The position numbers and the translations under genes were made by a program. From assembly GCA_049642725.1 (NCBI GenBank), contig JBARPC010000016.1, positions 14,838-78,837 of the forward strand: 64,000 nt of DNA, written 5' to 3'. The notes under the pieces are model-generated. The model had not been told where the DNA came from. It saw nothing but the letters and a program-made list of their open reading frames with translations, and did not search any database. This document shows, piece after piece, positions 1-64,000 of the stretch. How positions within the stretch are numbered: the stretch's first letter is position 1; each line of letters starts with the position of its first letter. This DNA comes from Minisyncoccales bacterium. Lineage in GTDB: Bacteria > Patescibacteriota > Minisyncoccia > Minisyncoccales > JAGMDC01.

Positions 1-116
1 CCCGCCGTAGGCGAGGCTCGGCCTTTTTTCTTAAGCTTCACAATCCTTATAGACGAATCAGATATGTCTATACCAAATGCTTCTGGATTTAAATTTAGAT
101 AATCTAATATTTTCAT
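1..116 (-). CDS. pilM: PilM-like type IV pilus assembly protein, N-terminal fragment (gene continues past window start)
   Basis: Hand translation of the minus strand from ATG 116..114 gives MKILDYLNLNPEAFGIDISDSSIRIVKLKKKGRASPTAG. The GIDI-xx-SIR/K-IV pattern is typical of the PilM N-terminus. It lies directly downstream of the pseudopilin genes. Too short for the ORF track. Confidence 0.45.
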   Translation of the reverse strand, partial: MKILDYLNLNPEAFGIDISDSSIRIVKLKKKGRASPTA

Positions 117-120
117 ATAT

Positions 121-1416
121 TTATTCTATTTCCTTCCAATCAGCTATTTTCCAAGAACCTGACGGCCCGCTGGAAAAGCTAATATTTTGAAGGCCTACTT
201 CATATTCAATTTCAGCATTATTATAAAGATAAAGCTTATATCCAGTTGCTTCTCTAATTTTCATATTATTACGTAAACTGATTAAGCCGTTAGATGTATA
301 AAAAACTGCTCCTTCAGCATTGTTGCCTACATCAATAGCTGGATTGGCAGAATCTAAAGAAGAATTAGTGGAAAGAAGCATAGTATAGCTTCCCTCTATT
401 CCTGAACCCTGAATAGTGCTGCCGTTTTTAACATCAATAACCCCGTCAGCAATAATCACTCCACTGGTTGCACCATATCCAGCATCCAGTTTAACAACAG
501 TATTGTTGTTAGTTATAATATCTTGAACTACATAAATTGTTCCAGTGACTGTTAATGTAGCATTATTTTCTATCTCTAAATTGCCAATAATTTTTATAGG
601 ACCAAGAGATTCGGCCTCTCCTCCGCCAACTATATAATCTCCGTTAAAAATATTAACACTAGCTTCATTTTTCCAGCTATCAATTTGCGCATCAGGAATT
701 GGTAAAGGAAGAGGGTCTATATCATTGGGCCGAGTTTTTGTTTCAATTCCAGCATTACAATTATCATTAATGCCGTCAGAAACATATATTAAGGTCCCCC
801 CAATATCAGAATCTTTACAGGTATGGACTGTTGCGTCGCCTGTATTTTCAGTTAAATCGCCAACAACTAAGCCCTCAATCCTATTTCCATTGCCAGCTAC
901 TATAATACTGTCAGTTATGTAACCCTTCCCACTGGCAATAACATTTGCATTTGAAAAAACATTACCGTGAATTTTACTATTGTTTTCCATTATCATCCCT
1001 CCATCGCCGACTTGAGCGCCATAATGAAAAGAGATGCCCGTAGTAGAAATAGTCATAACAACTCTTACTTTTCTGATTTTATCGTCAATATTCCCCTCTG
1101 AAATTATATCCCTGGTCCCGGCAACAATATCTCCAATATCGCGTATAGCTGTTCCCTCCCCAAGGCTCAAAGTACTAGGATTAACAGCGGGTAGCTTTAT
1201 GTTTTTGCTATTTCTTAAAAGAATATCTTCTATTCCTGCTTCTGCCACATAATAACTTTTTAAAGATTTAGTAAAGTTTTTAGTTATCTTTATTTCATTT
1301 ATGGCTAAAGTTCCAAAACCCAAAGTAATAATCAAAGAAACAGACAGGACAATAATAGCTGTTATTAGAGCAGCAAATCCTTTATTTTGAGATTGAGCTT
1401 GAAATATGTATTTCAT
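121..1416 (-). CDS. PilX-like minor pilin/pseudopilin with repetitive beta-helix-like C-terminal region
   Basis: The N-terminus QNKGFAALITAIIVLSVSLIITLGFG is a hydrophobic pilin-like helix lacking Glu5. The body is Gly/Asn/Ile/Val-rich and repetitive. It is last in the pseudopilin operon. Confidence 0.5.
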   Translation of the reverse strand: MKYIFQAQSQNKGFAALITAIIVLSVSLIITLGFGTLAINEIKITKNFTKSLKSYYVAEAGIEDILLRNSKNIKLPAVNPSTLSLGEGTAIRDIGDIVAGTRDIISEGNIDDKIRKVRVVMTISTTGISFHYGAQVGDGGMIMENNSKIHGNVFSNANVIASGKGYITDSIIVAGNGNRIEGLVVGDLTENTGDATVHTCKDSDIGGTLIYVSDGINDNCNAGIETKTRPNDIDPLPLPIPDAQIDSWKNEASVNIFNGDYIVGGGEAESLGPIKIIGNLEIENNATLTVTGTIYVVQDIITNNNTVVKLDAGYGATSGVIIADGVIDVKNGSTIQGSGIEGSYTMLLSTNSSLDSANPAIDVGNNAEGAVFYTSNGLISLRNNMKIREATGYKLYLYNNAEIEYEVGLQNISFSSGPSGSWKIADWKEIE

Positions 1417-1899
1417 TTATCTTAAACTTGAGCTTGAGCTTAAAGTTATTTCTCTTTGATACTTGGTCTTGGAAGAACGATAACGAACAGTGATGTCAGT
1501 TTTTACTGAACCAACTAAATAATCAAAAGTTAAAACAGTAACCTCTACTTTTTCTGAAGTCAACGGCTGTGCAGCTGCACCTTCCCTTTTTACGCATAAT
1601 ATTCCATTATCTAAATAAAAATCAACATAAGTATTTGTTTCTCCAAATGGAGGATTGAGATTAGTTTCTAAGCTAAGCTGATTCATATTACTTGTAGGAG
1701 TATAAATACTGGAAGCATGTCTTGTTTCTAAAAGAATAGTATTTAAACCAGAATGAGCATTAACTAAAACTTCTCTATTAAAACGGCTGATATTATAAAA
1801 TTCAATCAAACCAAGCATAGCTGCAACAATAGCGCCTGCGACCACAGCCAAAATAGCTGAATAAACTAAAATTTCAATAAATGTAAAGCCATTTTTCAT
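1417..1899 (-). CDS. type IV pilin-like protein (prepilin-type N-terminal cleavage/methylation motif)
   Basis: MKNGFTFIEILVYSAILAVVAG matches the G|FTxxE prepilin motif followed by a hydrophobic helix. Confidence 0.7.
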   Translation of the reverse strand: MKNGFTFIEILVYSAILAVVAGAIVAAMLGLIEFYNISRFNREVLVNAHSGLNTILLETRHASSIYTPTSNMNQLSLETNLNPPFGETNTYVDFYLDNGILCVKREGAAAQPLTSEKVEVTVLTFDYLVGSVKTDITVRYRSSKTKYQREITLSSSSSLR

Positions 1900-1900
1900 A

Positions 1901-2401
1901 TTAAAAATTAGTAATAAGAGTCGCTAATATTAAATCTTTTGTTTCGCCTTTTTCCAGCCAGTTGATTTTCGCCTTCACTTTCAGAGAATTATCATCCTTA
2001 TTGGAAACGTTATAGACATCTTCAATGTCTCCTGTATCAGGATCTCGAGAAATATTTTCAAAAATAATTTCTCGGCTAAAGAGGTTATCAATAAGACCAG
2101 GACCAACAGTAGTTATTTCCCAGCTTCCTCCAGAAATAATTAAATAATAAGTATTAGCAGTATCAATTTCTCCAAGACCAGTTTCACCATCAACTGGGTC
2201 ATCCCAATCAACTTGGTCTCTAATACTTCTAACTGCTTCTATATATTCTTCTGCCAAATAATCTGCTTTCATCTCATTTTTTGCTTCTTCTAAAGTTGTG
2301 AAAGAAAAAACAGCAACTTGGTAAAAACCAATAAAAGCCACTACCAGAATAAAAACGGCCATCATTAATTCTATTACACTAAAAGATTTTTGATAAAACA
2401 T
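1901..2401 (-). CDS. pseudopilin (variant prepilin motif)
   Basis: QKSFSVIELMMAVFILVVAF has Ser instead of Gly at -1, with Glu5 and a hydrophobic helix. Start overlaps the upstream stop by 1 nt (TAATG). Confidence 0.55.
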   Translation of the reverse strand: MFYQKSFSVIELMMAVFILVVAFIGFYQVAVFSFTTLEEAKNEMKADYLAEEYIEAVRSIRDQVDWDDPVDGETGLGEIDTANTYYLIISGGSWEITTVGPGLIDNLFSREIIFENISRDPDTGDIEDVYNVSNKDDNSLKVKAKINWLEKGETKDLILATLITNF

Positions 2402-3285
2402 TATTGTAGTTCTAGAGAATTTTCTACTACATAGATAGAATCGCCTTTTTCTACTATTCCATCTGCAGTATAGCTAATCAAAGTACCTGCTTCTCCGCTG
2501 ATGCTAACAGTTAAGCTTTTATTATTATATCTCCTATCGCGATGAATACAAAACATAGTATCAGGATTATTTAGCCAATGAGTATGAATATGAATCAGTT
2601 GATCATCAGTTCCTACTGTAACCGTTCCCTCCCAATCAAATTGTCCTCCTATTATAAAATCACTAATTTTTATGCTTTCAACAGTAGCAGGGTCGCTAAA
2701 AGTTAAAGTTATTATTTCATTAATCGTATCTATATTTCTATCGTAAACAAAATGAATATGCCGCGAATCAGTAATACGGGTGCCTAAAAGAGGGACAGCT
2801 GTTCCTTGAATACTTGCTTCTCCCGATGAAGCTATTACTATAACCCTAAACTGATTAGGATCTTTTTTCAGTTCAAGTTTGACAGTGCCAAATTCAGAAG
2901 TAGTGCCGCTGATTCTATCAAAAATTATTTCTGTACCGCCTCCATTAAAAGATATGTTTGAAATTTCTATTCTAGAAGAAAAATCATACCTTTCATTATT
3001 AGAATCCAAGGCATCATAAACATTTCCCTTGAATAAAACTATTTTATCTTGTTCAAAATGGACTCCGTATTCAGAAGCGCCCTCTGAACTCAAAGTTTTT
3101 GACTGTGATAATCTTAAAGCGCTAAGAATTTTCTCTGAGCTTGTGTTTAATTCGCTATGAGAACGAAAAGAAGAATAAACGTTTGCTGTTATTGCGCACA
3201 GAATAATAATAACAGCTATAATCACCAAAACCTCTATTAAGGTAAAACTCTTACATTTTTTGAAAATTGGAAATTGGAATTTCAT
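2401..3285 (-). CDS. pseudopilin, GspH/FimT-like size class
   Basis: KCKSFTLIEVLVIIAVIIILCAI is a prepilin-like motif with Glu5. Located immediately downstream of pilC. Confidence 0.6.
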   Translation of the reverse strand: MKFQFPIFKKCKSFTLIEVLVIIAVIIILCAITANVYSSFRSHSELNTSSEKILSALRLSQSKTLSSEGASEYGVHFEQDKIVLFKGNVYDALDSNNERYDFSSRIEISNISFNGGGTEIIFDRISGTTSEFGTVKLELKKDPNQFRVIVIASSGEASIQGTAVPLLGTRITDSRHIHFVYDRNIDTINEIITLTFSDPATVESIKISDFIIGGQFDWEGTVTVGTDDQLIHIHTHWLNNPDTMFCIHRDRRYNNKSLTVSISGEAGTLISYTADGIVEKGDSIYVVENSLELQ

Positions 3286-3301
3286 TAAAAATTAAAAATT
3301 T

Positions 3302-4516
3302 TCACATTGCTCCCATCATTGAATACATTGGCTGAATCATAGATACAGCAAAAAAACCAACTGCGCCTCCAATAATGAGCATTAAAACCGGCTCTATAAT
3401 AGAAGATAGATTTTTAGTTGCATTAGAAACTTCTTCTTCGTAAAAATCAGCCATTTTTCCTAAAATTTCTGCTGTCTCACCTGTCTCTTCTCCGACTTTA
3501 ATCATTTGGACAATAGTTAAGGGATAGATGTCTAAATAAGACATTAAAATATCAGACAGTTTTTCTCCTTTTTCAACTTTTTTAGCTGCTTCATTCAAGG
3601 CCTTCTTGTGATAAAAATTAGTTAATGAATTAGCAGTAATTTCTAAACCACGAACAATGGGAATACCGGCAGAAATTAAAGAACTTAAAGTTCTGGATGT
3701 AAAAGCAGTATTTGTCTTTTTAATCAAAGAAGAAATAACTGGAATTTTCAGTAATAGAGCATCAAGTTTTTTCTTTCCTTTTTTGCTTTTTAAGGTCATA
3801 CGGAAAAGAAATGCAAAAGCAATTAAGATTAGAATGAACAAGTACCACTTTTCAGCCATAAAAGTACCAAGAAAAATGACGCATCTTGTGGTAATTGGAA
3901 GTTCCATGCCTAAATCTTTAAAAACAGCCGCTAAATTCGGCACAACGATAACAAGCATTAAAATTCCAATTCCAATCATAGCGCAAAGAATTACTGCCGG
4001 ATAAATCAGCGCTCCTATTATTTTGGATTTCAATTCAACTTCTCTTTCTATTTGGTGGGTAAGTGATTTTAAAACATCTTCCAGTGTTCCTGATTCCTCT
4101 CCTGCTTTTACCATATTGCAAAAAAGTTCGGAAAAGATATTAGGAAATGCTTCTAAAGATTCAGAAAAAGTTTTGCCTTTTATTATCTCGCCTTTTATTT
4201 TTAATAAAGCATCTTTAAATTTCTTGTTTTTAGAAACAGTGGCCAAAGTATCTAACGCGCGCGGCAAAGACATGCCGGTAGTAATCATAATACGCAGGTT
4301 TCTGGTAAAAAATAATTTCTCTTTTGCGCTCACGCCTAAAAAAGGAATGGAAAAATCCATTTTTCCTATTCTTACTTTTCTTTTTACCTCTGCTTTAACT
4401 AAAATATAACCTTGATTGCGCAAATCACGAGCCAATATACGTTCGTCTTTGGCTTCAGCTGTTCCGGAATGAACCTCCCCCTCTAATGATTTAGCTGTGT
4501 AAAAAAATGTTGGCAT
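3302..4516 (-). CDS. pilC: type IV pilus platform protein PilC (GspF family)
   Basis: 404 aa with two GspF-like repeats and three TM segments. C-terminal IEPVLMLIIGGAVGFFAVSMIQPMYSM is typical of PilC/GspF. Confidence 0.9.
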   Translation of the reverse strand: MPTFFYTAKSLEGEVHSGTAEAKDERILARDLRNQGYILVKAEVKRKVRIGKMDFSIPFLGVSAKEKLFFTRNLRIMITTGMSLPRALDTLATVSKNKKFKDALLKIKGEIIKGKTFSESLEAFPNIFSELFCNMVKAGEESGTLEDVLKSLTHQIEREVELKSKIIGALIYPAVILCAMIGIGILMLVIVVPNLAAVFKDLGMELPITTRCVIFLGTFMAEKWYLFILILIAFAFLFRMTLKSKKGKKKLDALLLKIPVISSLIKKTNTAFTSRTLSSLISAGIPIVRGLEITANSLTNFYHKKALNEAAKKVEKGEKLSDILMSYLDIYPLTIVQMIKVGEETGETAEILGKMADFYEEEVSNATKNLSSIIEPVLMLIIGGAVGFFAVSMIQPMYSMMGAM

Positions 4517-4526
4517 AATTAAAAAT

Positions 4527-5102
4527 TTAATGTCCTATTATTTTCAGCGCCTCCTTAACCCTGTTTTCTAATCCTTCCACATTTTTTGGTATCTTAGACA
4601 AAGCGTCTTTTACTGCTGTCTTAGGAAATCCTAAATTGACAAGCGCCTCAAAAGCTGGATCCTCTATCGCCTTTTCTTGTTTTTTTTCTAAAGATTCATC
4701 TTCTCTTATTTTACCAGAAAGCTCTAAAAGAATTTTTTTGGCTTTTTTTCCGCCAATGCCTAAAATTCCTTCAAATATTGTCTCGTTTCCCTGTTTAATT
4801 GATTGTTTTAACTTATCCAAAGGCCCTAACGCAGAAATCTCTAATGCCGCTTTTGGTCCTACTCCGGAAATACTAATTAAAAATTCAAACAATTCACGTT
4901 CCTCCCAGTTTAAAAAACCATATAAATCTAAAACATTTTCCCTCACGTATAGAAAAGAAAAAATCTTGATTATTTCTCCTTCTTTTGGTATGGCGTTGAG
5001 AGTTTTTTTAGAAAGAAAAATCCTATAACCAATATTATTAACGTTCAAAATTATAAACTTTTCTTTCTTTAAAATAATTTTCCCTTGAAGGCAACTAATC
5101 AT
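4527..5102 (-). CDS. ruvA: Holliday junction DNA helicase RuvA
   Basis: MISCLQGKII...GYRIF OB-fold start, then HhH region LISISGVGPKAALEI...GIGGKKAKKILLEL. Confidence 0.9.
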   Translation of the reverse strand: MISCLQGKIILKKEKFIILNVNNIGYRIFLSKKTLNAIPKEGEIIKIFSFLYVRENVLDLYGFLNWEERELFEFLISISGVGPKAALEISALGPLDKLKQSIKQGNETIFEGILGIGGKKAKKILLELSGKIREDESLEKKQEKAIEDPAFEALVNLGFPKTAVKDALSKIPKNVEGLENRVKEALKIIGH

Positions 5103-5156
5103 TATTTTATTATAACAGCTATTGATAAAAAATAAAAATATGATATTATATTAAAT

Positions 5157-5411
5157 ATGGCGATAACTAAATCAGCAAAAAAGGCGATGCGCCAAAATAT
5201 CAAACACAGGAAAAGAAATCTGATTTACAAAAATAAAATAAAAGACCTTATCAAAAAGGCCAAAGCTTTGGTTAAAGAAAAGAAAACAAAAGAGGCAAAA
5301 GAACTTCTGCCACAAATTTATAAAATTTTAGATAAAGCAGCTAAGAAAGGAGTGGTCAAAAAAAACACTGCCTCAAGAAGAAAATCAAGAATCACCAAGA
5401 TGATAAAGTGA
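5157..5411 (+). CDS. rpsT: 30S ribosomal protein S20
   Basis: MAITKSAKKAMRQNIKHRKRN start and basic 84-aa composition typical of S20. Confidence 0.9.
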   Translation: MAITKSAKKAMRQNIKHRKRNLIYKNKIKDLIKKAKALVKEKKTKEAKELLPQIYKILDKAAKKGVVKKNTASRRKSRITKMIK

Positions 5412-5420
5412 ATGAGTATT

Positions 5421-6332
5421 CTATATTTCGGCAACTAACAAATCTAAAGCAATAATTGGTTCTATTTTCCCTGTTTTGATGCCAAGGTCTGCCTCAAATA
5501 GTTTATGGTAGATTTTTTTTAATTCTTCTAATTTAAACTTCTTTGCCTGAAAAAAACTTTTTCTTGCAACATATGGATGGATACCAGTGATTTGAGACAA
5601 GCCATTCTTTACCGCAAGTATATTTCTAAACTGAAAAACAATCATTGAAAAAAGATATAAAGGCGAGTCGCCTTTATCTAAATGCTTATGAATTAAAAAA
5701 AGAGCTGTTTTTTTATCTCTTGAAGCAATAGCATCAATTGTTTTAAAAATATCTGTCTCAATCTTCGGCTTGACTAAAAGACATATATCACTGACGGCCG
5801 TTGATGTTCTATGCCTGGTGTAATTAACTAATTTATTAATTTCATTTGACATCCGCCATAAATCCTGACCAACATAATCAATAAGTAATTCCAATGCTTT
5901 TGGTTCTATTTCTGTTCCATACCCATCAAATTCTTTTTTAATCCAATTTTTTAATTGTAAACCGTTTAATAATTTAAATTCCTGGCAGCGAGCCTCTTTT
6001 TTAAGCAAATTGAACAAACTACTATTCTTATGGATTTCTTTTTCCTCGTAAAATAAAATAATATCTTTTAATTCTTTAATTTTCTTCCTGTTTTTAGAAA
6101 ACTTTTCTTTGAAGTCCTGGTTTGTAAAAGCATTTTTTAAAATAATCAACTTTTTCTCCTGAAACATTGAGCTTATTTGAAAATGATTTTCAAAGTCCTC
6201 AAAGGTCTGTTCTTTTATGTCTAAAAACTTTAAATTTAATCCGCTCTGGTGGATTTTTTTGTAATGTTCAACTATCTCTGTTAGCTTTTGGCGCGACCTG
6301 TATGTATCTGGACCATAAATAAGAATAATCAT
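5421..6332 (-). CDS. holA: DNA polymerase III delta subunit
   Basis: 303 aa. IILIYGPDTYRSRQKL start and overall HolA-like helical pattern. Length fits. Confidence 0.7.
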   Translation of the reverse strand: MIILIYGPDTYRSRQKLTEIVEHYKKIHQSGLNLKFLDIKEQTFEDFENHFQISSMFQEKKLIILKNAFTNQDFKEKFSKNRKKIKELKDIILFYEEKEIHKNSSLFNLLKKEARCQEFKLLNGLQLKNWIKKEFDGYGTEIEPKALELLIDYVGQDLWRMSNEINKLVNYTRHRTSTAVSDICLLVKPKIETDIFKTIDAIASRDKKTALFLIHKHLDKGDSPLYLFSMIVFQFRNILAVKNGLSQITGIHPYVARKSFFQAKKFKLEELKKIYHKLFEADLGIKTGKIEPIIALDLLVAEI

Positions 6333-6338
6333 AGAATT

Positions 6339-8276
6339 CTAATACGGTAAAGTAAAATAGAATTTTGTTCCTTTGTTTTCTTCGGATTTAAACCAAATAC
6401 GGCCTTTATGGGCTTCAATAATATTTTTAGCGATAAAAAGACTAAGTCCTGTGCCTTCGGTTTCCATCCGGACAATATTATCTGCCCTGAAAAATTTACT
6501 AAACACCCTTTCTTGCTGTTCTTTAGGAATGCCCGTTCCAGTGTCTTCAATTGAAAATTCTATTTTGTTTTTAAATTTCTTTAAAGAAACCATTATCTTC
6601 CCTTTAGGCTTTGTGTACCATATAGCATTCTCTAAAAGATTTTCAATAGCCAAGGTAATTTTTTCTTTATCTATATTTATTTTGGGCAGTTTCCCTCTTG
6701 GTTTTTGAAATTTAAATTTAATTCTTTTTTTCTTAATTTCTTTTTCATAAGAATTTATTGAGAATTGAACTATATCTTGAATATCAATTAAACTCTTTTT
6801 GGAAAGATATTTCCCTTCCTCAATAGAAGTGATATTCAAAAGATCGTTAACTAAAAGAATCAGCTTTTCATTTGAATTATAAATTCCCTGAATAAACTTT
6901 TTCTTTTTTTTAGTCATTTTCCCCAAATCTCCTTCTAAAAAAAGTTTTAAACCCCATTTGATTGCTGAAAGAGGGGTTCTCAGCTGATGGGCAGCTAAAG
7001 AGACAAATTCTGTTTTCATTGTTTCAATTCTTTTTTCTCGAGTAATGTCGTGGAAGATGACTAAAATTCCTAACTTTCTTTTCTCGCTTATTATCGGAAG
7101 AACAGTTATTTCTAAAACCAAATCTTTATTAACTTCAAATTTTTTTCTAAAAATTTTCTTATTTCCCCTAATTAATAAAGAATGATCTTTAAAAACTTCT
7201 ACTTCTAAAATACTTTTACCAACAATATTTTTATTTTTTGTATTAAATAGAATTTCAGTTTTAGGATTAATCAGGGAAATTTTATTCTTATTATCAAGAA
7301 TCAGCAATCCATCAGCAAAATTATTAATAATAGCTAATGTTTTATTTTTTTCTTCTTCTAATCGTTTTCTATTAGAGTAAATTTCATTTGCTGTTTTATT
7401 CAGGCTTTGAGACAAGCTAAGTATCTCTTTATCAGAACTGCCGGAAAAAAATATGGCTTTTTCTCCTTTTGCTAAATCTTTAGAAGATTTTTCTATCTCT
7501 ATAAGCTCTGTATAAATAGATAAAAAGACAAAATTATTTAATAAACCAATTATAGTCAAAATAATAGCAGAAAGGACTATAAAAACCAGACTTAATGAAT
7601 GAACAACAATTAAAATTGCCAAAATAGCAAGCCCTATTAAAATAATAAAGAATTTTGATTTGGTTTTTAAATCTATAAAAGGAAATTCTTTAAAATGAAT
7701 GCCCCTATCAGATAAAAGTATTTTACATTCTCTACGAGCTGAAGCAGTTATCAGGTCGTGAAAAACAGCTCCATATATATAAAGTGAACAGGTAGCAATA
7801 TTTAATCCTATAAACACAATGGGGACATTTGTTAATTGGCCGCTAAACAACCATTCTCCCAGAGTAACCGTGATAACTATTATTTGGCCATATAAGATAT
7901 TTTTTCTCTCCTTCTGCCTTGTTATTTTACAAAGAGAACCATAAACCTGTAAAAGTGTCTCATTAGAAATGTCTGGACGAAGATGACCATTTAAAATATT
8001 CTCGTTTAGAATCTTAAATTCCTGTCTCTCACATTTTATCCCAAAAAGCCGCAAAAAACCATATTCTTTGAGAATAAGCAAAGAAGCAATGCCAAACGAT
8101 AAGAAATAAAGTAAAATAAATTCATCTCCCGTGTTTGTAGCCTCAAAATCAGCTCCAATAAAAACTAATAAAAAACCAAAAAAAGCAACTAAACTAGCCC
8201 AAGAAAAACAAACCAAAACAAAAGCAAGGGTGTAAGGAGTTCTCTTAACCAGCCAATTAAATAATCTAAAAAACAT
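6339..8276 (-). CDS. sensor histidine kinase (multi-TM N-terminus, PAS, HisKA, HATPase_c)
   Basis: H-box SLAAHQLRTPLSAIKW. N/G boxes ENLLENAIWYT, IEDTGTGIP, GTGLSLFIAKNIIEAHKGRIW. Several N-terminal TM helices. Confidence 0.85.
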   Translation of the reverse strand: MFFRLFNWLVKRTPYTLAFVLVCFSWASLVAFFGFLLVFIGADFEATNTGDEFILLYFLSFGIASLLILKEYGFLRLFGIKCERQEFKILNENILNGHLRPDISNETLLQVYGSLCKITRQKERKNILYGQIIVITVTLGEWLFSGQLTNVPIVFIGLNIATCSLYIYGAVFHDLITASARRECKILLSDRGIHFKEFPFIDLKTKSKFFIILIGLAILAILIVVHSLSLVFIVLSAIILTIIGLLNNFVFLSIYTELIEIEKSSKDLAKGEKAIFFSGSSDKEILSLSQSLNKTANEIYSNRKRLEEEKNKTLAIINNFADGLLILDNKNKISLINPKTEILFNTKNKNIVGKSILEVEVFKDHSLLIRGNKKIFRKKFEVNKDLVLEITVLPIISEKRKLGILVIFHDITREKRIETMKTEFVSLAAHQLRTPLSAIKWGLKLFLEGDLGKMTKKKKKFIQGIYNSNEKLILLVNDLLNITSIEEGKYLSKKSLIDIQDIVQFSINSYEKEIKKKRIKFKFQKPRGKLPKINIDKEKITLAIENLLENAIWYTKPKGKIMVSLKKFKNKIEFSIEDTGTGIPKEQQERVFSKFFRADNIVRMETEGTGLSLFIAKNIIEAHKGRIWFKSEENKGTKFYFTLPY

Positions 8277-8307
8277 AATTACTTTAAGTCTTTAATTTTA
8301 GAAAACA

Positions 8308-8322
8308 CCCCTTTAACAGGGG
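8308..8322 (-). terminator. weak hairpin between receiver gene and downstream kinase
   Basis: Minus strand reads CCCCT-GTTAA-AGGGG followed by TGTTTTCT. Short 5-bp GC stem. Confidence 0.3.
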
Positions 8323-8360
8323 CGTAATCTTTGCCTCTTTATGATGAAAATATACAATGT

Positions 8361-8729
8361 TTACTCCAGCACCTTCTTCACCTTCTCAATAATCTCATTG
8401 GGAGTGAAATGTGCTTTAATTAAGAAATCAATTGCTCCTAAGTGTAAACCTTTTTCTATATCTTCCTTTTGACCTAAATTGGATAAAATAATAACTGGTA
8501 TTTCAGATAATTCAGAATCCTTTTTAATCTTTGATAAAACTTCAAAACCGTCAATGCCTGGCAGAATTAAATCAAGCAAAACTAAATCGGGTTTATCCTC
8601 TTTGATTTTTTTCACGCCTTCTTCGCCATCAATTGCTGATGGCACCTCATAACCCTCATCACTTAATTTTTTAACAATTAATTCTCTTAAAAACTTATCA
8701 TCTTCTACGATTAAAATTTTTTTAGCCAT
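8361..8729 (-). CDS. single-domain response regulator (CheY-like receiver), type B paralogue
   Basis: KILIVEDD...DLVLLDLILPGIDGF...IPVIILSN...K receiver signature. No output domain. Confidence 0.9.
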   Translation of the reverse strand: MAKKILIVEDDKFLRELIVKKLSDEGYEVPSAIDGEEGVKKIKEDKPDLVLLDLILPGIDGFEVLSKIKKDSELSEIPVIILSNLGQKEDIEKGLHLGAIDFLIKAHFTPNEIIEKVKKVLE

Positions 8730-8756
8730 ATAAATTATTATGTGTTATATAAACTA

Positions 8757-9122
8757 TCAGCCGATTTGTTTCTTAACCTTTTCAACTACCTCCATAGGGT
8801 CAAACTCGGTCTTCACCAACCAATCCTTTGCCCCTAATTCTCTCGCCCTGTCTAATTCCATCTCTTGTCCGGAATTAGAAATTATAACTATTGGAATATT
8901 TTTTAATGCCTCATCATTACACATTTCTTCCATAACTTCAAAGCCGTCTTTTTTGGGCATAACAATATCAAGTAAAACAAGGTCGGGCATTGTCTTCCTC
9001 ATTATTTCAAGTCCTTCTTCACCATTAACAGCAATGGAAACATCATACCCTTCTTCAATTAATTTTTTTTGAAGCAAGTTAAGAAGAATTTCTTCGTCTT
9101 CTATAATTAAAATTTTTTTCAT
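8757..9122 (-). CDS. single-domain response regulator, type A paralogue
   Basis: Receiver signature MKKILIIEDEE...DLVLLDIVMPKKDGF. Start moved to ATG 9122..9120, which forms an ATGA overlap with the upstream kinase stop. This matches the start of paralogue 10984..11349. Confidence 0.85.
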   Translation of the reverse strand: MKKILIIEDEEILLNLLQKKLIEEGYDVSIAVNGEEGLEIMRKTMPDLVLLDIVMPKKDGFEVMEEMCNDEALKNIPIVIISNSGQEMELDRARELGAKDWLVKTEFDPMEVVEKVKKQIG

Positions 9123-10570
9123 ATTGGGAGTGAAAAACAAAAAGTGGATCCTTTCCTTTCCTCGGATTGAAACCAAATCCGACCTTTATGAGCTTCAATA
9201 ATATTTTTAGCGATATAAAGGCCAAGCCCAGTGCCTTCTGTATTTATTCTCAACACATTAGCTCCTCTAAAAAACTTGGAGAACACTCTGTCTAACTGGT
9301 CATTAGGAATTCCTATGCCAGTATCTTTTATACAAAGCTCTATTTTCATATTAGCACTTCTTAGAGAAATTGTCACCTCTCCCTTGGAAGGCGTATACCT
9401 AAGAGCATTTTCAATAAGATTTTGAATAGCTAATGTTATTTTTTCCTTATCTAATTTAATCTTAGGCAATTTCTCTTTTGGTTGTTGAAAAACAAGCTTA
9501 ATATTCTTCTGTTTTGCCATTTCCTGAAAAGAATCAACAACTGTTTCACATATTTCTTGAATATCAAAAAGAAAAACCTTAAAAATATATCTTCCCTCTT
9601 CAATTCTGGTAACATTTAAAAGATCATTAATTAAAGTAATCATTCTTTCATTGCTTTTATATGTTTTTTCTAAAAATTCTTTTTGCTTTTCAGTGACTGC
9701 GCCTAAATCACCATCCAATAACATTCTTAATGTCCATTTAACAGCTGATAAAGGCGTTCTTAATTGATGCGCCGAAATACTTACAAATTCTGTCTTTAAA
9801 TTTTCAATCATTTTTTCCCGAGTAATATTGTGTAAGCTAACCAATCTGCCAGTCCTTTTCCTCCCACGTATAACAATAATAGCAGAAATCTCCAAAACTA
9901 GATTTTTACGCACAATTAATTCTTCTCTAAATATCTCTTTTTCCTCCTCTCCTAAAAGATCTATTAATTTCCCAAAATCCCCAAACTTATAAAGTTCTGC
10001 AATATGTTTATTAATAACTTCCTCGCTTTCAACATTTAAAAATTCTTTAGCTTGCGGATTAATTAAAGTAAGGCGTCTTTCTTTATTAAAAACTAATAAG
10101 CCATCGCTGAAATTATTAATAATATCCAATGTCTTGTTCTTTTCTTCCTCTGTTCTTAATCTTGCTTCATTTAAATAAACATTAAAACGTCTCAAGTTTT
10201 TTATGGTAGCATTAAAGGTTTCTGATAATTCGCCAATTTCTGTGCCGGGAGAAACAGGGATTTTAACATCCAAATTGCCTTTTTTTATTTCCTGGCAGGC
10301 GAAAATAATGTCCTTTAACGGCTTTAAAAACCTAATCAACATAAAAAGCAAAACCGCAACAAAGAATAGCAATATGCTAAAAAGCGTCACAACATCGCGA
10401 ATCCATATCCCCTGAATTGCCTCGTCTATTTCTTTCTCTGCGCCCCCTTGGGAAACAATATTGGTTAATTCAGTTCTGCTTTGGTTTAAAGAAAAAAATA
10501 TTAATGCAGAACTTATAACTGCAAAAATTAAAAGAAATATTAAAACTTTAATATAGATAGAATGCTTCAT
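9119..10570 (-). CDS. sensor histidine kinase (TM-HAMP-PAS-HisKA-HATPase_c)
   Basis: H-box SISAHQLRTPLSAVKW. ATP-binding boxes NLIENALRYT, IKDTGIGIP, GTGLGLYIAKNIIEAHKGRIW. Two TM segments flank a short periplasmic part. Confidence 0.9.
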   Translation of the reverse strand: MKHSIYIKVLIFLLIFAVISSALIFFSLNQSRTELTNIVSQGGAEKEIDEAIQGIWIRDVVTLFSILLFFVAVLLFMLIRFLKPLKDIIFACQEIKKGNLDVKIPVSPGTEIGELSETFNATIKNLRRFNVYLNEARLRTEEEKNKTLDIINNFSDGLLVFNKERRLTLINPQAKEFLNVESEEVINKHIAELYKFGDFGKLIDLLGEEEKEIFREELIVRKNLVLEISAIIVIRGRKRTGRLVSLHNITREKMIENLKTEFVSISAHQLRTPLSAVKWTLRMLLDGDLGAVTEKQKEFLEKTYKSNERMITLINDLLNVTRIEEGRYIFKVFLFDIQEICETVVDSFQEMAKQKNIKLVFQQPKEKLPKIKLDKEKITLAIQNLIENALRYTPSKGEVTISLRSANMKIELCIKDTGIGIPNDQLDRVFSKFFRGANVLRINTEGTGLGLYIAKNIIEAHKGRIWFQSEERKGSTFCFSLPI

Positions 10571-10585
10571 TCTATAAATAAAACC

Positions 10586-10954
10586 TTATTTCAAAATTTT
10601 ATTGATTTTCTCAATAATCTCGTCCGGGGTAAAATGGGCTTTAATCATATAATCATGCGCTCCTAATCTTAACCCTTTTTCTATCTCTTCTCTTTGGCCT
10701 AAATTGGACAAAATAATAATTGGGATATTAGATGTTTCCTGGTCTTTTTTTATATGAGATAAAACTTTAAAACCATTTATCCTTGGTAAAACTAAATCAA
10801 GTAAAACCAATGCTGGTTTTTCTTCTTTTGTTTTTTTCATACCTTCCTCTCCGTCTAATGCCTCTAATGTCTGAAAACCTTCAAGAGTTAGTTTTTTTAC
10901 AATTATCTTTCTCAAAAATCTATCATCTTCTATAATAAGAATTTTTTTAGCCAT
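10586..10954 (-). CDS. single-domain response regulator, type B paralogue
   Basis: Collinear and highly similar to 8361..8729 (MAKKILIIEDDRFLR...HFTPDEIIEKI). Confidence 0.9.
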   Translation of the reverse strand: MAKKILIIEDDRFLRKIIVKKLTLEGFQTLEALDGEEGMKKTKEEKPALVLLDLVLPRINGFKVLSHIKKDQETSNIPIIILSNLGQREEIEKGLRLGAHDYMIKAHFTPDEIIEKINKILK

Positions 10955-10983
10955 ATAATTGTTATGTGTTATGTGAACTATTG

Positions 10984-11349
10984 TTAGATTTGTTTTTTTA
11001 CTTTTTCAATAACTTCCATTGGATCAAATTCTGTCTTTATCAACCAATCCTTGACTCCTAATTTCTTGGCTCTGTCTAATTCAACCGGCTGTCCTGAATT
11101 AGAAATAATAATCACTGGAATTTTTCTTAACTCATTGTCTTCTTTTAACTTCTCCATTACTTCAAATCCTCCCATTTCCGGCATAATAATATCTAACAAA
11201 ATAAGATCAGGTTTTTCTTTCTTTATCATTTCTAATCCTTGTCTTCCATTTTTTGAAGTTGAGACATCATAACCTTCTTGAGTCAATTTCTTCTGTAGAA
11301 GCTTAATCATTATTTCTTCATCTTCTATTAATAAAATTTTCTTTGCCAT
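10984..11349 (-). CDS. single-domain response regulator, type A paralogue
   Basis: Collinear and highly similar to 8757..9122 (...KDWLIKTEFDPMEVIEKVKKQI). Confidence 0.9.
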   Translation of the reverse strand: MAKKILLIEDEEIMIKLLQKKLTQEGYDVSTSKNGRQGLEMIKKEKPDLILLDIIMPEMGGFEVMEKLKEDNELRKIPVIIISNSGQPVELDRAKKLGVKDWLIKTEFDPMEVIEKVKKQI

Positions 11350-11361
11350 ATTAGTAATTAT

Positions 11362-12711
11362 TTATTCTTTTATAGGCAGAACAAAATAAAAAGTTGTTTT
11401 CTTGCCTTTGTTTGACTCAAACCAAATTCGACCTTTATGGGCTTCAATAATATTTTTAGTGATATAAAGACCAAGCCCTGTTCCATCTGTTTCCATTTGA
11501 ATTACATTAGCAGCTCTAAAAAATTTTGAAAAGATTTTCTTTTGCTGTTCTTTAGGAATTCCCACTCCGTTGTCTTCAATTGAAAATTCTATTTTGTTTT
11601 TAAATTTCTTTAAAGAAATTATTATTATGCCTCCGGGCTTTGTGTATATAATAGCATTATCTAAAAGGTTTTGGACGGCCAAGCATATTTTTTCTTTATC
11701 TACTAATACTTTTGGCAATTTATCCTTAGGTTTTTTAAATTTAAATTCAATATTTTTTTGTTTAATCTCTTCTTGGTAATTATTTATTATTGATTGAATT
11801 ATATTTTTCATATCAGCAGGAACTGGTTTGTAAAGATATTTTCCCTCTTCAATCCTAGTCACGTTCAAAAGATCATTGACTAAAGTAATCATTCTTTCAT
11901 TTGAGCCATAGCTTGTTCTAATAAATTCTTCCTGTTCTTTATTCAGTTTTCCTAAATCTCCATCTAAAATCATCTTTAAAGTCCATTTAATTGCTGAAAG
12001 AGGGGTTCTCAATTGATGGGCGGCTAAAGAAACAAATTCTGTTTTTATTGTTTCAATTCTTCTTTCCATAGTAATATCATGTAAGATAAATAGGGTTCCC
12101 GTCTTGCGTCTTGCTTTTTTTATAGAAACTATAATTAATTCTATATTTAAATCCGTTCTTGGTTTAATTTCTTTTTTAAAAACGTTCTTATTTATTTTCT
12201 TGCTTTGTTTAAATGCCTTTAAAAACTCAATTCCGGAGATTTTACTTAATTCTAAAATAGTCCTGCCAATTAAGTTCTTACTTCTTAGATTTAAAAAAGC
12301 TTCAGCCATAGGATTAACAAAAGAAACCTTGTCCTTGCTGTCCAAAACTAATAAGCCGTCTGTAAAATTATTAATAATAGTTAATGTTTTGTTTTTTTCT
12401 AATTCAGTTTGTTTTAATGTATTCATCAACGCCTTCTTTGATTTTTCTAAATCCTTGGTTCTCTCTTTAACTTTTTGGTCCAAGCTCTTTGCCAGCTCCC
12501 TAAGTTCTCTTGTTCTTGCGCTTACTCTTATCTCAAGCGTTGTTTTGGCATCTTCTAATTCTTCTTTAAGTATTTCTAATTCTTTAAATTCTTCCTCCCT
12601 TTTTTCTCTGGTTTTCATCAACTCAAAATCACGTCTCACTAAAAGCTTAGCAATTCTGTCCATCTCTTCTAATTCTTTAATCCTCTTTTCTTGTCCTTTA
12701 GGTTTAAGCAT
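11362..12711 (-). CDS. cytoplasmic histidine kinase (coiled coil, PAS, HisKA, HATPase_c)
   Basis: No TM segment and a charged coiled-coil N-terminus. H-box SLAAHQLRTPLSAIKW. GTGLGLYITKNIIEAHKGRIWF. Confidence 0.85.
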   Translation of the reverse strand: MLKPKGQEKRIKELEEMDRIAKLLVRRDFELMKTREKREEEFKELEILKEELEDAKTTLEIRVSARTRELRELAKSLDQKVKERTKDLEKSKKALMNTLKQTELEKNKTLTIINNFTDGLLVLDSKDKVSFVNPMAEAFLNLRSKNLIGRTILELSKISGIEFLKAFKQSKKINKNVFKKEIKPRTDLNIELIIVSIKKARRKTGTLFILHDITMERRIETIKTEFVSLAAHQLRTPLSAIKWTLKMILDGDLGKLNKEQEEFIRTSYGSNERMITLVNDLLNVTRIEEGKYLYKPVPADMKNIIQSIINNYQEEIKQKNIEFKFKKPKDKLPKVLVDKEKICLAVQNLLDNAIIYTKPGGIIIISLKKFKNKIEFSIEDNGVGIPKEQQKKIFSKFFRAANVIQMETDGTGLGLYITKNIIEAHKGRIWFESNKGKKTTFYFVLPIKE

Positions 12712-12801
12712 TTTTTTTAAAAAATATTTTTAGAAAACAAAAAATCTTAAAGCTGTTTGGAAGCCCTTATCATAATTTTAAAATTTTAATTCCAACCTGC
12801 C

Positions 12802-13983
12802 TTACTCTCCTAAAACCATTAAAGCCATTGTCTCATTATGGAAAACAGAAAAACATTCCGGACCCACACGCCCTCCCAAGGGTGCTTGCTCGCCATAAGT
12901 ATAAAATCCGATTAAAGGAACTTCTTTTCCTAAAACCCCTTGAATGGCTTTAATCTCTTCTCCAATTCTTGAACCTAATAACTTGTTTCTGGCTATACAA
13001 TCAAAGACAAAAATGGCCTTGGGCTTGCTTCCTTTAAGCTGCTTTTTGGCGCTCTCTGCTGCTTCTTTAGCTGCTTGAATGGCCTTGTCTGGATCTCCTA
13101 ACATCAAACGAATTTCAGAACCTTGAGGAATTTCTGCCGCGCAATCAATTCTGCCCTCCTTATCAGCAATAACCACATCTCTAATTAAAAGCTCATCGCT
13201 TCCCTCTACGCTCATTCCTAAAGGATAAGTATAAGCCATTTTAGCAATCGGCTCTTTAATTAGTTCTTCTGCCCTCTTACCGAAATATTCTTCATAAATA
13301 CTCAACGCTGGCTTATTATTAATTTCTATCAACTTTGCTCCTTCTGCTTTGGTTACTTTCATTGGCAAACCAATCGGCTCCCATCCATGTTTTACACCTA
13401 TGCCTAAAGAAAATTTACCCGAAAGCCCTAAACCAACTACCGCTCCGCTTAAAACCTGGTCCTGGTAATATTCATATGTTTTTTTAAATTTGAAATCATC
13501 ACCAGCCGAACCGCCCATAATAGGAAAATTCTTTCCTAATATATCTTGAACCCCTCTAACAAGAGCTGCACCGTTCTCGGCTAAGCCGTCAGGAAGCATT
13601 GTAAATAAAGAAATCTGTTCTTCTGCTTTGTTTTTTATATCTTCTGCCACTTTCCTGCCTGCTTCAAAAGAATTCTTTTGGGCGGCTTCGCCTAATCCAA
13701 TATTAAATTTAATTTGGTCAGAACTTAATGCCATAACCGCCACATGCTTTGAAGACGGCCCTTCGCCAGTTATTTCTCCTGCATCACTGCAGCCGATTAA
13801 TGACGTCTCTTTAGAAACAAATCTCACTCCTTGAAGCATCTTTTTTTGGTCATAGACAACGCTGGAAAAAACAATTATTAAATCAGCTTTACCATCGGCC
13901 TTGCTTAAGGCCTGCTGGCATGCCTCATTTCCAGCTTCAACAGCATCAGAATTATTACTTTTTCCTACGCCAACTTTAATCAT
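12802..13983 (-). CDS. FIST-domain signalling protein
   Basis: 393 aa. N-terminal ADLIIVFSS...LIGCSDAGEI and C-terminal AIFVFDCIARNKLLG...GFYTYGEQAP are FIST_N/FIST_C-like patterns. Lies upstream of the kinase array. Confidence 0.75.
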   Translation of the reverse strand: MIKVGVGKSNNSDAVEAGNEACQQALSKADGKADLIIVFSSVVYDQKKMLQGVRFVSKETSLIGCSDAGEITGEGPSSKHVAVMALSSDQIKFNIGLGEAAQKNSFEAGRKVAEDIKNKAEEQISLFTMLPDGLAENGAALVRGVQDILGKNFPIMGGSAGDDFKFKKTYEYYQDQVLSGAVVGLGLSGKFSLGIGVKHGWEPIGLPMKVTKAEGAKLIEINNKPALSIYEEYFGKRAEELIKEPIAKMAYTYPLGMSVEGSDELLIRDVVIADKEGRIDCAAEIPQGSEIRLMLGDPDKAIQAAKEAAESAKKQLKGSKPKAIFVFDCIARNKLLGSRIGEEIKAIQGVLGKEVPLIGFYTYGEQAPLGGRVGPECFSVFHNETMALMVLGE

Positions 13984-14026
13984 AATATTATATTATTTTT
14001 TACTTTTTTCTTTTCGACCTTTTACT

Positions 14027-14932
14027 TTAAGGTATTCTATTAATTAAGCTATAAAAGCTATATTTTTTCAGAATCTCAACCACCTTTTCCTTATTATAAC
14101 CTTTCCTTTCACATTTTGCCAAATTAAAAACTAAAGGCGCGTCTGTCCGCGCCTTTGCTAAATCATAAGAAAAAAATACCTGCTCCTTGCAGTTCAATAA
14201 GAGCTCCTTGATTTTTGTTTTTAAATCCCATGCCTCGCCTGCTTCTATTGTCTTATAAAGATTTTCAATACTGCCGTATTCTTGAAGCAGTTCAACTGCT
14301 GTTTTCTTTCCAATGCCGGCAGCGCCTGGAATATTATCTGATGGATCGCCGGCTAAGGCCTTAAAATCAACCACTTGCTTTGGCAAAATCCCAAACCGTT
14401 CCTTAATTTTCTCCTCGTCATAAATAACAGTATCTTTAATCCCCTTGCCCAGAGTATAAACTTTAACATTTTGATTAACAAGCTGAAGCGCGTCTAAATC
14501 GCCTGTTAAAATTATGGTTTCAATTTTAGGCCCCCCACCACTTTTAGAATAAAAGTGGTGGGGGGTATTCGCAATAGTGGCAATTAAGTCATCCGCTTCA
14601 AATCCTTGTTCTTCAAAAATAGGGATTTGAAAACAATTCAAAATTTCCTTTATTTTTGGAATTTGCTCGTATAATTCATCCGGCGCTTTTACTCTTTTTG
14701 CTTTGTATTCAGTAAATTTTTTATGCCTGAAATTTGGTGCTGGAAAATCAAAAGTAGCAGCGATATAATCTGGTTTGAGTTCTTTTAAGACCTTTAAAAG
14801 AATAGAAAAATATCCGTAAACAGCATTAACCAGCTCGCCTTTCTTTGTTCTAAAAGGAGGCAGGGCATGGTATGCCCTATGCACCAAAGCATTGCTGTCA
14901 ATAATCACAAGACACTTTTTTTTCTCTTCCAT
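14027..14932 (-). CDS. stand-alone 5'-3' exonuclease (Pol I N-terminal/FEN-like)
   Basis: LVIIDSNALVHRAYHALP...FEADDLIATIA...LTGDLDALQLV...GDPSDNIPGAAGIGKKTA match the 5'-3' exonuclease/H3TH motifs. Confidence 0.85.
   Translation of the reverse strand: MEEKKKCLVIIDSNALVHRAYHALPPFRTKKGELVNAVYGYFSILLKVLKELKPDYIAATFDFPAPNFRHKKFTEYKAKRVKAPDELYEQIPKIKEILNCFQIPIFEEQGFEADDLIATIANTPHHFYSKSGGGPKIETIILTGDLDALQLVNQNVKVYTLGKGIKDTVIYDEEKIKERFGILPKQVVDFKALAGDPSDNIPGAAGIGKKTAVELLQEYGSIENLYKTIEAGEAWDLKTKIKELLLNCKEQVFFSYDLAKARTDAPLVFNLAKCERKGYNKEKVVEILKKYSFYSLINRIP
14531..14565. repeat. perfect 15-bp inverted repeat CCCCCCACCACTTTT-AGAAT-AAAAGTGGTGGGGGG inside the exonuclease CDS
   Basis: Read directly from the sequence. 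Encodes TPHHFYSKSGGGP in frame. Same arm sequence as 35560..35642. Confidence 0.9.
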
Positions 14933-14938
14933 TTTTCA

Positions 14939-14947
14939 ATTATACCA
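14939..14947 (-). promoter_or_regulatory. extended -10 (TGGTATAAT) placed 6 nt before the exonuclease ATG
   Basis: Minus strand reads TGTGTGGTATAATTGAAAAATGG. The spacing implies a leaderless or near-leaderless mRNA. Confidence 0.5.
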
Positions 14948-14961
14948 CACAAAAGCTATCA
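14941..14961. repeat. 21-mer TATACCACACAAAAGCTATCA, copy 1 (copy 2 at 19743..19763)
   Basis: Identical 21-mer found by eye at both sites. Here it carries an intact extended -10. Confidence 0.7.
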
Positions 14962-15029
14962 ATGCGTAAAATAACCAATGGAGTGAATAAAGCCGCAACC
15001 AATCCGCCTTGAATCATAAAGAATTAAAG

Positions 15030-15389
15030 TTAGACAATGCTTTCATAATGCTGAATACGGTTTAATTTATGGCTTTGGTCTAAAACTACGCAAACAGCGT
15101 CTATGCGACATTGTCCTTTCCATCTTTTTCTGGCGCTGTAAGCATTAGCGCTTCTTACTAATTTTCTGATTTTCTCTTTATTAATGGTTTCTTCGGGAGA
15201 ACCAAACTTTTCACTGGTTTTTGTTCTTACTTCTACAAAAACAAGAACATCATTTTTTTTAGCAATTAAATCAATCTCTGAATATCTGGTTTGGCAGTTC
15301 TGTTCCATTATATTATAATCCTTGTCTTCTAAATATTCTTTAGCAATCTCTTCTCCTATCCGCCCTATTTGAAGATTATGCTCTGTCAT
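15030..15389 (-). CDS. yraN: YraN family (UPF0102) endonuclease-like protein
   Basis: GRIGEEIAKEYLEDKDYNIMEQN...SEIDLIAKK...LVFVEVRTKT is the YraN pattern. Start moved to the internal Met (MTEHN) to remove a long overlap with comM. Confidence 0.75.
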   Translation of the reverse strand: MTEHNLQIGRIGEEIAKEYLEDKDYNIMEQNCQTRYSEIDLIAKKNDVLVFVEVRTKTSEKFGSPEETINKEKIRKLVRSANAYSARKRWKGQCRIDAVCVVLDQSHKLNRIQHYESIV

Positions 15390-16914
15390 ATATCTTTGGC
15401 GGTAAAGCATATTGCAAGGCCTCTGCCATATGGCTTGCCTGAATATCCTGAGAATTTTCCAAATCAGCAATAGTTCTGGCTGTTTTAATCATTTTGTAAT
15501 AAGAACGGGCAGAAATTTGAAGCATTATTCCAGCCTGATGCAGTATTTTTTCCACTTCTCCTGATAAAGCACAGAATTTTTTTATCTGCTTGTTTTTCAT
15601 TTCAGAATTAGTGTAAACACTTTCACCCTGAAATCTTTGCTCCTGAATTTTTCTTGCCTTTTCCACTCTCTTTCTTATATCTTCTGATGTTTCAAGATTC
15701 GGTTTGTCTTGGGAAAGCTCTTCAATATCAACTGCTGGAACCTCAATATAAATATCAATTCTATCTAAAATTGGGCCTGATATCCGTTTTTTGTACTTTA
15801 AAATTTCTCGAGGGCTGCAAATGCAGGCCTTTTTCGGATGGTTTAAATATCCGCAAGGGCAGGAGTTACTAGATGCAACCAGCATAAACTCAGCAGGATA
15901 ACTCACTCTTGCTTTAGAACGAGCAATAGAAACTACTCCATCTTCTAACGGCTGCCTTAAGGCCTCTAATACAGAACGTGGAAATTCATTAAATTCGTCT
16001 AAAAACAATACTCCGCGATGAGCTAAGCTTATTTCTCCAGGACTGGGATTACTTCCGCCTCCGATAAGACCAACCTGCGAAATAGTGTGATGAGGCGAAC
16101 GAAATGGCGGCATTCTTACCAAAGAACCTTGAGCAGGAATATTACCAGTGACAGAATATATTTTTGTCACTTCTAATGACTCTGGATTTTGAAGAGGCGG
16201 TAAAACTCCTGGCAAAGCCCGGGCAAGCATTGTTTTCCCAGCCCCAGGACTGCCAACCATAAAAATATTATGGCCGCCGGCAGCAGCAATTTCCACTGCC
16301 CGCTTTGCCTGCTCCTGTCCTAAAATCTCTGACATATCAAAATCAACTCTATGCTCATCTAATCCAAAACAAACAGAATTATTATACTTTGCCGGCTCTA
16401 AAAGTTTTTTGTTAAGTAAATGAGCTAAAAGCTGGGACAAGGTTTCCACAGGATAAACTTTAATTTCTGGAACAATGGCTGCCTCATTGGCTGATGCTTT
16501 AGGAATAAAAATTTGCTTAAACCCTGCCTCTTTGGCAAAAAGAGCTAAAAGCAATGCTCCTCTGGTATGCCTTAAATTCCCGTCCAAAGAGAGTTCGCCA
16601 AAGAAAAGGGATTTTTCTGAAACAGGAAAACCAATTGTTGCACAAAGAATACCTATTGCAATTGGCAAATCATAAAATGAGCCCTCCTTGGGAATATCAG
16701 CCGGAGCCAAATTAACGGTGATTTTTCTGGCCGGAAAATCAATATTTGAATTTATAATAGCTGTCCTCACTCTTTCCTTGCTTTCATCAACTGCCTTGCT
16801 CGGCAAACCGACAATGTCAAAACCAGGCAATCCCCTGCTTGCTATATTTATTTCCACATCCACCGCTATTGTCTTTAATCCTATATTCAATGCTGACCCT
16901 ATTTTAATTAGCAT
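15376..16914 (-). CDS. comM: Mg-chelatase-like AAA ATPase ComM/YifB
   Basis: N-terminal Lon-like fold (GLPGFDIVGLP...), Walker A GSPGAGKTMLA, LFLDEFNEF, C-terminal ChlI/ComM tail. Confidence 0.9.
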   Translation of the reverse strand: MLIKIGSALNIGLKTIAVDVEINIASRGLPGFDIVGLPSKAVDESKERVRTAIINSNIDFPARKITVNLAPADIPKEGSFYDLPIAIGILCATIGFPVSEKSLFFGELSLDGNLRHTRGALLLALFAKEAGFKQIFIPKASANEAAIVPEIKVYPVETLSQLLAHLLNKKLLEPAKYNNSVCFGLDEHRVDFDMSEILGQEQAKRAVEIAAAGGHNIFMVGSPGAGKTMLARALPGVLPPLQNPESLEVTKIYSVTGNIPAQGSLVRMPPFRSPHHTISQVGLIGGGSNPSPGEISLAHRGVLFLDEFNEFPRSVLEALRQPLEDGVVSIARSKARVSYPAEFMLVASSNSCPCGYLNHPKKACICSPREILKYKKRISGPILDRIDIYIEVPAVDIEELSQDKPNLETSEDIRKRVEKARKIQEQRFQGESVYTNSEMKNKQIKKFCALSGEVEKILHQAGIMLQISARSYYKMIKTARTIADLENSQDIQASHMAEALQYALPPKIYDRA

Positions 16915-16937
16915 AATACTAAAATTTCTAATTTTTA

Positions 16938-16946
16938 TGGTATAAT
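16938..16946 (+). promoter_or_regulatory. extended -10 promoter (TGGTATAAT) for the downstream small RNA
   Basis: TG-G-TATAAT at 16938..16946. It lies 7-12 nt upstream of the start of the paired region. Confidence 0.5.
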
Positions 16947-16953
16947 TTTAATT

Positions 16954-17030
16954 GTGGTGGGGATGGCGTAGTGCGAAGTCGGGCTTATCATCCATGGCCT
17001 TCGGGGTGCAAATCCCCGCATCTCCACTAC
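16954..17030 (+). ncRNA. tRNA-like structured RNA (alanine-type acceptor stem and T-arm, non-canonical core)
   Basis: 5' GGGGATG (16959..16965) pairs with CATCTCC (17019..17025), including G3:U70. A17026 is at the discriminator position. The adjacent hairpin is CGGGG-TGCAAAT-CCCCG. The helix extends to 12 bp (16954..16965 / 17019..17030), with two G:U pairs that would be A:C on the other strand. I could not fold a D or anticodon arm. Confidence 0.4.
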
Positions 17031-17037
17031 CTTAAAA

Positions 17038-17051
17038 TTATCCACAGTTTC
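17038..17051 (+). promoter_or_regulatory. perfect DnaA box TTATCCACA within the 14-mer TTATCCACAGTTTC, 10 nt upstream of a -35
   Basis: Exact consensus 9-mer at 17038..17046. The identical 14-mer recurs on the minus strand at 32785..32798. Confidence 0.4.
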
Positions 17052-17056
17052 TTCTA

Positions 17057-17084
17057 TTGACAAAATGTTTTGATTTGCTATACT
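17057..17084 (+). promoter_or_regulatory. near-consensus promoter TTGACA-16 nt-TGcTATACT
   Basis: TTGACA 17057..17062 and TATACT 17079..17084, preceded by TG (extended -10). Confidence 0.5.
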
Positions 17085-17090
17085 TATATT

Positions 17091-17157
17091 GGATGATAGG
17101 CCTGGATCTCGTATTACGTTAAGATCAGCGAAAAATTCTGCGAAAGCAGGATTTTTT
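17091..17157 (+). ncRNA. possible short transcript between promoter and terminator, converging on the dprA 3' end
   Basis: Defined only by the flanking promoter and terminator. Contains hairpin GATCT-N12-AGATC. No coding potential. Confidence 0.25.
17134..17157. terminator. bidirectional rho-independent terminator (dprA 3' end / plus-strand RNA)
   Basis: AATTCTGC-GAAA-GCAGGATT followed by TTTTGTTT. On the minus strand the same stem is followed by TTTTT right after the dprA stop. Confidence 0.6.
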
Positions 17158-17166
17158 GTTTGAAAA

Positions 17167-18108
17167 TTATTTATCATCAACATAATATTTATTTCCTTGT
17201 TTGGAAACAATGCCATGGATTTGCATTAAAGAAAGAACAGTGCCTAATTTACTGACTGGAACATTTAAACTTCTGGAAATAGCATCAATTTCCAATGGCT
17301 CTCTCTGTAAATAAGCGATTATTTTCTCTTCAAGCGGAGAAAATGAACTTTTCAAATCAAAGGGTTTGGGCTCGCCTCGCTGAAGCCATGGCGAAGCGGG
17401 CGAGGTAAGCCCCGCAGGGGCGAAAAGGGGTCTTGATTTGAAAAGTTTATTTTCAGAGCTTTCACGATAAAATCTCAAAATATCCTTAGCTGAAATTGCC
17501 ATCTCTGCTCCATCCTTAATAAGCTGTAATGTGCCTTTTGAATTTTCACTTGTTATTGGCCCAGGCACAGCAAAAAGTTTTCGTTTATATTTATTGGCAT
17601 ATCCCGCAGTAATTAAAGAACCGCTTTTTTCTCCTGCCTCTATTACTAAACAAGCTTTAGACAAGCCGGCAATAATCCTGTTTCTTTTTGGATAAGTCCA
17701 AAAAGCTGGGGCTAAATCTTTTTCAAATTCAGAAATAATCAAGCAGTTATTATTTAAAATTTCAAAGTACAAATCTTTTTGATATTCTGGATGAATAATG
17801 TCTATTCCACAGGGCATTACTGCGATTGTCCTGCCGCCGGCCATTAAAGCAGCTTTGTGAGAAACAGCATCTATTCCATACATAAAGCCAGAAACAATAG
17901 TAATGCCAGCCATAGCAATTTCTGTAATAAATCTTTCAACAACCTGTTTACCATAAGTTGTCATTCTTCTGGAGCCGACAACTGCCAAGCAGTTTTCAAA
18001 AATTTCTGAATCCCATTTTCCTTTATGATACAGCCATTTCGGCGCATCGCTTACTTCTTTTAATAATCTTGGATATACTTTATCTTGTTTTGCAACAACA
18101 CCATTCAT
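17167..18108 (-). CDS. dprA: DNA processing protein DprA (Smf)
   Basis: VVGSRRMTTYGKQV...GITIVSGFMYGIDAVSHKAAL...GRTIAVMPCGID is the DprA Rossmann core. C-terminal winged-helix-like tail. Confidence 0.9.
   Translation of the reverse strand: MNGVVAKQDKVYPRLLKEVSDAPKWLYHKGKWDSEIFENCLAVVGSRRMTTYGKQVVERFITEIAMAGITIVSGFMYGIDAVSHKAALMAGGRTIAVMPCGIDIIHPEYQKDLYFEILNNNCLIISEFEKDLAPAFWTYPKRNRIIAGLSKACLVIEAGEKSGSLITAGYANKYKRKLFAVPGPITSENSKGTLQLIKDGAEMAISAKDILRFYRESSENKLFKSRPLFAPAGLTSPASPWLQRGEPKPFDLKSSFSPLEEKIIAYLQREPLEIDAISRSLNVPVSKLGTVLSLMQIHGIVSKQGNKYYVDDK
17368..17430. repeat. GC-rich double-hairpin patch inside the dprA linker
   Basis: CTCGCC/GGCGAG plus TCGC/GCGA stems, then GCCCC-GCA-GGGGC. Encodes RPLFAPAGLTSPASPWLQRGEPKPF. 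Strongly GC-rich against AT-rich flanks. Confidence 0.6.
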
Positions 18109-18132
18109 TTAATTTTTAAAATTTAATATTAA

Positions 18133-19443
18133 TCATTTTTTCGTTATTCCTGCTTCGGATTTAGTTATTATATCTTGGTGATTGGTATTTCTAAAAGGTG
18201 AAATCACTTCATAAAAAGGAATAAAATGAATTCTTGTTTTATTAAGCTTAATCTCTTTTTTAAGCCCCAAATTGACTAAAAAAGCGTTCCGGGGTTGATA
18301 TTTCAGGATAAAATTTTTTAAGGAACGGGGAACTTCCGGTTCTTTTAATTCTTGACATTTTACTTCAATTGGGATAATTTCCTTTCCTGTATCAACTATA
18401 AAATCAACTTCGGCTCCATCTTTGGTCCGCCAAAAATGAATTCTTGACGGACTGTAATAAATTTTCTCTTTAAGAATATTAAAAATAAAATTTTCAAAAA
18501 GGAAACCAAGATTTTGCGCAATAGTTACATTGCCAAACTCTCCCAGCGAATAATTTTTTAGGCCTAAATCATTGAAATAGAAAATCGGGGTCTTGGTGAT
18601 TTCCTTGCGCACATTTTTGAAATAAGGAACCAGTTTTTCTAAGATAAATGTTTTTTGCAGATACCAAAGATAATTCTTAACTGTTTTTACTGAAATTCCC
18701 AAAGTAGAAGAAAGTTCAGAGAAATTTACTAAATTTCCTATTTGGGATGCCATTATTCTAACTAAATTGGTGAACTCTTCTGTTTTTTGAACCCCTAAAA
18801 AATAAGAAATATCCTTTTCTAAGTAGCTTTGATAAATCTCATCTATAAACTTCTTTTTTTCTTCTAACCTATCCTCTAAAACCACTCTCGGATAGCCGCC
18901 AAAATTAAGATACTCTTCAAAAAGTTCTCTTGTTTTTTCTTTGTCAATTTCAAAAAAATCAGAAAGTTTTTTTTCATATTTATAGTTGGTCCTAAAATTA
19001 ACGAATTCTTCAAAAGATAAAACATTGAGATTAAAAATTCTTTTTCTGCCAACCAATGATTCCTGAATTTTTCCTTTTAACTCAACACTGCCTGAACCGG
19101 AAACAATAAATTTATAAGGAAGATCCATATCATAAATTCCTTTCAAGAAAACGCCGGCGTTTTCTTTTCTTTGAATTTCATCAATAAAAACATATCCCTT
19201 TTCCTTTCCTATTTCTAATTGAATTTTTTTTATTAGTTTTTCCTGAGAAACGACAAATTGCTTATCTCTTTCAATATCAAGATTTAAAAAAATGGTTTTT
19301 TTTCTCTTTCCTTCCAAATGTTCTTTTAAGAAAAGCATCAGAGTAGTTTTCCCTGCTTGTCTGGGGCCAATAATAAAACTAATTTCTTTTTTAGTAAGAT
19401 GTAATTTTAATTGTTCAAATAGAACTCTTTTTATTTTTTTCAT
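18133..19443 (-). CDS. AAA ATPase with DUF4143-type C-terminal domain (paralogue A)
   Basis: Walker A GPRQAGKTTLM, Walker B VFIDEIQ, C-terminal ...RTKDGAEVDFIV... pattern of the AAA_14/DUF4143 family. Confidence 0.8.
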   Translation of the reverse strand: MKKIKRVLFEQLKLHLTKKEISFIIGPRQAGKTTLMLFLKEHLEGKRKKTIFLNLDIERDKQFVVSQEKLIKKIQLEIGKEKGYVFIDEIQRKENAGVFLKGIYDMDLPYKFIVSGSGSVELKGKIQESLVGRKRIFNLNVLSFEEFVNFRTNYKYEKKLSDFFEIDKEKTRELFEEYLNFGGYPRVVLEDRLEEKKKFIDEIYQSYLEKDISYFLGVQKTEEFTNLVRIMASQIGNLVNFSELSSTLGISVKTVKNYLWYLQKTFILEKLVPYFKNVRKEITKTPIFYFNDLGLKNYSLGEFGNVTIAQNLGFLFENFIFNILKEKIYYSPSRIHFWRTKDGAEVDFIVDTGKEIIPIEVKCQELKEPEVPRSLKNFILKYQPRNAFLVNLGLKKEIKLNKTRIHFIPFYEVISPFRNTNHQDIITKSEAGITKK

Positions 19444-19444
19444 A

Positions 19445-19519
19445 TTTTATCCTATACTTCCATTTTAGTCCGATATTTCAGGAAGTCAAGTGCTGAAATT
19501 CTCGCCACATTAGCTATTA
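19445..19519. repeat. 75-bp direct repeat, copy A (72/75 identical to 25590..25664)
   Basis: Aligned by hand, three mismatches. Contains hairpin ATTTCAG-N11-CTGAAAT and, on the minus strand, the promoter and SD of ATPase A. Confidence 0.85.
19462..19489 (-). promoter_or_regulatory. promoter of ATPase A: TTGACT-16 nt-TAAAAT, then AGGA SD
   Basis: Minus strand reads CACTTGACTTCCTGAAATATCGGACTAAAATGGAAGTATAGGATAAAATATG. Confidence 0.5.
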
Positions 19520-19545
19520 TGCAACAACACCTTCATGCATAAATT

Positions 19546-19585
19546 ATTATTGCTTAACTCGGTTAAGTTAACTCGGTTTAGCAAT
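19546..19585 (+). repeat. dispersed intergenic repeat ATTATTGCTTAACTCGGTTAAGTTAACTCGGTTTAGCAAT, copy 1
   Basis: Same 31-40 nt sequence at 47782..47821 (+) and 45985..46015 (reverse). Contains palindrome CTTAAC-TCG-GTTAAG. Confidence 0.8.
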
Positions 19586-19620
19586 GCGTTTAGTAATGCA
19601 GCGTTGTTCATCATAGCTTT

Positions 19621-19660
19621 CGGTTTAACCGAGTTTAGTTTAACCGAGTTTAACCGATTA
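19621..19660 (-). repeat. inverted, degenerate copies of the AACTCGGTT unit
   Basis: CGGTTTAACCGAGTTTAGTTTAACCGAGTTTAACCG is the reverse complement of three AACTCGGTTWA units. It forms a large imperfect inverted repeat with 19546..19585. Confidence 0.6.
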
Positions 19661-19742
19661 TTTAATATAGTCCGGTTTTAATTCTTTTAAGGTTTTTAAA
19701 AAAAACTGTCAAAAAGCCATAAACCGCATTAACCAATTCTCC

Positions 19743-19763
19743 TATACCACACAAAAGCTATCA
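19743..19763. repeat. 21-mer TATACCACACAAAAGCTATCA, copy 2 (decayed promoter copy)
   Basis: Identical to 14941..14961, but the adjoining -10 reads TATAGG instead of TATAAT. Confidence 0.7.
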
Positions 19764-19779
19764 GAAAACAGTTCTCTAT

Positions 19780-21129
19780 TTATGTCTTACGGAGAAGTGT
19801 TCTCCTAAATCCTATCAATAATCCAACTAAAATAATGATTCCTCCTAAAATATATAGCCAAGTTTTTAGGTTCTTAAACCAAATAATCTCTGGCGATGGC
19901 ACTGCTGGCTTTTCTTTTTTTATGATAAGCTTACCAAAAATCTGTTTTAGGGTTTGATTTTTGTAATCAAGAATGGCAAAAGTTATAGGATAAAGACCAG
20001 CTTCCAGAGGCATTATTTTTGCCTCATAATAGGTTTTATCTTTGTTCACTCTTAAAAGAAACGAAAATGACTTTTTCCCCTCGCCTGCCTGACTGCCGTC
20101 AGGCAATCTGGCAGGTTTTTCTAAAGTAATCATTATTATCTTTAAAACTTCTGGAACTTTTTCATATGGGATAGAAATGTTTATTGGCTGTTGAAGTCCG
20201 ACTTCAACAGCTTCTGTTTCGGTAATAAGGAGTTTTTGGTCTTCCTGAAAAAACTCAAAATCTTCAAGGGTTAGTTTTTCAATCTCTGGAAAAATTATTT
20301 CTGGCCACACTTGACAAGCATCATCATACCAATAATAGCCGGCTTCTACACATTCTTCTTCATCGGTTATTTCTTCAGCTGGAGGAGGCGGTGAAGGAGG
20401 AGGTTTTATTTTAAAAGGAACACCTGAAACAATTGCTCCTGAAGCATAGTTTTCTGATTCATCATAAGCAAAGGCAGTGTAATAATATCTTTCTTCGTTA
20501 ATTAAACCAGTATCAGTAAATGAATTTTCTTTGTCATTATAAACTGTAATGCCATGTTCCGGGTTAGCAGGATAAAATTCCGTGCTTCTTTTTATTTTCA
20601 CTGCTTTAAAATCCCACGGATTTTGCCATTTTAAAGTTATTTGGGAATCTCCGGAAATTGCCTCAAAATTACTCACATTGGCCGGGGCAGTGGTATCTAA
20701 AATGATTGAATTAGAGACCTTTTTAGATATTCCACCATCAGAACTTCTAAATTTGGCGTAAACTGTCTTTTTTCCATCTCCTTTGCTCAAAGTCCATTTT
20801 TTGGCAGTTTGATATGGCTCCCAGGAGATTCCCGAGAAATCAAGCCAATTACTGACTGCCATCTGAAAGGCATTTTTAGCTGAAAGAGCTAAAGTAACAT
20901 CTAAAGAATTAGTATAAATATCATCATTATTAATAACTAAAGACCCTGGAATAACTTCAGGAGGAATGGGCGAAATAAAAACACCGCCGCCCGGCTCTTC
21001 CGGCGTTGGCTGTTCTGGCACAGTAGCATCTACATCAATTATTCCTTGCTCATCGGCCTGAATAGATATTGGAAGAATAAGAATTAACCAGAATAAAAAA
21101 ATACTTAAAAAAAATATCTTTTTTTGCAT
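19780..21129 (-). CDS. secreted, C-terminally anchored surface protein (Ig-like plus fibronectin-III-like domains)
   Basis: Signal peptide; LVINNDDIYTNSLDVTLALSA...GDGKKTVYAKFRSSDGGIS Ig-like module; Fn3-like ITLKWQNP...YYYTAFAYDE; PPPSPPPP linker; C-terminal TM plus basic tail. Confidence 0.7.
   Translation of the reverse strand: MQKKIFFLSIFLFWLILILPISIQADEQGIIDVDATVPEQPTPEEPGGGVFISPIPPEVIPGSLVINNDDIYTNSLDVTLALSAKNAFQMAVSNWLDFSGISWEPYQTAKKWTLSKGDGKKTVYAKFRSSDGGISKKVSNSIILDTTAPANVSNFEAISGDSQITLKWQNPWDFKAVKIKRSTEFYPANPEHGITVYNDKENSFTDTGLINEERYYYTAFAYDESENYASGAIVSGVPFKIKPPPSPPPPAEEITDEEECVEAGYYWYDDACQVWPEIIFPEIEKLTLEDFEFFQEDQKLLITETEAVEVGLQQPINISIPYEKVPEVLKIIMITLEKPARLPDGSQAGEGKKSFSFLLRVNKDKTYYEAKIMPLEAGLYPITFAILDYKNQTLKQIFGKLIIKKEKPAVPSPEIIWFKNLKTWLYILGGIIILVGLLIGFRRTLLRKT
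20187..20211. repeat. perfect palindrome GCTGTTGAAGTC-C-GACTTCAACAGC (family copy 1) inside CDS
   Basis: Read directly. Encodes AVEVGLQQP in the gene frame. Confidence 0.9.
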
Positions 21130-21157
21130 TATAAAAAATTCAATAGAGTTTTCCTAA

Positions 21158-22177
21158 TCAGTTTTTTTTAATTCCAATTTTCTGGCTGGCTTTGTTAATA
21201 ATCCATCGGTTATACTTTCTGATACTAAAGATTACAAAAAACAGCAAAATCACAATTCCCGTTCCTATTACTGAAAGTAAGCGCCAGGGAAAAACCCAAA
21301 AACTTAAACTTCCTTGAGCGGTTTTTTTACTCAAACCATATTCTAAACAAAGGTCGGCTTTGTATCTGCCAATGGCAAAATTGTCTTTTTCATATTTTAG
21401 CTTCTCAAAAAATCCTTTAGGCATCTCTTCAACTTCTCTCTTCGTCCAGCTGTTTTCAAACTTCCTTATACTCTGGGGTAAAACATTACTAACCGGCTCT
21501 TCTTTTCCATCAGGCTGAACAGCAATATTGACCAAAATTTCAGATATTTTTTTACCAAAGAGATTCTTAATCTCAATTCTACCAGCCGGCTTTATATGAA
21601 CAGTGCCTGTGTTTTCAAAGCGAACCAAAAAATCAACTGGCGGATATTCATAAAAAGATTTACTCTCTTTTAACCTAAACTCAATTAATCTTCCTTCTTC
21701 TCTGATATCACCTTCTACTCTTAAAAGCACTAATGCTCCAATCTTACTTGCCACCCCTATAGTTTTTTCTCCTTCTTTAGTTGGCGGTAAAGAGCTTAAA
21801 AAAATAGCTGCATAATGGCCCCCGGGGTCAGCGTTTTCCGGCACCTTAATTTTAAAGTCAATGGTTTTCTTTTCTCCCGGGTCTAAAGTAACTGACTCTA
21901 CAGGAAACTCAATCCAGGAAGCCAAGTTTTCTTTTTCTTTCCCAATAAGAAAAAATGGTTCACTTTCTTCATTTTCTTTAGCCCGGAAATTTTGTGCCTC
22001 AAAATAAAAAGTATCAGTTCTCTCGGTCTCGTTAAAAATCTTTAAACCGGTAATTAAAACCTGACCAGGAAAAGCCCCTATTTCGTAAAGAGGAGGCGAA
22101 ATAGTTAAAGCAAAAACTGGCTGAGCTATTAACAGCCCTCCACTAATACAAAGTATCACCAGAATAAATATCTTCAT
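21158..22177 (-). CDS. surface protein resembling DUF916/DUF3324 (CscA-like): signal peptide, Ig-like body, C-terminal TM
   Basis: FALTISPPLYEIGAFPGQVLITGLKIFNETERTDTFYF resembles the chaperone-like start of DUF916 proteins. C-terminal TM GIVILLFFVIFSIRKYNRW. Family assignment is from memory, not a search. Confidence 0.55.
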   Translation of the reverse strand: MKIFILVILCISGGLLIAQPVFALTISPPLYEIGAFPGQVLITGLKIFNETERTDTFYFEAQNFRAKENEESEPFFLIGKEKENLASWIEFPVESVTLDPGEKKTIDFKIKVPENADPGGHYAAIFLSSLPPTKEGEKTIGVASKIGALVLLRVEGDIREEGRLIEFRLKESKSFYEYPPVDFLVRFENTGTVHIKPAGRIEIKNLFGKKISEILVNIAVQPDGKEEPVSNVLPQSIRKFENSWTKREVEEMPKGFFEKLKYEKDNFAIGRYKADLCLEYGLSKKTAQGSLSFWVFPWRLLSVIGTGIVILLFFVIFSIRKYNRWIINKASQKIGIKKN

Positions 22178-22191
22178 AAATTCACTATAAT

Positions 22192-23385
22192 TTAATACTT
22201 TCCTGTTCCGGTAAGAGTTATTACGTCAGAATAAGTGCCGGCCGCTGTAGTTGAAGAAATAGCCGCGTTCAGAGCTACATCAGCAGTGGCATCAACAACA
22301 GCAGAAGCTGAAGCAATGGTCTGGTTGGTCGTGCTAATGGCGAGATCAGTATTGGTGTCGTCGTCAAAGCCCTCGTCAATGTTCAAAGTGCCTGTAATGT
22401 CTGTCACATTCTTCACATAGAGAGCATAGCCCTCGCTGCCGCTGGAAACGGATGAGCTGGCAACCGCGGCAATCAGCTTGGTTGGCGAGCTTGACTTGTA
22501 AAGTCCTGCTGAACCATTGCCTTCAACGCCAGTTCCATTGCCTTTGCTTCGGGCTGAAACAATTGCGCCATTAGGAGCATTAGTAGTAATGGTGATCTCT
22601 GTCGGCTCACCATTGGACGCCGCTGAAGTAGAACCGGTCCCATCAGCAGTGGCAAAGCGCTCGGTCGTAGCGGAAAATGTGCCAAAGCCGATGTCAAGGT
22701 CATCAATAGAAAAAGTAAGCATAGCATCAACCGTAGCGCTTACCGCAACTGTAGAGTCAGAAAGGATAGACAGGGCGTAGCTTCCGCTATCAATTGAAGT
22801 GTCCACGGCACTACAGGTAGATGCAGTGGCAGTGGTATAGGATGTATCCAACCCGGTGGCGACAGTAACCTTAATGTTATCTGCCGCGGTTGTCGCAGTC
22901 CCAAGTTTTGCGGTAGCACCGTCCGCAATCTTCACCCCATACTTGGTACTACCTGTCAGGGACGAACCGTCATCGGCGCAGATATAAATTGTGTCATAAC
23001 TTGAAGCGCCGCTCCCCGCCACACACCGCGCGACTAGTTCTGAACCAGGCAGACCAGTAGCGCTGTCCTCGGTAATAGCTGTGGCGCTTAGATCGTCGCC
23101 CGCTGTCGCGCACCACTGACCATCATGGGCATCAGGGAATTCCAGCTTAATAATCACCGCGTTACCACCGGCACTTCCATCCTCGGTATGAGCGCTGGGA
23201 GGCGTGAAAACAATATAGTGACTCACTCCAGTATCCTTGTTCTCTTCTACATCGCTTAACCGGTCATAAATGTTAGTTAAAGCAGCAGCCCCGGAAAAAT
23301 GAATTGGCGGAAACAACAGAACCGATGTCATTATCACTGTCAACAAGACAATAACCTTAACTAAAAATTTCTTTAATATTATCAT
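22192..23385 (-). CDS. secreted Ala/Thr/Ser/Gly-rich fibre- or pilin-like protein
   Basis: Signal peptide. The C-terminal ~170 aa module (LTFSIDDLDIGFGTF...AGTYSDVITLTGTGKY) is shared with the C-terminus of 23441..25465. The terminal G-x-Y-x-x-x-I/L-T-L pattern resembles WxL-type or fimbrial subunit ends. Confidence 0.6.
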   Translation of the reverse strand: MIILKKFLVKVIVLLTVIMTSVLLFPPIHFSGAAALTNIYDRLSDVEENKDTGVSHYIVFTPPSAHTEDGSAGGNAVIIKLEFPDAHDGQWCATAGDDLSATAITEDSATGLPGSELVARCVAGSGASSYDTIYICADDGSSLTGSTKYGVKIADGATAKLGTATTAADNIKVTVATGLDTSYTTATASTCSAVDTSIDSGSYALSILSDSTVAVSATVDAMLTFSIDDLDIGFGTFSATTERFATADGTGSTSAASNGEPTEITITTNAPNGAIVSARSKGNGTGVEGNGSAGLYKSSSPTKLIAAVASSSVSSGSEGYALYVKNVTDITGTLNIDEGFDDDTNTDLAISTTNQTIASASAVVDATADVALNAAISSTTAAGTYSDVITLTGTGKY

Positions 23386-23440
23386 ATTTTTTTATTCTTT
23401 AATATTTTATCATTTTAAAAGAGAATAAGCTATAATCTAT

Positions 23441-25465
23441 TTAATACTTTCCTGTTGCCACCAAAGTTAAGACATCAGAATAAGAACCGGCTTTCGTTGA
23501 AGCAGAAATAGCGGTCTTCAGAACAATATCAGCAGTATTGTTGGAACTTATCACGCCTGAAGCCGTAAGAATGGTCTGATTAGTTGCACTAATGGCAATA
23601 TCATTGCTGCCATTATTATCAAATCCTGCAGCAGCAGTCAAATTACTTCCAACTTGCTTGACATAAAGACCATAACCTTCAGTCCCGCCGGCAGTAATAG
23701 TTGAACTGGCAACTGCGGCAACCAAATGAGCAGGTGAGCTTGACTTGTAAAGTCCTGCTGAACCATTGCCTTCAACGCCAGTTCCATTGCCTTTGCTTCG
23801 GGCAGAAACAAGTGCGCCATTAGGAGCATTGGTAGAGACGGTTATCTGAATGGGGTCAGCAGCTCCTGGTTCAGAAGCACTACCAGCTTCATTAGAAGTA
23901 GCCCAAAAATCATCTGATGTGGTCAATTCGCCAAAACCAATAGAGGTGTCAGTGATAGAAAAAGTCAAAGCAGGATTAATATAGAATTCACCTGAAATAG
24001 ACGAACTGGCGGCAAAGTTATGGCTGTCGCACACAAAACCATAAAAGTTTTTATTGCCAACGCCGTCAGTATAAGCAATAGCATGAGTGGCTGAAGGATT
24101 AGAAGCGGTTAAAGATGCGCTTGCCCAGGTGCCGGAAGCGCATCCAGCAGAGCAGGAAGTCAAGCTGTCTGTTTTGCAGACAAAAAGCTTGACTGTATCA
24201 GTAGCTGTATCAATATCTGAATCCGAAGCAGTAGAAGAAAAAATCACGGTCTCACCCACATTAACAGCAAGAACAACAAGCGGCAAATCATACTCATTGA
24301 CATTACCTGAATCAATCCCAACTACATACATCTTGGTCCCGTCTGGTTTGAAGAATAGTCCGTATGGACTTGTTTCCTCACCTCCTACATAGAAAGCTTG
24401 AAGCCATACTGCGGTTGATATGTCCCATGGAGTGTCTAAATCATACTCGTTGACATCGTCTCCATTAGAACCCATCACATACATCTTGGTCCCGTCTGGT
24501 TTGAAGAATAGTCCCGTTGGAAATGTTTCCTCACCTCCCACATAGAATAATTGAAGCCATACTGCGGTAGATACATCCCATGGAGTGTCTAAATCATACT
24601 CGTTGACATCGTCTCCACTATAACCGATAATATACATCTTGGTCCCGTCTGGTTTGAAAAATATCTCTGTTGGAAATGTTTCCTCACCTCCTACATAGAA
24701 AGCTTGAAGCCATTCTGCTGATGAAACATCCCAAGCCGCCCACTCTAAAATTTCAAAACCTTGTATTTTTGGTATCCATTCAATATGTTCATTAACTTCT
24801 GTTTTTGTAAAAATTCCAATTTTAATGTTTTTATGGGGCAGTTCGTTCAAGCCCTGAAATTCAGTCCATTCTGTATAGCTATGGCATTCTATTTCATCGC
24901 ATTTTTCTTTTTCAATTCCATATTTGAATTTTAAAATTTTTTCTACTTCCTGATAATTATTTTTAATATCATAAAATTTAACTTCTTCAAATAAATTAGT
25001 ATTTTTATAATCCTTTAAAATAAGTTCCGCCACTTTTGTATCGTCGGAAGCAATCAAGACGGAAACCAAATAAGAAGAATTTAATTTTAATTCTATCCGC
25101 CTGTCTAAATTTTTATTCTCAATAGACAGCTTCTTTTCAAAAGCGTTATATGTTTTTGTTATATTCCCTCTTTTAATCACGCTGTTATTTGTCCTTAAAT
25201 CATTTATAAACTCTCTATCTTTTATTAGGGCTATATCTTGTTTTATTTCTAATTCTTCAAGATCAGAGTTTCCTGAATCAGTATCAGCTTGAACTTCCTG
25301 AATTAACGGCATTGGGGAAAACAAAAACACGCTGCCTACTATCTCCAAAAGCATTATCAAAATCAACCCACCAATGGAAACCCTGTTCGAGGTACCCCGT
25401 CTCCTCCGCACCCTTCCAAAATTCAGAGCTTTTTCGCCTTTAAGATTTTTCTTATTTTTCTTCAT
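23441..25465 (-). CDS. large surface protein: N-terminal anchor, three ~48-aa propeller-like repeats, Cys-containing Ig-like module, shared fibre module
   Basis: Repeats FFKPDGTKMY..G...D.VNEYDLDTPWD.STAV. C-terminal module nearly identical in part to 22192..23385. Confidence 0.7.
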   Translation of the reverse strand: MKKNKKNLKGEKALNFGRVRRRRGTSNRVSIGGLILIMLLEIVGSVFLFSPMPLIQEVQADTDSGNSDLEELEIKQDIALIKDREFINDLRTNNSVIKRGNITKTYNAFEKKLSIENKNLDRRIELKLNSSYLVSVLIASDDTKVAELILKDYKNTNLFEEVKFYDIKNNYQEVEKILKFKYGIEKEKCDEIECHSYTEWTEFQGLNELPHKNIKIGIFTKTEVNEHIEWIPKIQGFEILEWAAWDVSSAEWLQAFYVGGEETFPTEIFFKPDGTKMYIIGYSGDDVNEYDLDTPWDVSTAVWLQLFYVGGEETFPTGLFFKPDGTKMYVMGSNGDDVNEYDLDTPWDISTAVWLQAFYVGGEETSPYGLFFKPDGTKMYVVGIDSGNVNEYDLPLVVLAVNVGETVIFSSTASDSDIDTATDTVKLFVCKTDSLTSCSAGCASGTWASASLTASNPSATHAIAYTDGVGNKNFYGFVCDSHNFAASSSISGEFYINPALTFSITDTSIGFGELTTSDDFWATSNEAGSASEPGAADPIQITVSTNAPNGALVSARSKGNGTGVEGNGSAGLYKSSSPAHLVAAVASSTITAGGTEGYGLYVKQVGSNLTAAAGFDNNGSNDIAISATNQTILTASGVISSNNTADIVLKTAISASTKAGSYSDVLTLVATGKY
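24285..24745 (-). repeat. three tandem ~144-bp coding repeats (propeller-blade-like)
   Basis: Repeated DNA catcttggtcccgtctggtttgaagaa... and repeated peptide units. Confidence 0.7.
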
Positions 25466-25589
25466 ATTTGGACCCGTATAAATGTAATCTAACTTATTTT
25501 TGTACCTGTCAAATGTGAGGCGTAGATGTCAGGCATCTACGCTCATCTTGCTCTAATCTATTGTTAATTTATTTAAAACTTCTCTAATG

Positions 25590-25664
25590 TTTTATCCTAT
25601 ACTTCCGTTTTAGTCCGATATTTCAGGAAGCCAAGTGCTGAAATTCTCGCCATATTAGCTATTA
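25590..25664. repeat. 75-bp direct repeat, copy B (decayed promoter copy)
   Basis: Relative to copy A, the -35 is TTGGCT, the -10 is TAAAAC and the ATG is lost (ACATT). Confidence 0.85.
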
Positions 25665-25699
25665 ATTTTAGCAGAGTTACATTTCCATTATCAGGCATA

Positions 25700-26842
25700 T
25701 TATTGAATAAACTTCAGATAATTAGCTTGATGAACTACTGAAAATTCGGAATTCGGATAAGTTGTACTCCAATCAGCAGGAGGGACAACTTTATTTTGTT
25801 TCCACTTTATTTCGTAACCATATAATTTACCTCGTCTTTCTTCAATAAAATCAATTTCTTTCTTGTCGTAAGTGCGCCAGAAATAATTATTTGAAAAAAC
25901 TCCTGAATACTCCTGCTTTTTTATTCTCTCCGCAATAATATAGTTTTCCCAAAGCATTCCAATGTCATCTCTAATGCTCAAGGGATTAAAATTACTGATT
26001 AAAGCATTGCGAATGCCATTGTCATAAAAATAATAACGTGGATTTTTGCTTATCTCTTTGCGCAAATTTCTGCTGAAACCGCTAATCTTAAAAATAACAA
26101 AACTTTTCTCTAATAAATCCAGATATTTTTCTACTGTATTTTTACTCATGCTAAGTTGGGCCCCCATCTCAGTGAAAGACACTTCTTTTCCGATTTGAAA
26201 ACACAACAATTGCAAAAGACGGACAATTTTGCCAGAATATTTAATTCCATTCATTTCTAAAATATCTTTGTATAAATAAGAACTAATTATCTCTCTCAGG
26301 TATTGCTCCTTTTCCTGATTATTATCAGCTAATACTATTTCTGGATAAGATCCATAGATAAGACGAATTGCTAAATTTGCTTTAGTTTCAAATTTTTGTT
26401 CAATCCCGCTTATTTCCAATTGAGCCAGAGGAAAAATTCTCAAAATATGCTTTCTTCCAGTCAAGGGCTCTCCAGCGTCTTTTGCCAAATTAAAAGAAGA
26501 AGAACCAGTAGCAATTATTTTAATATTTTTCAAATGGTCAACGATAAGTTTCAAATTCAAACCGATATTATTAATTCTTTGAGCTTCATCAACTGCTAAA
26601 AGCTTATTCTCCCCAACCAAATTTTTAAGTTTGGAAATTGACTGGCTGCTTAAATACTCCTGAATACCGACATCATCTCCACTCACAAGCAAATATCTTT
26701 CTTTAGTTTGCTCTAAAAATTTATTCAAAAGCGTGGTTTTGCCGCAACGGCGCGGACCATAAATTATCACTGCTCTATTAGGCCGAATACTTTTCTTTAA
26801 ATTTTGTAATTGTTTTTGGGGAATATAAATGTTTGTTTCCAT
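25700..26842 (-). CDS. AAA ATPase with DUF4143-type C-terminal domain (paralogue B)
   Basis: Walker A GPRRCGKTTLL, Walker B LAVDEAQ, C-terminal WRTYDKKEIDFI pattern. Confidence 0.8.
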   Translation of the reverse strand: METNIYIPQKQLQNLKKSIRPNRAVIIYGPRRCGKTTLLNKFLEQTKERYLLVSGDDVGIQEYLSSQSISKLKNLVGENKLLAVDEAQRINNIGLNLKLIVDHLKNIKIIATGSSSFNLAKDAGEPLTGRKHILRIFPLAQLEISGIEQKFETKANLAIRLIYGSYPEIVLADNNQEKEQYLREIISSYLYKDILEMNGIKYSGKIVRLLQLLCFQIGKEVSFTEMGAQLSMSKNTVEKYLDLLEKSFVIFKISGFSRNLRKEISKNPRYYFYDNGIRNALISNFNPLSIRDDIGMLWENYIIAERIKKQEYSGVFSNNYFWRTYDKKEIDFIEERRGKLYGYEIKWKQNKVVPPADWSTTYPNSEFSVVHQANYLKFIQ

Positions 26843-26911
26843 ATAAAATTTTGATATAAATTTCGGTCACTCAACTGACTGAATTTTATCAAATTCGGGC
26901 AGTTTAGTCAA

Positions 26912-29900
26912 CTATTCCTTACTGATATCTAAAGCTGCAAAATTAGGCCGGTGGTTGACTTTGAAAGGAGATTCTGTGCCGCCGTTAGCCGCGCCTTGGG
27001 AAGAGGAAGAACACAAAGAGCTGGTATTGTGGTCGCAGACAAAAGCATGCCAGACATTGGATTCGCTATCACCCACTAAAGCTGTATAATTACAGCCGGC
27101 TTCAGACCCGGATGACGTAGAAGAAGATATACACCAATTACCATCGTCACAAGTTGGAGCAGCTTCGTTATTAGCGGTGATATTATTTCCCTTACAAATG
27201 GCTAAATAATAATTATCACTATCACCATCGGTGCCAGTCGCAGTAAAACTAACATTTGAATCCACATCAGTGGGCGAGGTTCCTGAAGACCCGCCATCCG
27301 AAGGACCCGCAGTAAAACTCGGCGCCGTTGCATAGGTGCAGTAGATGGAGTATTTATAATTATTAACATTTGTAGCATCTGTTGGATGACTAGGAGAATC
27401 ATAACTATTAGTACTATCTACATATGCTTGATTAGCATCTCCAGTATCATAATACATACCAGTTGCTACATCTTGAACTATCATCAAAACATAATCAGTT
27501 GAAGCGGTTAGAGTTGGTTCTGTGGAATAACTCGCTGTTTCAAGGGAATCAGTTGACATTGATATATCATATTCATTGACCTCATCGCCCCAAACCCCTA
27601 CAACATACATCTTAGTACCGTCTGAGCTGAAGAATATTCCACGAGGACCTGCTTCCTCCTCTGCCACAGAAAAGCACTGAAGATACACTGCGGTCGAGAC
27701 GTTCCAGGGGGTAGATAAATCATACTCGTTGACGTCAACTCCAAAATTCCCAATAACATACATCTTGGTCCCATCTGGCTTGAAGAATACTGCGTGTGGA
27801 GATTGTTCCTCCTCTGCCACAGAAAAGCACTGAAGATACACTGCGGTAGCAACATTCCAGGGGGTAGATAAATCATACTCGTTGACGTTATCTCCAGAAT
27901 CCCCAATAACGTACATCTTGGTCCCATCTGGCTTGAAGAATACTCCCCTTGGGACTCCTTCTTCATTAGATACAGAAAAGTTCTGAAGATACACTGCGGT
28001 AGCAACATTCCAGGGGGTAGATAAATCATACTCGTTGACGTCAACTCCTATGCGCCCGACAACGTACATCTTGGTCCCATCTGGCTTGAAGAATACTGCC
28101 TGTGGATATGTGTCCTGCCCTGCCACAGAAAAGTTCTGAAGATACACTGCGGTTGATATGTCCCAGGCAAAAGATGGGTCATAAACACTATCACTTATAC
28201 CATTTGTTACTATATTAAGATTACTTGCCAATGCTATAATCCCTTTTATATTTATACCTGAGGAAGGAACTGAATAATGAAATTTTATATTCTGAATAGT
28301 CCCCACATCAGATGGGCTGGTGAATTTAGAACCATACATATAATCAGCGCCTTGAGCATCGTCTAAGGTGCCTCCTTTTGTTTCATACCCAAAAGTCGGG
28401 TCAACACTCACGGGATAAATGGCGTTGTCCAGCCAATTCTGATCAATGGTAATAGTTAGCGTCTTTGTTTGCTCGTCTATATTCAATTCGCCCCAAACTT
28501 CTGTTCCAGCACTATCAATTATTTTCGGTCGGTAAATATGAAACGCTTTGCCTGCTCTGTAATTCTTTCCATTCGGAAATGCCTCGTAGTTTCCTGCCTT
28601 ACTTTCGTGATAAACAGCGTAAGAGTCAACTACATTTTCAGGTTGAAACACACCTTTTTCACTTCTCATATCTGGCTGATAATAAAACTTTAATCCTTTC
28701 GTTTCTATGTCTAAACTAATTATATTACTCGCTGGCTTCTCTTTTAAGATAACCTCAAATTCAAATCCCTCTGCGTGTTCTTCTGTTTTCTCTAACGGAT
28801 AGAAATGGGCTTCTTTTTTCTCTTCTATCCACTTCAGCTTGTTTCCTTGTAATTGGAGATTGCTATCTGTATCTGTGGAGACGGCTGTTGGCAAACTTAC
28901 AGAGACAAAACACTCCTCGTCCCATCTATGAAGTTTAACATAGGGAGCTAGGGGCGAATGTCTTTTGACACCTATTTCAATAACCTCGCCACTTGAAGAT
29001 TTAAGGGTATAAGTTCCATCTTCCATTTCTATAATTGCTTGAGGAGTTATTTCAGTATTATAATTTGGGTCAATGGTTTTTGTTTCACCAGCCCGAAGAA
29101 AAACATTTAAAGATAAAATCAAAAGAGCTTGCCCGTTCTTTCTTTCAATCCACAATTCCGGCTCAAATTCATTAGGAATATCTGAATAATCATAAAAAGA
29201 GAGATATTTCATATTTTGGCTATAGAAAGAAATCTTGCCGGGGCTTTCCAATTTTTGAGGATTTTCAGAAAGAGAAAAAATGCGATTATCCCAGTGTATT
29301 CTTTCTGCATTGATTTTATGTTTCAGGAGAAGGGATAAATTTAAATCCTGCTCGTTGTTATTAGTAAAAGTTAAAGTTTGCTTAATTCTTGATTCATTAT
29401 TCTCAATTCCTAATTCCTTGTAATGCGTAGTTAGGGAAATTTGGGAAAGGTCAACCTCGGTTTTTATGCTATGGCTTTTGTCAACCCCCACACCAAAATC
29501 TTTGGTGTGGGGGTCAATTTGTTTCGTGATTCTATATTCAGGAAGAGATTGAATTTCCATTCCTAAAAAGGATTTTATACTGTTTCCAGATTTTTCCCAA
29601 AAAGAAGGCGGCTGATAAAAATCCTGTTTATTGAAAATCGGCTCATTGGCTTCAATTGACAAACTTAAATCCTGAAATCCTGGTTTTAAATCAGGATATT
29701 CGTCTAAAAACTCATTTTCCAACAAATCAGAAATCAAATACTCATCAATAATTTTTGCGCTGCCAACTATTTCTTCCTTGTTATTTTCTTTTTTAGTTAA
29801 AGGAATATTCTGCGGATAAGAAGTTTCCTGAATTTCTAAATAAGAAGTTCTTAGTTTATAAAAAGGATTTTCTCCTTGTGCAGAAACAACCTGAAAAAAA

Positions 29901-29950
29901 GCAATAATGCCTATGGCTATAATAATAACGCCTAAAAAGTTTTTTTTCAT
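26912..29950 (-). CDS. 1012-aa secreted surface protein with four propeller-like repeats and a Cys-rich C-terminal module
   Basis: Signal peptide. Repeats FFKPDGTKMYV.G..G..VNEYDLSTPWNV.TAVYLQ.FSV. The C-terminal FVCD...S motif module is shared with 23441..25465. Confidence 0.75.
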   Translation of the reverse strand: MKKNFLGVIIIAIGIIAFFQVVSAQGENPFYKLRTSYLEIQETSYPQNIPLTKKENNKEEIVGSAKIIDEYLISDLLENEFLDEYPDLKPGFQDLSLSIEANEPIFNKQDFYQPPSFWEKSGNSIKSFLGMEIQSLPEYRITKQIDPHTKDFGVGVDKSHSIKTEVDLSQISLTTHYKELGIENNESRIKQTLTFTNNNEQDLNLSLLLKHKINAERIHWDNRIFSLSENPQKLESPGKISFYSQNMKYLSFYDYSDIPNEFEPELWIERKNGQALLILSLNVFLRAGETKTIDPNYNTEITPQAIIEMEDGTYTLKSSSGEVIEIGVKRHSPLAPYVKLHRWDEECFVSVSLPTAVSTDTDSNLQLQGNKLKWIEEKKEAHFYPLEKTEEHAEGFEFEVILKEKPASNIISLDIETKGLKFYYQPDMRSEKGVFQPENVVDSYAVYHESKAGNYEAFPNGKNYRAGKAFHIYRPKIIDSAGTEVWGELNIDEQTKTLTITIDQNWLDNAIYPVSVDPTFGYETKGGTLDDAQGADYMYGSKFTSPSDVGTIQNIKFHYSVPSSGINIKGIIALASNLNIVTNGISDSVYDPSFAWDISTAVYLQNFSVAGQDTYPQAVFFKPDGTKMYVVGRIGVDVNEYDLSTPWNVATAVYLQNFSVSNEEGVPRGVFFKPDGTKMYVIGDSGDNVNEYDLSTPWNVATAVYLQCFSVAEEEQSPHAVFFKPDGTKMYVIGNFGVDVNEYDLSTPWNVSTAVYLQCFSVAEEEAGPRGIFFSSDGTKMYVVGVWGDEVNEYDISMSTDSLETASYSTEPTLTASTDYVLMIVQDVATGMYYDTGDANQAYVDSTNSYDSPSHPTDATNVNNYKYSIYCTYATAPSFTAGPSDGGSSGTSPTDVDSNVSFTATGTDGDSDNYYLAICKGNNITANNEAAPTCDDGNWCISSSTSSGSEAGCNYTALVGDSESNVWHAFVCDHNTSSLCSSSSQGAANGGTESPFKVNHRPNFAALDISKE
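27556..28170 (-). repeat. four tandem ~144-bp coding repeats, related to 24285..24745
   Basis: Repeated DNA acatcttggtcccatctggcttgaagaatac... every ~144 bp. Confidence 0.7.
29485..29513. repeat. perfect 13-bp inverted repeat CCCCCACACCAAA-ATC-TTTGGTGTGGGGG inside CDS, flanked by TCAA on both sides
   Basis: Read directly. Encodes DPHTKDFGVGVD in frame. G/C-capped like the 14531 and 35560 elements. Confidence 0.8.
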
Positions 29951-29977
29951 ATAATAAACTTTTCTTCAAGAAAGTTA

Positions 29978-31372
29978 TTAATAATTTGTCTCTATTTCTC
30001 CTTGATTTTTTTCTTCCAGTAATTGTTCTTCTTCTAACTGAACATCTTCTTCAATTAGCTCCTCCATGCCCTCTTGTATGTCTTCTTTTTGGTTTTCCTG
30101 AACATTTCCTTCTTCCGATAATTCTTCTTCATTCTCTGTTTCTGATTCTTGGTTCAAAATTTCTGATTCATTATTTTCTTCCTCTATTTCTTGCTCGTTC
30201 TTGTCTTCCTCATCTAATTCTTCTTTTCCTGCGCCTAAATCTTCATTCTCTGTTTCTTCATTCTCTGTTTCAATTTCTTGATTCGCTTCAACTACCTCGT
30301 CTTCTATTTCTGATTTTTCTTCGCTTCTGTCCATAATCCAATATTCAAAACTTAAATCTTGTTCAGCCGGATTTTCCAAAATAACGCTAAAGGATTTTTC
30401 AGAAACATCTTTTGAAGCTTTCCAAAGAATATTTTCTTCATCAGAAAAAGCAATAAAAACCAAAGAATTCTCTTTTATAGAACTATTTACTATTTTAATC
30501 ACTTTTGCTCCTTGAGAAATAACTGCCTTGCCAGTAATTTGATAATCACTGGCCGGCTCCTCTGGGACCAAACCCTGTTTAACAACTAAAACATCATACA
30601 GAATATCAATCTTGCTTTTCATATTAGCTAAGTTATAAATTATATCTTCCAATTTAGAAAGAATAATATCAATCTTTTCTCCTATATTTGCTAATGCCTG
30701 TTCAATATTGCCAATTTTTTCAGACAAAAAATTTGTCAAATCTTGGAAAATATTAAATAAGCGGGAATCTATTTTAGAGATTTCTCCATCTTCTGAATAA
30801 TTTATATTTTCCAATTGTTCTATATCAAATAAAATTACTACATTAGTTTCATCGCCTAACCTTTCCTTAATCAACTTGGAAAGGTTTTCCCATTGCTCCG
30901 GGGTCAATTCTTCTTCCCCTAAAACCTCTGAAAGTGTGGTTATTTTTTTTCTTGGACACATTTCCTCCTGCCAAACAATTTGATTATCCTCACTCGTATC
31001 GCCTATTGAAATACTAAGCCAAAACGGAACTTGGCTTAAGTCAAGATTAATAAGATTATTACGGCCTAAAAGTATTTTTAAGTTTCCGTTCTTGATAAAA
31101 ATAGCATTATAAAAAACGTGTTCTTCTTCCCAAAGAATATTTCCTTCTTCATGCTGGTCATAAATTCTAAATCTTATATTGTATTTTCCGTCTTCAATTG
31201 GATTTCCTTGAGAATCAGACAAAATACCCTGATACAAAATCCTTAATTTCTTAATTTGTCCAACATCTTCTTCTTGGGCTTTTACCAACTTTCCAAAACT
31301 AAAACTTCCTCCCAATATAAACGAGATAAGAATAATCACTATAACGAACTTTTCAATATTACATCTATTCAT
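29978..31372 (-). CDS. secreted/anchored protein with extremely acidic Glu-rich C-terminal tail
   Basis: N-terminal hydrophobic segment. The C-terminal ~110 aa are dominated by E/N/Q/D. No recognisable family. Confidence 0.55.
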   Translation of the reverse strand: MNRCNIEKFVIVIILISFILGGSFSFGKLVKAQEEDVGQIKKLRILYQGILSDSQGNPIEDGKYNIRFRIYDQHEEGNILWEEEHVFYNAIFIKNGNLKILLGRNNLINLDLSQVPFWLSISIGDTSEDNQIVWQEEMCPRKKITTLSEVLGEEELTPEQWENLSKLIKERLGDETNVVILFDIEQLENINYSEDGEISKIDSRLFNIFQDLTNFLSEKIGNIEQALANIGEKIDIILSKLEDIIYNLANMKSKIDILYDVLVVKQGLVPEEPASDYQITGKAVISQGAKVIKIVNSSIKENSLVFIAFSDEENILWKASKDVSEKSFSVILENPAEQDLSFEYWIMDRSEEKSEIEDEVVEANQEIETENEETENEDLGAGKEELDEEDKNEQEIEEENNESEILNQESETENEEELSEEGNVQENQKEDIQEGMEELIEEDVQLEEEQLLEEKNQGEIETNY

Positions 31373-31391
31373 AATTATAATTCATAATTCC

Positions 31392-32705
31392 TTATTCACT
31401 CTCAATTATCGGCGCTAATATATATATGTATTCCTGATCTTTTGTTTCTTTAAAAATTGGCTTGATAATTCCTGATTTTTTATCTTCATGTAATTCTACT
31501 ATCACTTCATCTGAAAAAGCCCTTTCTATTTTCTTTTTTGTCTCCTCATCTGTTTCAGGAGGAATTACTACTATGCCTTGTTTTGCCGGCTTGGAAGTTT
31601 CTGGACGCGTAACATAGGACCAGATTTTTTGAGCGCCATTAAAAATATAATCTCCTGCAAAACAAACTGAATCTTTTATTTCCTGCCAAGCCAGGAAAAT
31701 TTTATTTTTAACAAAGTCGTTTGTGTTTTGATAACCCTGTCTAAAAACAATACCCGTATTAACTATTTTTTGACCCACAACAAGGGCTTGCTCTCCATAC
31801 CATTGCGTGAATCTCTGAAAAATACTTACACTATACTTAAGGTCGTCCCCTGCTTTAACACCTGCTTCAGCTAAAAAAGAATAAGTGTTTTTGCCTGTCA
31901 GTAAAACACTTGCTCCTAAGTTATAGAAATAGCCTTTTGTTTCTTTTTCTAATTTATCTGAATTTACTATTTCTCCTTTTCTCCATTTGTATACTGAATT
32001 ATTTATCTCTATTAAAAATTGATTGAGAAATGTTGTTGAATTTGCTAAAGAGGTATCTAATACTGCTTTTGAGTTTATTACAGAACTGCCTATTATTGTT
32101 GTTAGTTTATCTAATGAATTATTTGCTTTTTGAGAAATAATTGACAGTCCCTTAGAACCAGTGCCCGCCACAAAACTCATAGTGTTTTTAAAATCTTGGA
32201 CCGGATGCAAATCAATTTCAGGAATTGATATGTTTGGTATTGATAATTCAGGTAATTCAGGAAGCGACGGTTTTTTATTGGAAACTATACCAGATAATTC
32301 TTGGCTGGTTTTTGTTAGACCATCCTTGACTGACCAAATAGCATCTTTACTAAAGACAATACCAGTGAAGATTAAACAAAAAACCAAAACTCCTGCTATT
32401 GCGTATCGCATAGCATATCGGAATTTTGGCTGGTTAAATAGATTTGCCATGGTTTCTACTATACCAAGCTTTGGAAAGTTTATCTCTTTATTCAGGGCTT
32501 TTTTAAAATCTGCTTTTTCGGCTTCATGCTTTTTGGAATTGTGCTTTAAATAATCATCAAGCCATTCTTTCTTTGTTACCCAATTTCTGCCGAATTTAAT
32601 CGCCTTTAGTTTTCCTTGCCTCGCTCTCAATGACAAATACTCCTGTGAATAATCACAGTACCTTGTTGCTTTCATTAATGATATATAACCGTTCTTTTCG
32701 CTCAT
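31392..32705 (-). CDS. membrane protein with N-terminal excisionase/MerR-like helix-turn-helix
   Basis: SLMKATRYCDYSQEYLSLRARQGKLKAIKFGRNWVTKKEWLDDYL is an HTH_17-like motif, followed by a TM segment. Start set to ATG 32705..32703 rather than the TTG at 32723. Confidence 0.6.
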   Translation of the reverse strand: MSEKNGYISLMKATRYCDYSQEYLSLRARQGKLKAIKFGRNWVTKKEWLDDYLKHNSKKHEAEKADFKKALNKEINFPKLGIVETMANLFNQPKFRYAMRYAIAGVLVFCLIFTGIVFSKDAIWSVKDGLTKTSQELSGIVSNKKPSLPELPELSIPNISIPEIDLHPVQDFKNTMSFVAGTGSKGLSIISQKANNSLDKLTTIIGSSVINSKAVLDTSLANSTTFLNQFLIEINNSVYKWRKGEIVNSDKLEKETKGYFYNLGASVLLTGKNTYSFLAEAGVKAGDDLKYSVSIFQRFTQWYGEQALVVGQKIVNTGIVFRQGYQNTNDFVKNKIFLAWQEIKDSVCFAGDYIFNGAQKIWSYVTRPETSKPAKQGIVVIPPETDEETKKKIERAFSDEVIVELHEDKKSGIIKPIFKETKDQEYIYILAPIIESE

Positions 32706-32784
32706 AAATTTAATAATATTCAATATTGTCCGATATTTAAATTATTACTTTATTTTCTTATATTAAAAAGTCCTTGTCAATCAG

Positions 32785-32798
32785 GAAACTGTGGATAA
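32785..32798 (-). promoter_or_regulatory. perfect DnaA box within the 14-mer TTATCCACAGTTTC, 9 nt upstream of TTGACA (32780..32775)
   Basis: Minus strand reads TTATCCACAGTTTCCTGATTGACAAGG. Same 14-mer as 17038..17051. Confidence 0.4.
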
Positions 32799-32813
32799 CT
32801 ATCGGACATAAAA

Positions 32814-32837
32814 AACCTTGTTTTAACAAGCAAGGTT
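32814..32837 (-). terminator. rho-independent terminator after the AbiEii-like gene
   Basis: Minus strand reads AACCTTG-CTTGTTAAAA-CAAGGTT followed by TTTTTAT. Confidence 0.6.
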
Positions 32838-32863
32838 TGGGAATAAAATATTAAGCACTGACA

Positions 32864-33484
32864 TTAACTATCAACTATCTTTTTTACTTCTTCTTTGAGT
32901 TTATTTTTAATTCCTGACCAAGAAGCTTTTTTTATCATTTCGGGTATCGGCTCTACGTCGGCTGGCTCAAAATAAATTAAACTCTTTAAAATGTGAAATC
33001 GATTATATTGAATGCCTTGATATTTTTTATCGAATAAATTAAGAAGCTTTTCAAGGGAATATTTTTCAAGTAAAAAATATAAATCTATAAAATCTTTTTT
33101 AGCTCCCCTACTAGAAATAGCATCTATCTTCATACATATAATATCACGTTCATCGGCTAACTCAATTTTTTTAAATTCAATAAAAGGAAATAATAGTTTG
33201 TATGGATAAATAAAAAAACTAACCTTGACTCCATCCAACTGGCAATTTAGCGTGTTATCATCTTCTGATTCTATTTTAAAATTATTAAAAGCAAAAAGTT
33301 TTCTTTTCAAAGAAATTAAAGAAACTTTTTTTTGTGAAAACCAATCCAAATCAATTGACTTTCGATGTCCTAACTGTAAAGCCAAGGCAGTGCCACCTGC
33401 TAAATAAAAATTTTGGACTTCTTTGATATTGCTTAACGCTTCCAAAACGCGTTTGGTTTTAATGTTGATAACTTCTTGATGCAT
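32864..33484 (-). CDS. nucleotidyltransferase AbiEii/AbiGii-like toxin family protein
   Basis: FYLAGGTALALQLGHRKSIDLDWFS and the later D-rich motifs resemble the AbiEii nucleotidyltransferase fold signature. Confidence 0.65.
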   Translation of the reverse strand: MHQEVINIKTKRVLEALSNIKEVQNFYLAGGTALALQLGHRKSIDLDWFSQKKVSLISLKRKLFAFNNFKIESEDDNTLNCQLDGVKVSFFIYPYKLLFPFIEFKKIELADERDIICMKIDAISSRGAKKDFIDLYFLLEKYSLEKLLNLFDKKYQGIQYNRFHILKSLIYFEPADVEPIPEMIKKASWSGIKNKLKEEVKKIVDS

Positions 33485-33744
33485 AAAAATGAATTAATGG
33501 GGATATTAAATATTAAACTCCAAAAATTTATTGTTTTTTTATTAGTATAATTTATCTTAACAGCTGTTTTTTTTATTTTTTTAAAACCATATATTTCCTG
33601 AAGAATTTTATAATCTTTTTCATCGCCAAAAGACAGGACTCTTTCAATAATAAAATCAGCGTTTTTTTTGTAATCTAAATCTTTAAAATGAATATCCCAA
33701 AAAAGAGTTTTATTCAGCTGTTTTAGCTTTTTTTGTAATATCAT
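33433..33744 (-). CDS. small partner ORF upstream of the AbiEii-like gene (candidate antitoxin)
   Basis: LFWDIHFKDLDYKKNADFIIERVLSFGDEKDYKILQEIYG is a pattern I recall seeing upstream of AbiEii-like genes. Overlaps the downstream gene by 52 nt. Confidence 0.4.
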   Translation of the reverse strand: MILQKKLKQLNKTLFWDIHFKDLDYKKNADFIIERVLSFGDEKDYKILQEIYGFKKIKKTAVKINYTNKKTINFWSLIFNIPINSFLCIKKLSTLKPNAFWKR

Positions 33745-33768
33745 ATTTATACTATCATAACATAGTTA

Positions 33769-34203
33769 TTAGTTCTTGTCATATAAAGTTATCTTTCTAA
33801 TATTTTTATTAATGAACTTGAATTTTATTTTGATAATGTTTTTAGGCAGGATTTTTTCTATTTTCTCTGGCCATTCTATAACAATAATGCTTTTTGGCTG
33901 GGAAATAATTTCTTTAAATCCGATATCTAAAATTTCCTCTGGTGTCTGGATACGGTAGCAATCAATATGGAAAAAATTTTCGTATCTTCGCATTATTACA
34001 AAGGTCGGGCTTGTAATTCTTTCCTTAAAGCCAAGCCCCTTGGCGAAACCCTGGACAAAGGTTGTTTTGCCTGCGCCTAAATCGCCGCTTAAAGCGATTA
34101 CTAAAGCATCTTTCTTTTGAGGAAGTTTTAGAATTTTTTTTGCCAAGCTCTCTCCAAGTTTTTTTGTCTGCCGGGTACTTATTGTGATATATTTTTTTTC
34201 CAC
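33769..34203 (-). CDS. tsaE: tRNA t6A biosynthesis ATPase TsaE
   Basis: ALSGDLGAGKTTFVQGFAKGLG...SPTF...HIDCYR is the TsaE/YjeE signature. Confidence 0.85.
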   Translation of the reverse strand: MEKKYITISTRQTKKLGESLAKKILKLPQKKDALVIALSGDLGAGKTTFVQGFAKGLGFKERITSPTFVIMRRYENFFHIDCYRIQTPEEILDIGFKEIISQPKSIIVIEWPEKIEKILPKNIIKIKFKFINKNIRKITLYDKN

Positions 34204-34260
34204 ATTGACGAGATTGTTTATTTAAGTTAATTTGAAATAATACTTACTCATTTCTATAAT

Positions 34261-35559
34261 ATGAATAAAAAAATAACTGGTCAAATCTTTATTTCAGATG
34301 AAGCACTTTCTGAGATAGAAAAGAAAGTAAAAAATCTTTCTGATTTCAAAAAAAACATTGAATCAGTTTTACAAGAAAATATTACTGAAGTTTTAGAAAA
34401 TATTTTAGCAGGCGCCATAAATCTAAATGCTTCAGATATTCATATTGAACCAAGAAAAAAAGAAACAAAAATCAGAATAAGAATTGACGGCATACTCCAA
34501 GAGGTTGTCTCTTTAGATAAAAAAATATTTGAATCCATTCTTTCTAGAATCAAACTTTTAAGCGCTCTGAAGCTTAATGTTTCTGACCGGCCGCAAGACG
34601 GCAGATTTTCTATTATTTCCAAACAGGAAATAATAGAAATTAGAGTCTCTTCCCTGCCCTCTGAATACGGAGAGTCAATTGTTTTAAGAATTTTAAATCC
34701 TAAATCATTAATTGAGATTGAAAGTTTAGGACTAAGGAAAGATCTGCTTGAACTTTTCTTAAAAGAAATAAAAAAGCCAAATGGAATGATTATTGTTACC
34801 GGACCTACCGGCTCTGGAAAAACAACTACTCTCTATGCTTTTCTTAAAAGGATTAAAAGCCCGGAAGTTAAAGTTATAACAATTGAAGACCCTATTGAAT
34901 ACCATCTCAAAGGTATTTCCCAGACACAAGTAAGACCGGAAAAAGGATACGACTTTGCTAACGGCCTCCGTTCTATTATGAGGCAGGACCCAGACGCAAT
35001 TCTGGTTGGAGAAATCAGGGATTTAGAAACAACTAAAATTGCCATCCAATCAGCGCTTACCGGCCATTTAGTTTTGACTACCTTACATACAAATGACGCT
35101 GCCGGCACTATTGCCCGTTTAATAAATTTAGGCGCGAAGCCGGCAAATATTGGACCAGCAGTAAATATGATTATTGCGCAAAGATTGGTGAGAAAAATCT
35201 GTCCAAAATGCGCTAAATTAGAAAAAGCCCCGCCCTCAATTTTAAATAAATTAAAAAGAGAATTGAAAGGAATTCCCAAAGAGATAAAAATTCCTAAAAT
35301 TGGTGATGGGTTGAAAATTCTAAAACCAAAGGGCTGTGAAGATTGTCATAACTCTGGATATAAAGGAAGGGCTGGTATTTTTGAAGCCATTTTGATTGAT
35401 GATGAAATGGAAAACTTTATTTTTAAAAACCCTTCAATCGCTGCTTTAAGAAAAAAAGCATTTAAAAAAGGAATGACAACTATGAAGCAAGATGGTTTTT
35501 TAAAAGTTTTAAATCAAGAAACAAACATAGAGGAAATAGAAAGGGTGGCTGGCGAGTAA
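34261..35559 (+). CDS. pilB: type IV pilus/type II secretion ATPase (PilB/GspE family, short N-terminus)
   Basis: Walker A GPTGSGKTTTLY, Asp and His boxes (RQDPDAILVGEIRD, GHLVLTTLHTN), tetracysteine CPKC...CEDC motif. Confidence 0.85.
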   Translation: MNKKITGQIFISDEALSEIEKKVKNLSDFKKNIESVLQENITEVLENILAGAINLNASDIHIEPRKKETKIRIRIDGILQEVVSLDKKIFESILSRIKLLSALKLNVSDRPQDGRFSIISKQEIIEIRVSSLPSEYGESIVLRILNPKSLIEIESLGLRKDLLELFLKEIKKPNGMIIVTGPTGSGKTTTLYAFLKRIKSPEVKVITIEDPIEYHLKGISQTQVRPEKGYDFANGLRSIMRQDPDAILVGEIRDLETTKIAIQSALTGHLVLTTLHTNDAAGTIARLINLGAKPANIGPAVNMIIAQRLVRKICPKCAKLEKAPPSILNKLKRELKGIPKEIKIPKIGDGLKILKPKGCEDCHNSGYKGRAGIFEAILIDDEMENFIFKNPSIAALRKKAFKKGMTTMKQDGFLKVLNQETNIEEIERVAGE

Positions 35560-35642
35560 CCCCCCACCACTTTGTAAAACGCCATCTGAAATTTCCTAAA
35601 TATTTTTTTATCTATTTTGACTTTTGGCAAAGTGGTGGGGGG
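35560..35642. repeat. 15-bp perfect inverted repeat CCCCCCACCACTTTG ... CAAAGTGGTGGGGGG separated by 53 nt
   Basis: Arms at 35560..35574 and 35628..35642, starting the base after the pilB stop. The arm is the same as in the intragenic palindrome 14531..14565. Confidence 0.8.
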
Positions 35643-35645
35643 TGA

Positions 35646-35778
35646 GATAGCCTGGAGCCGGGGACAGGACTTCAGCTTGAGAACTTAAAGTTCAGAATTT
35701 CTTTGAGGAATAAGCCAGCATTACCTGAATTATCCATTAACTAAAAGAAATTCCTGTGTCCCCAGCTCCAGGCTATCT
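35646..35778. mobile_element. 133-bp MITE-like element with 22-bp terminal inverted repeats (1 mismatch) and an internal 10-bp stem
   Basis: AGATAGCCTGGAGCCGGGGACA (35646..35667) versus TGTCCCCAGCTCCAGGCTATCT (35757..35778). Inner pair GAATTTCTTT/AAAGAAATTC. No ORF. Confidence 0.5.
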
Positions 35779-35802
35779 TTGCCTTTAATTATAATAAATA
35801 AT

Positions 35803-36810
35803 ATGAATTTGTCAACCCCTATACCCTCTAAAGAGGACGAAGTTTTAGATAACGCTTTACGGCCTAAAAACTGGAAAGAATATGTTGGTCAGGAAAAATT
35901 AAAGAAAAATCTAAGGATAATTATTGAAGCAGCTAAACAAAGAAATGAAGCGCCTGACCACTTGCTTTTCTACGGAAACCCTGGCTTAGGAAAAAGCACT
36001 ATCTCACATCTTATTGCTAAAGAGATGAAAACTGATATTAAAACTACCTCTGGCCCGGCTATTGAAAAAGCTGGTGATTTAGTTTCTATTTTAACTAATC
36101 TTAGTGATGGTGATGTTCTTTTTATTGACGAAATTCATCGTTTAAACAAGGTTTGTGAAGAAATATTTTATCCAGCAATGGAGGATTTTAAGTTAAATCT
36201 TATTTTAGGAAAAGGCCCAATGGCGCGAACAATGGAAATGAAACTGCCCAGATTTACTTTAATAGGAGCGACAACCCGTTTAGCTCTTTTGTCGTCGCCT
36301 TTAAGAAACCGTTTTGGAGCTATTTTCCAAATTAATTTTTATAACTCCAAAGATATTGAAAAAATTATTGAGTATTCCGGTAAGACTTTAAATATAGCAA
36401 TAGAGCCAAAAGCGATAACAATAATTTCTAAACGCTCACGTTTTACTCCGCGAGTAGCTAACCGCTTATTGAAAAGAATTAGAGATTTCGCTCAAGTAGA
36501 AGGCGACGGAATTATTGATGAAAAAATCACCAAATCAGCTATGAAATTTTTAGAAATTGATGGGTTTGGATTAGAGCCAGGAGACAGAAAAATTATTAAA
36601 ACAATTATTAAAAAATTTGAAGGAGGACCGGTTGGCTTAAAAACTCTGTCAGCCGCTACTTCTGAAGAAGAAGATACTATTTTAGATATCTATGAACCTT
36701 ACTTAATGCAATTAGGATTTATAGAAAGAACTCCCAAAGGAAGAATGGCTACTTTGAATGCTTATAAATATTTTGGAATAAAATATAAAAAGGAACAGAA
36801 TCTGCTTTAG
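35803..36810 (+). CDS. ruvB: Holliday junction helicase RuvB
   Basis: LRPKNWKEYVGQEK...LLFYGNPGLGKSTISHLIA...LFIDEIHRL. Start set at ATG 35803 rather than the TTG at 35779. Confidence 0.9.
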   Translation: MNLSTPIPSKEDEVLDNALRPKNWKEYVGQEKLKKNLRIIIEAAKQRNEAPDHLLFYGNPGLGKSTISHLIAKEMKTDIKTTSGPAIEKAGDLVSILTNLSDGDVLFIDEIHRLNKVCEEIFYPAMEDFKLNLILGKGPMARTMEMKLPRFTLIGATTRLALLSSPLRNRFGAIFQINFYNSKDIEKIIEYSGKTLNIAIEPKAITIISKRSRFTPRVANRLLKRIRDFAQVEGDGIIDEKITKSAMKFLEIDGFGLEPGDRKIIKTIIKKFEGGPVGLKTLSAATSEEEDTILDIYEPYLMQLGFIERTPKGRMATLNAYKYFGIKYKKEQNLL

Positions 36811-36877
36811 TTTTAAACAATTTCTAAACATTTTCTGGACAGTTTTTAAACAGTTTTTTTGATAGTTGATAGATAAG

Positions 36878-38065
36878 ATGAAAAAAACTTGGAAAATTTG
36901 TTTTTGTTCTTTATTATATGTTGTTTGTTCTTTGTTCTTTATGCTTGGCTTAGCTAAGCATAATTTTGTCTCAGCCTATAAATCGCTTGATGTAGTAATC
37001 AATGAAGTTTGCTGGATGGGCACAAAGGCCTCACATAGTGACGAATGGATTGAGTTGTATAATAATAGCGATGCTGATATAAATCTTGATGGCTGGGTAT
37101 TAAAAGCTAATGACAAAAGCCCGGAAATTGAACTAATGGGTATTATTTTAGGTAAAAGTTTTTATATTTTAGAAAGAACTGATGATGATAGTGCGGCTGA
37201 AATTTCTGCTGATATAATTTATAAAGGAGCTTTAAATAATAAAGGAGAAATTTTAGAACTTTTTGATGGCGATAAAAATCTGATAGATAAAGTGGATTGC
37301 GGCAAAGGATGGTTTGCCGGTGACAATAAAACAAAACAAACAATGGAAAAGCTTGTTGAAGTCGGACTTCAACAAGCTCATTGGCAGACAAGCCAAAAAC
37401 CAGGCGGAACACCAAAAACTAAAAACAGTGATGGAAATGCTATGGAGGCCGAAACTCCTATGGAGGTTCGGCCTCAAAGCGAGCCGCCTCAAAACGAGCA
37501 TTATCCTTCTGGAATAATTATCAATGAAATACTGGCCTCGCCAGAGGGCCCTGACGCGGAAAATGAATGGATAGAAATTTTTAATGAAAATAATTTTGAT
37601 ACTGATATCTCTGGCTGGAAAATTTCTGACACTGTTGGTGGTATTAAGAGTTATACTTTTCCAATAGGAACAAAAATCCCAGGAAAAGAATTTTTGGTTT
37701 TAGAGCGTCCGGAAACAAAAATTACTTTAAATAACAATGGTGATGGATTAAAAATCTTTAATCCTAATGGAAAAATCGTTGATGAAATAAACTTTGAAAA
37801 AGCGACCTTAGGACAATCATATAATAAATTTGAATCTGAATGGCAATGGTCAGAAAATTTAACGCCTGGCGCTGTTAATAGTTCAGGAAAACATACGGAG
37901 AGCGAGTTTCTATTAGATGGTTCCAGCGAAGCAAGAATCAGCCAAGGATTTAAACAACTCTACGAGAACAGTTCTCGTAGAATGGCTGTTGTAATTGCTC
38001 TAATAATTGCTTTTTGTTCAGCTATTATTATTTTAATTTTAAAAAAGAATTTGAAAAGTAATTAA
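36878..38065 (+). CDS. membrane-anchored protein with two lamin-tail (LTD) domains
   Basis: VVINEVCWMGTKASHSDEWIELYNNSDADINLDGWVL and IIINEILASPEGPDAENEWIEIFNENNFDTDISGWKI are LTD signatures. N- and C-terminal hydrophobic segments. Confidence 0.75.
   Translation: MKKTWKICFCSLLYVVCSLFFMLGLAKHNFVSAYKSLDVVINEVCWMGTKASHSDEWIELYNNSDADINLDGWVLKANDKSPEIELMGIILGKSFYILERTDDDSAAEISADIIYKGALNNKGEILELFDGDKNLIDKVDCGKGWFAGDNKTKQTMEKLVEVGLQQAHWQTSQKPGGTPKTKNSDGNAMEAETPMEVRPQSEPPQNEHYPSGIIINEILASPEGPDAENEWIEIFNENNFDTDISGWKISDTVGGIKSYTFPIGTKIPGKEFLVLERPETKITLNNNGDGLKIFNPNGKIVDEINFEKATLGQSYNKFESEWQWSENLTPGAVNSSGKHTESEFLLDGSSEARISQGFKQLYENSSRRMAVVIALIIAFCSAIIILILKKNLKSN
37350..37378. repeat. perfect palindrome AGCTTGTTGAAGTC-G-GACTTCAACAAGCT (family copy 2, longest) inside CDS
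   Basis: Read directly. Encodes KLVEVGLQQA. Confidence 0.9.
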
Positions 38066-38093
38066 AAATTTAGTAAGATAAAATTATAATAAC

Positions 38094-38816
38094 ATGAGCG
38101 GACATTCTCATTTTAGTTCAATAAAACATAAAAAAGCAATTACCGATGCCAAGCGCGGCAAAATTTTCTCTAAAATAGCTCGGCAGATTTTGATTGCCGT
38201 AAAAGAAAAAGGAAACGACCCAGAAACCAACTCTAGTTTGCGTTTAGTTATTGAAAAAGCCAGGTCAGTAAATATGCCGAAAGATAATATAGAAAAAGCT
38301 ATTAAAAGAGGAACTGGAAGCACAGAAGGAGAAAAACTAGAAGAAGTAATTTTTGAAGCATATGGACCTGCTGGAACAGCTATCATTATTGAAGGAATTA
38401 CTGACAATAAAAACAGAACCCTGGGAGAGATCAGGCAGGTTTTAAATCAGGCAGGCGGTAAAATGGCTGGAGAAGGTTCGGTTAAGTGGATGTTTGAAAG
38501 AAAAGGAGCTATAACAGTCAACAATGAACAAAAAACAATAAACAAAGAAGATTTAGAGATGAAAGTGATTGAAGCGGGGGCAGATGATACTTATTGGCAT
38601 AATGGCATATTAGATGTCTATACTAAGCCAGAGGGACTGGAAAAAGTTAAAAAAAATCTTGAAGCGCAAAATATTGAAATTGAATCTGCATCGTTGGATT
38701 GGGTCGCTAAAGATATGATTGAATTAGAAGAAAAAGACAAGCAAAAAATAGAAAAATTATTTGAATTATTAGATGAAAACGAAGCGGTACAGGAAATATA
38801 CTCAAACATCTCGTAA
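38094..38816 (+). CDS. yebC: YebC/PmpR family DNA-binding regulator
   Basis: MSGHSHFSSIKHKKAITDAKRGKIFSKIARQI is the family's hallmark N-terminus. Confidence 0.9.
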   Translation: MSGHSHFSSIKHKKAITDAKRGKIFSKIARQILIAVKEKGNDPETNSSLRLVIEKARSVNMPKDNIEKAIKRGTGSTEGEKLEEVIFEAYGPAGTAIIIEGITDNKNRTLGEIRQVLNQAGGKMAGEGSVKWMFERKGAITVNNEQKTINKEDLEMKVIEAGADDTYWHNGILDVYTKPEGLEKVKKNLEAQNIEIESASLDWVAKDMIELEEKDKQKIEKLFELLDENEAVQEIYSNIS

Positions 38817-38833
38817 TTTTAACATTTGTTAGT

Positions 38834-39343
38834 ATGATTATACTCGGCATTGACCCAGGAACAGCCAACACGGGGTTTGGCGTGGTTAGTAATATAAAAT
38901 CTAAAAACCAAAATAGACTTAGGTGTTTGGATTACGGTTGCATTAAAACATCACCGAAATTGACTGACGGGGCGCGGCTTGAAAAAATAAACACAGAACT
39001 TAAAAAAATAATTAAGAAATATCAACCAAAAGTGATGGCCGTAGAAAATGTGTATTTCTTTAAAAACTTAAAAACTGCTTTTCCAGTAAGCCAGGCAAAA
39101 GGAGTAATATTATTTACAGCTGCCAAGAAAAAAATTCCGGTTTATGAATTCACTCCTCTTCAAGTTAAAATGGCGATTACGGGTTATGGAAAAGCAGATA
39201 AAAAACAAATCCAAAAAATGATAAAGGTTATTCTTAATCTAAAAGAACCACCAAGACCAGATGACGCTGCTGATGCTTTAGCAATAGCAGTTTGTTCTAT
39301 TAATTTTATAAAAACCCTTAAAGGGGTTGACAAACTTGCTTAA
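38834..39343 (+). CDS. ruvC: Holliday junction resolvase RuvC
   Basis: IILGIDPGTANTGFGVV...VENVYF...DAADALAIAVC catalytic motifs. Confidence 0.9.
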   Translation: MIILGIDPGTANTGFGVVSNIKSKNQNRLRCLDYGCIKTSPKLTDGARLEKINTELKKIIKKYQPKVMAVENVYFFKNLKTAFPVSQAKGVILFTAAKKKIPVYEFTPLQVKMAITGYGKADKKQIQKMIKVILNLKEPPRPDDAADALAIAVCSINFIKTLKGVDKLA

Positions 39344-39451
39344 AAAAATATAATAGAAACTGTAGATGGAAAGGTCGATGATAATAGAGTAGAAATTAAA
39401 AATCACTCTTTTTTTATTTAATATAAAGAGAGTGATATTCTTTAAAAAATT

Positions 39452-39703
39452 ATGATTTACGAATTTATTAATCAAGATACAGAAGAAGGAGGAGAAAAAA
39501 CCACTGAAGAGGAAACTCCTGCTTCTACTGAAAAAGAAACTGGTTCTGAAGAAGTAACTAGCCAGGATACAGGAGAAGGAACTCCTGAAGAAGGAGCCAC
39601 TGAAGCTCCTGCTGAGGGAGAAAAAACTCCTGAAGCTCCTGCTGAAGGAGAAGAAAAAGAAGGTGAAGAACAGAAAAGCGAAGAAGAAACTCCGGTTGTA
39701 TAG
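39452..39703 (+). CDS. small highly acidic Glu/Thr/Pro-rich protein of unknown function
   Basis: 83-aa ORF with repeated EAPAEGE units, followed by a strong terminator. Low-complexity, so coding status is uncertain. Confidence 0.45.
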   Translation: MIYEFINQDTEEGGEKTTEEETPASTEKETGSEEVTSQDTGEGTPEEGATEAPAEGEKTPEAPAEGEEKEGEEQKSEEETPVV

Positions 39704-39706
39704 TTT

Positions 39707-39732
39707 AAAAATCCCGCCTCTGCGGGATTTTT
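39707..39732. terminator. bidirectional rho-independent terminator between convergent genes
   Basis: AAAAATCCCGC-CTCT-GCGGGATTTTT. Confidence 0.8.
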
Positions 39733-39738
39733 AAATAT

Positions 39739-40923
39739 TTAAGTATAACTAATAATTTTAACAAATTTTCTTTTCCCTACTTGAATTATCATATCTTTCT
39801 TTGTTTTAATTTTTGCCTGCCAGTCATTTTGAATTTTATTATCTATTCTAACTCCTTTTTGCAAAACCAATCTCTTGGCTTCTGATTTTGAGGAAGTTAG
39901 TTTTATTTTCACCAACAAGTCCAAAATATTCCAATTGCCAAGCTTTAATTTTATCACAGGAATTTTTAAAGGTATTTTTTTTTCTTTAAAAATTCTATTA
40001 AATTCTTTTTCTGCCTTTTCTGCTATTTTTTTACTATAAAGAAGCAAGATAATTTCTTTAGCCAATTTTGCCTTTGCATCTCTTGGATTTATTATTTTTT
40101 TAAGTTCGGACATCGGAACATTTGTACAAAGTTCAAAGGCAGTATTTATTAATTCATCCGGCCAGTTCATTATCCTCCCATATATTTCCTTCGGTTTTTC
40201 GTTTAAGTTAATTATATTTCCCTCGGTTTTTCCCATTTTCTCCCCTTTAAAACTAACTAAAAGTTTTGTCGCCAAAACAAATTTTTCCTTATTCTTTAGT
40301 TTCTTAGCTAATGTCCTTCCGGCCAGCATATTAAAGGTTTGGTCGTTCCCCCCAATTTCTAAATCAACATCCATTGAAACGCTATCGTAGGCCTGAAATA
40401 TTGGATACAAAAACTCATGTACGCGAATATCTCTACCTGCTTTGATTCGTCTCTGAAACATATCTCTCTCCAATAATCTGGCAACTGTAAAATTGGAGGA
40501 CAGTTCAAGCATGTCTTTAGGTTTTAATTTGTTAGTCCATTCTTCATTGTGTAAAAATCTAACATTTGCCTTCTTAAGGTCTAAAATTTTGCCAATCTGT
40601 TTTTTATAATCTTTAGCATTTACTAAAACCTGTTCTCGAGTTAATATTTTTCTTGTCGCATTCTTATCAGTCGGATCACCAATAGTGGCTGTGAAGTCCC
40701 CTATTAAAACAATCGTTTCATGCCCCAAATCCTGAAATTGACGTAGCTTTCTTAAAACCGCCAAATGGCCTATATGAAGCCTACCTGTTGGGTCTATACC
40801 ATTATAAACCCTGAGTTTTTTACCGGATTTTAAAACTTTTTCTAACGCCTTGCGGTTAGGATAAATTGTTTCCACACCACGCACTAAAATCTCTTCAATT
40901 TTTTTAGAGTTAGTGTTTATCAT
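39739..40923 (-). CDS. tyrS: tyrosyl-tRNA synthetase
   Basis: HIGH motif (GRLHIGHL), KMGKT (KMSKS), C-terminal S4-like domain. Start moved to internal Met MINTNSKK. Confidence 0.9.
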   Translation of the reverse strand: MINTNSKKIEEILVRGVETIYPNRKALEKVLKSGKKLRVYNGIDPTGRLHIGHLAVLRKLRQFQDLGHETIVLIGDFTATIGDPTDKNATRKILTREQVLVNAKDYKKQIGKILDLKKANVRFLHNEEWTNKLKPKDMLELSSNFTVARLLERDMFQRRIKAGRDIRVHEFLYPIFQAYDSVSMDVDLEIGGNDQTFNMLAGRTLAKKLKNKEKFVLATKLLVSFKGEKMGKTEGNIINLNEKPKEIYGRIMNWPDELINTAFELCTNVPMSELKKIINPRDAKAKLAKEIILLLYSKKIAEKAEKEFNRIFKEKKIPLKIPVIKLKLGNWNILDLLVKIKLTSSKSEAKRLVLQKGVRIDNKIQNDWQAKIKTKKDMIIQVGKRKFVKIISYT

Positions 40924-40989
40924 TTTCTTATCATAGCAAAAGTATTTTAATTTGCCAAATAGAACATAATCTATTAAAGTTAAAAGTAT

Positions 40990-42972
40990 ATGGCTAAAAG
41001 AGTATATCATCGGAGAATATTTGGAGAAAATAAAAAAATAAGGCGAATTAAAAAATTGGCAAAATTTTTAGTTTTTTGTTTTAGTTTTTTGTTTTTTGTT
41101 TTTTGTTTTTTGTTTTTTTATTATGCCAAAGACCTGCCCAGGCCGGAAAACTTTATGGAAAAGCAATTTATTGAATCAACGAAAATATATGACCGGACTG
41201 GCGAAGTTCTTTTATATAATATCTATGGAGAAGAAAAAAGAACCATTATAGCTTTGGACGCAGTGCCAGAACAATTAATCCAAGCTATCATCACAGCTGA
41301 AGACAGAAATTTTTACAAACATCATGGCATTGATTACAGAGGCGTTATGCGGGCGATATTAGTAAATCTTAAATTAAAAAAACCGGCTCAGGGCGGCTCT
41401 ACTATTACACAGCAATTAATCAGGTCCAGTTTTTTAACTCTCAGTAAAACAGCTGAAAGAAAAATAAGGGAAATTATTTTAACCATAGAATTAGAAAGAA
41501 AATATACTAAGGACCAAATAATGGAATGGTATTTAAATCAGGTTCCTTTTGGCTCTAATGCTTACGGCGTAGAAGCGGCCAGCCAGACCTATTTTAAAAA
41601 ATCGGTTCAGGACTTATCTTTGGAAGAATCAGCTATTCTTGCCTCGCTCGTCTGCGGGCCGAGCCGTCTCTCTCCTTATGGTCAAAATGAAGACAGGTTA
41701 TTAGGGAGAAAAGATTATGTTTTAAAAGGAATGGCAGAGGAGGGATATATATCAAAAGAAGAAGCAGAAGAGGCAAAGAAAAGAGAAATATCCTTTGCTC
41801 CTAAACTTGTGGAAATCAAAGCTCCTCATTTTACCCTTTATGTTAAAAGCCAATTAGAAAGAGAATACGAAAGAGAAGATGATAGTAATTTTTTAAAAGA
41901 AAACGGATTAAAGGTTTATACTTCTTTGGATTGGGAGCTTCAGCATTTAGCAGAAACAGCAGTAGAAGATAGAGCAAAAATTAATGAAGGCTATCAGGCC
42001 CATAATGCTTCCTTGGTTGCCTTAAATCCGAAAAACGGCGAGGTTTTAGCAATGGTTGGCTCAAAAAATTATTTTGGCGAATCTTTTCCTGAAGGATGTA
42101 ATCCGGAAAAGGACTGTCTGTTTACACCCAAAGTGAATATTGCTATTTACGGCATTGGCAGACAACCCGGTTCTGCTTTTAAACCATTTGTTTATGTTAC
42201 TGCTTTTCAAAACGGCTATGACGGTGAAACCACAGTAATAGATGAAGAAACAAACTTTGGTCTTTGGGGAGATAAAGAATATATTCCCCAAAACTATGAT
42301 AATAAATTTAGAGGAGAAGTAACCTTAAGAGAGGCATTGGCGCAATCAATTAATGTGCCATCAGTAAAAGTTTTAGTTAATTTTTGCGGCTCTACGGTGC
42401 AGGAAAGTATTGAAAATAGCGTTAAAACCGCTCAAAAGCTGGGGATTACTACTTTAAGACCTTCTTACGGACCAGCCATTGTTTTGGGCGGCTGGGAGGT
42501 AAGATTGTTAGAAATGACTTCTGCTTATGGCGTTTTTGCTACCGAAGGATTAAAGGTACCGCCAGTAACTATTTTAAGAATTGAAGACGCGCAGGGTAAT
42601 ATAATAAAAGAAAATAAAAAAACTCCTCAAAGAGTTTTAGGTATTCAAGAGACACGACTCCTCAATAATATTCTTTCAGACAATGAAGCCAGGGCCCCTC
42701 TTTTTGGATATAATTCGTCTCTATATATTAAAGATTTTAATACAGCTGCTAAAACAGGAACAACCGAGGAGTATAAAGACGCCTGGACTATCGGCTACAG
42801 CCCTTCCATTGTATGCGGCGTTTGGGCCGGAAACAATGATAATTCTCCAACAAATAAAAAACCAGGTGTTACCCTGTCTGCGCCTATTTGGAAGGCATTT
42901 ATGTCAGAAGCTCTTAAAAAATTCCCTAAAGAAAATTTTACTCCTCCGGAATTTTTAGAAAAACAATTTTAA
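40990..42972 (+). CDS. class A penicillin-binding protein (glycosyltransferase 51 plus transpeptidase)
   Basis: EDRNFYKHHGID, GGSTITQQL (GT51). SAFKPF (SxxK), SINVPS (SxN), KTGTT. Confidence 0.9.
   Translation: MAKRVYHRRIFGENKKIRRIKKLAKFLVFCFSFLFFVFCFLFFYYAKDLPRPENFMEKQFIESTKIYDRTGEVLLYNIYGEEKRTIIALDAVPEQLIQAIITAEDRNFYKHHGIDYRGVMRAILVNLKLKKPAQGGSTITQQLIRSSFLTLSKTAERKIREIILTIELERKYTKDQIMEWYLNQVPFGSNAYGVEAASQTYFKKSVQDLSLEESAILASLVCGPSRLSPYGQNEDRLLGRKDYVLKGMAEEGYISKEEAEEAKKREISFAPKLVEIKAPHFTLYVKSQLEREYEREDDSNFLKENGLKVYTSLDWELQHLAETAVEDRAKINEGYQAHNASLVALNPKNGEVLAMVGSKNYFGESFPEGCNPEKDCLFTPKVNIAIYGIGRQPGSAFKPFVYVTAFQNGYDGETTVIDEETNFGLWGDKEYIPQNYDNKFRGEVTLREALAQSINVPSVKVLVNFCGSTVQESIENSVKTAQKLGITTLRPSYGPAIVLGGWEVRLLEMTSAYGVFATEGLKVPPVTILRIEDAQGNIIKENKKTPQRVLGIQETRLLNNILSDNEARAPLFGYNSSLYIKDFNTAAKTGTTEEYKDAWTIGYSPSIVCGVWAGNNDNSPTNKKPGVTLSAPIWKAFMSEALKKFPKENFTPPEFLEKQF
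41071..41119 (+). repeat. heptanucleotide tandem repeat (GTTTTTT)x5, preceded by two degenerate units, inside the PBP signal-anchor codons
   Basis: G at 41084, 41091, 41098, 41105 and 41112, each followed by six T. Confidence 0.85.
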
Positions 42973-44138
42973 GTGGATTTGATTGGCATTACAACATAAA
43001 GGTAACTTTCATCACCTACTGGTTTTAAAACAGAAGGACCATCTTCTTTATTTATTTCAAAAATTACTTCTGAACTTTTTATATTAACTAATCCTTCAAT
43101 TAAGAATTTCCAATTAAAAGAAACTTTTATTTCATTACCTGTGATTTTACATGGAATAACTGATTTATTTTCACCAAGATCTGCGCTTTGAGAAGAAATT
43201 TCTAATTGTTTCTTTTCTGGTACTGTTTTTAATTTAACCTCATTAACTTTACCGCTAAACAGAGAAGCGGTTTTTATTTTATTTAAAAATTCATTTTTAT
43301 CTAAAATAGCCCGTGTCTCATATTTTTTAGGGATAATCTCCTGATAATTAGGGTAGTCGCCTTCAATTAAGCGAGAAATAAGTTGAATTTGTGGTTTAGT
43401 AATTTCTGGAAATAATATCTCAAATAACACCTGATTGGAAGAAAAATAAATCCTGATTTTTTTAGAATCCATTTTTCTAACAACATCACTATCTTTTTCA
43501 GAAAAAATATTAAGGAGTTCCCTGCTTGTTTTTAATGGAAGTATAAAAGAATATCCTTGTTCTGGAATTAAATCGCTGTCTAATTTATTTTTAAAATAAA
43601 GCGTTTTTTCAGCTAATCTAAAACTATCAGTACTTGTTATTTTTAGTTGGTTTTTTTGAAAATTAAAATATATCCCAGATAATTCTACTCTTGTTTGACT
43701 AGGGCTGGTAAAGTTAATTACTTGAGAAATTCCTTCATAAAAAGGAGTGATATTAATTTCTAAAAATTTTTTATTCTCAATTTTTGGGATAATTGGAAAT
43801 TCTTCTATATCCTGACCTTTAATCTGCGCTTTTTGATTTTTACATTCAATATGTAAAACATTATTTTTTACATCTAATATTATTTTTTCATTTGGAAGAA
43901 AATTAACAAAGATAGATAAAAATTTAGCTGGAATAGTTATTTTTCCTTGTTTTTCTATTTTAGCTAAAACCCAGTATTTTATACCCATTTCAAGATCAGT
44001 TGTGGCAAGATTTAAAAGATTAGCTTCAGTAGAAATTAAAACATTATTTAAAATTGGAAGAGTGAAATTTTTACCAGTTATTTTTTCTACAATATCTAAT
44101 CCCTTTTTTAAATTTTCTTTTAAAGTTATTATTTTCAT
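42969..44138 (-). CDS. dnaN: DNA polymerase III beta sliding clamp
   Basis: 389 aa immediately downstream of dnaA. Three-domain clamp pattern with MKIITLKENLKKGL start and C-terminal YLYVVMPI. Confidence 0.9.
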   Translation of the reverse strand: MKIITLKENLKKGLDIVEKITGKNFTLPILNNVLISTEANLLNLATTDLEMGIKYWVLAKIEKQGKITIPAKFLSIFVNFLPNEKIILDVKNNVLHIECKNQKAQIKGQDIEEFPIIPKIENKKFLEINITPFYEGISQVINFTSPSQTRVELSGIYFNFQKNQLKITSTDSFRLAEKTLYFKNKLDSDLIPEQGYSFILPLKTSRELLNIFSEKDSDVVRKMDSKKIRIYFSSNQVLFEILFPEITKPQIQLISRLIEGDYPNYQEIIPKKYETRAILDKNEFLNKIKTASLFSGKVNEVKLKTVPEKKQLEISSQSADLGENKSVIPCKITGNEIKVSFNWKFLIEGLVNIKSSEVIFEINKEDGPSVLKPVGDESYLYVVMPIKST

Positions 44139-44306
44139 ATTATTAATATTAATTAAATAAATTTTATTATTGTTATTATATATGTGTATATCTTTATTTT
44201 TAATTTAATTCTTCTATAAATAACTTGTGTAAAATTTGTTTATTAAAAATGGTTTAAAATTTCTTTTTTTATAATTCAGATTTTCTTCACTTTTTCTTCA
44301 CTTTTT

Positions 44307-45665
44307 TTAGACAGAATATATCCTTTGTTTAATTAAATTAATCTCCTCAAAAAGTTTTTCGTTTTCTTTTACTTCTCTGGAAATTTTTTCAAAAGCGTAA
44401 ATAGCAGTGGTATGATCTTTACCTCCAAATTTATTACCTATGAAAGGAAATGAGCAATTTAGGGATTCTCTTAAAATATACATTGCTATTTGACGCGGCA
44501 TAACAATTTCTTTTTTTCTTGAAGCAGCAATAATTTCTTTCTCTTTTAAATCGTAAAATTCAGCTACTGTTTGGATGATTTTTTTAGGGCTTACTATTTT
44601 CGCTGGAGTAGAGATAATATGTTTTAAAAGTGTTTTAGCCGCTTCAAAATTAGGGGTTTCGTTATTTAATTTTTGATAAGCGATTAACCTATTTAAGCCG
44701 CCTTCTAATTCTCTAATATTTTCTTTGATGTTTGAACTAACATATTCTAAAACATCATCAGAAAGATTTATCCCTTTTTCTTGTGATTTAACTTTTAGAA
44801 TAGCCATTCTGGTTTCAAAGTCAGGAAAACCAATATCAGCGATCATTCCTCCTTCAAAACGGGAACGTAGACGTTCTTCTAAGTTAGAGATAGCTTTTGG
44901 CGGACAGTCTGAAGAAATAATTATCTGTTTGTTGTTTTCGTATAAAGTATTAAAAATATGAAAAAATTCTTCTTGAGTTTTTTCTTTTCCAGCTAAAAAT
45001 TGTATATCGTCAATAATTAAAACATCAATTTTTTTGTGGTTGTTTTTAAACTCCTCAATACTGTGATTCTTGATTGAAGAAACAATGCCGGAAGTGAATT
45101 TTTCGGTAGTAATATATTTTATTTTTTTGTCTTGAAAATTTTTTTTAGTTTTGTTACCAATGGCTTGAATAAGATGAGTCTTGCCTAATCCTACCCCACC
45201 GTAGATAAAAAAAGGATTATAGGTTAGTCCAGGATTTTTAGAAATAGCCCAGGAAGCAGCATGGGAAAGTTCATTAAAAGGCCCTACTACAAAATTTTCA
45301 AATAAATAACGTGGATTTAAATTAGTAGCCTTATCAATTTTGAATTCTTGGAATTGAAGCTGTTCTTCGTCTATATAGGAATCTACAATATTAGATAACT
45401 CTTTTTTTATTTTTAATCCAGTTCTAGGAACTTCGTATGTTACTTCTTTTACTTCTTCATTTAAACTGTGGGCGATTTTTAAAATAGTTTTACTATACTT
45501 ATTATCCAACCATTCTTTAGAAAAATGATTAGGGACAGAAACTACGAGTTTCCCTTCTTTTTTTAAAAGAATTTTCGTGTTTTTAAACCAGGTAGCAAAA
45601 TTAGCTGGAGAAGTATTAAACTGAATTTGGGCAAGTATTGCCTGCCAGAGTTCTTCTTTAGTCAT
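44307..45665 (-). CDS. dnaA: chromosomal replication initiator DnaA
   Basis: Walker A GGVGLGKTHLIQAIG, box VII, C-terminal DNA-binding helix FGGKDHTTAIYA. Confidence 0.95.
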   Translation of the reverse strand: MTKEELWQAILAQIQFNTSPANFATWFKNTKILLKKEGKLVVSVPNHFSKEWLDNKYSKTILKIAHSLNEEVKEVTYEVPRTGLKIKKELSNIVDSYIDEEQLQFQEFKIDKATNLNPRYLFENFVVGPFNELSHAASWAISKNPGLTYNPFFIYGGVGLGKTHLIQAIGNKTKKNFQDKKIKYITTEKFTSGIVSSIKNHSIEEFKNNHKKIDVLIIDDIQFLAGKEKTQEEFFHIFNTLYENNKQIIISSDCPPKAISNLEERLRSRFEGGMIADIGFPDFETRMAILKVKSQEKGINLSDDVLEYVSSNIKENIRELEGGLNRLIAYQKLNNETPNFEAAKTLLKHIISTPAKIVSPKKIIQTVAEFYDLKEKEIIAASRKKEIVMPRQIAMYILRESLNCSFPFIGNKFGGKDHTTAIYAFEKISREVKENEKLFEEINLIKQRIYSV

Positions 45666-45842
45666 ATTATTGCGTTTTTATCATATCACATTGTCAAATA
45701 AAGACAAATTAAGTTTAAATAAATTAAAAAGCAAAGGCATAGCTAAAATTTGTTGATAAACTGGGGAAAAAGTGTGGGAAAGAACATACTAATATACCGT
45801 GTTGTTTTTTTAATTAGAATATGATAATGTTAAAATATTATT

Positions 45843-45980
45843 ATGAGTATTACTTATAAGCCTAAAAAAAGAAAAAGAAAAAAAACACATGGGTTTTTAG
45901 ATAGAAAAAGAACCAAGGGTGGAAAAAGGATTTTAGCGCAAAGGAGAAGAAAGGGGAGAAGGAAATTAAGCGTCGTATAG
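45843..45980 (+). CDS. rpmH: 50S ribosomal protein L34
   Basis: Hand translation gives [45 protein letters not shown]. Lies upstream of rnpA as in most bacteria. Below the ORF-track size cut-off. Confidence 0.9.
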
Positions 45981-45984
45981 AATT

Positions 45985-46015
45985 CCGAGTTAACTTAACC
46001 GAGTTAAGCAATAAT
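45985..46015 (-). repeat. dispersed intergenic repeat (CTTAACTCGGTTAAG family), copy 2, reverse orientation
   Basis: The reverse complement ATTATTGCTTAACTCGGTTAAGTTAACTCGG is identical to 19546..19576. Confidence 0.8.
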
Positions 46016-46043
46016 TAATTTCGGATTTCGGATTTTTGAGTTT

Positions 46044-46382
46044 ATGTTTAGTCAAAAAAATCGTTTAAGAAAGAAAAATGACTTTGATAGAGTTTTTAAA
46101 CAAGGAAGAGGATATAGGCACGGCTTTTTATTTTTAAAAGTTTTAGATAATGATTTGGGATTTACTAGATTTGGTGTTGTTGTTAGTAAAAAAATTTCAA
46201 ATAAGGCAGTGGTTCGCAATAAAATAAAAAGGCAGTTAAGAGAGATATTAAAGAAAAAAACAGACACGGTAAAAAAAGGTTTAGATATTGTTTTTTTAAC
46301 TAATAGCGGTATAGAAAAAGAAAACTTTAAGGATATAGAGCAAGAAGTTGAAGAAATTTTAAAAAAAGCAGGAATAATATGA
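46044..46382 (+). CDS. rnpA: RNase P protein component
   Basis: RLRKKNDFDRVFKQGR...VVVSKKISNKAVVRNKIKRQLRE is the RnpA motif. Confidence 0.85.
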   Translation: MFSQKNRLRKKNDFDRVFKQGRGYRHGFLFLKVLDNDLGFTRFGVVVSKKISNKAVVRNKIKRQLREILKKKTDTVKKGLDIVFLTNSGIEKENFKDIEQEVEEILKKAGII

Positions 46383-46588
46383 TAAAAAATTTATTCTTAA
46401 AGATAATTAAGTTTTACCAGGGGTTTATTTCTCCTGGGTTAGGAAAACATTGCCGTTTTTATCCCAGTTGTTCTGAATATTGTTATTTATCTATCCAAAA
46501 ATATGGTATACTTAAAGGGTTGTTTTTCGGAATAAAAAGAATTTTAAGATGCCATCCTTTTAATAAGGGAGGGGTAGACCTACCATAA
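46379..46588 (+). CDS. yidD: membrane protein insertion efficiency factor YidD
   Basis: YQGFISPGLGKHCRFYPSCSEYCYLSIQKYG...RCHPF. Confidence 0.9.
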   Translation: MIKNLFLKIIKFYQGFISPGLGKHCRFYPSCSEYCYLSIQKYGILKGLFFGIKRILRCHPFNKGGVDLP

Positions 46589-46591
46589 AAG

Positions 46592-47323
46592 ATGTTTGAA
46601 TTATTTATTTCATTTTTTTATACGGTTCTTCAACAGCCATTATTTAATGGTTTAGTTTTATTATATAAATATATCCCAGGCCATGATTTTGGCATTGCTG
46701 TGATTGTCTTAACTATCTTAATAAGATTAGCGATATATCCTTTGAGCGCTAAAGGCATTAGGGCGCAAAAAGAGCTTTCTGAATTGCAGCCGAAAATGAA
46801 AGAGATTCAGAACAACTTTAAAAACGATAAAGAAAAACAGGCCAAAGCAATGATGGAGCTTTACCAAAAAGAAAAAGTTAATCCCCTTTCCGGCTGCCTG
46901 CCATTATTAATCCAGCTTCCTATTATTATTGCTCTTTATAGAGTATTTTGGACATTTGACTCTAACGGGCTTCAGGGATTATATCCTTTTATTCATTTTT
47001 CTAATCATATTAATACTTCTTTTTTAGGTATGGTAGAGCTTACAGAAGCATTTTGGCCTTTTGCTATTTTAGTTGGTATTTTGCAGTTTTTCCAAACAAA
47101 AATGATTATTCCTCAATCAGGCAAAGCTAAGTCTGGTTCTAAAGATTCAATGGCGCAGTTTTCAAATATAATGCAGAAACAAATGCTTTATTTCTTTCCT
47201 GTTTTCATTGTTTTAATCCTTTGGACATTGCCTTCAGTTTTAGCTTTATATTTAATAGTGTTCACCTTATTTAGTATTGTCCAGCAATATCTCACATTAA
47301 AAACATCCAAGCAACATGATTAG
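46592..47323 (+). CDS. yidC: membrane insertase YidC (short Oxa1-type)
   Basis: Five TM pattern. MKEIQNNFKNDKEKQAKAMMELYQKEKVNPLSGCLPLLIQLPI is the conserved YidC C1 region. Confidence 0.85.
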   Translation: MFELFISFFYTVLQQPLFNGLVLLYKYIPGHDFGIAVIVLTILIRLAIYPLSAKGIRAQKELSELQPKMKEIQNNFKNDKEKQAKAMMELYQKEKVNPLSGCLPLLIQLPIIIALYRVFWTFDSNGLQGLYPFIHFSNHINTSFLGMVELTEAFWPFAILVGILQFFQTKMIIPQSGKAKSGSKDSMAQFSNIMQKQMLYFFPVFIVLILWTLPSVLALYLIVFTLFSIVQQYLTLKTSKQHD

Positions 47324-47780
47324 CAAGCAAGATTTAGAAAAAATTAAAAAAATTACACAAGAGTTTTTTAAGAAAATGTCTTTTGAAACAGAGATTGAAG
47401 TAAAATCCTTACCTGACGAGGAGACAATTTCTATTGCTCTAAAAATGGAAGAGCCGCAGGTTTTAATTGGAGAAAACGGGCGCACTTTGGCTGAAATTCA
47501 GCATCTATTAAAAATAATATTAAGAAGAGCAATAGAAGAGCAATTCTATATTAATGTTGATATTAATGATTATAAAGAGAGAAAAACAGAGTATTTAAAA
47601 GAAATGGCTCGTTCAGTGGCTGAAGAAGTGGCTTTATCTAAAAAAGAGAGAGTGCTTGCTCCAATGACCGGCTTTGAAAGGCGCATTATTCATTTAGAAT
47701 TAGCTGATAAAAAAAACATTGTTTCAGAAAGTATTGGTCAGGAGCCGGAAAGAAGAATAGTTGTAAAACCACACCCTTAA
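47316..47780 (+). CDS. jag: Jag/KhpB RNA-binding protein (KH plus R3H)
   Basis: C-terminal R3H motif ERRIIHLELAD. Position after yidC. Confidence 0.8.
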   Translation: MISKQDLEKIKKITQEFFKKMSFETEIEVKSLPDEETISIALKMEEPQVLIGENGRTLAEIQHLLKIILRRAIEEQFYINVDINDYKERKTEYLKEMARSVAEEVALSKKERVLAPMTGFERRIIHLELADKKNIVSESIGQEPERRIVVKPHP

Positions 47781-47781
47781 T

Positions 47782-47821
47782 ATTATTACTTAACTCGGTT
47801 AAGTTAACTCGGTTTAGCAAT
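47782..47821 (+). repeat. dispersed intergenic repeat, copy 3, followed by GCAATATTCAAA x2
   Basis: ATTATTACTTAACTCGGTTAAGTTAACTCGGTTTAGCAAT has one mismatch to copy 1. Confidence 0.8.
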
Positions 47822-47860
47822 ATTCAAATTAAGCAATATTCAAACAAAACTCAAAACAAA

Positions 47861-47882
47861 AACCGCTGAGAAGCGGTTTTTT
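47861..47882. terminator. bidirectional rho-independent terminator
   Basis: AAAAACCGCT-GAGA-AGCGGTTTTTT. Confidence 0.8.
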
Positions 47883-47910
47883 AAATCAATTTATTGTTTA
47901 ATTTATTCTA

Positions 47911-49701
47911 TTACTCTATTACTTGGATGCAAGAGGCCTTTTGAGATATTGAGTTTATAGGATTACAGGCAGGACAGGGGTTGGCAAAAGTAGTAGCAAG
48001 AGGAGTGCCTGGACAGCAGTTTCCGGTAGCATAATAATCGCAACTTAATTCAGAAAAAGTATATTTATATTTTGTACAATTACTCCTTTGTGTCAAGCAG
48101 TCATTAAAACCATCAGGAGGAATATCACAATCAAATCCTGCACCCCCTGCAAAATCACAAGCGCCACTAGTAGCAGGAAGATCCAACAAGGCATTAGAAG
48201 GTCCTGGAGTGTCCCAGGAATCTGGATGCGGTGAAAGCCATTCTCGTCCGCAACAACTATCATCTGTTTCGCAGTCAATACCATAAGCATTATCAGGATT
48301 GTCATACTTGCCAGCAGACACATTTAAAGAACCACAGTCGCATTTTCCAGCGGCATCCGGTTCCCTGCATTGAGCGCCGGTTCCGCCATTTTCCCAAATT
48401 TTTATTTTACAGCCGCCTTTATATTGATAAACTTCTGTTACAGAGTTGCTTGGCACAATACTATCTTTTCCTAATTGATATATTTCACCTCTGGGAATAA
48501 AATCAGTTTTTCCAGCTCCTTTGATAAGAACGCCGCCGCACACGCCAAATTTAATTACGCATATCTTGCTTACAGCGTTATCACCGACATCGTTATTAGC
48601 AACTAAAGCGCCGTCTGCTGGATTATTTGAAATAAAAGTATCGCCATAACCGGTGTTTTCCGGAAAATTGTCATATACAATACCTGAACCTTTCCATCCA
48701 CAATCTCCATTAGGTTCTCTACATAAAACTGTCCAATAACCAGGTCCTACTTCTAAGGAAGAAGCTCGGTTTTCGCCGATGCGAGATAATTCAGAACCGC
48801 TTTTACAATCATAACCGTTTATGCCGGCCGGGAACTCCTGATAAATCCCGCCAAAGTTTTTTTCTTCATACAAACGTGCTCCTTGAGGAATATCAGATAT
48901 CTCAATTGAAGAAAGAGCTCCTAATCCGTCTTCACCTAAAAATACACCAGTAATATCATTTCTTAAAACACTTATATCTATACATTGTTTTGGGGTTGTT
49001 AAAATCTTGCATTCTTTAAGGTCGCTGTCAGCGCATACTCTGACTCTTTTGTCATCACCATAAAAAATAAGCGATATTGCTATGTCATTCCAGTCATCAG
49101 ATTCGTTATATTGATGCCTTTTTAGGTTTTCACTCAAGGAAAGATTTAACATTTGTCCGCCAATACATTCTTTATTGTCATCTTTGTCAATATCAAGCCA
49201 TTCTTTTCCTGCGTTTTTGCAATCCTCTTCTGTAATAATACCGACATCAATATTACAATTCAATTCGTCAAATAGAGTAACAGTGCCAGATGTGCCTTGA
49301 TAAAAACTTATATCTTCTAAATCAATAGGATAGAAAATAGTTAATTGGGGATTGATTGTGTTTAGAATCAGCCAGGAGCAGAGCAGAAGGACTAAGCCGA
49401 TTAAAGCCCCAAATATTCTATCTTTAGCGTCAGATAAAGCAGCCGGATTGCCGGCAGAAATTAAATAAAGAAAGCCGCCGATAACCAGAGCGGCAAAAGC
49501 AATTAAACCGACAATAATTAAAGAAAAATTAAATAAATATTTTATATACTCTGGCAAAAGGGTTTCCTGGACAGTAGTAGGTTTTTCACCGGCAATTTCA
49601 GGATAATCAACTTCCAGGGGTCTTTCAACAGCAAAAACATTCTGGCAGCAGATAAAAAGAAAGATAATTAATATTATAGATAAAAAAAATTTATATTTCA
49701 T
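47911..49701 (-). CDS. T4SS-pilin-like N-terminal domain fused to a ~470-aa Cys-rich extracellular region
   Basis: Signal peptide plus two TM helices with LYLISAGNPAALSDAKDRIFGALIGLVLLL, as in TrbC/VirB2-type pilins of CPR clusters (from memory). I count about 28 Cys downstream. LYEEKNFGG...SSLEVGPGYW resembles a beta-gamma-crystallin Greek-key motif. Confidence 0.6.
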   Translation of the reverse strand: MKYKFFLSIILIIFLFICCQNVFAVERPLEVDYPEIAGEKPTTVQETLLPEYIKYLFNFSLIIVGLIAFAALVIGGFLYLISAGNPAALSDAKDRIFGALIGLVLLLCSWLILNTINPQLTIFYPIDLEDISFYQGTSGTVTLFDELNCNIDVGIITEEDCKNAGKEWLDIDKDDNKECIGGQMLNLSLSENLKRHQYNESDDWNDIAISLIFYGDDKRVRVCADSDLKECKILTTPKQCIDISVLRNDITGVFLGEDGLGALSSIEISDIPQGARLYEEKNFGGIYQEFPAGINGYDCKSGSELSRIGENRASSLEVGPGYWTVLCREPNGDCGWKGSGIVYDNFPENTGYGDTFISNNPADGALVANNDVGDNAVSKICVIKFGVCGGVLIKGAGKTDFIPRGEIYQLGKDSIVPSNSVTEVYQYKGGCKIKIWENGGTGAQCREPDAAGKCDCGSLNVSAGKYDNPDNAYGIDCETDDSCCGREWLSPHPDSWDTPGPSNALLDLPATSGACDFAGGAGFDCDIPPDGFNDCLTQRSNCTKYKYTFSELSCDYYATGNCCPGTPLATTFANPCPACNPINSISQKASCIQVIE

Positions 49702-49713
49702 TATTTTATTTTA

Positions 49714-50127
49714 TCAACTTTTTAGTTCAGAGTAAACAAAGATAGTCCAAAAGGGCAGGGCGCCAATAACAGGAATTAATTCTCCAAGAGCAGCTAAGCC
49801 AAATCTTAGTCCTCTTTTTGCTCCTTTTTTTACTGTTTTTTTTGCTTTCTTTTTCATTCTTTTCTTTTTCATTTCTTCTATCTTTTTTTGTCTTTCAGCT
49901 ACTTTTTCGCCCATTTCTTCTTTTACTTCTTCTTTTGATTTTTCGCCTTGAGAACGCATAAGTGTCCAGGCGCCGAAAAAGAGAATGCCGATTCCATCAG
50001 GGATATAAGAAAGAACTTCGCCTATTCCAAAAACAAGATCTAATAATAAACAGATTACTCCAATTAAATCAAGTAAACCTGCCAAGAATAACATTAAGAT
50101 TGCTTCTGGACTAAATAAAGAAGACAT
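49714..50127 (-). CDS. small membrane protein with Lys-rich cytoplasmic loop
   Basis: Hydrophobic N- and C-terminal segments flank a KKKRMKKKAKK stretch. Tightly packed between the pilin fusion and the VirB4-like gene. Confidence 0.5.
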   Translation of the reverse strand: MSSLFSPEAILMLFLAGLLDLIGVICLLLDLVFGIGEVLSYIPDGIGILFFGAWTLMRSQGEKSKEEVKEEMGEKVAERQKKIEEMKKKRMKKKAKKTVKKGAKRGLRFGLAALGELIPVIGALPFWTIFVYSELKS

Positions 50128-50128
50128 A

Positions 50129-51916
50129 TTACTCGCTTAGTTTTGCTTTTGCTTGTTTAATTTTCATTATTTCTTCAGGAGAAGTGGTAATAATCTGTTC
50201 TTCAGCATAAGATGCAACAATTCTTATTGCCACATGTTTTTGGCCGGCAAAGAATAATCCCTCCCCTACAGCTGACTCTAAAAGCATAAATTTTTCTTCT
50301 TCTGTTAAATTAAATGTTTTCTGCACTACATCAATAGTGGCCGGGCTTTGCTTCATTAAAAGCTGAAGGGAAGAGTTGGTAATAATTGGTTTGCCGTATT
50401 CAGATTTCATAAAGTCGGCTACATCCTGGGTAATAGTGGTTACTCCTAACCAGTATTTTCTGGCTCTTTTGCAGATGCCAAACAAGAATGAAGCGCCGTC
50501 TTCTGACTGCATGAGCCACCATGCCTCATCTACTACTAATATCCTTTTTTTTATTTGAGAACGGACAGCATTCCAGATATGCCTCATAATAATATACATT
50601 GCCATTGGTTTGAGCGCTTCTTCCATATCTCTAAGACCAAAAACAACAAGCTTATTGTCCATTGTGATATTTGACGGTTGATTAAAAAACTGGGAAAAAG
50701 TCCCTTTTGTAAACTTTCTTAATCGTTTTACCAATGAATCAGCTCCTTCCATTGTTTCTAAAACAGATTCCAAATCTTCCATCAAAGGAAGATTTTCATT
50801 CCATGTAGATGGGTCTCTTTCAGTTGTAATATCTTTTGCTGCGTATGTTTCAGTTAAAGCCCGGTCAATAATAGCATCTTCTTCTGCTGTTAAGCCGCCA
50901 AGCATAATTCTTAGTAATCCTACCAAGTTTATAATATTTGAACGGAGAATGTCTTCCGGCCTTTCATCTTCCCTGGGCATGGGCAGTTCAAAAGGGTTAA
51001 TGTGATTTGGAGAAGATAAAGAAACGTCAATATAGGAGCCGCCCACGCTTTCAGAAAGCGTCTTATACTCATTTTCCGGGTCAATAATTATACAATCAGT
51101 GCCAAGCATTAAGGAACGGAGAATTTCCAATTTCACGAAAAACGACTTTCCTGCTCCAGACTTGGCAAAAATAACTGAATTTGCATTTTCTAAACTGAAT
51201 CGGTCAAAAAGAATTAAAGAGTTATTGTGCTGGTTTACTCCATAAAGGATTCCTTCGTTTGAAGACAAGTCAAAAGAAATAAAAGGGAAAATACTGGATA
51301 AAGGGCTGGTGTTCATTGAGGCGTGGATGCCAAGCTGGTCTAATTCGTATGGAGAAGAAGAAATAAATCCTTGTTTTTGGCGGTAGAGGGCTGGTTTAAT
51401 ATAAATAAGACGGGACTCTAACACAGAACGTAGTTCGGTTTCAATGCTTCTTAATTCTTTTATATCTTCTCCATAAATAGTGACATAAAGCCCGAATTTA
51501 AACATTCTTTCCTGGGCTGTTTGGAGAAGGTCTCTTAATTCTTCAATATCTTTGTAAGCAGTTTCTATGGCTGGGTCCCGGATTAATCCTTTTTCTTCTC
51601 TTTCTATGATTTCTGCCTGAATTTCAGTTACTTTTTTCCTTAAGTTTTTTAAAACCATTCCAGTTGCAATAGGATGAACAAAAAAGGAAATATCCATTGG
51701 CGTGTCTAAATTAATAATCGGCGAGAGCCAGCCAGTGCTTAAATATCTTGGATAGGAAAAAACAAAAAATGACTTGGCTAACTTTTCGCCCAATTTGAGA
51801 TAATCAGAATTAATTTCAATAGATGAGGGGGAGATAATATCCCCTACTCTAAGAATTTCCGGCTTAGTAAATCCTTGAAATTCTTTTTTCTTTTTTTTGA
51901 AAAAATTTATTTTCAT
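50129..51916 (-). CDS. VirB4/TrbE-like type IV secretion ATPase
   Basis: Walker A AKSGAGKSFFVK, Walker B ILVVDEAWWLM, conserved GVTTITQ motif. Start moved to MKINFF (ATG 51916), 1 nt after the upstream stop. Confidence 0.8.
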   Translation of the reverse strand: MKINFFKKKKKEFQGFTKPEILRVGDIISPSSIEINSDYLKLGEKLAKSFFVFSYPRYLSTGWLSPIINLDTPMDISFFVHPIATGMVLKNLRKKVTEIQAEIIEREEKGLIRDPAIETAYKDIEELRDLLQTAQERMFKFGLYVTIYGEDIKELRSIETELRSVLESRLIYIKPALYRQKQGFISSSPYELDQLGIHASMNTSPLSSIFPFISFDLSSNEGILYGVNQHNNSLILFDRFSLENANSVIFAKSGAGKSFFVKLEILRSLMLGTDCIIIDPENEYKTLSESVGGSYIDVSLSSPNHINPFELPMPREDERPEDILRSNIINLVGLLRIMLGGLTAEEDAIIDRALTETYAAKDITTERDPSTWNENLPLMEDLESVLETMEGADSLVKRLRKFTKGTFSQFFNQPSNITMDNKLVVFGLRDMEEALKPMAMYIIMRHIWNAVRSQIKKRILVVDEAWWLMQSEDGASFLFGICKRARKYWLGVTTITQDVADFMKSEYGKPIITNSSLQLLMKQSPATIDVVQKTFNLTEEEKFMLLESAVGEGLFFAGQKHVAIRIVASYAEEQIITTSPEEIMKIKQAKAKLSE

Positions 51917-51917
51917 C

Positions 51918-52556
51918 TTATTTTTGCAGTTCTGGCGGTATTTCCGGATAATAACCGACCTCTGCCTGGTTTGGATGATGCAGTCCCCAAAAAAGCTCAA
52001 TGATTTCCGGGGTTGTAAGAGGAACAGCTTTTAAACCGCATCTTCTTAAGCCAAGAATTATAAATTCCATTCTTTGCTGGAGCTGGATTTTAGACCTTTG
52101 AAATTCTTCTTCAGTTAATTTGGGAATTTTCGGCGCTTTAAAAATTCCTTTCTTTTCATTTTGCTTTGTTTCCAACAAGCTAAAAGGCACAATTATAAAA
52201 AAGTTTTTATTCATTATTGTCCCTGCCTTTACCAAACTTTCTATAAATTCTCTGTAACCAGATGTTTGAATTTGTAACAGTTCGTCTGTTTGCTCTTTTT
52301 CCAGCTTTTTTAATTTATCAATATAGCCAGTGATATTGATGCGCCGTGATTGGACAAGAATTTGGCAGGAAAAATCCAGAGAATTTAAAAAGTTTTGGAA
52401 CTGGTAAATAATGGCTGATTGCTCATCGTCAGATTTTAAAGCAAAATTCAAAGAAGAAACCATAAGAATGCCTCTTAATAATTTATTTTTTAATATAACA
52501 GTTCCTTCCCTAATTTGCTCTATTTGCAGGAAATCCTGCGTAGATGATTTAGCCAT
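51918..52556 (-). CDS. 212-aa protein resembling a detached VirB4 N-terminal region
   Basis: DFLQIEQIREGTVILKN...LNFALKSDDEQSAIIYQFQNFLNSLDF resembles the N-terminal part of conjugative VirB4/TraC ATPases. Assigned from memory. Confidence 0.45.
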   Translation of the reverse strand: MAKSSTQDFLQIEQIREGTVILKNKLLRGILMVSSLNFALKSDDEQSAIIYQFQNFLNSLDFSCQILVQSRRINITGYIDKLKKLEKEQTDELLQIQTSGYREFIESLVKAGTIMNKNFFIIVPFSLLETKQNEKKGIFKAPKIPKLTEEEFQRSKIQLQQRMEFIILGLRRCGLKAVPLTTPEIIELFWGLHHPNQAEVGYYPEIPPELQK

Positions 52557-52561
52557 ACTTT

Positions 52562-52978
52562 TTACTTTGTTTTAGTTTCTAATTGGCTGGACAATTGCCC
52601 GAGCTTGCTTCCTGTAATAGTTAAATTAGAAGCTTTTTCTTTTTTACCCTCTGCGGTTTTAGTAGAAAAAGGTTCCTTTTCAAGAAATTTAGGCGGTAAT
52701 CCTTTTTTCTTCCAAATATATAATTTAGGAGACGAGGAAAACATAAAGAAATCTTTTATTATAGTAGGCAGGGAACGGCCTTCAATTTTTACAAAAGCTA
52801 ACACCAAAGCGCCTCCCATAAGAATAACAGCAGCAATTAAGCATTGGGCAAGAGGAATAGTGAAATATAAAACAAAAGAAATTCCGCCGGCAATGCCGAC
52901 ATAAATAAACTGCTTAAAAGTTAATGGTCCGACAATTTTTGCTTCATGCTCAATAAATTTTGGAACAGTAAATCGCAT
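52562..52978 (-). CDS. PrgI/VirB3-like small membrane protein
   Basis: MRFTVPKFIEHEAKIVGPLTFKQFIYVGIAGG followed by two TM helices matches the PrgI family pattern. Confidence 0.6.
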   Translation of the reverse strand: MRFTVPKFIEHEAKIVGPLTFKQFIYVGIAGGISFVLYFTIPLAQCLIAAVILMGGALVLAFVKIEGRSLPTIIKDFFMFSSSPKLYIWKKKGLPPKFLEKEPFSTKTAEGKKEKASNLTITGSKLGQLSSQLETKTK

Positions 52979-53086
52979 TTAATAAGTTAAAAGTTTAAAG
53001 TGAAAACTTTGACTTTTGACTTTTCGCTTGCTCTATTTTACCACAGTTTTATTTTATCACAAAAAGGAAAATAAGAGAAATAGGGA

Positions 53087-53115
53087 TTGACAACACTTTT
53101 TTAAAATGCTATTCT
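53087..53115 (+). promoter_or_regulatory. promoter TTGACA-17 nt-TGcTATTCT
   Basis: TTGACA 53087..53092, TATTCT 53110..53115 with an upstream TG. AAGGAGGT SD lies before ATG 53183. Confidence 0.5.
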
Positions 53116-53182
53116 AATATAGAGGTCATTTAAAAAATAAATAATGGCCGATAGAGAAAAGAAAAGGAGGTAAAAAGAAGAA

Positions 53183-53467
53183 ATGAGAGGAAAAAAAGTT
53201 TTGTTTGCCGTTTTGATTACAATGTCGCTGATGATATCTGGAATATCAGTAGCAGCATCTGAGGAATACGATTCATGGGATTCCTACAACAAAAATAGAG
53301 AAGCAATGTATGGGTCTTTTGAAGCATTAGGGGGACCGGATTACGGACAATTGTTTATTATTGTTGGAGTGGCAATAGCTTTGGTAATAGCTTTCCTGGC
53401 TCTGGCTCTGGCTCTGGCAAAAAATAAAGAGGCAGAAAGGTTGTATTTAAAGCAACCACACCAATAA
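53183..53467 (+). CDS. small secreted protein with C-terminal TM anchor
   Basis: Signal peptide VLFAVLITMSLMISGISVAAS, C-terminal LFIIVGVAIALVIAFLALALALA. Strong SD and terminator. Confidence 0.55.
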   Translation: MRGKKVLFAVLITMSLMISGISVAASEEYDSWDSYNKNREAMYGSFEALGGPDYGQLFIIVGVAIALVIAFLALALALAKNKEAERLYLKQPHQ

Positions 53468-53469
53468 AA

Positions 53470-53498
53470 AGAGGGTTCTATCACCCTCTGTTTTTTTT
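53470..53498 (+). terminator. rho-independent terminator
   Basis: AGAGGGT-TCTATC-ACCCTCT then G plus T8. Confidence 0.8.
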
Positions 53499-53555
53499 AT
53501 TATTTCCTGTTTTTATAAAAAATTGCGTTTCGTAATAAAATATATGGCCAAAAAT

Positions 53556-53597
53556 TTGACAAAATTGAAACAAGTGCTATAATTATAATAGCACTTG
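53556..53597 (+). promoter_or_regulatory. consensus promoter TTGACA-16 nt-TGcTATAAT overlapped by 10-bp perfect inverted repeat CAAGTGCTAT/ATAGCACTTG
   Basis: TTGACA 53556..53561, TATAAT 53578..53583, palindrome 53571..53597. GGAGGTG SD lies before ATG 53667. Confidence 0.6.
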
Positions 53598-53666
53598 AAC
53601 AATAAAATATGTGATGAAAGTGTTGAAGAGAAGTAAAAGATGTAAAAAACAGGAGGTGAAAAAAAA

Positions 53667-54797
53667 ATGGAAGAAGAAAAGGAAGAAGAGAAGAAAAAAG
53701 CTTTAACTCCGGAAGGTGTCCAGAAATTAATCAAAGCAGTAAAAATAGTGTCAGGAGTTTTAGCAATGACTGGAATAGTATTGCTTGTTTCCGGACTTTG
53801 GTTAGAAAATATCTCTTTACAGTTGAGCGGAGCAATTCTCTTGATAGCCATAGCAGGATATTTTTTGGCTGGAATTAGAATTATCAAAAGACCAAAGATG
53901 TGGGTGATGCAAGTACTCGGTCAGTTTTATGATGTATTTTACGAAGGACCTCATTTGTTTTTACCCTTTTTGGTTAGAAGAGAAGCGGAACGTACCCAGG
54001 CGATATTTAAGATAGAGTTATTTACAGACAAGCCAGTGGTTAATTTCAAAGGCGGGGGTTCAGCTGTTTTAGTTGAACCAATTGGCTGGTTTCAGATTGA
54101 TGACGCGGAAGTAACGGTCTATAACATAGAGGATTATATCGGCGCATCAAAAGAAGCTACAGAGGATGCTGTAAGAACAGTAATAAATAATACGCGGGTA
54201 GAAAATGTAGTGGGTTCATTAGCAAAAGAAAAAACAGAAACCGCAGAAACTTTTAAAGGGTTTAAAAAAGCTGTAAGTGAGGTTTTTAACAGCCAACTCA
54301 GAGACATAGTAGGGAGTATGTTGGAAGAAACATTAAAAGAGTACGGGCTTAAAATGGCTGGAAGGAAATTGACTATCACCGATTATAACTGGAGCGAGGA
54401 AGTGCTGGCAACAATGAGAGCTATTTACGAACAAAGACAGCAGAAAGTCATAAGTGAACATACAGCAGAAGCAAGAAGAATTGAAATTGGAGAGGCAATC
54501 GGGAAGATTAAGGAAACTTTACAAAAAGTTTTTGAGTTTCCAAAAGATAAAGCCGAAGAAGTAGCGCCAGAAATTTTTAAGCACATAACAGCAAGCGATA
54601 AAGGCCAGTTGAAACTGATTAAGTGGGAAAGCAAAGGAGGAGGCATTTCTTTACCGGAGATAACAGCTAAAGTAATGACAGCGATGGATATGTTTAGAGA
54701 AACAAAGAAAGGAGAAGAGGGAGAGAAAAAAGCGAAAAAACCAGAAGATATGACCGATAGAGAGATAATAGATGCAGTAAAAAAGGGAGAAATTTAA
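53667..54797 (+). CDS. membrane-anchored SPFH/band-7-like protein
   Basis: N-terminal TM segments, then VMQVLGQFYDVFYEGPHLFLPFLV resembling the SPFH core start. Charged coiled C-terminus. Confidence 0.55.
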   Translation: MEEEKEEEKKKALTPEGVQKLIKAVKIVSGVLAMTGIVLLVSGLWLENISLQLSGAILLIAIAGYFLAGIRIIKRPKMWVMQVLGQFYDVFYEGPHLFLPFLVRREAERTQAIFKIELFTDKPVVNFKGGGSAVLVEPIGWFQIDDAEVTVYNIEDYIGASKEATEDAVRTVINNTRVENVVGSLAKEKTETAETFKGFKKAVSEVFNSQLRDIVGSMLEETLKEYGLKMAGRKLTITDYNWSEEVLATMRAIYEQRQQKVISEHTAEARRIEIGEAIGKIKETLQKVFEFPKDKAEEVAPEIFKHITASDKGQLKLIKWESKGGGISLPEITAKVMTAMDMFRETKKGEEGEKKAKKPEDMTDREIIDAVKKGEI

Positions 54798-54804
54798 ATT
54801 AAAA

Positions 54805-54831
54805 AGGGGCAAGATAATCCCCTCTTTTTTT
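54805..54831. terminator. bidirectional rho-independent terminator
   Basis: AAAAAGGGG-CAAGATAAT-CCCCT then CTTTTTTT. Confidence 0.75.
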
Positions 54832-54839
54832 ATTCTTTT

Positions 54840-55280
54840 TTATTCTATTGGTTCTCGATAAGTATCTCTTCGTAAGGGTACAGATGATTCGCTTGTCAAT
54901 TCTTTAGTTTTTTTTAGATAAACAGTTTCTTTTTTTATCGAGGGCATCTGTGCTAAAATTAGAACTTTTTCTTTAAGGTCTTTTGCTAATTTTTTTGCTT
55001 TTTCTTGAGGAATTTCTAACCGTTTTTGAAGAACAGAAACAAATTCTTTAGATGAAATTTTGCTTTCTGCTATTTCTTTTACTGTTCTGGATATTTGACA
55101 GGTAGGTAGATTTTCAAAAATCTTTCCTCTTTCCGCAGGAATTTCAGTTTGGCTTATTTTTTCTTCCATTTCTTTCTCAATTTTTTCTAATTCGTATTTT
55201 TTTACTAATTCTCTGATAATATCAGTTGTTTTATCTGGAAAAATTATTTCTTGTTTTTTGTTTAATTTAGGATTTGTCAT
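54840..55280 (-). CDS. hypothetical charged protein in the T4SS-like cluster
   Basis: 146-aa ORF packed 20 nt downstream of the VirB6-like gene. No recognisable motif. Confidence 0.45.
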   Translation of the reverse strand: MTNPKLNKKQEIIFPDKTTDIIRELVKKYELEKIEKEMEEKISQTEIPAERGKIFENLPTCQISRTVKEIAESKISSKEFVSVLQKRLEIPQEKAKKLAKDLKEKVLILAQMPSIKKETVYLKKTKELTSESSVPLRRDTYREPIE

Positions 55281-55300
55281 AATTTTGTTTCATTATTAGC

Positions 55301-57271
55301 TTAATATTCATCTAATTTTGTTTGTTTTCCTTTTATTGGTTGTCTTTTTTCAGAAAATTTTATTCTAAATCCTGGACCCTTGAGTACTGCTTTTTTACGA
55401 GAGAGTTCTGCTGCTTCTTTTTCTTTTCCTTTCTCGTCTAACTCTATTATTTCTTCTTTTATATCTATTTGAGACACTGTTTCAAGAATAGCTTTTTTTG
55501 TTTTACTTTTTCCCTTTTTTCCTATTTCGATAAGTTGGCGATCATCTAATGCGTGGAATATATCTAATTTCGTCTTAATTACTATTTTTTCTTCTTTAGT
55601 GAGTTCTTGCCCTTCTTCTTGTTTCTTTAATATTTCGTCTGGAATTTTGAAAGTTTCTCCTTGAACCTTTCTTAATTCTTCAGGTTCCATTCCTTGTACT
55701 TTTTCAAAGATGACTTCTCTTTCTGCTTCTTCTCTATTTATTCCTGGTTTCTTTTTTATTATTTCATCAACTTTTTCAGGATTTAACTTAGCTGCAAGGT
55801 CAGGTCGTTTTTTTCCAGCGTCAATTATATCTTTTTGGGTTCCATATCTTTTAACAATATCTATATTTTTTTCATCTTTATCACCAAGATGGTCTTCTTT
55901 GGTAGCCAACCTAAATGCAACTAATTTTTCAGTAGGAGTCTTGACATATTTCTCTCTGTCTTTTACAGACATAGGTTCTAAAAGTTTTTGTGTTTTTTCT
56001 GCTTCTTTTTCTCTCTCTATCTGATGTTTTGCTATAGCCTCTGCTTTCATTCTCCCTGTTCCTACTGTTTCTGGTATTTTTTCTAATCTTCCTCGCCATT
56101 TTTCTGATTGCCCTTTTACAAGAGCTGTTTCTTTTATTTTTCCTCCTGTCCATTTTGCTGCTTTTGTGCCACCGGTTTTCGCAAAACCAATTACTTTGTC
56201 AGCTCCGATGGCGCCGGTGCGGACAGAGGCAAAAAATCCGATTATAAGAAAAACAAGAGGTATAACATACATTATTAAATCAGCAAAGCCGCTTGTTCCT
56301 GATGGAAGCCCTGCCATTTCTTTTGAAGGGCGTCTAATTAATCCTCCAGTGTCGGACATATTCTTTATCATAACGTTTGTTAGATAAATAAAGAAAGCGG
56401 CCGGTATTCCGATAATACACCACTGGATAAACTGGTTCCACCACTTTGACCAGACTTCTTTTGTTTGAGGCAAGATATAGCAAAAGAAAGCAATTGGCGA
56501 GAAAATTACCAAAATCCAAAGAGCGAGATATCTTACGGCAAATAAAAAAGCGAAAAGCAAAAAGATAATTCCTCCTATAATATTGAAAGCAGAAAGGGCT
56601 ATTCCTATTGCAAGCCGTTCAGATGGTTCTTTAATGTTTTTTATTTCAGCAACTTGTTCACCGGCTGTTTCAATAAAACCAGTGCTTGTTATTCCCCCTT
56701 TTAGAAAAGTGTTCATTACGACATTTGAACCGTCAATAACAAAACCGCAGATTACCGGAGTAAAGTTAATTAAAAGAGCGATTCCGATTAAAACAGGCAA
56801 AAGTTTTTTAACTTCATACTCTTTGAGCCGTAGAGCGCTTCCCAGGGCAATTACCACCAAGACCAAAATAAACAGCATATTAGTAAAATCCCTGACAGTG
56901 GTCCAGCCAAGATTAACAACAGGATTATTTGTAAAAGGAACACTTATAAAGTCAGGGCTGATTACCCATTGAAGAGTTGCATGAGAAAAGTAAAGAAAAA
57001 AAGAAGTAAGACCAGCAATAGCTCCAAAAAGTACATAGACAATACCATTGGCAAAAGATTTTGCCATAATACCAAGAGTATCAAAATCTCCGGTTACAGC
57101 TTTATAGCCCAACCATGTGGCCCAATGAGGTGGTATGAGAAATCCATGAGAAAAGAAAATAGGGACACCTAATCCTAAAACAACAGAAAATAAAAGAATC
57201 CATCCCACTGTTTTTTTAAGAATTATGAAATCAAAAAGAAATTTTTTGATTTTATGGACTATTGCCATCAT
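55301..57271 (-). CDS. polytopic membrane protein, VirB6/TrbL-like, with long Lys/Glu-rich C-terminal tail
   Basis: About 8 TM segments in the first ~370 aa. Size and position fit a T4SS channel component. Assigned by architecture only. Confidence 0.55.
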   Translation of the reverse strand: MMAIVHKIKKFLFDFIILKKTVGWILLFSVVLGLGVPIFFSHGFLIPPHWATWLGYKAVTGDFDTLGIMAKSFANGIVYVLFGAIAGLTSFFLYFSHATLQWVISPDFISVPFTNNPVVNLGWTTVRDFTNMLFILVLVVIALGSALRLKEYEVKKLLPVLIGIALLINFTPVICGFVIDGSNVVMNTFLKGGITSTGFIETAGEQVAEIKNIKEPSERLAIGIALSAFNIIGGIIFLLFAFLFAVRYLALWILVIFSPIAFFCYILPQTKEVWSKWWNQFIQWCIIGIPAAFFIYLTNVMIKNMSDTGGLIRRPSKEMAGLPSGTSGFADLIMYVIPLVFLIIGFFASVRTGAIGADKVIGFAKTGGTKAAKWTGGKIKETALVKGQSEKWRGRLEKIPETVGTGRMKAEAIAKHQIEREKEAEKTQKLLEPMSVKDREKYVKTPTEKLVAFRLATKEDHLGDKDEKNIDIVKRYGTQKDIIDAGKKRPDLAAKLNPEKVDEIIKKKPGINREEAEREVIFEKVQGMEPEELRKVQGETFKIPDEILKKQEEGQELTKEEKIVIKTKLDIFHALDDRQLIEIGKKGKSKTKKAILETVSQIDIKEEIIELDEKGKEKEAAELSRKKAVLKGPGFRIKFSEKRQPIKGKQTKLDEY

Positions 57272-57275
57272 TTTA

Positions 57276-58118
57276 TTATTTTAACATTTTAGCAAGATTA
57301 AGCCAATCAGTAATGCTTAGGGTTTCGGCTCGTTGGGAGGGTTTGATATTATTTTTGAGAAGATATTTTTGAACATTGTTCTTTTTTAATTGTAGCCCAT
57401 TTGCTAAATTATTCAAAATCTGTTTTCTGGGATGTGAAAATCCTGCTTTTACGATTTTGAAGAATCGTTTATAGAACTCTGCTGAATAATACGCAGAACT
57501 ACGCGGAATAATTTTTATAATTGCTGCGTCAACTTTTGGTTCAGGCCAAAATGAGCTTTTAGAGATATAGTCAATAATTATTGGCTTGGCATAGAATTGA
57601 ACCGAAACAGCTAAAAGATTCATTTTAGGCGGCTTGGCGTAAATTCTTTGCCCCACTTCTTTTTGAACGACTAAAACCATCTGTTGAAGTCCGACTTCAA
57701 CATTCTCAAGAAATTTTCTGATGACTGGAGCTGTAAGATAAAACGGCAAATTAGCAACAATTTTATAATCTTTTGGAAATTTATTAAACTTGAGTATATC
57801 TTTTTGGATAACCTTAATATTGCGAGGTTGAACCTCCTTTGGAGGTTTGACCTCAAGTGTTTCTCTAAGAATTTCACACATTTTAGGATCTTTTTCTATG
57901 GCAATTACCTTTTTTGCTTTCTTCGCTATTTCCTGGGTTAGGGTTCCAATGCCAGGACCGATTTCCAAAACAGTATCTAATGGTTTTAATTCAGCTGTTT
58001 TTATAATTTTTCTAATTACCTGCTTGTCAATTAGAAAATTCTGGCCAAATTTTTTTGATGGCCTAATATTATATTTTTTCAATATTTCTTTAACAGTTTT
58101 TCTTGATGCCAGATTCAT
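57276..58118 (-). CDS. rsmA: 16S rRNA (adenine1518/1519-N6)-dimethyltransferase RsmA/KsgA
   Basis: KKFGQNFLIDKQVIRKII...VLEIGPGIGTLTQEI...NLPFYLTAP. Confidence 0.9.
   Translation of the reverse strand: MNLASRKTVKEILKKYNIRPSKKFGQNFLIDKQVIRKIIKTAELKPLDTVLEIGPGIGTLTQEIAKKAKKVIAIEKDPKMCEILRETLEVKPPKEVQPRNIKVIQKDILKFNKFPKDYKIVANLPFYLTAPVIRKFLENVEVGLQQMVLVVQKEVGQRIYAKPPKMNLLAVSVQFYAKPIIIDYISKSSFWPEPKVDAAIIKIIPRSSAYYSAEFYKRFFKIVKAGFSHPRKQILNNLANGLQLKKNNVQKYLLKNNIKPSQRAETLSITDWLNLAKMLK
57682..57702. repeat. perfect palindrome TGTTGAAGTC-C-GACTTCAACA (family copy 3) inside rsmA
   Basis: Read directly. Encodes NVEVGLQQM. Confidence 0.9.
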
Positions 58119-58153
58119 TATGATAATCGCAGAACTACGCGAAAAACTTAGGT

Positions 58154-58197
58154 TGTGGATAATTAAGGGTTGACTTAATCTCTTGCTTTGATACTAT
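58154..58197 (+). promoter_or_regulatory. perfect DnaA box TGTGGATAA, 7 nt upstream of promoter TTGACT-16 nt-TGaTACTAT
   Basis: Box 58154..58162, -35 58170..58175, -10 58192..58197. ATG at 58211 gives a very short leader. Confidence 0.5.
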
Positions 58198-58210
58198 AAG
58201 AAAATAGTTT

Positions 58211-59221
58211 ATGAGTAATAATTTTTTCAGATTAATCGGCTTAATGCTATCGCTGATTATTTTATTTGGAGCGCTTTTTTGTGAGCTTGGAGATAGTTCA
58301 AAAAATACAGCTTCTTTAATTTTTCAACAATCCCAACAGAAAGAAGGGTTTTTTGTTGATTCAAGAAAGAATCCAGTTCTGGAATCGCCGGACTTATATT
58401 TAATTCAAGATAATAGTTTAATAGCCACTTGTCCGCCCATTACAATTAATCCTCAAGTTTTAGGGTCATTTTTATCCCAGGAAGTTGCAACAGAAAAGAG
58501 GCAGGAAATTACTGAATATATCGTAGAATCAGGCGACATTCTATCTTCTATCGCTGAAAAGTTTGATATTTCCTTAAATACTGTTTTATGGGCTAATGAT
58601 TTGACCAAGAGTTCTAAAATCAAGCCAGGCCAAAAACTAATTATTTTACCGGTTTCCGGAGCTTTACATCTTGTTAGATCAGGCGACACATTAAGTGAAA
58701 TAGCTGAAACCTATCAGTCAAAAACAAGCGAAATAGCTGATTTTAACAAGCTTTCTGAAAACAAAGAAATATTTATTGGTGATGTTTTAATTATCCCTAA
58801 TGCTACGATGCCTGCTAAGAAAACTTATTACGCTAATATTCCATTAACTGGTTCTTATTTTATTTTATCCACCCAAGGCATAATTACGCAAGGTCCTCAT
58901 TGGTATAACGCCATAGATGTAGCCAATAAATGCGGAACGCCTATTTTAGCTGCAGCTGGAGGTGTTGTTCAAAAAGTTGGTTATAATACATGGCCAGCAG
59001 GCAACTATGTAAGGATATTACATCCTAATGGGGTGGTAACCCTTTATGGCCACCTGTCAAAGATTTCCGTGGAAAATGGCGAGCAAGTGGCTCAAGGTCA
59101 AGTAATCGGTAATATGGGCAGAACAGGATTAACTACTGGCTGCCACTTGCATTTTGATGTAAGGGGAGCTAAAAACCCGTTAGCCAAGTATCCAGTAGGA
59201 TCTACTGTAAGTTGGAAGTAA
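58211..59221 (+). CDS. LysM-domain M23 family peptidoglycan endopeptidase
   Basis: Two LysM repeats (YIVESGDILSSIAEKF..., HLVRSGDTLSEIAETY...). M23 motifs YGHLSKI...GRTGLTTGCHLHFDV. Confidence 0.85.
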   Translation: MSNNFFRLIGLMLSLIILFGALFCELGDSSKNTASLIFQQSQQKEGFFVDSRKNPVLESPDLYLIQDNSLIATCPPITINPQVLGSFLSQEVATEKRQEITEYIVESGDILSSIAEKFDISLNTVLWANDLTKSSKIKPGQKLIILPVSGALHLVRSGDTLSEIAETYQSKTSEIADFNKLSENKEIFIGDVLIIPNATMPAKKTYYANIPLTGSYFILSTQGIITQGPHWYNAIDVANKCGTPILAAAGGVVQKVGYNTWPAGNYVRILHPNGVVTLYGHLSKISVENGEQVAQGQVIGNMGRTGLTTGCHLHFDVRGAKNPLAKYPVGSTVSWK

Positions 59222-59319
59222 TAAAAATCCAAAGTTTAAAACCTAAAACAAAAAAATAAAAGTCAAAATCAAAAAGTTTTATTAAATTGGTTTTGGCTTT
59301 TTGCTTTAAGTTTTGGGTT

Positions 59320-59676
59320 TTATTTATGGCATTTGTTGCATGTTCTTGCTTCGGGATAAATTTCTAAACGTTCTTTAGAAATTAGCTTTCCACAATTTTC
59401 ACATTTTCCATATACTCTTTTTTTTATCTTCTCAAGGGCTGAATTAATATCTTTTAATTTTAATTCCATTGTAAATTCAATAGGAAGACGGGTTGAATAT
59501 TCTTCAACTTCATCTGCTGCTTCTTCTAAATCGCCGCCATTAAACTTAGGAAACAAGCTGTCCCAATCCCCTTTTAACTTCGGGTCTTTTTTGGCAAACG
59601 TTTCAAGCTCTTTTTCTATAGCGGTTTTTTCTTTTTCTAACTTTTCTTTAATCTCTTGGAGAAATTTTTTGTCCAT
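59320..59676 (-). CDS. DksA/TraR C4-type zinc-finger protein
   Basis: Coiled-coil N-terminus and CENCGKLISKERLEIYPEARTCNKC. Start moved to MDKKFLQEIKEKL. Confidence 0.75.
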   Translation of the reverse strand: MDKKFLQEIKEKLEKEKTAIEKELETFAKKDPKLKGDWDSLFPKFNGGDLEEAADEVEEYSTRLPIEFTMELKLKDINSALEKIKKRVYGKCENCGKLISKERLEIYPEARTCNKCHK

Positions 59677-59726
59677 ATTTAGGTCTAAGATTCTAAAATT
59701 TTGTTTTCGTAGTAGGAAATTTATTT

Positions 59727-61610
59727 TTACTTTGCGTATATATATAAATACCAATACCAAAAAGTAAAAAGAATTCCAAAAAGCGCAATCACGAATCCTA
59801 AAAGCAAAGCCCTTATCCAGATTTTTTCTTTAAAGCTTGGTTTTTGAGGGAGCGGCCTGAATATTATTTTTTCTTCGCCTAATTTTTCTTTTTCTTTAAA
59901 TATCTCTGATGGTTCTTCTCTAATTCTCTTTAAAATTTCTTCCCTATTTTCCTCTTTTTGCATTTCTTTCTCTTTTTCTATTTTTGTTACAGCTGATTGA
60001 TAAATTATTTCAATCTCATCTATTTTTTTCTGTAATTGTGCTTTTTGCTCTTCTATGTCCCATCTTTCATTTTCAATCAATTCCCTCCTTTTTTCGGCTT
60101 CTCTTCTGTCTCTTTCTATTTGTCTTCTCTGTTTTTCATTTATTACCTTTTTTTCTTTTGATTCAATTATTTCTATTTGTTTTTCTATTATTTTTTCTTT
60201 TTCCAAAATATCATTGTATTTCTGCTCTAAAATTTTTATTTCTTGCTCAAGTTCAATTTTTTCTTCTCTCAATTGTTTGATTTTCTCAATCAAAGCAAAA
60301 TGAGAAAGTTGTGATGTTTTCATCTTTTCATCTAATATTTTAGCCCTTTTTTCTAAGTGATTATTTTCTTCATCAATAATTCTTATTTCCTCTTTAGAGG
60401 CCTCTTTTTCTTTTAAAGCAAGTTCCTCTTTTACTATTTTTTCTTTTATTTTAAGAGAAGGGTCTTTTTCTTTTTCCAACAACTCAACTTTTTTCCGGAG
60501 TTTTTCTTTTTCCTTATTCATTATAGACAGCTCTTTTTCTACAGCTCCCTTTTTTCTCCATAAAGAAAACATTATTTTAAACCGCATTCTCGCTCTTATT
60601 TTTTTTATTTCCCGCCTTAAAGCATTTGTTTCTCCTTCCAATTCAATTTTTTCTTCTCTCAATTTATCTATTCTTCGGTCTAATTGTTTTTTTTCTATAA
60701 ACAGCTCTTCTCTTTCTTCTTTTAATGTTTTTAAGTTTTGCTGAAGTTTTTCTTTTTCTTTTTCTTTAAGTACGCATTCTTGTTTTAAAGAGCCTTCTCT
60801 TACTACAAAAGAAGATATTTTCTCTGCCGTTGCTTTTGCTTTTTCTTCTAATTGAGATTTTTCCTGCTTTAAAATATTTTCTTCTTGTTCTGTGTCTTCC
60901 AGGCTTTCCTGCAGAGTTTTGAGTTTTTCATTTAAATTATTTATTTTTCCATCTGTTTCTTTTTTTTCTGCGGATAAACTATCTTTTTCTTCTTTTAACA
61001 ATCTAATATTCTCTTTAAACCTCTCTTTCTCTTTTTCTTTGATTGTTAATTCTTTTTGCCAAGCATCTTCCCTTATTGTGCAAGAAGATATTTTCTCTGC
61101 CATTGCTTTTGCTTTTTCTTCTAATTCATTTTTCTCTTTTTCACTAACCTCTCTTTCTTCTTCTGATTTTTTAAAATTTTCTTCTAATCCGATTATTTTT
61201 TCCTCCAATTCTTTTTTCTTTTTTCTCAACTCTTCTCTTTTTAAAAAAAGGTCTTTTTTTTCTTGAACTAAAACCACCACTTCTTCTTCTAAAAAATTAA
61301 TTCTTTTTCTCAGTTTTTCTTTTTCATCTTTACTATTTTCCAGGCTAATCTCTTTTGGTTTTTCTGGCTCTATTGGTTTTTGTTTAATTTCTGAAGTTAT
61401 TAATGTTTCTTTTTTATGGATTTCAGGAATTTTTTCTTTTTCTAAAGGAAGTAATGTTTCAAGCCCTTCAATGTCTTGTTTCATTGTTTTTGCTTTTGCC
61501 TTTTTTAAAATTTTTAGAGGTTTGCCTTTTAAAGAAGAAGAAAGATCAGGACCATGAAGGTCTTTCTTCATTGTTTTAATTTTTTTAAAAAGATATTTTT
61601 TCCCTGCCAT
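59727..61610 (-). CDS. 627-aa Lys/Glu-rich coiled-coil protein with C-terminal TM anchor
   Basis: Heptad-like EK-rich sequence throughout. Internal ~91-aa duplication. C-terminal IRALLLGFVIALFGILFTFWYWYLYIY. Confidence 0.65.
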   Translation of the reverse strand: MAGKKYLFKKIKTMKKDLHGPDLSSSLKGKPLKILKKAKAKTMKQDIEGLETLLPLEKEKIPEIHKKETLITSEIKQKPIEPEKPKEISLENSKDEKEKLRKRINFLEEEVVVLVQEKKDLFLKREELRKKKKELEEKIIGLEENFKKSEEEREVSEKEKNELEEKAKAMAEKISSCTIREDAWQKELTIKEKEKERFKENIRLLKEEKDSLSAEKKETDGKINNLNEKLKTLQESLEDTEQEENILKQEKSQLEEKAKATAEKISSFVVREGSLKQECVLKEKEKEKLQQNLKTLKEEREELFIEKKQLDRRIDKLREEKIELEGETNALRREIKKIRARMRFKIMFSLWRKKGAVEKELSIMNKEKEKLRKKVELLEKEKDPSLKIKEKIVKEELALKEKEASKEEIRIIDEENNHLEKRAKILDEKMKTSQLSHFALIEKIKQLREEKIELEQEIKILEQKYNDILEKEKIIEKQIEIIESKEKKVINEKQRRQIERDRREAEKRRELIENERWDIEEQKAQLQKKIDEIEIIYQSAVTKIEKEKEMQKEENREEILKRIREEPSEIFKEKEKLGEEKIIFRPLPQKPSFKEKIWIRALLLGFVIALFGILFTFWYWYLYIYAK

Positions 61611-61639
61611 ATAAAAATATAGTTTATTATATCAAAACT

Positions 61640-63769
61640 TTATTTTTGATTTTCTAGAGATAAGTTAATTCTGCCTTGTTCGTCAATTAAGATTACTTTT
61701 ACTGGCACAATGTCTCCTATTTTTACCACATCTTCAACTTTTTCTACTCTTTCTTTGGCAAGCTTAGAAATATGGACCAATCCTTCCTGTCCCGGCAGGA
61801 TTTCAACAAAGGCGCCAAAATTCATAATTCTTTTTACTTTTCCCTGGAAAACTTCTCCAACCTTAACTTCTCTAGTAATATTTTTTATCCAGGCAACTGC
61901 TTTTTCAGCAGCATCTTCTTTTTCTGCTGTAATAAATATTCTGCCGTCATCTTCAATATCAATAGAAACCTCGCATTTCTCAATAATTTCATTGATTACT
62001 TTTCCGCCAGGTCCAATAACTTCTCTAATTTTTTCTGGCTTAATTTGTATAGTGTAAATTCTCGGAGCCCAAGGAGAGAGTTTTTCTCTTGGTTTGGCTA
62101 AAACTTTTTCCATTTGACTTAGAATGTATTCCCTTGCTTCCTTGGCTTTTACTAAGGCATCTTCTAAGATTTTTTCTGTAACGCCGGTGATTTTAACATC
62201 CATCTGAAGAGCAGTTATTCCATTTTTAGTGCCAGCTACTTTTAAATCCATATCTCCATAATGATCTTCAGGTCCCTGAATATCAGTTAAAATTTTGTAG
62301 TTTGTTATTTCTCCCTGTTTATTGATTTCTGTTATTAAACCCATGGCAATGCCAGTAGCCAAGGATTTTAAAGGAACACCAGCATCCATTAAAGCCATAG
62401 AAGAACTGGAGATTGAAGCCATTGATGTAGAACCATTTGAGGAAAGTATCTCTGAAACAATTCTGATAGTATAAGGAAATGTGTCAGAATCAGGGATTAA
62501 AGACAGGAGAGCTTTTTCAGCTAGCATTCCATGTCCTACTTCTCTTCTACCCGGACCGCGCATAGGCCTTACTTCTCCAACAGAATAAGGAGGAAAATTA
62601 TAATGGTGCATAAATCTCTTTTTTCCCACAATTTCCATTCCCTCTAATAATCGTTGGTCGCTTGGCGCTCCCAAGGTGAGGATAGAAAGCGATTTTGTTT
62701 CACCCCTAACAAACAATCCAGAACCATGTGTTCTTGGCAAAAGGCCAACTTCTGTATAAATATTTCTTATTTCATCCAGTTTTCTTCCATCAGGCCTTGA
62801 TTCTTTTTCCAGGATATTTTTATGGATTATCCTTTCTGTTTCTTCTTCAAAAAAATCTTTAGCATACCTGATTTTTTTTCCGTCCTGTGCCTGTTCTTTA
62901 ATAAAAAAGATTAGATCTTCCCTTAATTCATTTAATGCTTTGTTCTTCTCTTTTTTTGTTTCCTTGCTATTATCGGAAAAAGTTAAAGTTTTCTCTAATT
63001 TATTTCCTAAAAATTCTTTGATTTCTTTTTCCCATTCCAATTCAACGGCAAGTCTCTCTATTACAACCTTTTCTTCAGCGTTCTCTTTTATAATTTTTTG
63101 TTGAAATTCAATAAGCTTTTTTAATTCTGATATAGCAACCTTATACGCTTCCATAAAAGTTTTTTCTTTTGTTTCTTTTGCTTCGCCCTCAATCATATCA
63201 ATTAAAATCTGCTCACCTTTTATTCCTCCGGCTAAAAAAAAGTCAATATCGCTTTGTTCCCTTTGCTTATAAGTTGGATTTAAAATGAATTTTTGTCCGT
63301 TTTTGCCGATTCTTAAATTAGCAATTGGTCCTGCCCAAGGAATATCAGAAATAGATAAGGCCAAAGAAGCGCCTAAAAGTCCAAGAATATCAGGGTCATT
63401 TTCGCTGTCCCAGGACAGGCAGGTAATAACTACCTGGACTTCTCTTTTGAGATTTTTTGGAAACTTAGGTCTAATAGCTCTGTCAATCAAGCGGGCGGTT
63501 AGAATTGCTTCGTCAGAAGGCCGGCTTTCTCTTCTGATATAACGGGAGCCATAAATTTTTCCAGCAGCATAATATCTTTCTTCGTAATCAACAGTGAGCG
63601 GGAAAAAATCAATACCCTCTCTTTCTTGTTCAGACATTACCGCAGTAGCCAAAACCATGGTATCGCCATAACGAACTAAAACTGAGCCATTTGCCTGCTC
63701 AGCTAAATCTCTGATTTCCACAATTAGGTCTTTACCGCCAGTATTTATTTTATAAGTTTTACTATCCAT
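61640..63769 (-). CDS. pnp: polyribonucleotide nucleotidyltransferase (PNPase)
   Basis: Two RNase PH domains, then KH (IREVIGPGGKVINEI) and S1 (VGEVFQGKVKRIMNFGAFVEI). Confidence 0.95.
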   Translation of the reverse strand: MDSKTYKINTGGKDLIVEIRDLAEQANGSVLVRYGDTMVLATAVMSEQEREGIDFFPLTVDYEERYYAAGKIYGSRYIRRESRPSDEAILTARLIDRAIRPKFPKNLKREVQVVITCLSWDSENDPDILGLLGASLALSISDIPWAGPIANLRIGKNGQKFILNPTYKQREQSDIDFFLAGGIKGEQILIDMIEGEAKETKEKTFMEAYKVAISELKKLIEFQQKIIKENAEEKVVIERLAVELEWEKEIKEFLGNKLEKTLTFSDNSKETKKEKNKALNELREDLIFFIKEQAQDGKKIRYAKDFFEEETERIIHKNILEKESRPDGRKLDEIRNIYTEVGLLPRTHGSGLFVRGETKSLSILTLGAPSDQRLLEGMEIVGKKRFMHHYNFPPYSVGEVRPMRGPGRREVGHGMLAEKALLSLIPDSDTFPYTIRIVSEILSSNGSTSMASISSSSMALMDAGVPLKSLATGIAMGLITEINKQGEITNYKILTDIQGPEDHYGDMDLKVAGTKNGITALQMDVKITGVTEKILEDALVKAKEAREYILSQMEKVLAKPREKLSPWAPRIYTIQIKPEKIREVIGPGGKVINEIIEKCEVSIDIEDDGRIFITAEKEDAAEKAVAWIKNITREVKVGEVFQGKVKRIMNFGAFVEILPGQEGLVHISKLAKERVEKVEDVVKIGDIVPVKVILIDEQGRINLSLENQK

Positions 63770-63780
63770 GAGATAAATTT

Positions 63781-64000
63781 TTATTTTTTAAGCAGGTATT
63801 TTTCAGGGCTGGTTTCTAAATCAAGAAATTCATCAGCTGTTTCTTTTAACTTGCTGGATGTAGAGCGGCCAAAAGCAATAACTTCCACTCTCTTGCCCTG
63901 GTTTTTTAAGTATTCTGCCAATGGGATAAAATCGCCGTCTCCTGAAACCAAAGAAATTACATCTACTCCGGGAGCAGTTTTAACAGCATCAATAACTAAT
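63781..64000 (-). CDS. NYN/LabA-like domain protein, C-terminal part (gene starts beyond window end)
   Basis: Hand translation gives LVIDAVKTAPGVDVISLVSGDGDFIPLAEYLKNQGKRVEVIAFGRSTSSKLKETADEFLDLE. The SGDGDF motif is typical of LabA/NYN. Confidence 0.6.
   Translation of the reverse strand, partial: LVIDAVKTAPGVDVISLVSGDGDFIPLAEYLKNQGKRVEVIAFGRSTSSKLKETADEFLDLETSPEKYLLKK

What the first reader, a model, noticed from the sequence alone, without database searches (positions are those of the whole stretch)
37350..37378. Longest copy of the VEVGLQQ palindrome (14+1+14) inside the LTD protein
This copy extends the palindrome to AGCTTGTTGAAGTC-G-GACTTCAACAAGCT. The extra paired bases (AGCT/AGCT) lie outside the shared core. 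That suggests selection for hairpin or cruciform length rather than for the peptide. The symmetry also produces mirror-image shadow ORFs on both strands (LKSDFNKL in track ORFs 37253..37501 and 37314..37517).
Basis: seen in the sequence. Interest (0 to 1): 0.65.

Follow-up and report, generated by a model that had tools for sequence, protein, structure and literature searches.

The report
REP-like hairpin repeat inside genes
The 29-base palindrome in the LTD gene is one copy of a short hairpin repeat that, in related Patescibacteria, flanks and sits inside an IS200-like tyrosine transposase gene; unusually, its copies lie in frame inside ordinary genes and replace existing codons instead of adding length.

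Summary
Window 37350..37378 is a perfect 14+1+14 palindrome in an LTD-domain gene. Two more copies of the 21-nt core TGTTGAAGTC-S-GACTTCAACA lie in unrelated genes: a surface protein and RsmA/KsgA.

It is a DNA-level element, not a peptide motif. Related low-GC Patescibacteria contigs carry the same core in intergenic DNA, in both orientations and in two reading frames (VEV[G/R]LQQ, LLKSDFN). Arms run past the core far more often than chance: arm of at least 12 in 23 of 49 copies, against 3.5 expected.

In all 7 loci examined, a ~240-aa Pfam Y1_Tnp protein is flanked by this palindrome or a lineage-specific compensated variant, and 6 of the 7 also carry a copy inside the gene. Its best structural match is the E. 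coli REP-associated transposase bound to a REP hairpin. This is the REPtron layout.

Three things differ from classical REPs: no GTAG tag, in-frame intragenic copies, and no added length. At the same KsgA codon, relatives carry different perfect palindromes, with 7 of 12 stem pairs changed on both sides.

No transposase lies in the window; relatives carry other Y1_Tnp types at two syntenic spots that are empty here.

Verdict: a new variant of a known kind.

The parts
37350..37378 (.). The reported palindrome, AGCTTGTTGAAGTC-G-GACTTCAACAAGCT (14+1+14). The core is 37354..37374. On the sense (+) strand it reads K-LVEVGLQQA.
36866..38065 (+). Host gene: a two-LTD-domain surface protein. The palindrome occupies a hypervariable loop between the conserved TKQTMER and NWQTSQNPGGTPK motifs.
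20187..20211 (.). Second copy, GCTGTTGAAGTC-C-GACTTCAACAGC (12+1+12). On the sense (-) strand it reads AVEVGLQQP.
19780..21129 (-). Host gene of copy 2: a 449-aa secreted or anchored protein with Ig-like repeats. The ortholog in L071 has a different palindrome (TAGACATC-G-GATGTCTA) at the same codons, with the same protein length.
57682..57702 (.). Third copy, TGTTGAAGTC-C-GACTTCAACA (10+1+10). On the sense (-) strand it reads VEVGLQQ.
57276..58118 (-). Host gene of copy 3: 16S rRNA dimethyltransferase RsmA/KsgA. Relatives carry VEVKPQQ, LPEARPRA or GDVKHRQ at the same place, each encoded by its own perfect palindrome with the same protein length.
40990..41010 (.). TyrS/PBP junction. The relative L097 carries a Y1_Tnp gene of another type (with GC-rich palindromes) between these two genes. 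Nothing is there in the window.
52979..53666 (.). Gap between the PrgI-like and Band_7 genes. The relative L088 carries a divergent Y1_Tnp gene at this position. No Y1_Tnp homolog is detectable here in the window.

Best explanation
The palindrome is a REP-like hairpin repeat. It is the cognate DNA element of a Patescibacteria-specific family of IS200-like Y1 (HUH) tyrosine transposases of the RAYT/TnpA-REP type.

Shown:
- In related genomes the transposase gene is bracketed by the palindrome, usually carries a copy inside its own coding sequence, and changes together with it. This is the 'REPtron' layout.
- Further copies are scattered through the chromosome in intergenic DNA and, in frame, inside ordinary genes.
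- Four of the six reading frames of the core contain no stop codon.
- Coding copies sit in loops or variable segments.

Inferred:
- The active form is the single-stranded DNA hairpin, which the transposase binds, cuts and rejoins, as E. coli TnpA-REP does in vitro.
- Coding copies are not made by simple insertion. A pre-existing hairpin or look-alike site is rewritten to the lineage's current master sequence without changing length. The route would be transposase-mediated strand exchange between hairpins, or short-patch conversion.
- Arm-to-arm templated correction keeps each site a perfect palindrome and lets it grow outwards. This would explain why the LTD copy has four extra pairs.
For: (1) Association with the transposase.
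- L060 has 5 copies within 900 bp, around and inside ORF 1828..2571.
- That ORF matches Pfam Y1_Tnp at 35.4 bits against a cut-off of 23. Its only NCBIfam hit is REP_Tyr_transpos.
- The family has 874 homologs, named in Parcubacteria, Paceibacterota and Nealsonbacteria, mostly seen on one contig each.
- PNHFH (HUH) and Y152-I-Q-x-x-N157 are invariant or nearly so.
- The AlphaFold model has pLDDT 87. Its best PDB match is 4er8, E. coli RAYT bound to a REP hairpin (E=2.5e-5), ahead of the IS608, ISDra2 and IS200 TnpA structures.
- All 7 loci of this family that I examined have flanking copies, and 6 of the 7 also have a copy inside the gene: L060, L055, L096, L094, L086/87, L095. L084 has imperfect flanking copies only.

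(2) Co-variation of transposase and palindrome.
- L086 uses TGTTGAAACC-A-GGTTTCAACA, and the loop of its protein reads LKPGIN instead of LLKSDFN.
- L095 uses TCTGTCGAAGT-CAA-ACTTCGACAGA in all 5 of its copies. L094 uses a T/A centre.

(3) The constraint is on the nucleic acid.
- Arm statistics.
- Third-codon-position identity inside the motif is 7/7, 7/7, 6/7 and 6/7, against 0.47-0.68 outside it.
- Copies occur in intergenic DNA and in alternative frames.

(4) Replacement rather than insertion.
- In KsgA, 13 residues lie between RKFLE and QKEV in every palindrome-bearing type, only 1 residue more than B. subtilis KsgA.
- RsmH has the same length as Thermus RsmH.
- The 449-aa protein has the same length as its homologs.

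(5) Hairpin sites persist with compensated changes.
- At the KsgA site, 7 of 12 pairs changed on both sides and none changed on one side only.
- 79% of cells are paired, against 27-38% when the partner is slid. 0 of 500 shuffles reach the observed values.

(6) Literature.
- REPtron definition, perfect-palindrome group 3 REPs, and co-evolution of TnpA-REP with its REPs: PMC8266576.
- Single-copy, vertically inherited RAYTs: PMC5581495.
- Intragenic REPs: PMC3733652.
Against: - No Y1_Tnp homolog is present in the 64-kb window (profile search of all six frames).
- At two syntenic positions where relatives carry a Y1_Tnp gene of another type, the window has none. The link to the transposase therefore rests on related genomes.
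- There is no GTAG or CGTC tag next to the stem.
- The protein scores 23 bits against the 80-bit cut-off of NCBI's RAYT equivalog model.
- Copy number appears low: 3 in 64 kb here, and 1-4 exact-core contigs per MAG. Classical REPs number in the hundreds.
- No known Y1 transposase reaction replaces sequence without changing length. That step is inference.
- The loci were retrieved with an exact 19-mer or a perfect-palindrome finder, so imperfect copies are under-sampled.
- Symmetric changes in both half-sites would also be expected for the binding site of a dimeric protein.
Confidence: 0.65

Rival explanations
1. The hairpins are functional cis-elements of the host genes, acting in mRNA or DNA: processing or stability sites, pause sites, or sites for a host factor. 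Selection keeps them at fixed positions. The transposase merely shares or exploits the same hairpins and does not create the coding copies.
For: - Orthologous KsgA, LTD and 449-aa sites keep a perfect palindrome with the same symmetry centre and the same protein length while the sequence changes through compensated substitutions.
- The window has 18 perfect palindromes with arm >=9 against 4.2 expected, and 14 of them lie inside ORFs.
- Many intergenic copies sit 4-40 nt after stop codons.
Against: - Three unrelated genes in one genome share an identical 21-nt core while their orthologs carry other sequences. That needs homogenisation towards a master copy, not only site-wise selection.
- No single-sided (G.U-type) changes are seen at the KsgA site, and sense-strand C.A mismatches flank several copies. 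Neither is typical of RNA-level selection.
- No Rfam family matches.
- No T-tract follows the window copies.
- Copies are strongly concentrated at Y1_Tnp genes.
Confidence: 0.15
2. The transposase plus its two flanking palindromes is an ordinary autonomous IS200-type insertion sequence. The scattered palindromes are solo ends or miniature derivatives of it, not a domesticated REP/RAYT system.
For: - The layout is hairpin - tnpA - hairpin in a unit of about 0.8-0.95 kb.
- Presence or absence differs between close relatives at syntenic sites.
- IS200 itself has perfect palindromic ends (PMC8266576).
Against: - The genes sit inside long contigs (57-145 kb), and most clusters are seen on one contig. 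This is not what a multi-copy IS gives in metagenome assemblies.
- The same palindrome is on both sides rather than distinct left and right ends.
- The best structural match is RAYT rather than IS200/IS608 TnpA.
Confidence: 0.1
3. The palindrome is a double-stranded binding site for a dimeric protein, such as an operator or a parS-like centromere site, which can lie inside genes.
For: - It has perfect dyad symmetry and a low copy number.
- The three copies lie within 26 kb of dnaA/dnaN.
- The outer TGTT...AACA resembles parS (from memory).
- Symmetric half-site changes would mimic covariation.
Against: - Arm length varies from 9 to 20, with arbitrary complementary outer sequence.
- Arms are nested or tandemly doubled in L026/L058/L070.
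- The centre is 1 nt in some lineages and 3 nt in others.
- Copies are tightly clustered at, and inside, Y1 transposase genes. Enzymes of that family recognise single-stranded hairpins.
Confidence: 0.06
4. VEVGLQQ is a functional peptide motif and the palindrome is incidental. Alternatively, the sequence is an adapter or assembly artefact.
For: - All three window copies have the same frame and the same sense-strand centre G.
- The core contains AAGTCGGA, the start of a sequencing adapter, and a TCCGAC MmeI-type site (both from memory).
Against: - Codons are identical in unrelated proteins, and copies occur in intergenic DNA and in other frames.
- The element is found in many independent assemblies from different projects and assemblers.
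- It is conserved at orthologous codons in diverged genes.
Confidence: 0.02

Closest known systems
REPtrons: REP sequences with their REP-associated tyrosine transposase (RAYT / TnpA-REP), especially group 3 with short, perfectly palindromic REPs (PMC8266576, PMC5581495)
   Same: - A Y1 HUH transposase gene is bracketed by the very palindrome that is scattered through the genome.
- Palindrome and protein change together between lineages.
- The gene appears to be single-copy and sits in the chromosome.
- The best structural match of the protein is E. coli RAYT bound to a REP hairpin.
   Different: - No GTAG or CGTC tag.
- The stems are AT-rich, with a 1- or 3-nt centre.
- There are few copies rather than hundreds.
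- Copies lie in frame inside genes, including inside the transposase gene itself.
- Coding copies replace sequence rather than add it.
- The protein is ~240 aa and far below NCBI's RAYT equivalog cut-off.
- The host phylum is Patescibacteria.
IS200/IS605-family insertion sequences (IS200, IS608, ISDra2)
   Same: - A Y1 transposase gene lies between subterminal hairpins.
- The chemistry acts on single-stranded hairpins.
- IS200 has perfect palindromic ends.
   Different: - The same palindrome is on both sides.
- There is no sign of multiple identical copies of the whole unit.
- Solo hairpins are dispersed on their own.
Intragenic REPs and Rickettsia palindromic elements (RPE) inserted in frame in protein genes (PMC3733652)
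   Same: Palindromic repeats are tolerated in frame inside functional genes, including genes for nucleic-acid enzymes.
   Different: Those are insertions that add 20-50 or more residues. Here KsgA, RsmH and the 449-aa protein keep the length of homologs that lack the repeat, and the element is only 21-29 nt.
Quasipalindrome correction by intrastrand template switching (Ripley model; from my own knowledge, not tested here)
   Same: It would produce perfect arms, simultaneous changes on both sides, and outward growth of a palindrome without selection.
   Different: It cannot by itself explain why three unrelated genes share the same 21-nt core, or why the core tracks a transposase.

Membership tests
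REP/RAYT system (REPtron) | Associated gene encodes a Y1 HUH tyrosine transposase (Pfam Y1_Tnp, HUH motif and catalytic Tyr) | tested here: met
   In related loci, not in the window. Pfam Y1_Tnp scores 35.4 bits against a cut-off of 23. PNHFH and Y152-I-Q-x-x-N157 are invariant or nearly so. The fold's best PDB hit is 4er8, RAYT bound to REP.
REP/RAYT system (REPtron) | The transposase gene is flanked by the repeats that are dispersed in the genome | tested here: met
   All 7 loci of this protein family have copies on both sides, 4-45 nt from the start or stop codon. Six of the seven also have a copy inside the gene; L084 has imperfect flanking copies only.
REP/RAYT system (REPtron) | A cognate transposase is present in the same genome as the repeats | tested here: inconclusive
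   None is found in the 64-kb window, and two syntenic sites that hold other Y1_Tnp types in relatives are empty here. The rest of the genome could not be read.
REP/RAYT system (REPtron) | Conserved tetranucleotide (GTAG or CGTC) at the foot of the hairpin | tested here: not met
   GTAG, CTAC, CGTC or GACG occurs within 12 nt of the core in 0-3 of 49 copies per side. The flanks carry almost no information.
REP/RAYT system (REPtron) | Extragenic location | tested here: not met
   All 3 window copies lie deep inside ORFs. Related loci have both intragenic and intergenic copies.
REP/RAYT system (REPtron) | High copy number (tens to hundreds per genome) | not testable with these tools
   There are 3 copies in 64 kb here, and 1-4 contigs with the exact core per MAG in the genome scan. 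Whole genomes were not available.
REP/RAYT system (REPtron) | The transposase passes NCBIfam's REP_Tyr_transpos equivalog cut-off | tested here: not met
   23.0 and 21.8 bits against a cut-off of 80. It is nevertheless the only NCBIfam hit.
REP/RAYT system (REPtron) | Single-copy, vertically inherited transposase gene | tested here: inconclusive
   Most protein clusters are seen on 1 contig, and the genes sit inside long contigs. For the other Y1_Tnp types, presence differs between close relatives at syntenic sites.
RPE / intragenic REP insertions | The element is an insertion that lengthens the host protein relative to homologs | tested here: not met
   KsgA has the same 13 residues in all palindrome types and is 1 residue longer than B. 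subtilis KsgA. RsmH equals Thermus RsmH in length. The 449-aa protein equals its homologs. The LTD site is a hypervariable loop and cannot be decided.
Intrinsic terminator | GC-rich stem followed by a T/U tract | tested here: not met
   The terminator scan does not flag it, and the stem is followed by CATTGGCAG.
Known RNA family (Rfam) | Match at gathering score | tested here: not met
   0 matches in the whole window.
DNA uptake sequence (DUS/USS) | The short motif is over-represented on its own, not only as inverted pairs | tested here: not met
   TGTTGAAGTC and its reverse complement occur only within the three palindromes.

The most novel reading that the evidence does not exclude
Dissemination by rewriting. 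In these streamlined genomes a Y1 transposase, or hairpin-templated repair coupled to it, would convert pre-existing hairpin or look-alike sites inside coding sequences to the current master palindrome, with no change of length. Arm-to-arm correction would then keep each site perfectly paired for long periods. REP-type repeats would thus spread and persist inside essential genes (KsgA, RsmH) as a population of in-frame hairpins that co-evolve with the proteins hosting them. This mode differs from insertion-type REPs, RPEs and MITEs.
Probability: 0.3. Interest if true: 0.75.

Novelty: new variant of a known kind. Interest (0 to 1): 0.55.

Why it matters
- How REPs spread is still unresolved (PMC8266576). 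A REPtron-like system whose copies sit at alignable codons of universal genes gives a natural record of each event: what was there before, what changed, and whether length changed. Intergenic REPs cannot give this.
- It extends REP/RAYT-type systems to Patescibacteria (CPR), whose genomes have almost no intergenic space.
- It shows that short identical peptides shared by unrelated CPR proteins can be footprints of DNA repeats rather than protein motifs. That matters for annotation and for motif or domain discovery.
- The excess of perfect intragenic palindromes in this window (18 against 4.2 expected) suggests the phenomenon is broader than this one family.

Tried and rejected
- DNA-uptake-sequence idea: rejected. 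The half-site is never found alone.
- Target-site duplication as the source of AGCT...AGCT: rejected. Other copies' extensions are inverted repeats, not direct ones.
- Adapter or MmeI-site artefact (AAGTCGGA/TCCGAC, from memory): rejected. The element occurs in many independent projects, in frame, at orthologous codons.
- Insertion (RPE-like) model: rejected for KsgA, RsmH and the 449-aa protein by alignments.
- Terminator model: no T-tract.
- Rfam: no hit.
- Sequence search of the transposase against the PDB: nothing significant. Only the fold search found RAYT.
- Viral contigs: only high-GC hits with arm 9, taken as chance or unrelated. The same holds for the high-GC genome and metagenome hits.
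- Orientation of the centre base relative to the transposase gene or to the likely replication direction: no consistent pattern. In the window, n=3.
- First literature search was badly targeted.
- The 2026 preprint found could not be opened.
- The cluster look-up meant to link the window's MAG to a transposase gave no accession numbers.
- L084 first looked like a transposase without palindromes. An approximate search then found imperfect flanking copies with G.T pairs.
Full report
**1. The observation**

Window 37350..37378 reads AGCTTGTTGAAGTC-G-GACTTCAACAAGCT, a perfect 14+1+14 palindrome. It lies in ORF 36866..38065(+), which reads KLVEVGLQQA there. The ORF is an LTD-domain protein (Pfam LTD, E=6.6e-31).

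A search allowing mismatches finds exactly three copies in the window, against 0.00 expected:
- 20187..20211, 12+1+12, in a 449-aa surface-protein ORF on the minus strand (AVEVGLQQP);
- the reported copy;
- 57682..57702, 10+1+10, in RsmA/KsgA on the minus strand (NVEVGLQQM).

All three share TGTTGAAGTC-S-GACTTCAACA. On the sense strand the centre is G and falls on codon position 1. The half-site never occurs alone. The two 'shadow ORFs' both read SLLKSDFNKL, which is a trivial result of the symmetry.

Predicted hairpins are stable. As DNA the three copies fold at -13.3, -11.3 and -7.6 kcal/mol, and as RNA at -17.7, -15.5 and -9.3.

**2. Copies elsewhere**

I scanned the public collections with the 19-mer GTTGAAGTCSGACTTCAAC. 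This returned 26 genome loci, 51 metagenome loci and 6 viral loci. They split cleanly in two.
- High-GC hits have arms of 9 or occasionally 10, with one outlier of 15. I take them as chance matches or unrelated coding sequence.
- Low-GC hits come from MAGs labelled Paceibacterota, Parcubacteria, Gribaldobacteria or Patescibacteria, plus a few unclassified or otherwise labelled MAGs. Their arms are 10-20.

The window's own RsmA is named as coming from a Minisyncoccales MAG.

In a non-redundant set of 49 copies with the 10+1+10 core, the arm-length distribution is: 10 (20 copies), 11 (6), 12 (11), 13 (3), 14 (2), 15 (5), 17 (1), 20 (1). Arm >=12 occurs in 23 of 49 copies against 3.45 expected (P=3e-14). 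Of 42 distinct flank types, 17 reach arm >=12.

Outer pairs differ between copies but remain complementary: CAATC/GATTG, CAAAC/GTTTG, AGC/GCT, GAGCT/AGCTC, GT/AC, GTC/GAC. One site has both arms doubled (A-A-c-A'-A'; L026, L058, L070). Many arm-10 copies are flanked by a partial extra arm.

Copies occur in intergenic DNA, for example the four JBAZZD copies and the two that flank a pilin-like gene in L042. Inside genes they occur in two frames and both orientations: VEVGLQQ, VEVRLQQ and LLKSDFN. The third frame contains TGA.

Across orthologs 64-75% identical in protein, third-codon positions inside the motif are identical at 7/7, 7/7, 6/7 and 6/7 sites. Outside the motif the figure is 0.47-0.68.

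So the constrained object is the DNA or RNA palindrome, not the peptide.

**3. What it belongs to**

L060 carries five copies within 900 bp: two upstream of, two inside and one downstream of a 247-aa ORF.
- The ORF matches Pfam Y1_Tnp, the IS200-like transposase family, above the gathering score.
- Its only NCBIfam hit is the REP-associated tyrosine transposase model, although far below its cut-off.

The family has 874 members at E<=1e-5. Where a source names them, they come from Parcubacteria, Paceibacterota or Nealsonbacteria, and most are seen on a single contig.

The HUH motif (PNHFH) and a Y-I-Q-x-x-N tyrosine motif are invariant or nearly so. An AlphaFold model has pLDDT 87 and pTM 0.86. 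Its best PDB match is 4er8, E. coli RAYT bound to a REP hairpin (E=2.5e-5). IS608, ISDra2 and IS200 TnpA follow.

All seven loci of this family that I could read have cognate palindromes 4-45 nt outside the start and stop codons. Six of the seven also have one inside the gene, at a low-confidence loop near residues 52-64: L060, L055, L096, L094, L086/L087 and L095. L084 has imperfect, G.T-containing flanking copies only.

The palindrome changes with the protein:
- L086 has TGTTGAAACC-A-GGTTTCAACA on both sides, and its own loop reads LKPGIN instead of LLKSDFN.
- L095 has TCTGTCGAAGT-CAA-ACTTCGACAGA in all five copies.
- L094 uses a T/A centre.

Other Y1_Tnp types in relatives carry their own GC-rich palindromes (L088, L097).

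This is the REPtron layout described in the literature. A tnpA-REP gene is bracketed by the REPs that are dispersed in the genome. [quoted passage not shown] RAYTs are single-copy and behave like housekeeping genes (PMC5581495).

**4. What differs from classical REPs**

(a) No GTAG or CGTC tag adjoins the stem, and the flanks carry almost no information.

(b) All three window copies, and many others, are in frame inside genes. Intragenic REPs are already known, but as insertions that add residues (PMC3733652).

(c) Here the copies do not add length.
- In KsgA, every palindrome-bearing type has 13 residues between RKFLE and QKEV, and the palindrome-free ADNPPKEM type has 12. The window protein is one residue longer than B. 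subtilis KsgA.
- RsmH in L011-13 (IVEVRLQQPIETT) has the same length as Thermus RsmH (IVAAREKAPIETT).
- The 449-aa protein aligns without a gap to its homologs.
- The LTD site is a hypervariable loop of 4, 10 or 11 residues and cannot be decided.

(d) Orthologous sites keep a perfect palindrome with the same symmetry centre, but the sequence differs. At the KsgA site:
- window: TGTTGAAGTC-G-GACTTCAACA;
- L089 and L091: (T)GTTGAGGT-CAA-ACCTCAAC(A), 9+3+9 and 8+3+8;
- L090: TGCCCGAGGCC-C-GGCCTCGGGCA;
- L093: CTGGCGATGT-CAA-ACATCGCCAG;
- L088: 7+9+7;
- L092: none.

On six orthologs, 7 of 12 stem pairs changed on both sides and none on one side only. 79% of cells are paired, against 27-38% when the partner is slid, and 0 of 500 shuffles reach the observed values.

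The 449-aa protein's site reads GCTGTAGACATC-G-GATGTCTAGAGC in the L071 ortholog. That is three compensated differences from the window copy. LTD relatives read VEVKLQQ or VEVKPRQ at the same place. The L097 version is imperfect, with G.T pairs.

**5. How it most likely works**

Shown:
- The palindrome family is tied to a Y1 transposase family and co-varies with it.
- It is dispersed.
- Coding copies are length-neutral.
- Sites persist with compensated change.

Inferred:
- The functional form is the single-stranded DNA hairpin, bound, cut and rejoined by the transposase. This is by analogy with E. coli TnpA-REP and IS608.
- Three unrelated genes of one genome share an identical 21-nt core while their orthologs carry other palindromes. 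Existing hairpin or look-alike sites must therefore be rewritten towards a master copy. The route would be strand exchange between hairpins or short-patch conversion, not insertion.
- Templated correction between the two arms would keep each site perfect and let it extend outwards.

On this reading, the four extra AGCT pairs of the LTD copy are partly a subfamily trait. The same AGCT-T extension is found in the copy inside the L055 transposase gene, and half of it in L029 and L035. They may also partly reflect such outward growth. They are not evidence of selection for length at this site, since the L032 ortholog has only 10 pairs.

Sense-strand G (Gly) is commoner than C (Arg) among VEV-frame copies. 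This suggests that the peptide acts only as a filter on which copies survive.

**6. Weak points**
- The window itself has no Y1_Tnp.
- At two syntenic positions where relatives carry Y1_Tnp genes of other types, the window has none: TyrS/PBP in L097 and Band_7/PrgI in L088. I could not read the rest of the genome.
- Copy number seems low.
- The loci were retrieved with exact or perfect-palindrome searches, so imperfect copies are under-sampled.
- The rewriting step has no biochemical precedent.

**7. Rivals**
- Host cis-element under site-wise selection (0.15). It fits the conserved sites and the general excess of intragenic palindromes: 18 against 4.2 expected, 14 of them inside ORFs. It does not fit the shared core across genes or the clustering at transposase genes.
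- Ordinary IS200-type IS with solo ends (0.10).
- Duplex binding site, parS-like (0.06). The three copies lie within 26 kb of dnaA, but variable and nested arms argue against it.
- Peptide motif or artefact (0.02).

**8. Verdict**

The palindrome is real and highly non-random. It is best explained as a REP-like repeat of a RAYT-like system in Patescibacteria. It is a new variant of a known kind, because it lacks a tag, sits in frame inside genes and replaces sequence instead of inserting. Interest 0.55.

Noticed in passing
window 14531..14565, 29484..29514, 34607..34639, 37959..37981, 19145..19166, 5657..5677: The window has a general excess of perfect palindromes: 18 with arm >=9 against 4.2 expected, and 6 with arm >=12 against 0.03. 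Fourteen of the 18 lie inside ORFs. Examples are 16+3+16 (CCCCCCACCACTTTTA-GAA-...) in a 5'-3' exonuclease gene, 14+3+14 (ACCCCCACACCAAA-ATC-...) in a 1012-aa ORF, and 14+5+14 in a T2SSE ATPase gene. The two G/C-ended ones share a CCCCCAC(A)CCA motif and may form a second family.
   Followed up: partly
window 36939..36963; L097 13123..13147: An imperfect hairpin, TTATGCTTGGCT-T-AGCTAAGCATAA, lies in the N-terminal codons of the same LTD ORF. It resembles a perfect 12+1+12 intergenic palindrome, TTGTGCTTAGCT-A-AGCTAAGCACAA, in a relative. This looks like yet another palindrome family.
   Followed up: no
L097 14351..15052 and 15132..15178; L088 15095..15817 and 15010..15042; L093 15187..15209: Relatives carry other Y1_Tnp types with their own GC-rich perfect palindromes: 23+1+23 around GGGAGGGAC-A-GTCCCTCCC, and 16+1+16 around GGGGGAGGCC-C-GGCCTCCCCC. 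L090's KsgA site (TGCCCGAGGCC-C-GGCCTCGGGCA) shares the inner GAGGCC-C-GGCCTC with the second type.
   Followed up: partly
window 42969..46382: dnaN (42969..44138, -), dnaA (44307..45665, -) and a 112-aa ORF at 46044..46382 (rnpA by synteny with L097; not tested here) place the likely replication origin near 45.7-46.0 kb. The three palindrome copies lie 8-26 kb from it.
   Followed up: no
window 47911..57271: A type IV secretion-like cluster (TraG P-loop ATPase and PrgI by Pfam; TraC-like and TrbL-like by synteny only; plus a Band_7 gene by Pfam) lies next to rsmA. It is syntenic with L088 and L093, and a similar cluster lies downstream of rsmA in L086.
   Followed up: partly
L084 8210..10759: One member of the Y1_Tnp family sits 4 nt downstream of a reverse-transcriptase gene. 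bAvd-like and 23S_rRNA_IVP genes and an FGE-sulfatase-domain protein are nearby, a context like that of a diversity-generating retroelement.
   Followed up: no
L093 10001..10915 (KsgA ortholog): This KsgA has a local duplication at the palindrome site (…GDVKHRQMRPCQM…; CGCCAGATG…TGCCAGATG). P0005 has a smaller one. The hairpin site appears to be an indel hot spot.
   Followed up: no
window 32864..33484: An AbiEii-type toxin (type IV toxin-antitoxin nucleotidyltransferase) gene lies near tsaE.
   Followed up: no

What the first reader, a model, noticed from the sequence alone, without database searches (positions are those of the whole stretch)
57682..57702. Same palindrome inside the conserved core of rsmA/ksgA
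In RsmA the element encodes NVEVGLQQM, between the NLPFY motif and the VVQKEV helix. In E. coli KsgA this segment has nearly the same length (my recollection of that sequence). The element therefore seems to replace native sequence rather than lengthen it. A housekeeping enzyme carrying the same 21-nt palindrome as two surface or accessory genes is the cleanest test of insertion versus convergence.
Basis: partly seen in the sequence, partly recalled or inferred. Interest (0 to 1): 0.65.

Follow-up and report, generated by a model that had tools for sequence, protein, structure and literature searches.

The report
Transposase-linked palindrome written into rsmA
The 21-base palindrome inside the rsmA gene is a copy of a dispersed repeat that, in related ultra-small (CPR) bacteria, flanks and sits inside the gene of a REP-type tyrosine transposase. 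It occupies a surface loop of the enzyme without changing its length, so mobile-repeat DNA is here being read as protein in housekeeping genes.

Summary
TGTTGAAGTC-C-GACTTCAACA at 57682-57702 is a perfect 10-1-10 palindrome. It occurs three times in the window (0 expected), always inside an ORF and always read as VEVGLQQ.

It is not an insertion. RsmA relatives have the same length here and mostly read VEVKPQQ. In all five other species whose rsmA DNA I could read, this loop holds a palindrome of the same architecture (TG-N8-N-N8-CA) but different sequence. Six of ten pairs show compensatory changes, and the window has Leu where at least 90% of relatives have Pro.

The same 21-mer occurs in 52 distinct contexts on low-GC, CPR-like contigs (29 intergenic or short-ORF, about 22 genic). 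In three independent loci it flanks and lies inside a 216-247 aa Y1/HUH transposase gene (Pfam Y1_Tnp; best NCBIfam match is REP-associated tyrosine transposase, below cut-off). Homologous transposases carry different palindromes, flanking and in-frame in one hypervariable loop.

Best reading: a REP/RAYT-type system of Patescibacteria whose repeats live in-frame in genes (rsmA, rsmH, a threonyl/alanyl-tRNA-synthetase-domain protein, a sigma factor, surface proteins) and are renewed in place.

Limits: no transposase gene lies in the window, and the renewal mechanism is inferred. I rate this a new variant of a known kind.

The parts
57682..57702 (-). REP-like palindrome TGTTGAAGTC-S-GACTTCAACA, translated in-frame as VEVGLQQ (RsmA residues 139-145)
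   Evidence: It folds as a ssDNA hairpin. Residues VEVG fall in loop 138-142 and LQQ at the start of strand 143-151 in the model.
57276..58118 (-). rsmA/ksgA (16S rRNA adenine dimethyltransferase), the host gene
   Evidence: Pfam RrnaAD at E = 3e-59, residues 22-279 on model positions 6-261. A 100% identical public protein is named RsmA of a Minisyncoccales MAG.
20187..20211 (-). Second copy (core 20189-20209; symmetry extends to 12-nt arms), in-frame as VEVGLQQ in a 449-aa protein with no Pfam family (ORF 19780-21129)
   Evidence: Orthologues have the same segment length. The orthologue in L075 carries a different palindrome at the same site.
37350..37378 (+). Third copy (core 37354-37374; symmetry extends to 14-nt arms), in-frame as VEVGLQQ in the loop after the first lamin-tail domain (ORF 36866-38065)
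   Evidence: Orthologues in L036 and L051 carry the same 19-mer at the same place. The closest other orthologues read VEVKLQQ or VEVKPRQ, and loop length varies from 5 to 13 aa.

Best explanation
The palindrome is a member of a REP-like family of short dispersed palindromes of Patescibacteria (CPR bacteria). Its cognate enzyme is a RAYT-like Y1/HUH single-strand-DNA transposase.

Shown:
- The same 21-mer flanks and lies inside such a transposase gene in three independent contigs.
- Homologous transposases are flanked by, and contain, different palindromes of the same 10-1-10 form TG-N8-N-N8-CA.
- The family occurs between genes and, unusually, in-frame within genes.
- In rsmA the repeat occupies a surface loop where every relative examined also has a palindrome of this form, kept by compensatory substitutions.
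- The protein length is unchanged.

Inferred:
- On single-stranded DNA the repeat folds into a hairpin that the transposase recognises and cuts at its foot. The conserved flank is YT|GTTG...CAAC|AR.
- Resident hairpins at tolerated sites are overwritten, or driven by few substitutions, towards the family currently active in the genome. For rsmA that is AAACCT to GGACTT, which includes Pro143 to Leu. This would explain three identical copies in this genome where orthologous sites elsewhere hold other sequences.
- The encoded VEVGLQQ is a tolerated by-product and not the selected feature.
For: Transposase link:
- L064 has five exact copies within 900 bp: two upstream of, two inside and one downstream of a 247-aa ORF.
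- L059 has three exact copies plus one with a single mismatch around and inside a 60%-identical ORF.
- L086 has five copies (T/A centre) around and inside a third homologue.
- These ORFs pass the Pfam Y1_Tnp cut-off (24.6-35.4 bits against 23). Their best NCBIfam match is REP_Tyr_transpos.
- The motifs N-H-[FV]-H and Y-I-Q-x-x-N are invariant or nearly so.

Co-variation of enzyme and repeat:
- L084 carries TGTCGGTATC-A-GATACCGACA. L085 carries TGGCGGTATC-S-GATACCGCCA seven times in 20 kb. L028 and L091 carry GC-rich palindromes. Each is found beside its own transposase gene and inside the called gene: in the hypervariable loop in L084, L085 and L028, near the C-terminus in L091.
- 58 of 123 homologues have a loop peptide that can encode a perfect 10-1-10 palindrome, against 0.02% of windows elsewhere in the proteins.

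Family spread:
- There are 52 distinct contexts on low-GC contigs, 29 intergenic or short-ORF and about 22 genic. The flanking base is T in 94% and the next is C or T in 93%.

The rsmA site:
- There is no length change.
- In six species 91.7% of cells pair, 6 of 10 pairs change on both sides, none changes on one side only, and 0 of 500 shuffles reach the score. Slid controls pair at 33-43%.
- The core of the L088 rsmA palindrome, GGAGGCC-C-GGCCTCC, equals the core of the repeat beside the L028 transposase.
- The window has Leu where at least 90% of relatives have Pro.

Other hosts:
- The same no-length-change pattern holds in host 1 and in rsmH of L011-L013.
Against: - No transposase gene is present in the 64-kb window (tblastn). 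The two places where syntenic relatives have one are empty here. The link therefore rests on other genomes, and the rest of this genome could not be fetched.
- The transposases fall far below the NCBIfam RAYT cut-off (23-38 bits against 80). hhalign against E. coli RayT aligns only the HUH strand. The structure model was too poor to compare folds (pLDDT 60.5).
- Copy number in the window is modest, at 3 per 64 kb.
- All three window copies are genic, the opposite of the 'extragenic' habit that names REPs.
- Replacement in place by the transposase is not a demonstrated activity of any RAYT.
- Several palindrome families coexist in some genomes (L075, L091), so homogenisation is at most partial.
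- The exact-match scans bias the sample towards perfect copies and, outside L086, towards C/G centres.
Confidence: 0.75

Rival explanations
1. A conserved hairpin that belongs to rsmA itself, for example an mRNA structure that affects translation or stability. On this view it has been kept by compensatory evolution for its own function, and its identity with the dispersed repeat in this genome is secondary.
For: A palindrome is present at the same codons in all six rsmA sequences read, with strong covariation. The E and P codons that form its middle are conserved across the family.
Against: - The 21/21 identity with two other genes in the window and with transposase-flanking copies elsewhere cannot be coincidence.
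- The L088 version shares its 15-nt core with another transposase's repeat.
- The A' version GTTGAGGTCAAACCTCAAC also occurs in an unrelated gene in L091.
- There are no G-U-type single changes among 55 paired cells, which fits DNA symmetry better than RNA pairing.
- The same behaviour is seen in a protein of unknown function and in the transposase gene itself.
- No Rfam family matches.
Confidence: 0.1
2. A plain in-frame insertion of a 21-nt mobile element into rsmA, as Rickettsia palindromic elements insert into genes. On this view the match to the relatives' peptide is an alignment accident.
For: The unit is 21 nt, which is 7 codons. Insertion with lengthening does seem to occur elsewhere: the RsmA of L038 has the repeat at another site in a segment 18 aa longer, and the lamin-tail loop varies from 5 to 13 aa.
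Against: RsmA has no extra residues here. Five of seven residues match the relatives' VEVKPQQ, and only three nucleotide differences (AAACCT to GGACTT) separate the window from that version. Host 1 and RsmH likewise show no length change.
Confidence: 0.05
3. A binding site for a chromosome-organising protein (parS-like centromere or similar), created by point mutation wherever it is tolerated near the replication origin.
For: It is a perfect dyad with TGTT...AACA ends reminiscent of parS. All three copies lie within about 25 kb of the 452-aa and 389-aa ORFs at 42969-45665. I take these to be dnaA and dnaN from synteny with L091; they were not annotated directly here. Such sites are indifferent to coding.
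Against: There is no match to the parS consensus. Copies cluster around transposase genes and not around origins. The sequence co-varies with the transposase. The origin region of the relative L091 has no copy of this family. L085 has seven copies of its family in 20 kb with no dnaA gene called in the locus.
Confidence: 0.04
4. Selection on the peptide VEVGLQQ (a shared protein motif), or a DNA-uptake signal accumulated by biased uptake.
For: The same reading frame is used in all three window genes.
Against: Synonymous positions and flanking non-coding bases are identical. The repeat is read as VEVRLQQ and LKSDFN elsewhere, and more than half of contexts are not coding. There is no excess of single 9-10-mers, as uptake sequences would show.
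Confidence: 0.02

Closest known systems
REP / REPIN sequences with their RAYT (TnpA-REP) transposase (Nunvar 2010, PMC2817692; Bertels & Rainey 2011, PMC3116915; Bertels 2017, PMC5581495)
   Same: A short palindrome (about 21-33 nt with extensions) is dispersed in the genome. The transposase is of the Y1/HUH type and its gene is flanked by the repeat. Repeat sequence co-varies with the enzyme. Inverted doublets occur (L085 17665-17717). Intergenic copies are sometimes followed by T runs.
   Different: Nearly half of the contexts are inside genes and translated, including all three in the window. The transposase gene itself carries an in-frame copy in a hypervariable loop. The palindrome is perfect, with a one-base centre and no GTAG or CGTC tag. 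Density is low. The proteins are about 240 aa with a C-terminal extension and fall below the NCBIfam RAYT cut-off. The host phylum is Patescibacteria, for which I found no RAYT report.
Rickettsia palindromic elements (RPE), in-frame selfish DNA in protein-coding genes (Ogata et al. 2000, from my own knowledge; context in PMC1779305)
   Same: A palindromic repeat is tolerated in-frame within housekeeping genes of a reduced genome, in surface-exposed segments, and is translated.
   Different: RPEs are about 100-150 nt, lengthen the host protein, and have no known dedicated transposase. Here the unit is 21 nt, the length of RsmA is unchanged, and a cognate transposase family is identifiable.
IS200/IS605 family (IS608, ISDra2 TnpA)
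   Same: Same Pfam family and HUH/Tyr catalytic motifs (weak PDB match to ISDra2 TnpA 2XM3, E = 0.38). The enzyme is expected to recognise hairpins on single-stranded DNA.
   Different: The repeats are not the ends of a multi-copy element that carries the gene. Each protein cluster is seen on one or a few contigs. The palindromes are dispersed on their own.
Quasi-palindrome correction by intrastrand template switching (Ripley/Lovett model, from my own knowledge)
   Same: It could turn an imperfect inverted repeat into a perfect one without changing length. Two of the three rsmA substitutions restore pairing.
   Different: It does not explain the identical centre base and flanks in three genes, or the link to a transposase.

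Membership tests
REP (repetitive extragenic palindromic) sequences | Short (20-40 nt) palindrome able to form a stem-loop | tested here: met
   10-1-10 perfect palindrome, extended to 12- and 14-nt arms in two copies. ssDNA fold z-scores are -4.1 to -7.0.
REP (repetitive extragenic palindromic) sequences | Located outside genes | tested here: not met
   3 of 3 window copies are inside ORFs. Across 52 contexts, 29 are intergenic or short-ORF and about 22 are genic.
REP (repetitive extragenic palindromic) sequences | High copy number across the genome | tested here: inconclusive
   3 copies in 64 kb here, 5 in 0.9 kb in L064, and 7 of a sister family in 20 kb of L085. No complete genome was available.
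REP (repetitive extragenic palindromic) sequences | Cognate RAYT gene flanked by the repeat | tested here: met
   This holds for this exact palindrome in L064, L059 and L086. It could not be tested in the window's own genome, and no such gene lies in the window.
REP (repetitive extragenic palindromic) sequences | GTAG or CGTC tag at one end (Di Nocera 2013, PMC3733652) | tested here: not met
   The ends are YTGTTG...CAACAR.
RAYT (REP-associated tyrosine transposase) | Y1/HUH catalytic core (HUH motif and catalytic Tyr) | tested here: met
   Pfam Y1_Tnp is above cut-off for the L064, L059 and L028 proteins. N91, H94, Y152 and I153 are invariant, and H92, Q154 and N157 nearly so. E. coli RayT has HMH and YIYINP.
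RAYT (REP-associated tyrosine transposase) | Scores as RAYT by the curated model (NF047646, cut-off 80 bits) | tested here: not met
   It is the best and only NCBIfam match, but at 21.8-38 bits. hhalign against E. coli RayT aligns 21 columns round the HUH motif, probability 1.3%.
RAYT (REP-associated tyrosine transposase) | Single copy per genome, housekeeping-like distribution (PMC5581495) | not testable with these tools
   Each 90% cluster is seen on 1-7 contigs, but no whole genomes could be read.
RAYT (REP-associated tyrosine transposase) | Fold like E. coli TnpA-REP (PDB 4ER8) | tested here: inconclusive
   The AlphaFold model has pLDDT 60.5, with the catalytic half below 55, so no fold search was run. 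A profile search of PDB sequences gave only ISDra2 TnpA at E = 0.38.
Rickettsia palindromic elements | In-frame insertion of about 100-150 nt that lengthens the host protein | tested here: not met
   The unit is 21 nt, and RsmA, host 1 and RsmH are not lengthened.
parS / ParB centromere | 16-bp TGTTNCACGTGNAACA consensus | tested here: not met
   Only 3-mismatch hits at chance level: 3 found against 1.25 expected.
DNA uptake sequences (DUS/USS) | Very many single copies of a 9-12-mer | tested here: not met
   The 9- and 10-mer half-sites occur only within the three full palindromes.

The most novel reading that the evidence does not exclude
CPR bacteria have almost no intergenic space. In them, REP-type hairpins may have become permanent residents of tolerated loops inside essential genes (rsmA, rsmH, a tRNA-synthetase-domain protein, a sigma factor) and inside the transposase's own gene. 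On this reading the Y1 transposase renews them in place by exchanging one hairpin for another at the same foot. The repeat family of a genome would then evolve in concert and rewrite a few codons of housekeeping proteins as it goes, even overriding a nearly invariant proline. The in-frame copy in the transposase's hypervariable loop would act as a built-in master copy or autoregulatory site that keeps enzyme and repeat matched.
Probability: 0.3. Interest if true: 0.85.

Novelty: new variant of a known kind. Interest (0 to 1): 0.7.

Why it matters
REP/RAYT systems are known mainly from Proteobacteria and are by definition extragenic. How the repeats spread is still unresolved.

Here a related system appears in Patescibacteria with three unusual properties:
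- The repeats are translated inside housekeeping genes.
- Orthologous sites keep a palindrome while its sequence turns over without any change in length.
- The transposase gene carries its own repeat in-frame.

This offers a natural experiment on how these hairpins are copied, because replacement can be told apart from insertion. It shows a DNA-level force changing conserved residues of essential enzymes. It also gives a practical warning for annotation and phylogenetics of CPR proteins: identical heptapeptides in unrelated proteins can be repeat DNA and not homology.

Tried and rejected
- parS-like site: the consensus search gave only chance-level hits.
- Uptake-sequence idea: there are no free half-sites.
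- Known RNA family: Rfam at gathering threshold found nothing in the whole window.
- Phage origin: the six viral-contig hits are all on 52-62% GC contigs without the T...A flanks. Two of them are the same contigs as two high-GC metagenome hits.
- The high-GC genome hits (Caulobacter, Brevundimonas, Kofleriaceae and others) read LKSDFN in long ORFs. I treated them as unrelated chance or protein-motif matches.
- Literature search for the sequence found nothing with the 13-mer core. The 9-mer hits were primers.
- Fetching the rest of the window's 80.9-kb contig failed. Only short contigs of a 99%-identical strain came back, without a transposase gene called (no Y1_Tnp among the annotated genes).
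- Structure route to RAYT membership: the model was too poor. phmmer and a profile search against PDB sequences gave only a marginal ISDra2 TnpA hit. hhalign against E. coli RayT aligned only the HUH strand.
- GC skew did not give a usable replication direction, because it follows gene strand. Strand bias of the centre base could therefore not be tested.
- The peptide-compatibility test on RsmA alone was not decisive. Two conserved columns elsewhere are also 'palindrome-compatible' in over 90% of sequences. The claim therefore rests on real DNA from six species.

Full report
**1. The observation**

Window 57682-57702 is TGTTGAAGTCCGACTTCAACA, a perfect palindrome of two 10-nt arms round one base. 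A search allowing three mismatches finds it at exactly three places: 20189, 37354 and 57682. All three are perfect and differ only in whether the centre reads C or G on the + strand. None is expected in shuffled sequence. The 9- and 10-nt half-sites never occur alone.

All three copies lie in long ORFs. On the coding strand all three read GTT GAA GTC GGA CTT CAA CA = VEVGLQQ. The hosts are:
- RsmA: Pfam RrnaAD at E = 3e-59. A public protein 100% identical is named RsmA of a Minisyncoccales MAG.
- A protein with two lamin-tail domains.
- A 449-aa protein with no Pfam family.

The window is 30-41% G+C and carries no tRNA gene and no Rfam family.

**2. It is not an insertion into RsmA**

In an alignment of 120 homologues the window protein has no extra residues at this point. 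Most relatives read LE-x-VEVKPQQ-M. Others read PEARPRA, AEARPPH or GDVKPRQ. The Pfam match covers 258 residues over 256 model positions.

In an AlphaFold model (pLDDT 91.9) residues 138-142 (N-VEVG) form the loop between helix 125-137 and strand 143-151, and LQQ opens that strand. Local confidence dips to 82.

Position 143 is Pro in at least 90% of 57 aligned relatives and Leu in the window.

**3. The site is a palindrome in every relative whose DNA I could read**

| Locus | rsmA loop DNA |
|---|---|
| L089 | TGTTGAGGTC-A-AACCTCAACA |
| L030 | GGTTGAGGTC-A-AACCTCAACA |
| L028 | TGGCGATGTC-A-AACCTCGCCA |
| L087 | TGCCCGAGGCC-C-GGCCTCGGGCA (perfect, 11-nt arms) |
| L088 | GTGCGGAGGCC-C-GGCCTCCGCAC (perfect, 11-nt arms) |

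Counted on the six distinct sequences:
- 91.7% of cells pair.
- 6 of 10 pairs show changes on both sides, and none shows a one-sided (G-U type) change.
- 0 of 500 shuffles reach the covariation score.
- Sliding the partner by 1-3 columns drops pairing to 33-43%.

Several of the compensatory changes alter amino acids (V..Q to P..A, G..R and A..H). From the VEVKPQQ version the window differs by three substitutions, AAACCT to GGACTT. Two of them restore pairing, and one turns the conserved Pro into Leu.

The sample is six sequences from related organisms, so this test is indicative and not a probability.

**4. The same 21-mer elsewhere**

Exact-match scans found the 19-nt core in 26 stretches of species-representative genomes and 51 stretches of metagenome contigs.

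Hits on contigs of more than 50% G+C read LKSDFN inside long ORFs, lack the T...A flanks, and are best taken as unrelated. All six viral-contig hits are of this kind.

On low-GC contigs (Paceibacterota, Parcubacteria, Gribaldobacteria, 'Patescibacteria group') there are 52 distinct contexts:
- 29 are intergenic or in short ORFs. These often have symmetry extended by 3-11 nt and a following T run.
- About 22 are inside ORFs of at least 100 codons.

The base outside the core is T in 94%, and the next is C (61%) or T (32%). The unit is therefore YTGTTGAAGTC-N-GACTTCAACAR.

Genic copies are read as VEVGLQQ, VEVRLQQ or LKSDFN, so no single peptide is being selected.

Ascertainment caveat: the scans required exact cores and, apart from the viral scan, C/G centres.

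**5. The link to a transposase**

Contig L064 holds five copies within 900 bp: two just upstream of, two inside and one just downstream of a 247-aa ORF.

L059 has the same arrangement round a 60%-identical ORF, plus a one-mismatch copy.

L086, fetched through a homologue, has five copies with a T/A centre round and inside a third.

These proteins pass the Pfam Y1_Tnp (IS200-like) cut-off. Their only NCBIfam match is the REP-associated tyrosine transposase model, far below its cut-off. They keep N-H-F-H and Y-I-Q-x-x-N motifs, comparable with HMH and YIYINP of E. coli RayT.

The database search returned 874 homologues, and the sources that name any of them give Parcubacteria, Paceibacterota or Nealsonbacteria. 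Each cluster is seen on one or a few contigs.

**6. Enzyme and repeat co-vary**

| Locus | Palindrome | Where |
|---|---|---|
| L084 | TGTCGGTATC-A-GATACCGACA | inside the transposase gene, with a near-copy just after it |
| L085 | TGGCGGTATC-S-GATACCGCCA | seven copies in 20 kb: before, inside and after the gene, inside a 1319-aa gene, and as an inverted doublet |
| L028 (syntenic relative of the window) | AAGCTCGGGGGAGGCC-C-GGCCTCCCCCGAGCTT | next to its transposase gene, with GGGAGGCC-C-GGCCTCCC inside it |
| L091 (syntenic relative of the window) | GGGAGGGAC-A-GTCCCTCCC | inside its transposase gene, with a 23-nt-arm version just upstream |

In the protein alignment the internal copy always falls in one hypervariable loop, between 'SS.N.LR' and 'ESVFE.GWP'. 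The loop peptides include LLKSDFN, LSVSDTDR, LLVSDTNR, LSAPGADR, LLTSDVNS, LKPGFN, and VVEVGLQQ in P0180. They back-translate to palindromes of the common form TG-N8-N-N8-CA. The loop is compatible with a perfect 10-1-10 palindrome in 58 of 123 homologues, against 0.02% of windows elsewhere in the same proteins.

The core of the L088 rsmA palindrome (GGAGGCC-C-GGCCTCC) is the core of the repeat beside the L028 transposase. The A' version found in rsmA of L089 and L030 recurs in the lamin-tail gene of L091. The palindromes in the rsmA loop therefore belong to dispersed families in at least three lineages.

**7. Other host genes**

Host 1 (19780-21129): orthologues without the repeat have 21-24 residues between DF.F.Q and ISI.Y against 22 in the window, so again there is no insertion. 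The 60%-identical orthologue in L075 has a different palindrome, CTGTAGACATC-G-GATGTCTAGAG, at exactly this site.

Host 2 (lamin-tail protein): the loop between QTMER and NWQTS varies from 5 to 13 residues. The nearest orthologues read VEVKLQQ or VEVKPRQ, and L036 and L051 carry the exact core. Insertion cannot be excluded for this gene.

Elsewhere the family sits in:
- RsmH of three species (IARNIVEVRLQQPIE; 296 residues over 305 model positions, so not lengthened).
- A protein with a threonyl/alanyl-tRNA-synthetase second additional (SAD) domain.
- An ECF sigma factor.
- Topoisomerase I (flanks atypical, possibly chance).
- A second RsmA at a different site, in a segment 18 residues longer.

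**8. How it most likely works**

Shown: the palindrome is one family of a REP-like population tied to Y1/HUH transposases. It is tolerated in-frame in surface loops. Particular sites keep a palindrome while its sequence differs between lineages.

Inferred from what is established for IS200/IS605 and E. coli TnpA-REP (PMC2817692, PMC3479197, PMC8266576): the repeat folds as a hairpin on single-stranded DNA, and the enzyme binds it and cuts at its foot.

Inferred from the unchanged lengths, the three identical copies and the Pro-to-Leu change: resident hairpins are either exchanged at the same foot, or are pushed by a few substitutions towards the active family. One candidate for the latter is templated correction of a quasi-palindrome. 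I cannot tell these two apart.

The peptide is a by-product.

**9. Rivals**

- An rsmA-specific RNA hairpin explains the covariation. It does not explain the identity with other genes and with transposase flanks, or the absence of G-U intermediates.
- Plain insertion is contradicted by the lengths.
- A parS-like site fits the dyad and the nearness to the likely dnaA and dnaN genes (42969-45665, identified only by synteny with L091). It does not fit the transposase clustering, and the parS consensus is absent.
- Peptide selection and uptake sequences are excluded by the intergenic copies, the multiple frames and the lack of half-sites.

**10. Limits**

- No transposase gene lies in the window. 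The two positions where syntenic relatives have one are empty: the tyrS/PBP junction at about 41.0 kb, and 52.98-53.67 kb.
- The remainder of this genome could not be read.
- RAYT membership is supported by context and motifs, not by the curated model or by a fold comparison.
- I found no paper describing RAYTs in CPR bacteria or translated REPs. That is a limited literature search and not proof of novelty.

Noticed in passing
L064 1986-2004 and 2514-2532; L059 3430-3448; L086 2827-2857; L084 10173-10193; L085 10287-10307; L028 15592-15608: Each RAYT-like transposase gene carries an in-frame copy of its own cognate palindrome in one hypervariable loop (L064 has a second copy near the C-terminus). 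58 of 123 homologues have a loop peptide compatible with a perfect 10-1-10 palindrome. The purpose is unknown; autoregulation, a master copy, or cis-preferential insertion are possibilities.
   Followed up: partly
window 5657-5677, 25521-25541, 29489-29509, 36941-36961, 37959-37981: There are further 10-1-10 palindromes with at least 9 of 10 pairs and at least 38% G+C: 9 in the window including the three studied, against 0.43 expected in shuffles. Two of them lie in the same lamin-tail gene as copy 2. CGTAGATGTCAGGCATCTACG resembles the GATGTC/GACATC family seen in L028 and L091. They may be other, older repeat families.
   Followed up: partly
window 40990-41010 and 52978-53667: Syntenic relatives have a Y1 transposase gene between the tyrosyl-tRNA-synthetase and PBP genes (L091 14351-15052) or next to the T4SS cluster (L028 15095-15817). 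In the window these slots are empty. The 423-aa ORF (39739-41010) and the 660-aa ORF (40990-42972), which correspond by synteny to those two genes, overlap by about 20 nt. The transposase gene therefore moves or is lost between close lineages.
   Followed up: partly
window 42969-45665: The 389-aa ORF (42969-44138, -) and the 452-aa ORF (44307-45665, -) are probably dnaN and dnaA, judged by synteny with L091. The window would then span the likely replication origin region. GC skew follows gene strand and gives no clean switch.
   Followed up: no
L038 6099-6117 and 6232-6250: A different RsmA orthologue carries the same 19-mer at another site, in the C-terminal domain (KKSVEVGLQQLQRQ), in a segment 18 residues longer than in the window. 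A second copy lies 133 nt downstream. The family has therefore entered rsmA at least twice, here apparently with lengthening.
   Followed up: partly
L011 5591, L012 6899, L013 4181: rsmH (MraW methylase) of three species carries the repeat as IVEVRLQQP with no lengthening. Flanking synonymous sites differ between the species while the 19-mer is identical, but this is subject to exact-match ascertainment.
   Followed up: partly
L028 14960-15042: Just 5' of the GC-rich palindrome beside the L028 transposase gene there is a run of partial tandem copies of its arm (aagctcgggggagctcgggggctcggggaagctcggggaagctcggggg), as if from slippage or repeated abortive copying.
   Followed up: no
L026 936-984; L062 and L074 (same context): A nested arrangement, tgttgaagtc-TGTTGAAGTC-C-GACTTCAACA-gacttcaaca, has each arm duplicated in tandem. 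It lies upstream of the likely start of an RNase J gene.
   Followed up: no
window 32864-33484; 34261-35559; 47911-57271: The window holds an AbiEii-type toxin gene, a type II/IV secretion ATPase, and a run of ORFs that by synteny with L028 correspond to a type IV secretion-like cluster (TraC-like, VirB4/TraG-like, PrgI-like and TrbL-like products). In L064 the transposase gene lies directly upstream of an 898-aa ORF that looks (by eye, not tested) like the TrbL-like gene beside rsmA in the window.
   Followed up: no
L086 (all copies) versus window and L064/L059: The centre base of the palindrome is T/A in all copies of L086 but C/G in all copies of the window, L064 and L059. The unpaired centre is therefore lineage-specific, which argues that copies within a genome share descent and are not independently selected hairpins.
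   Followed up: partly
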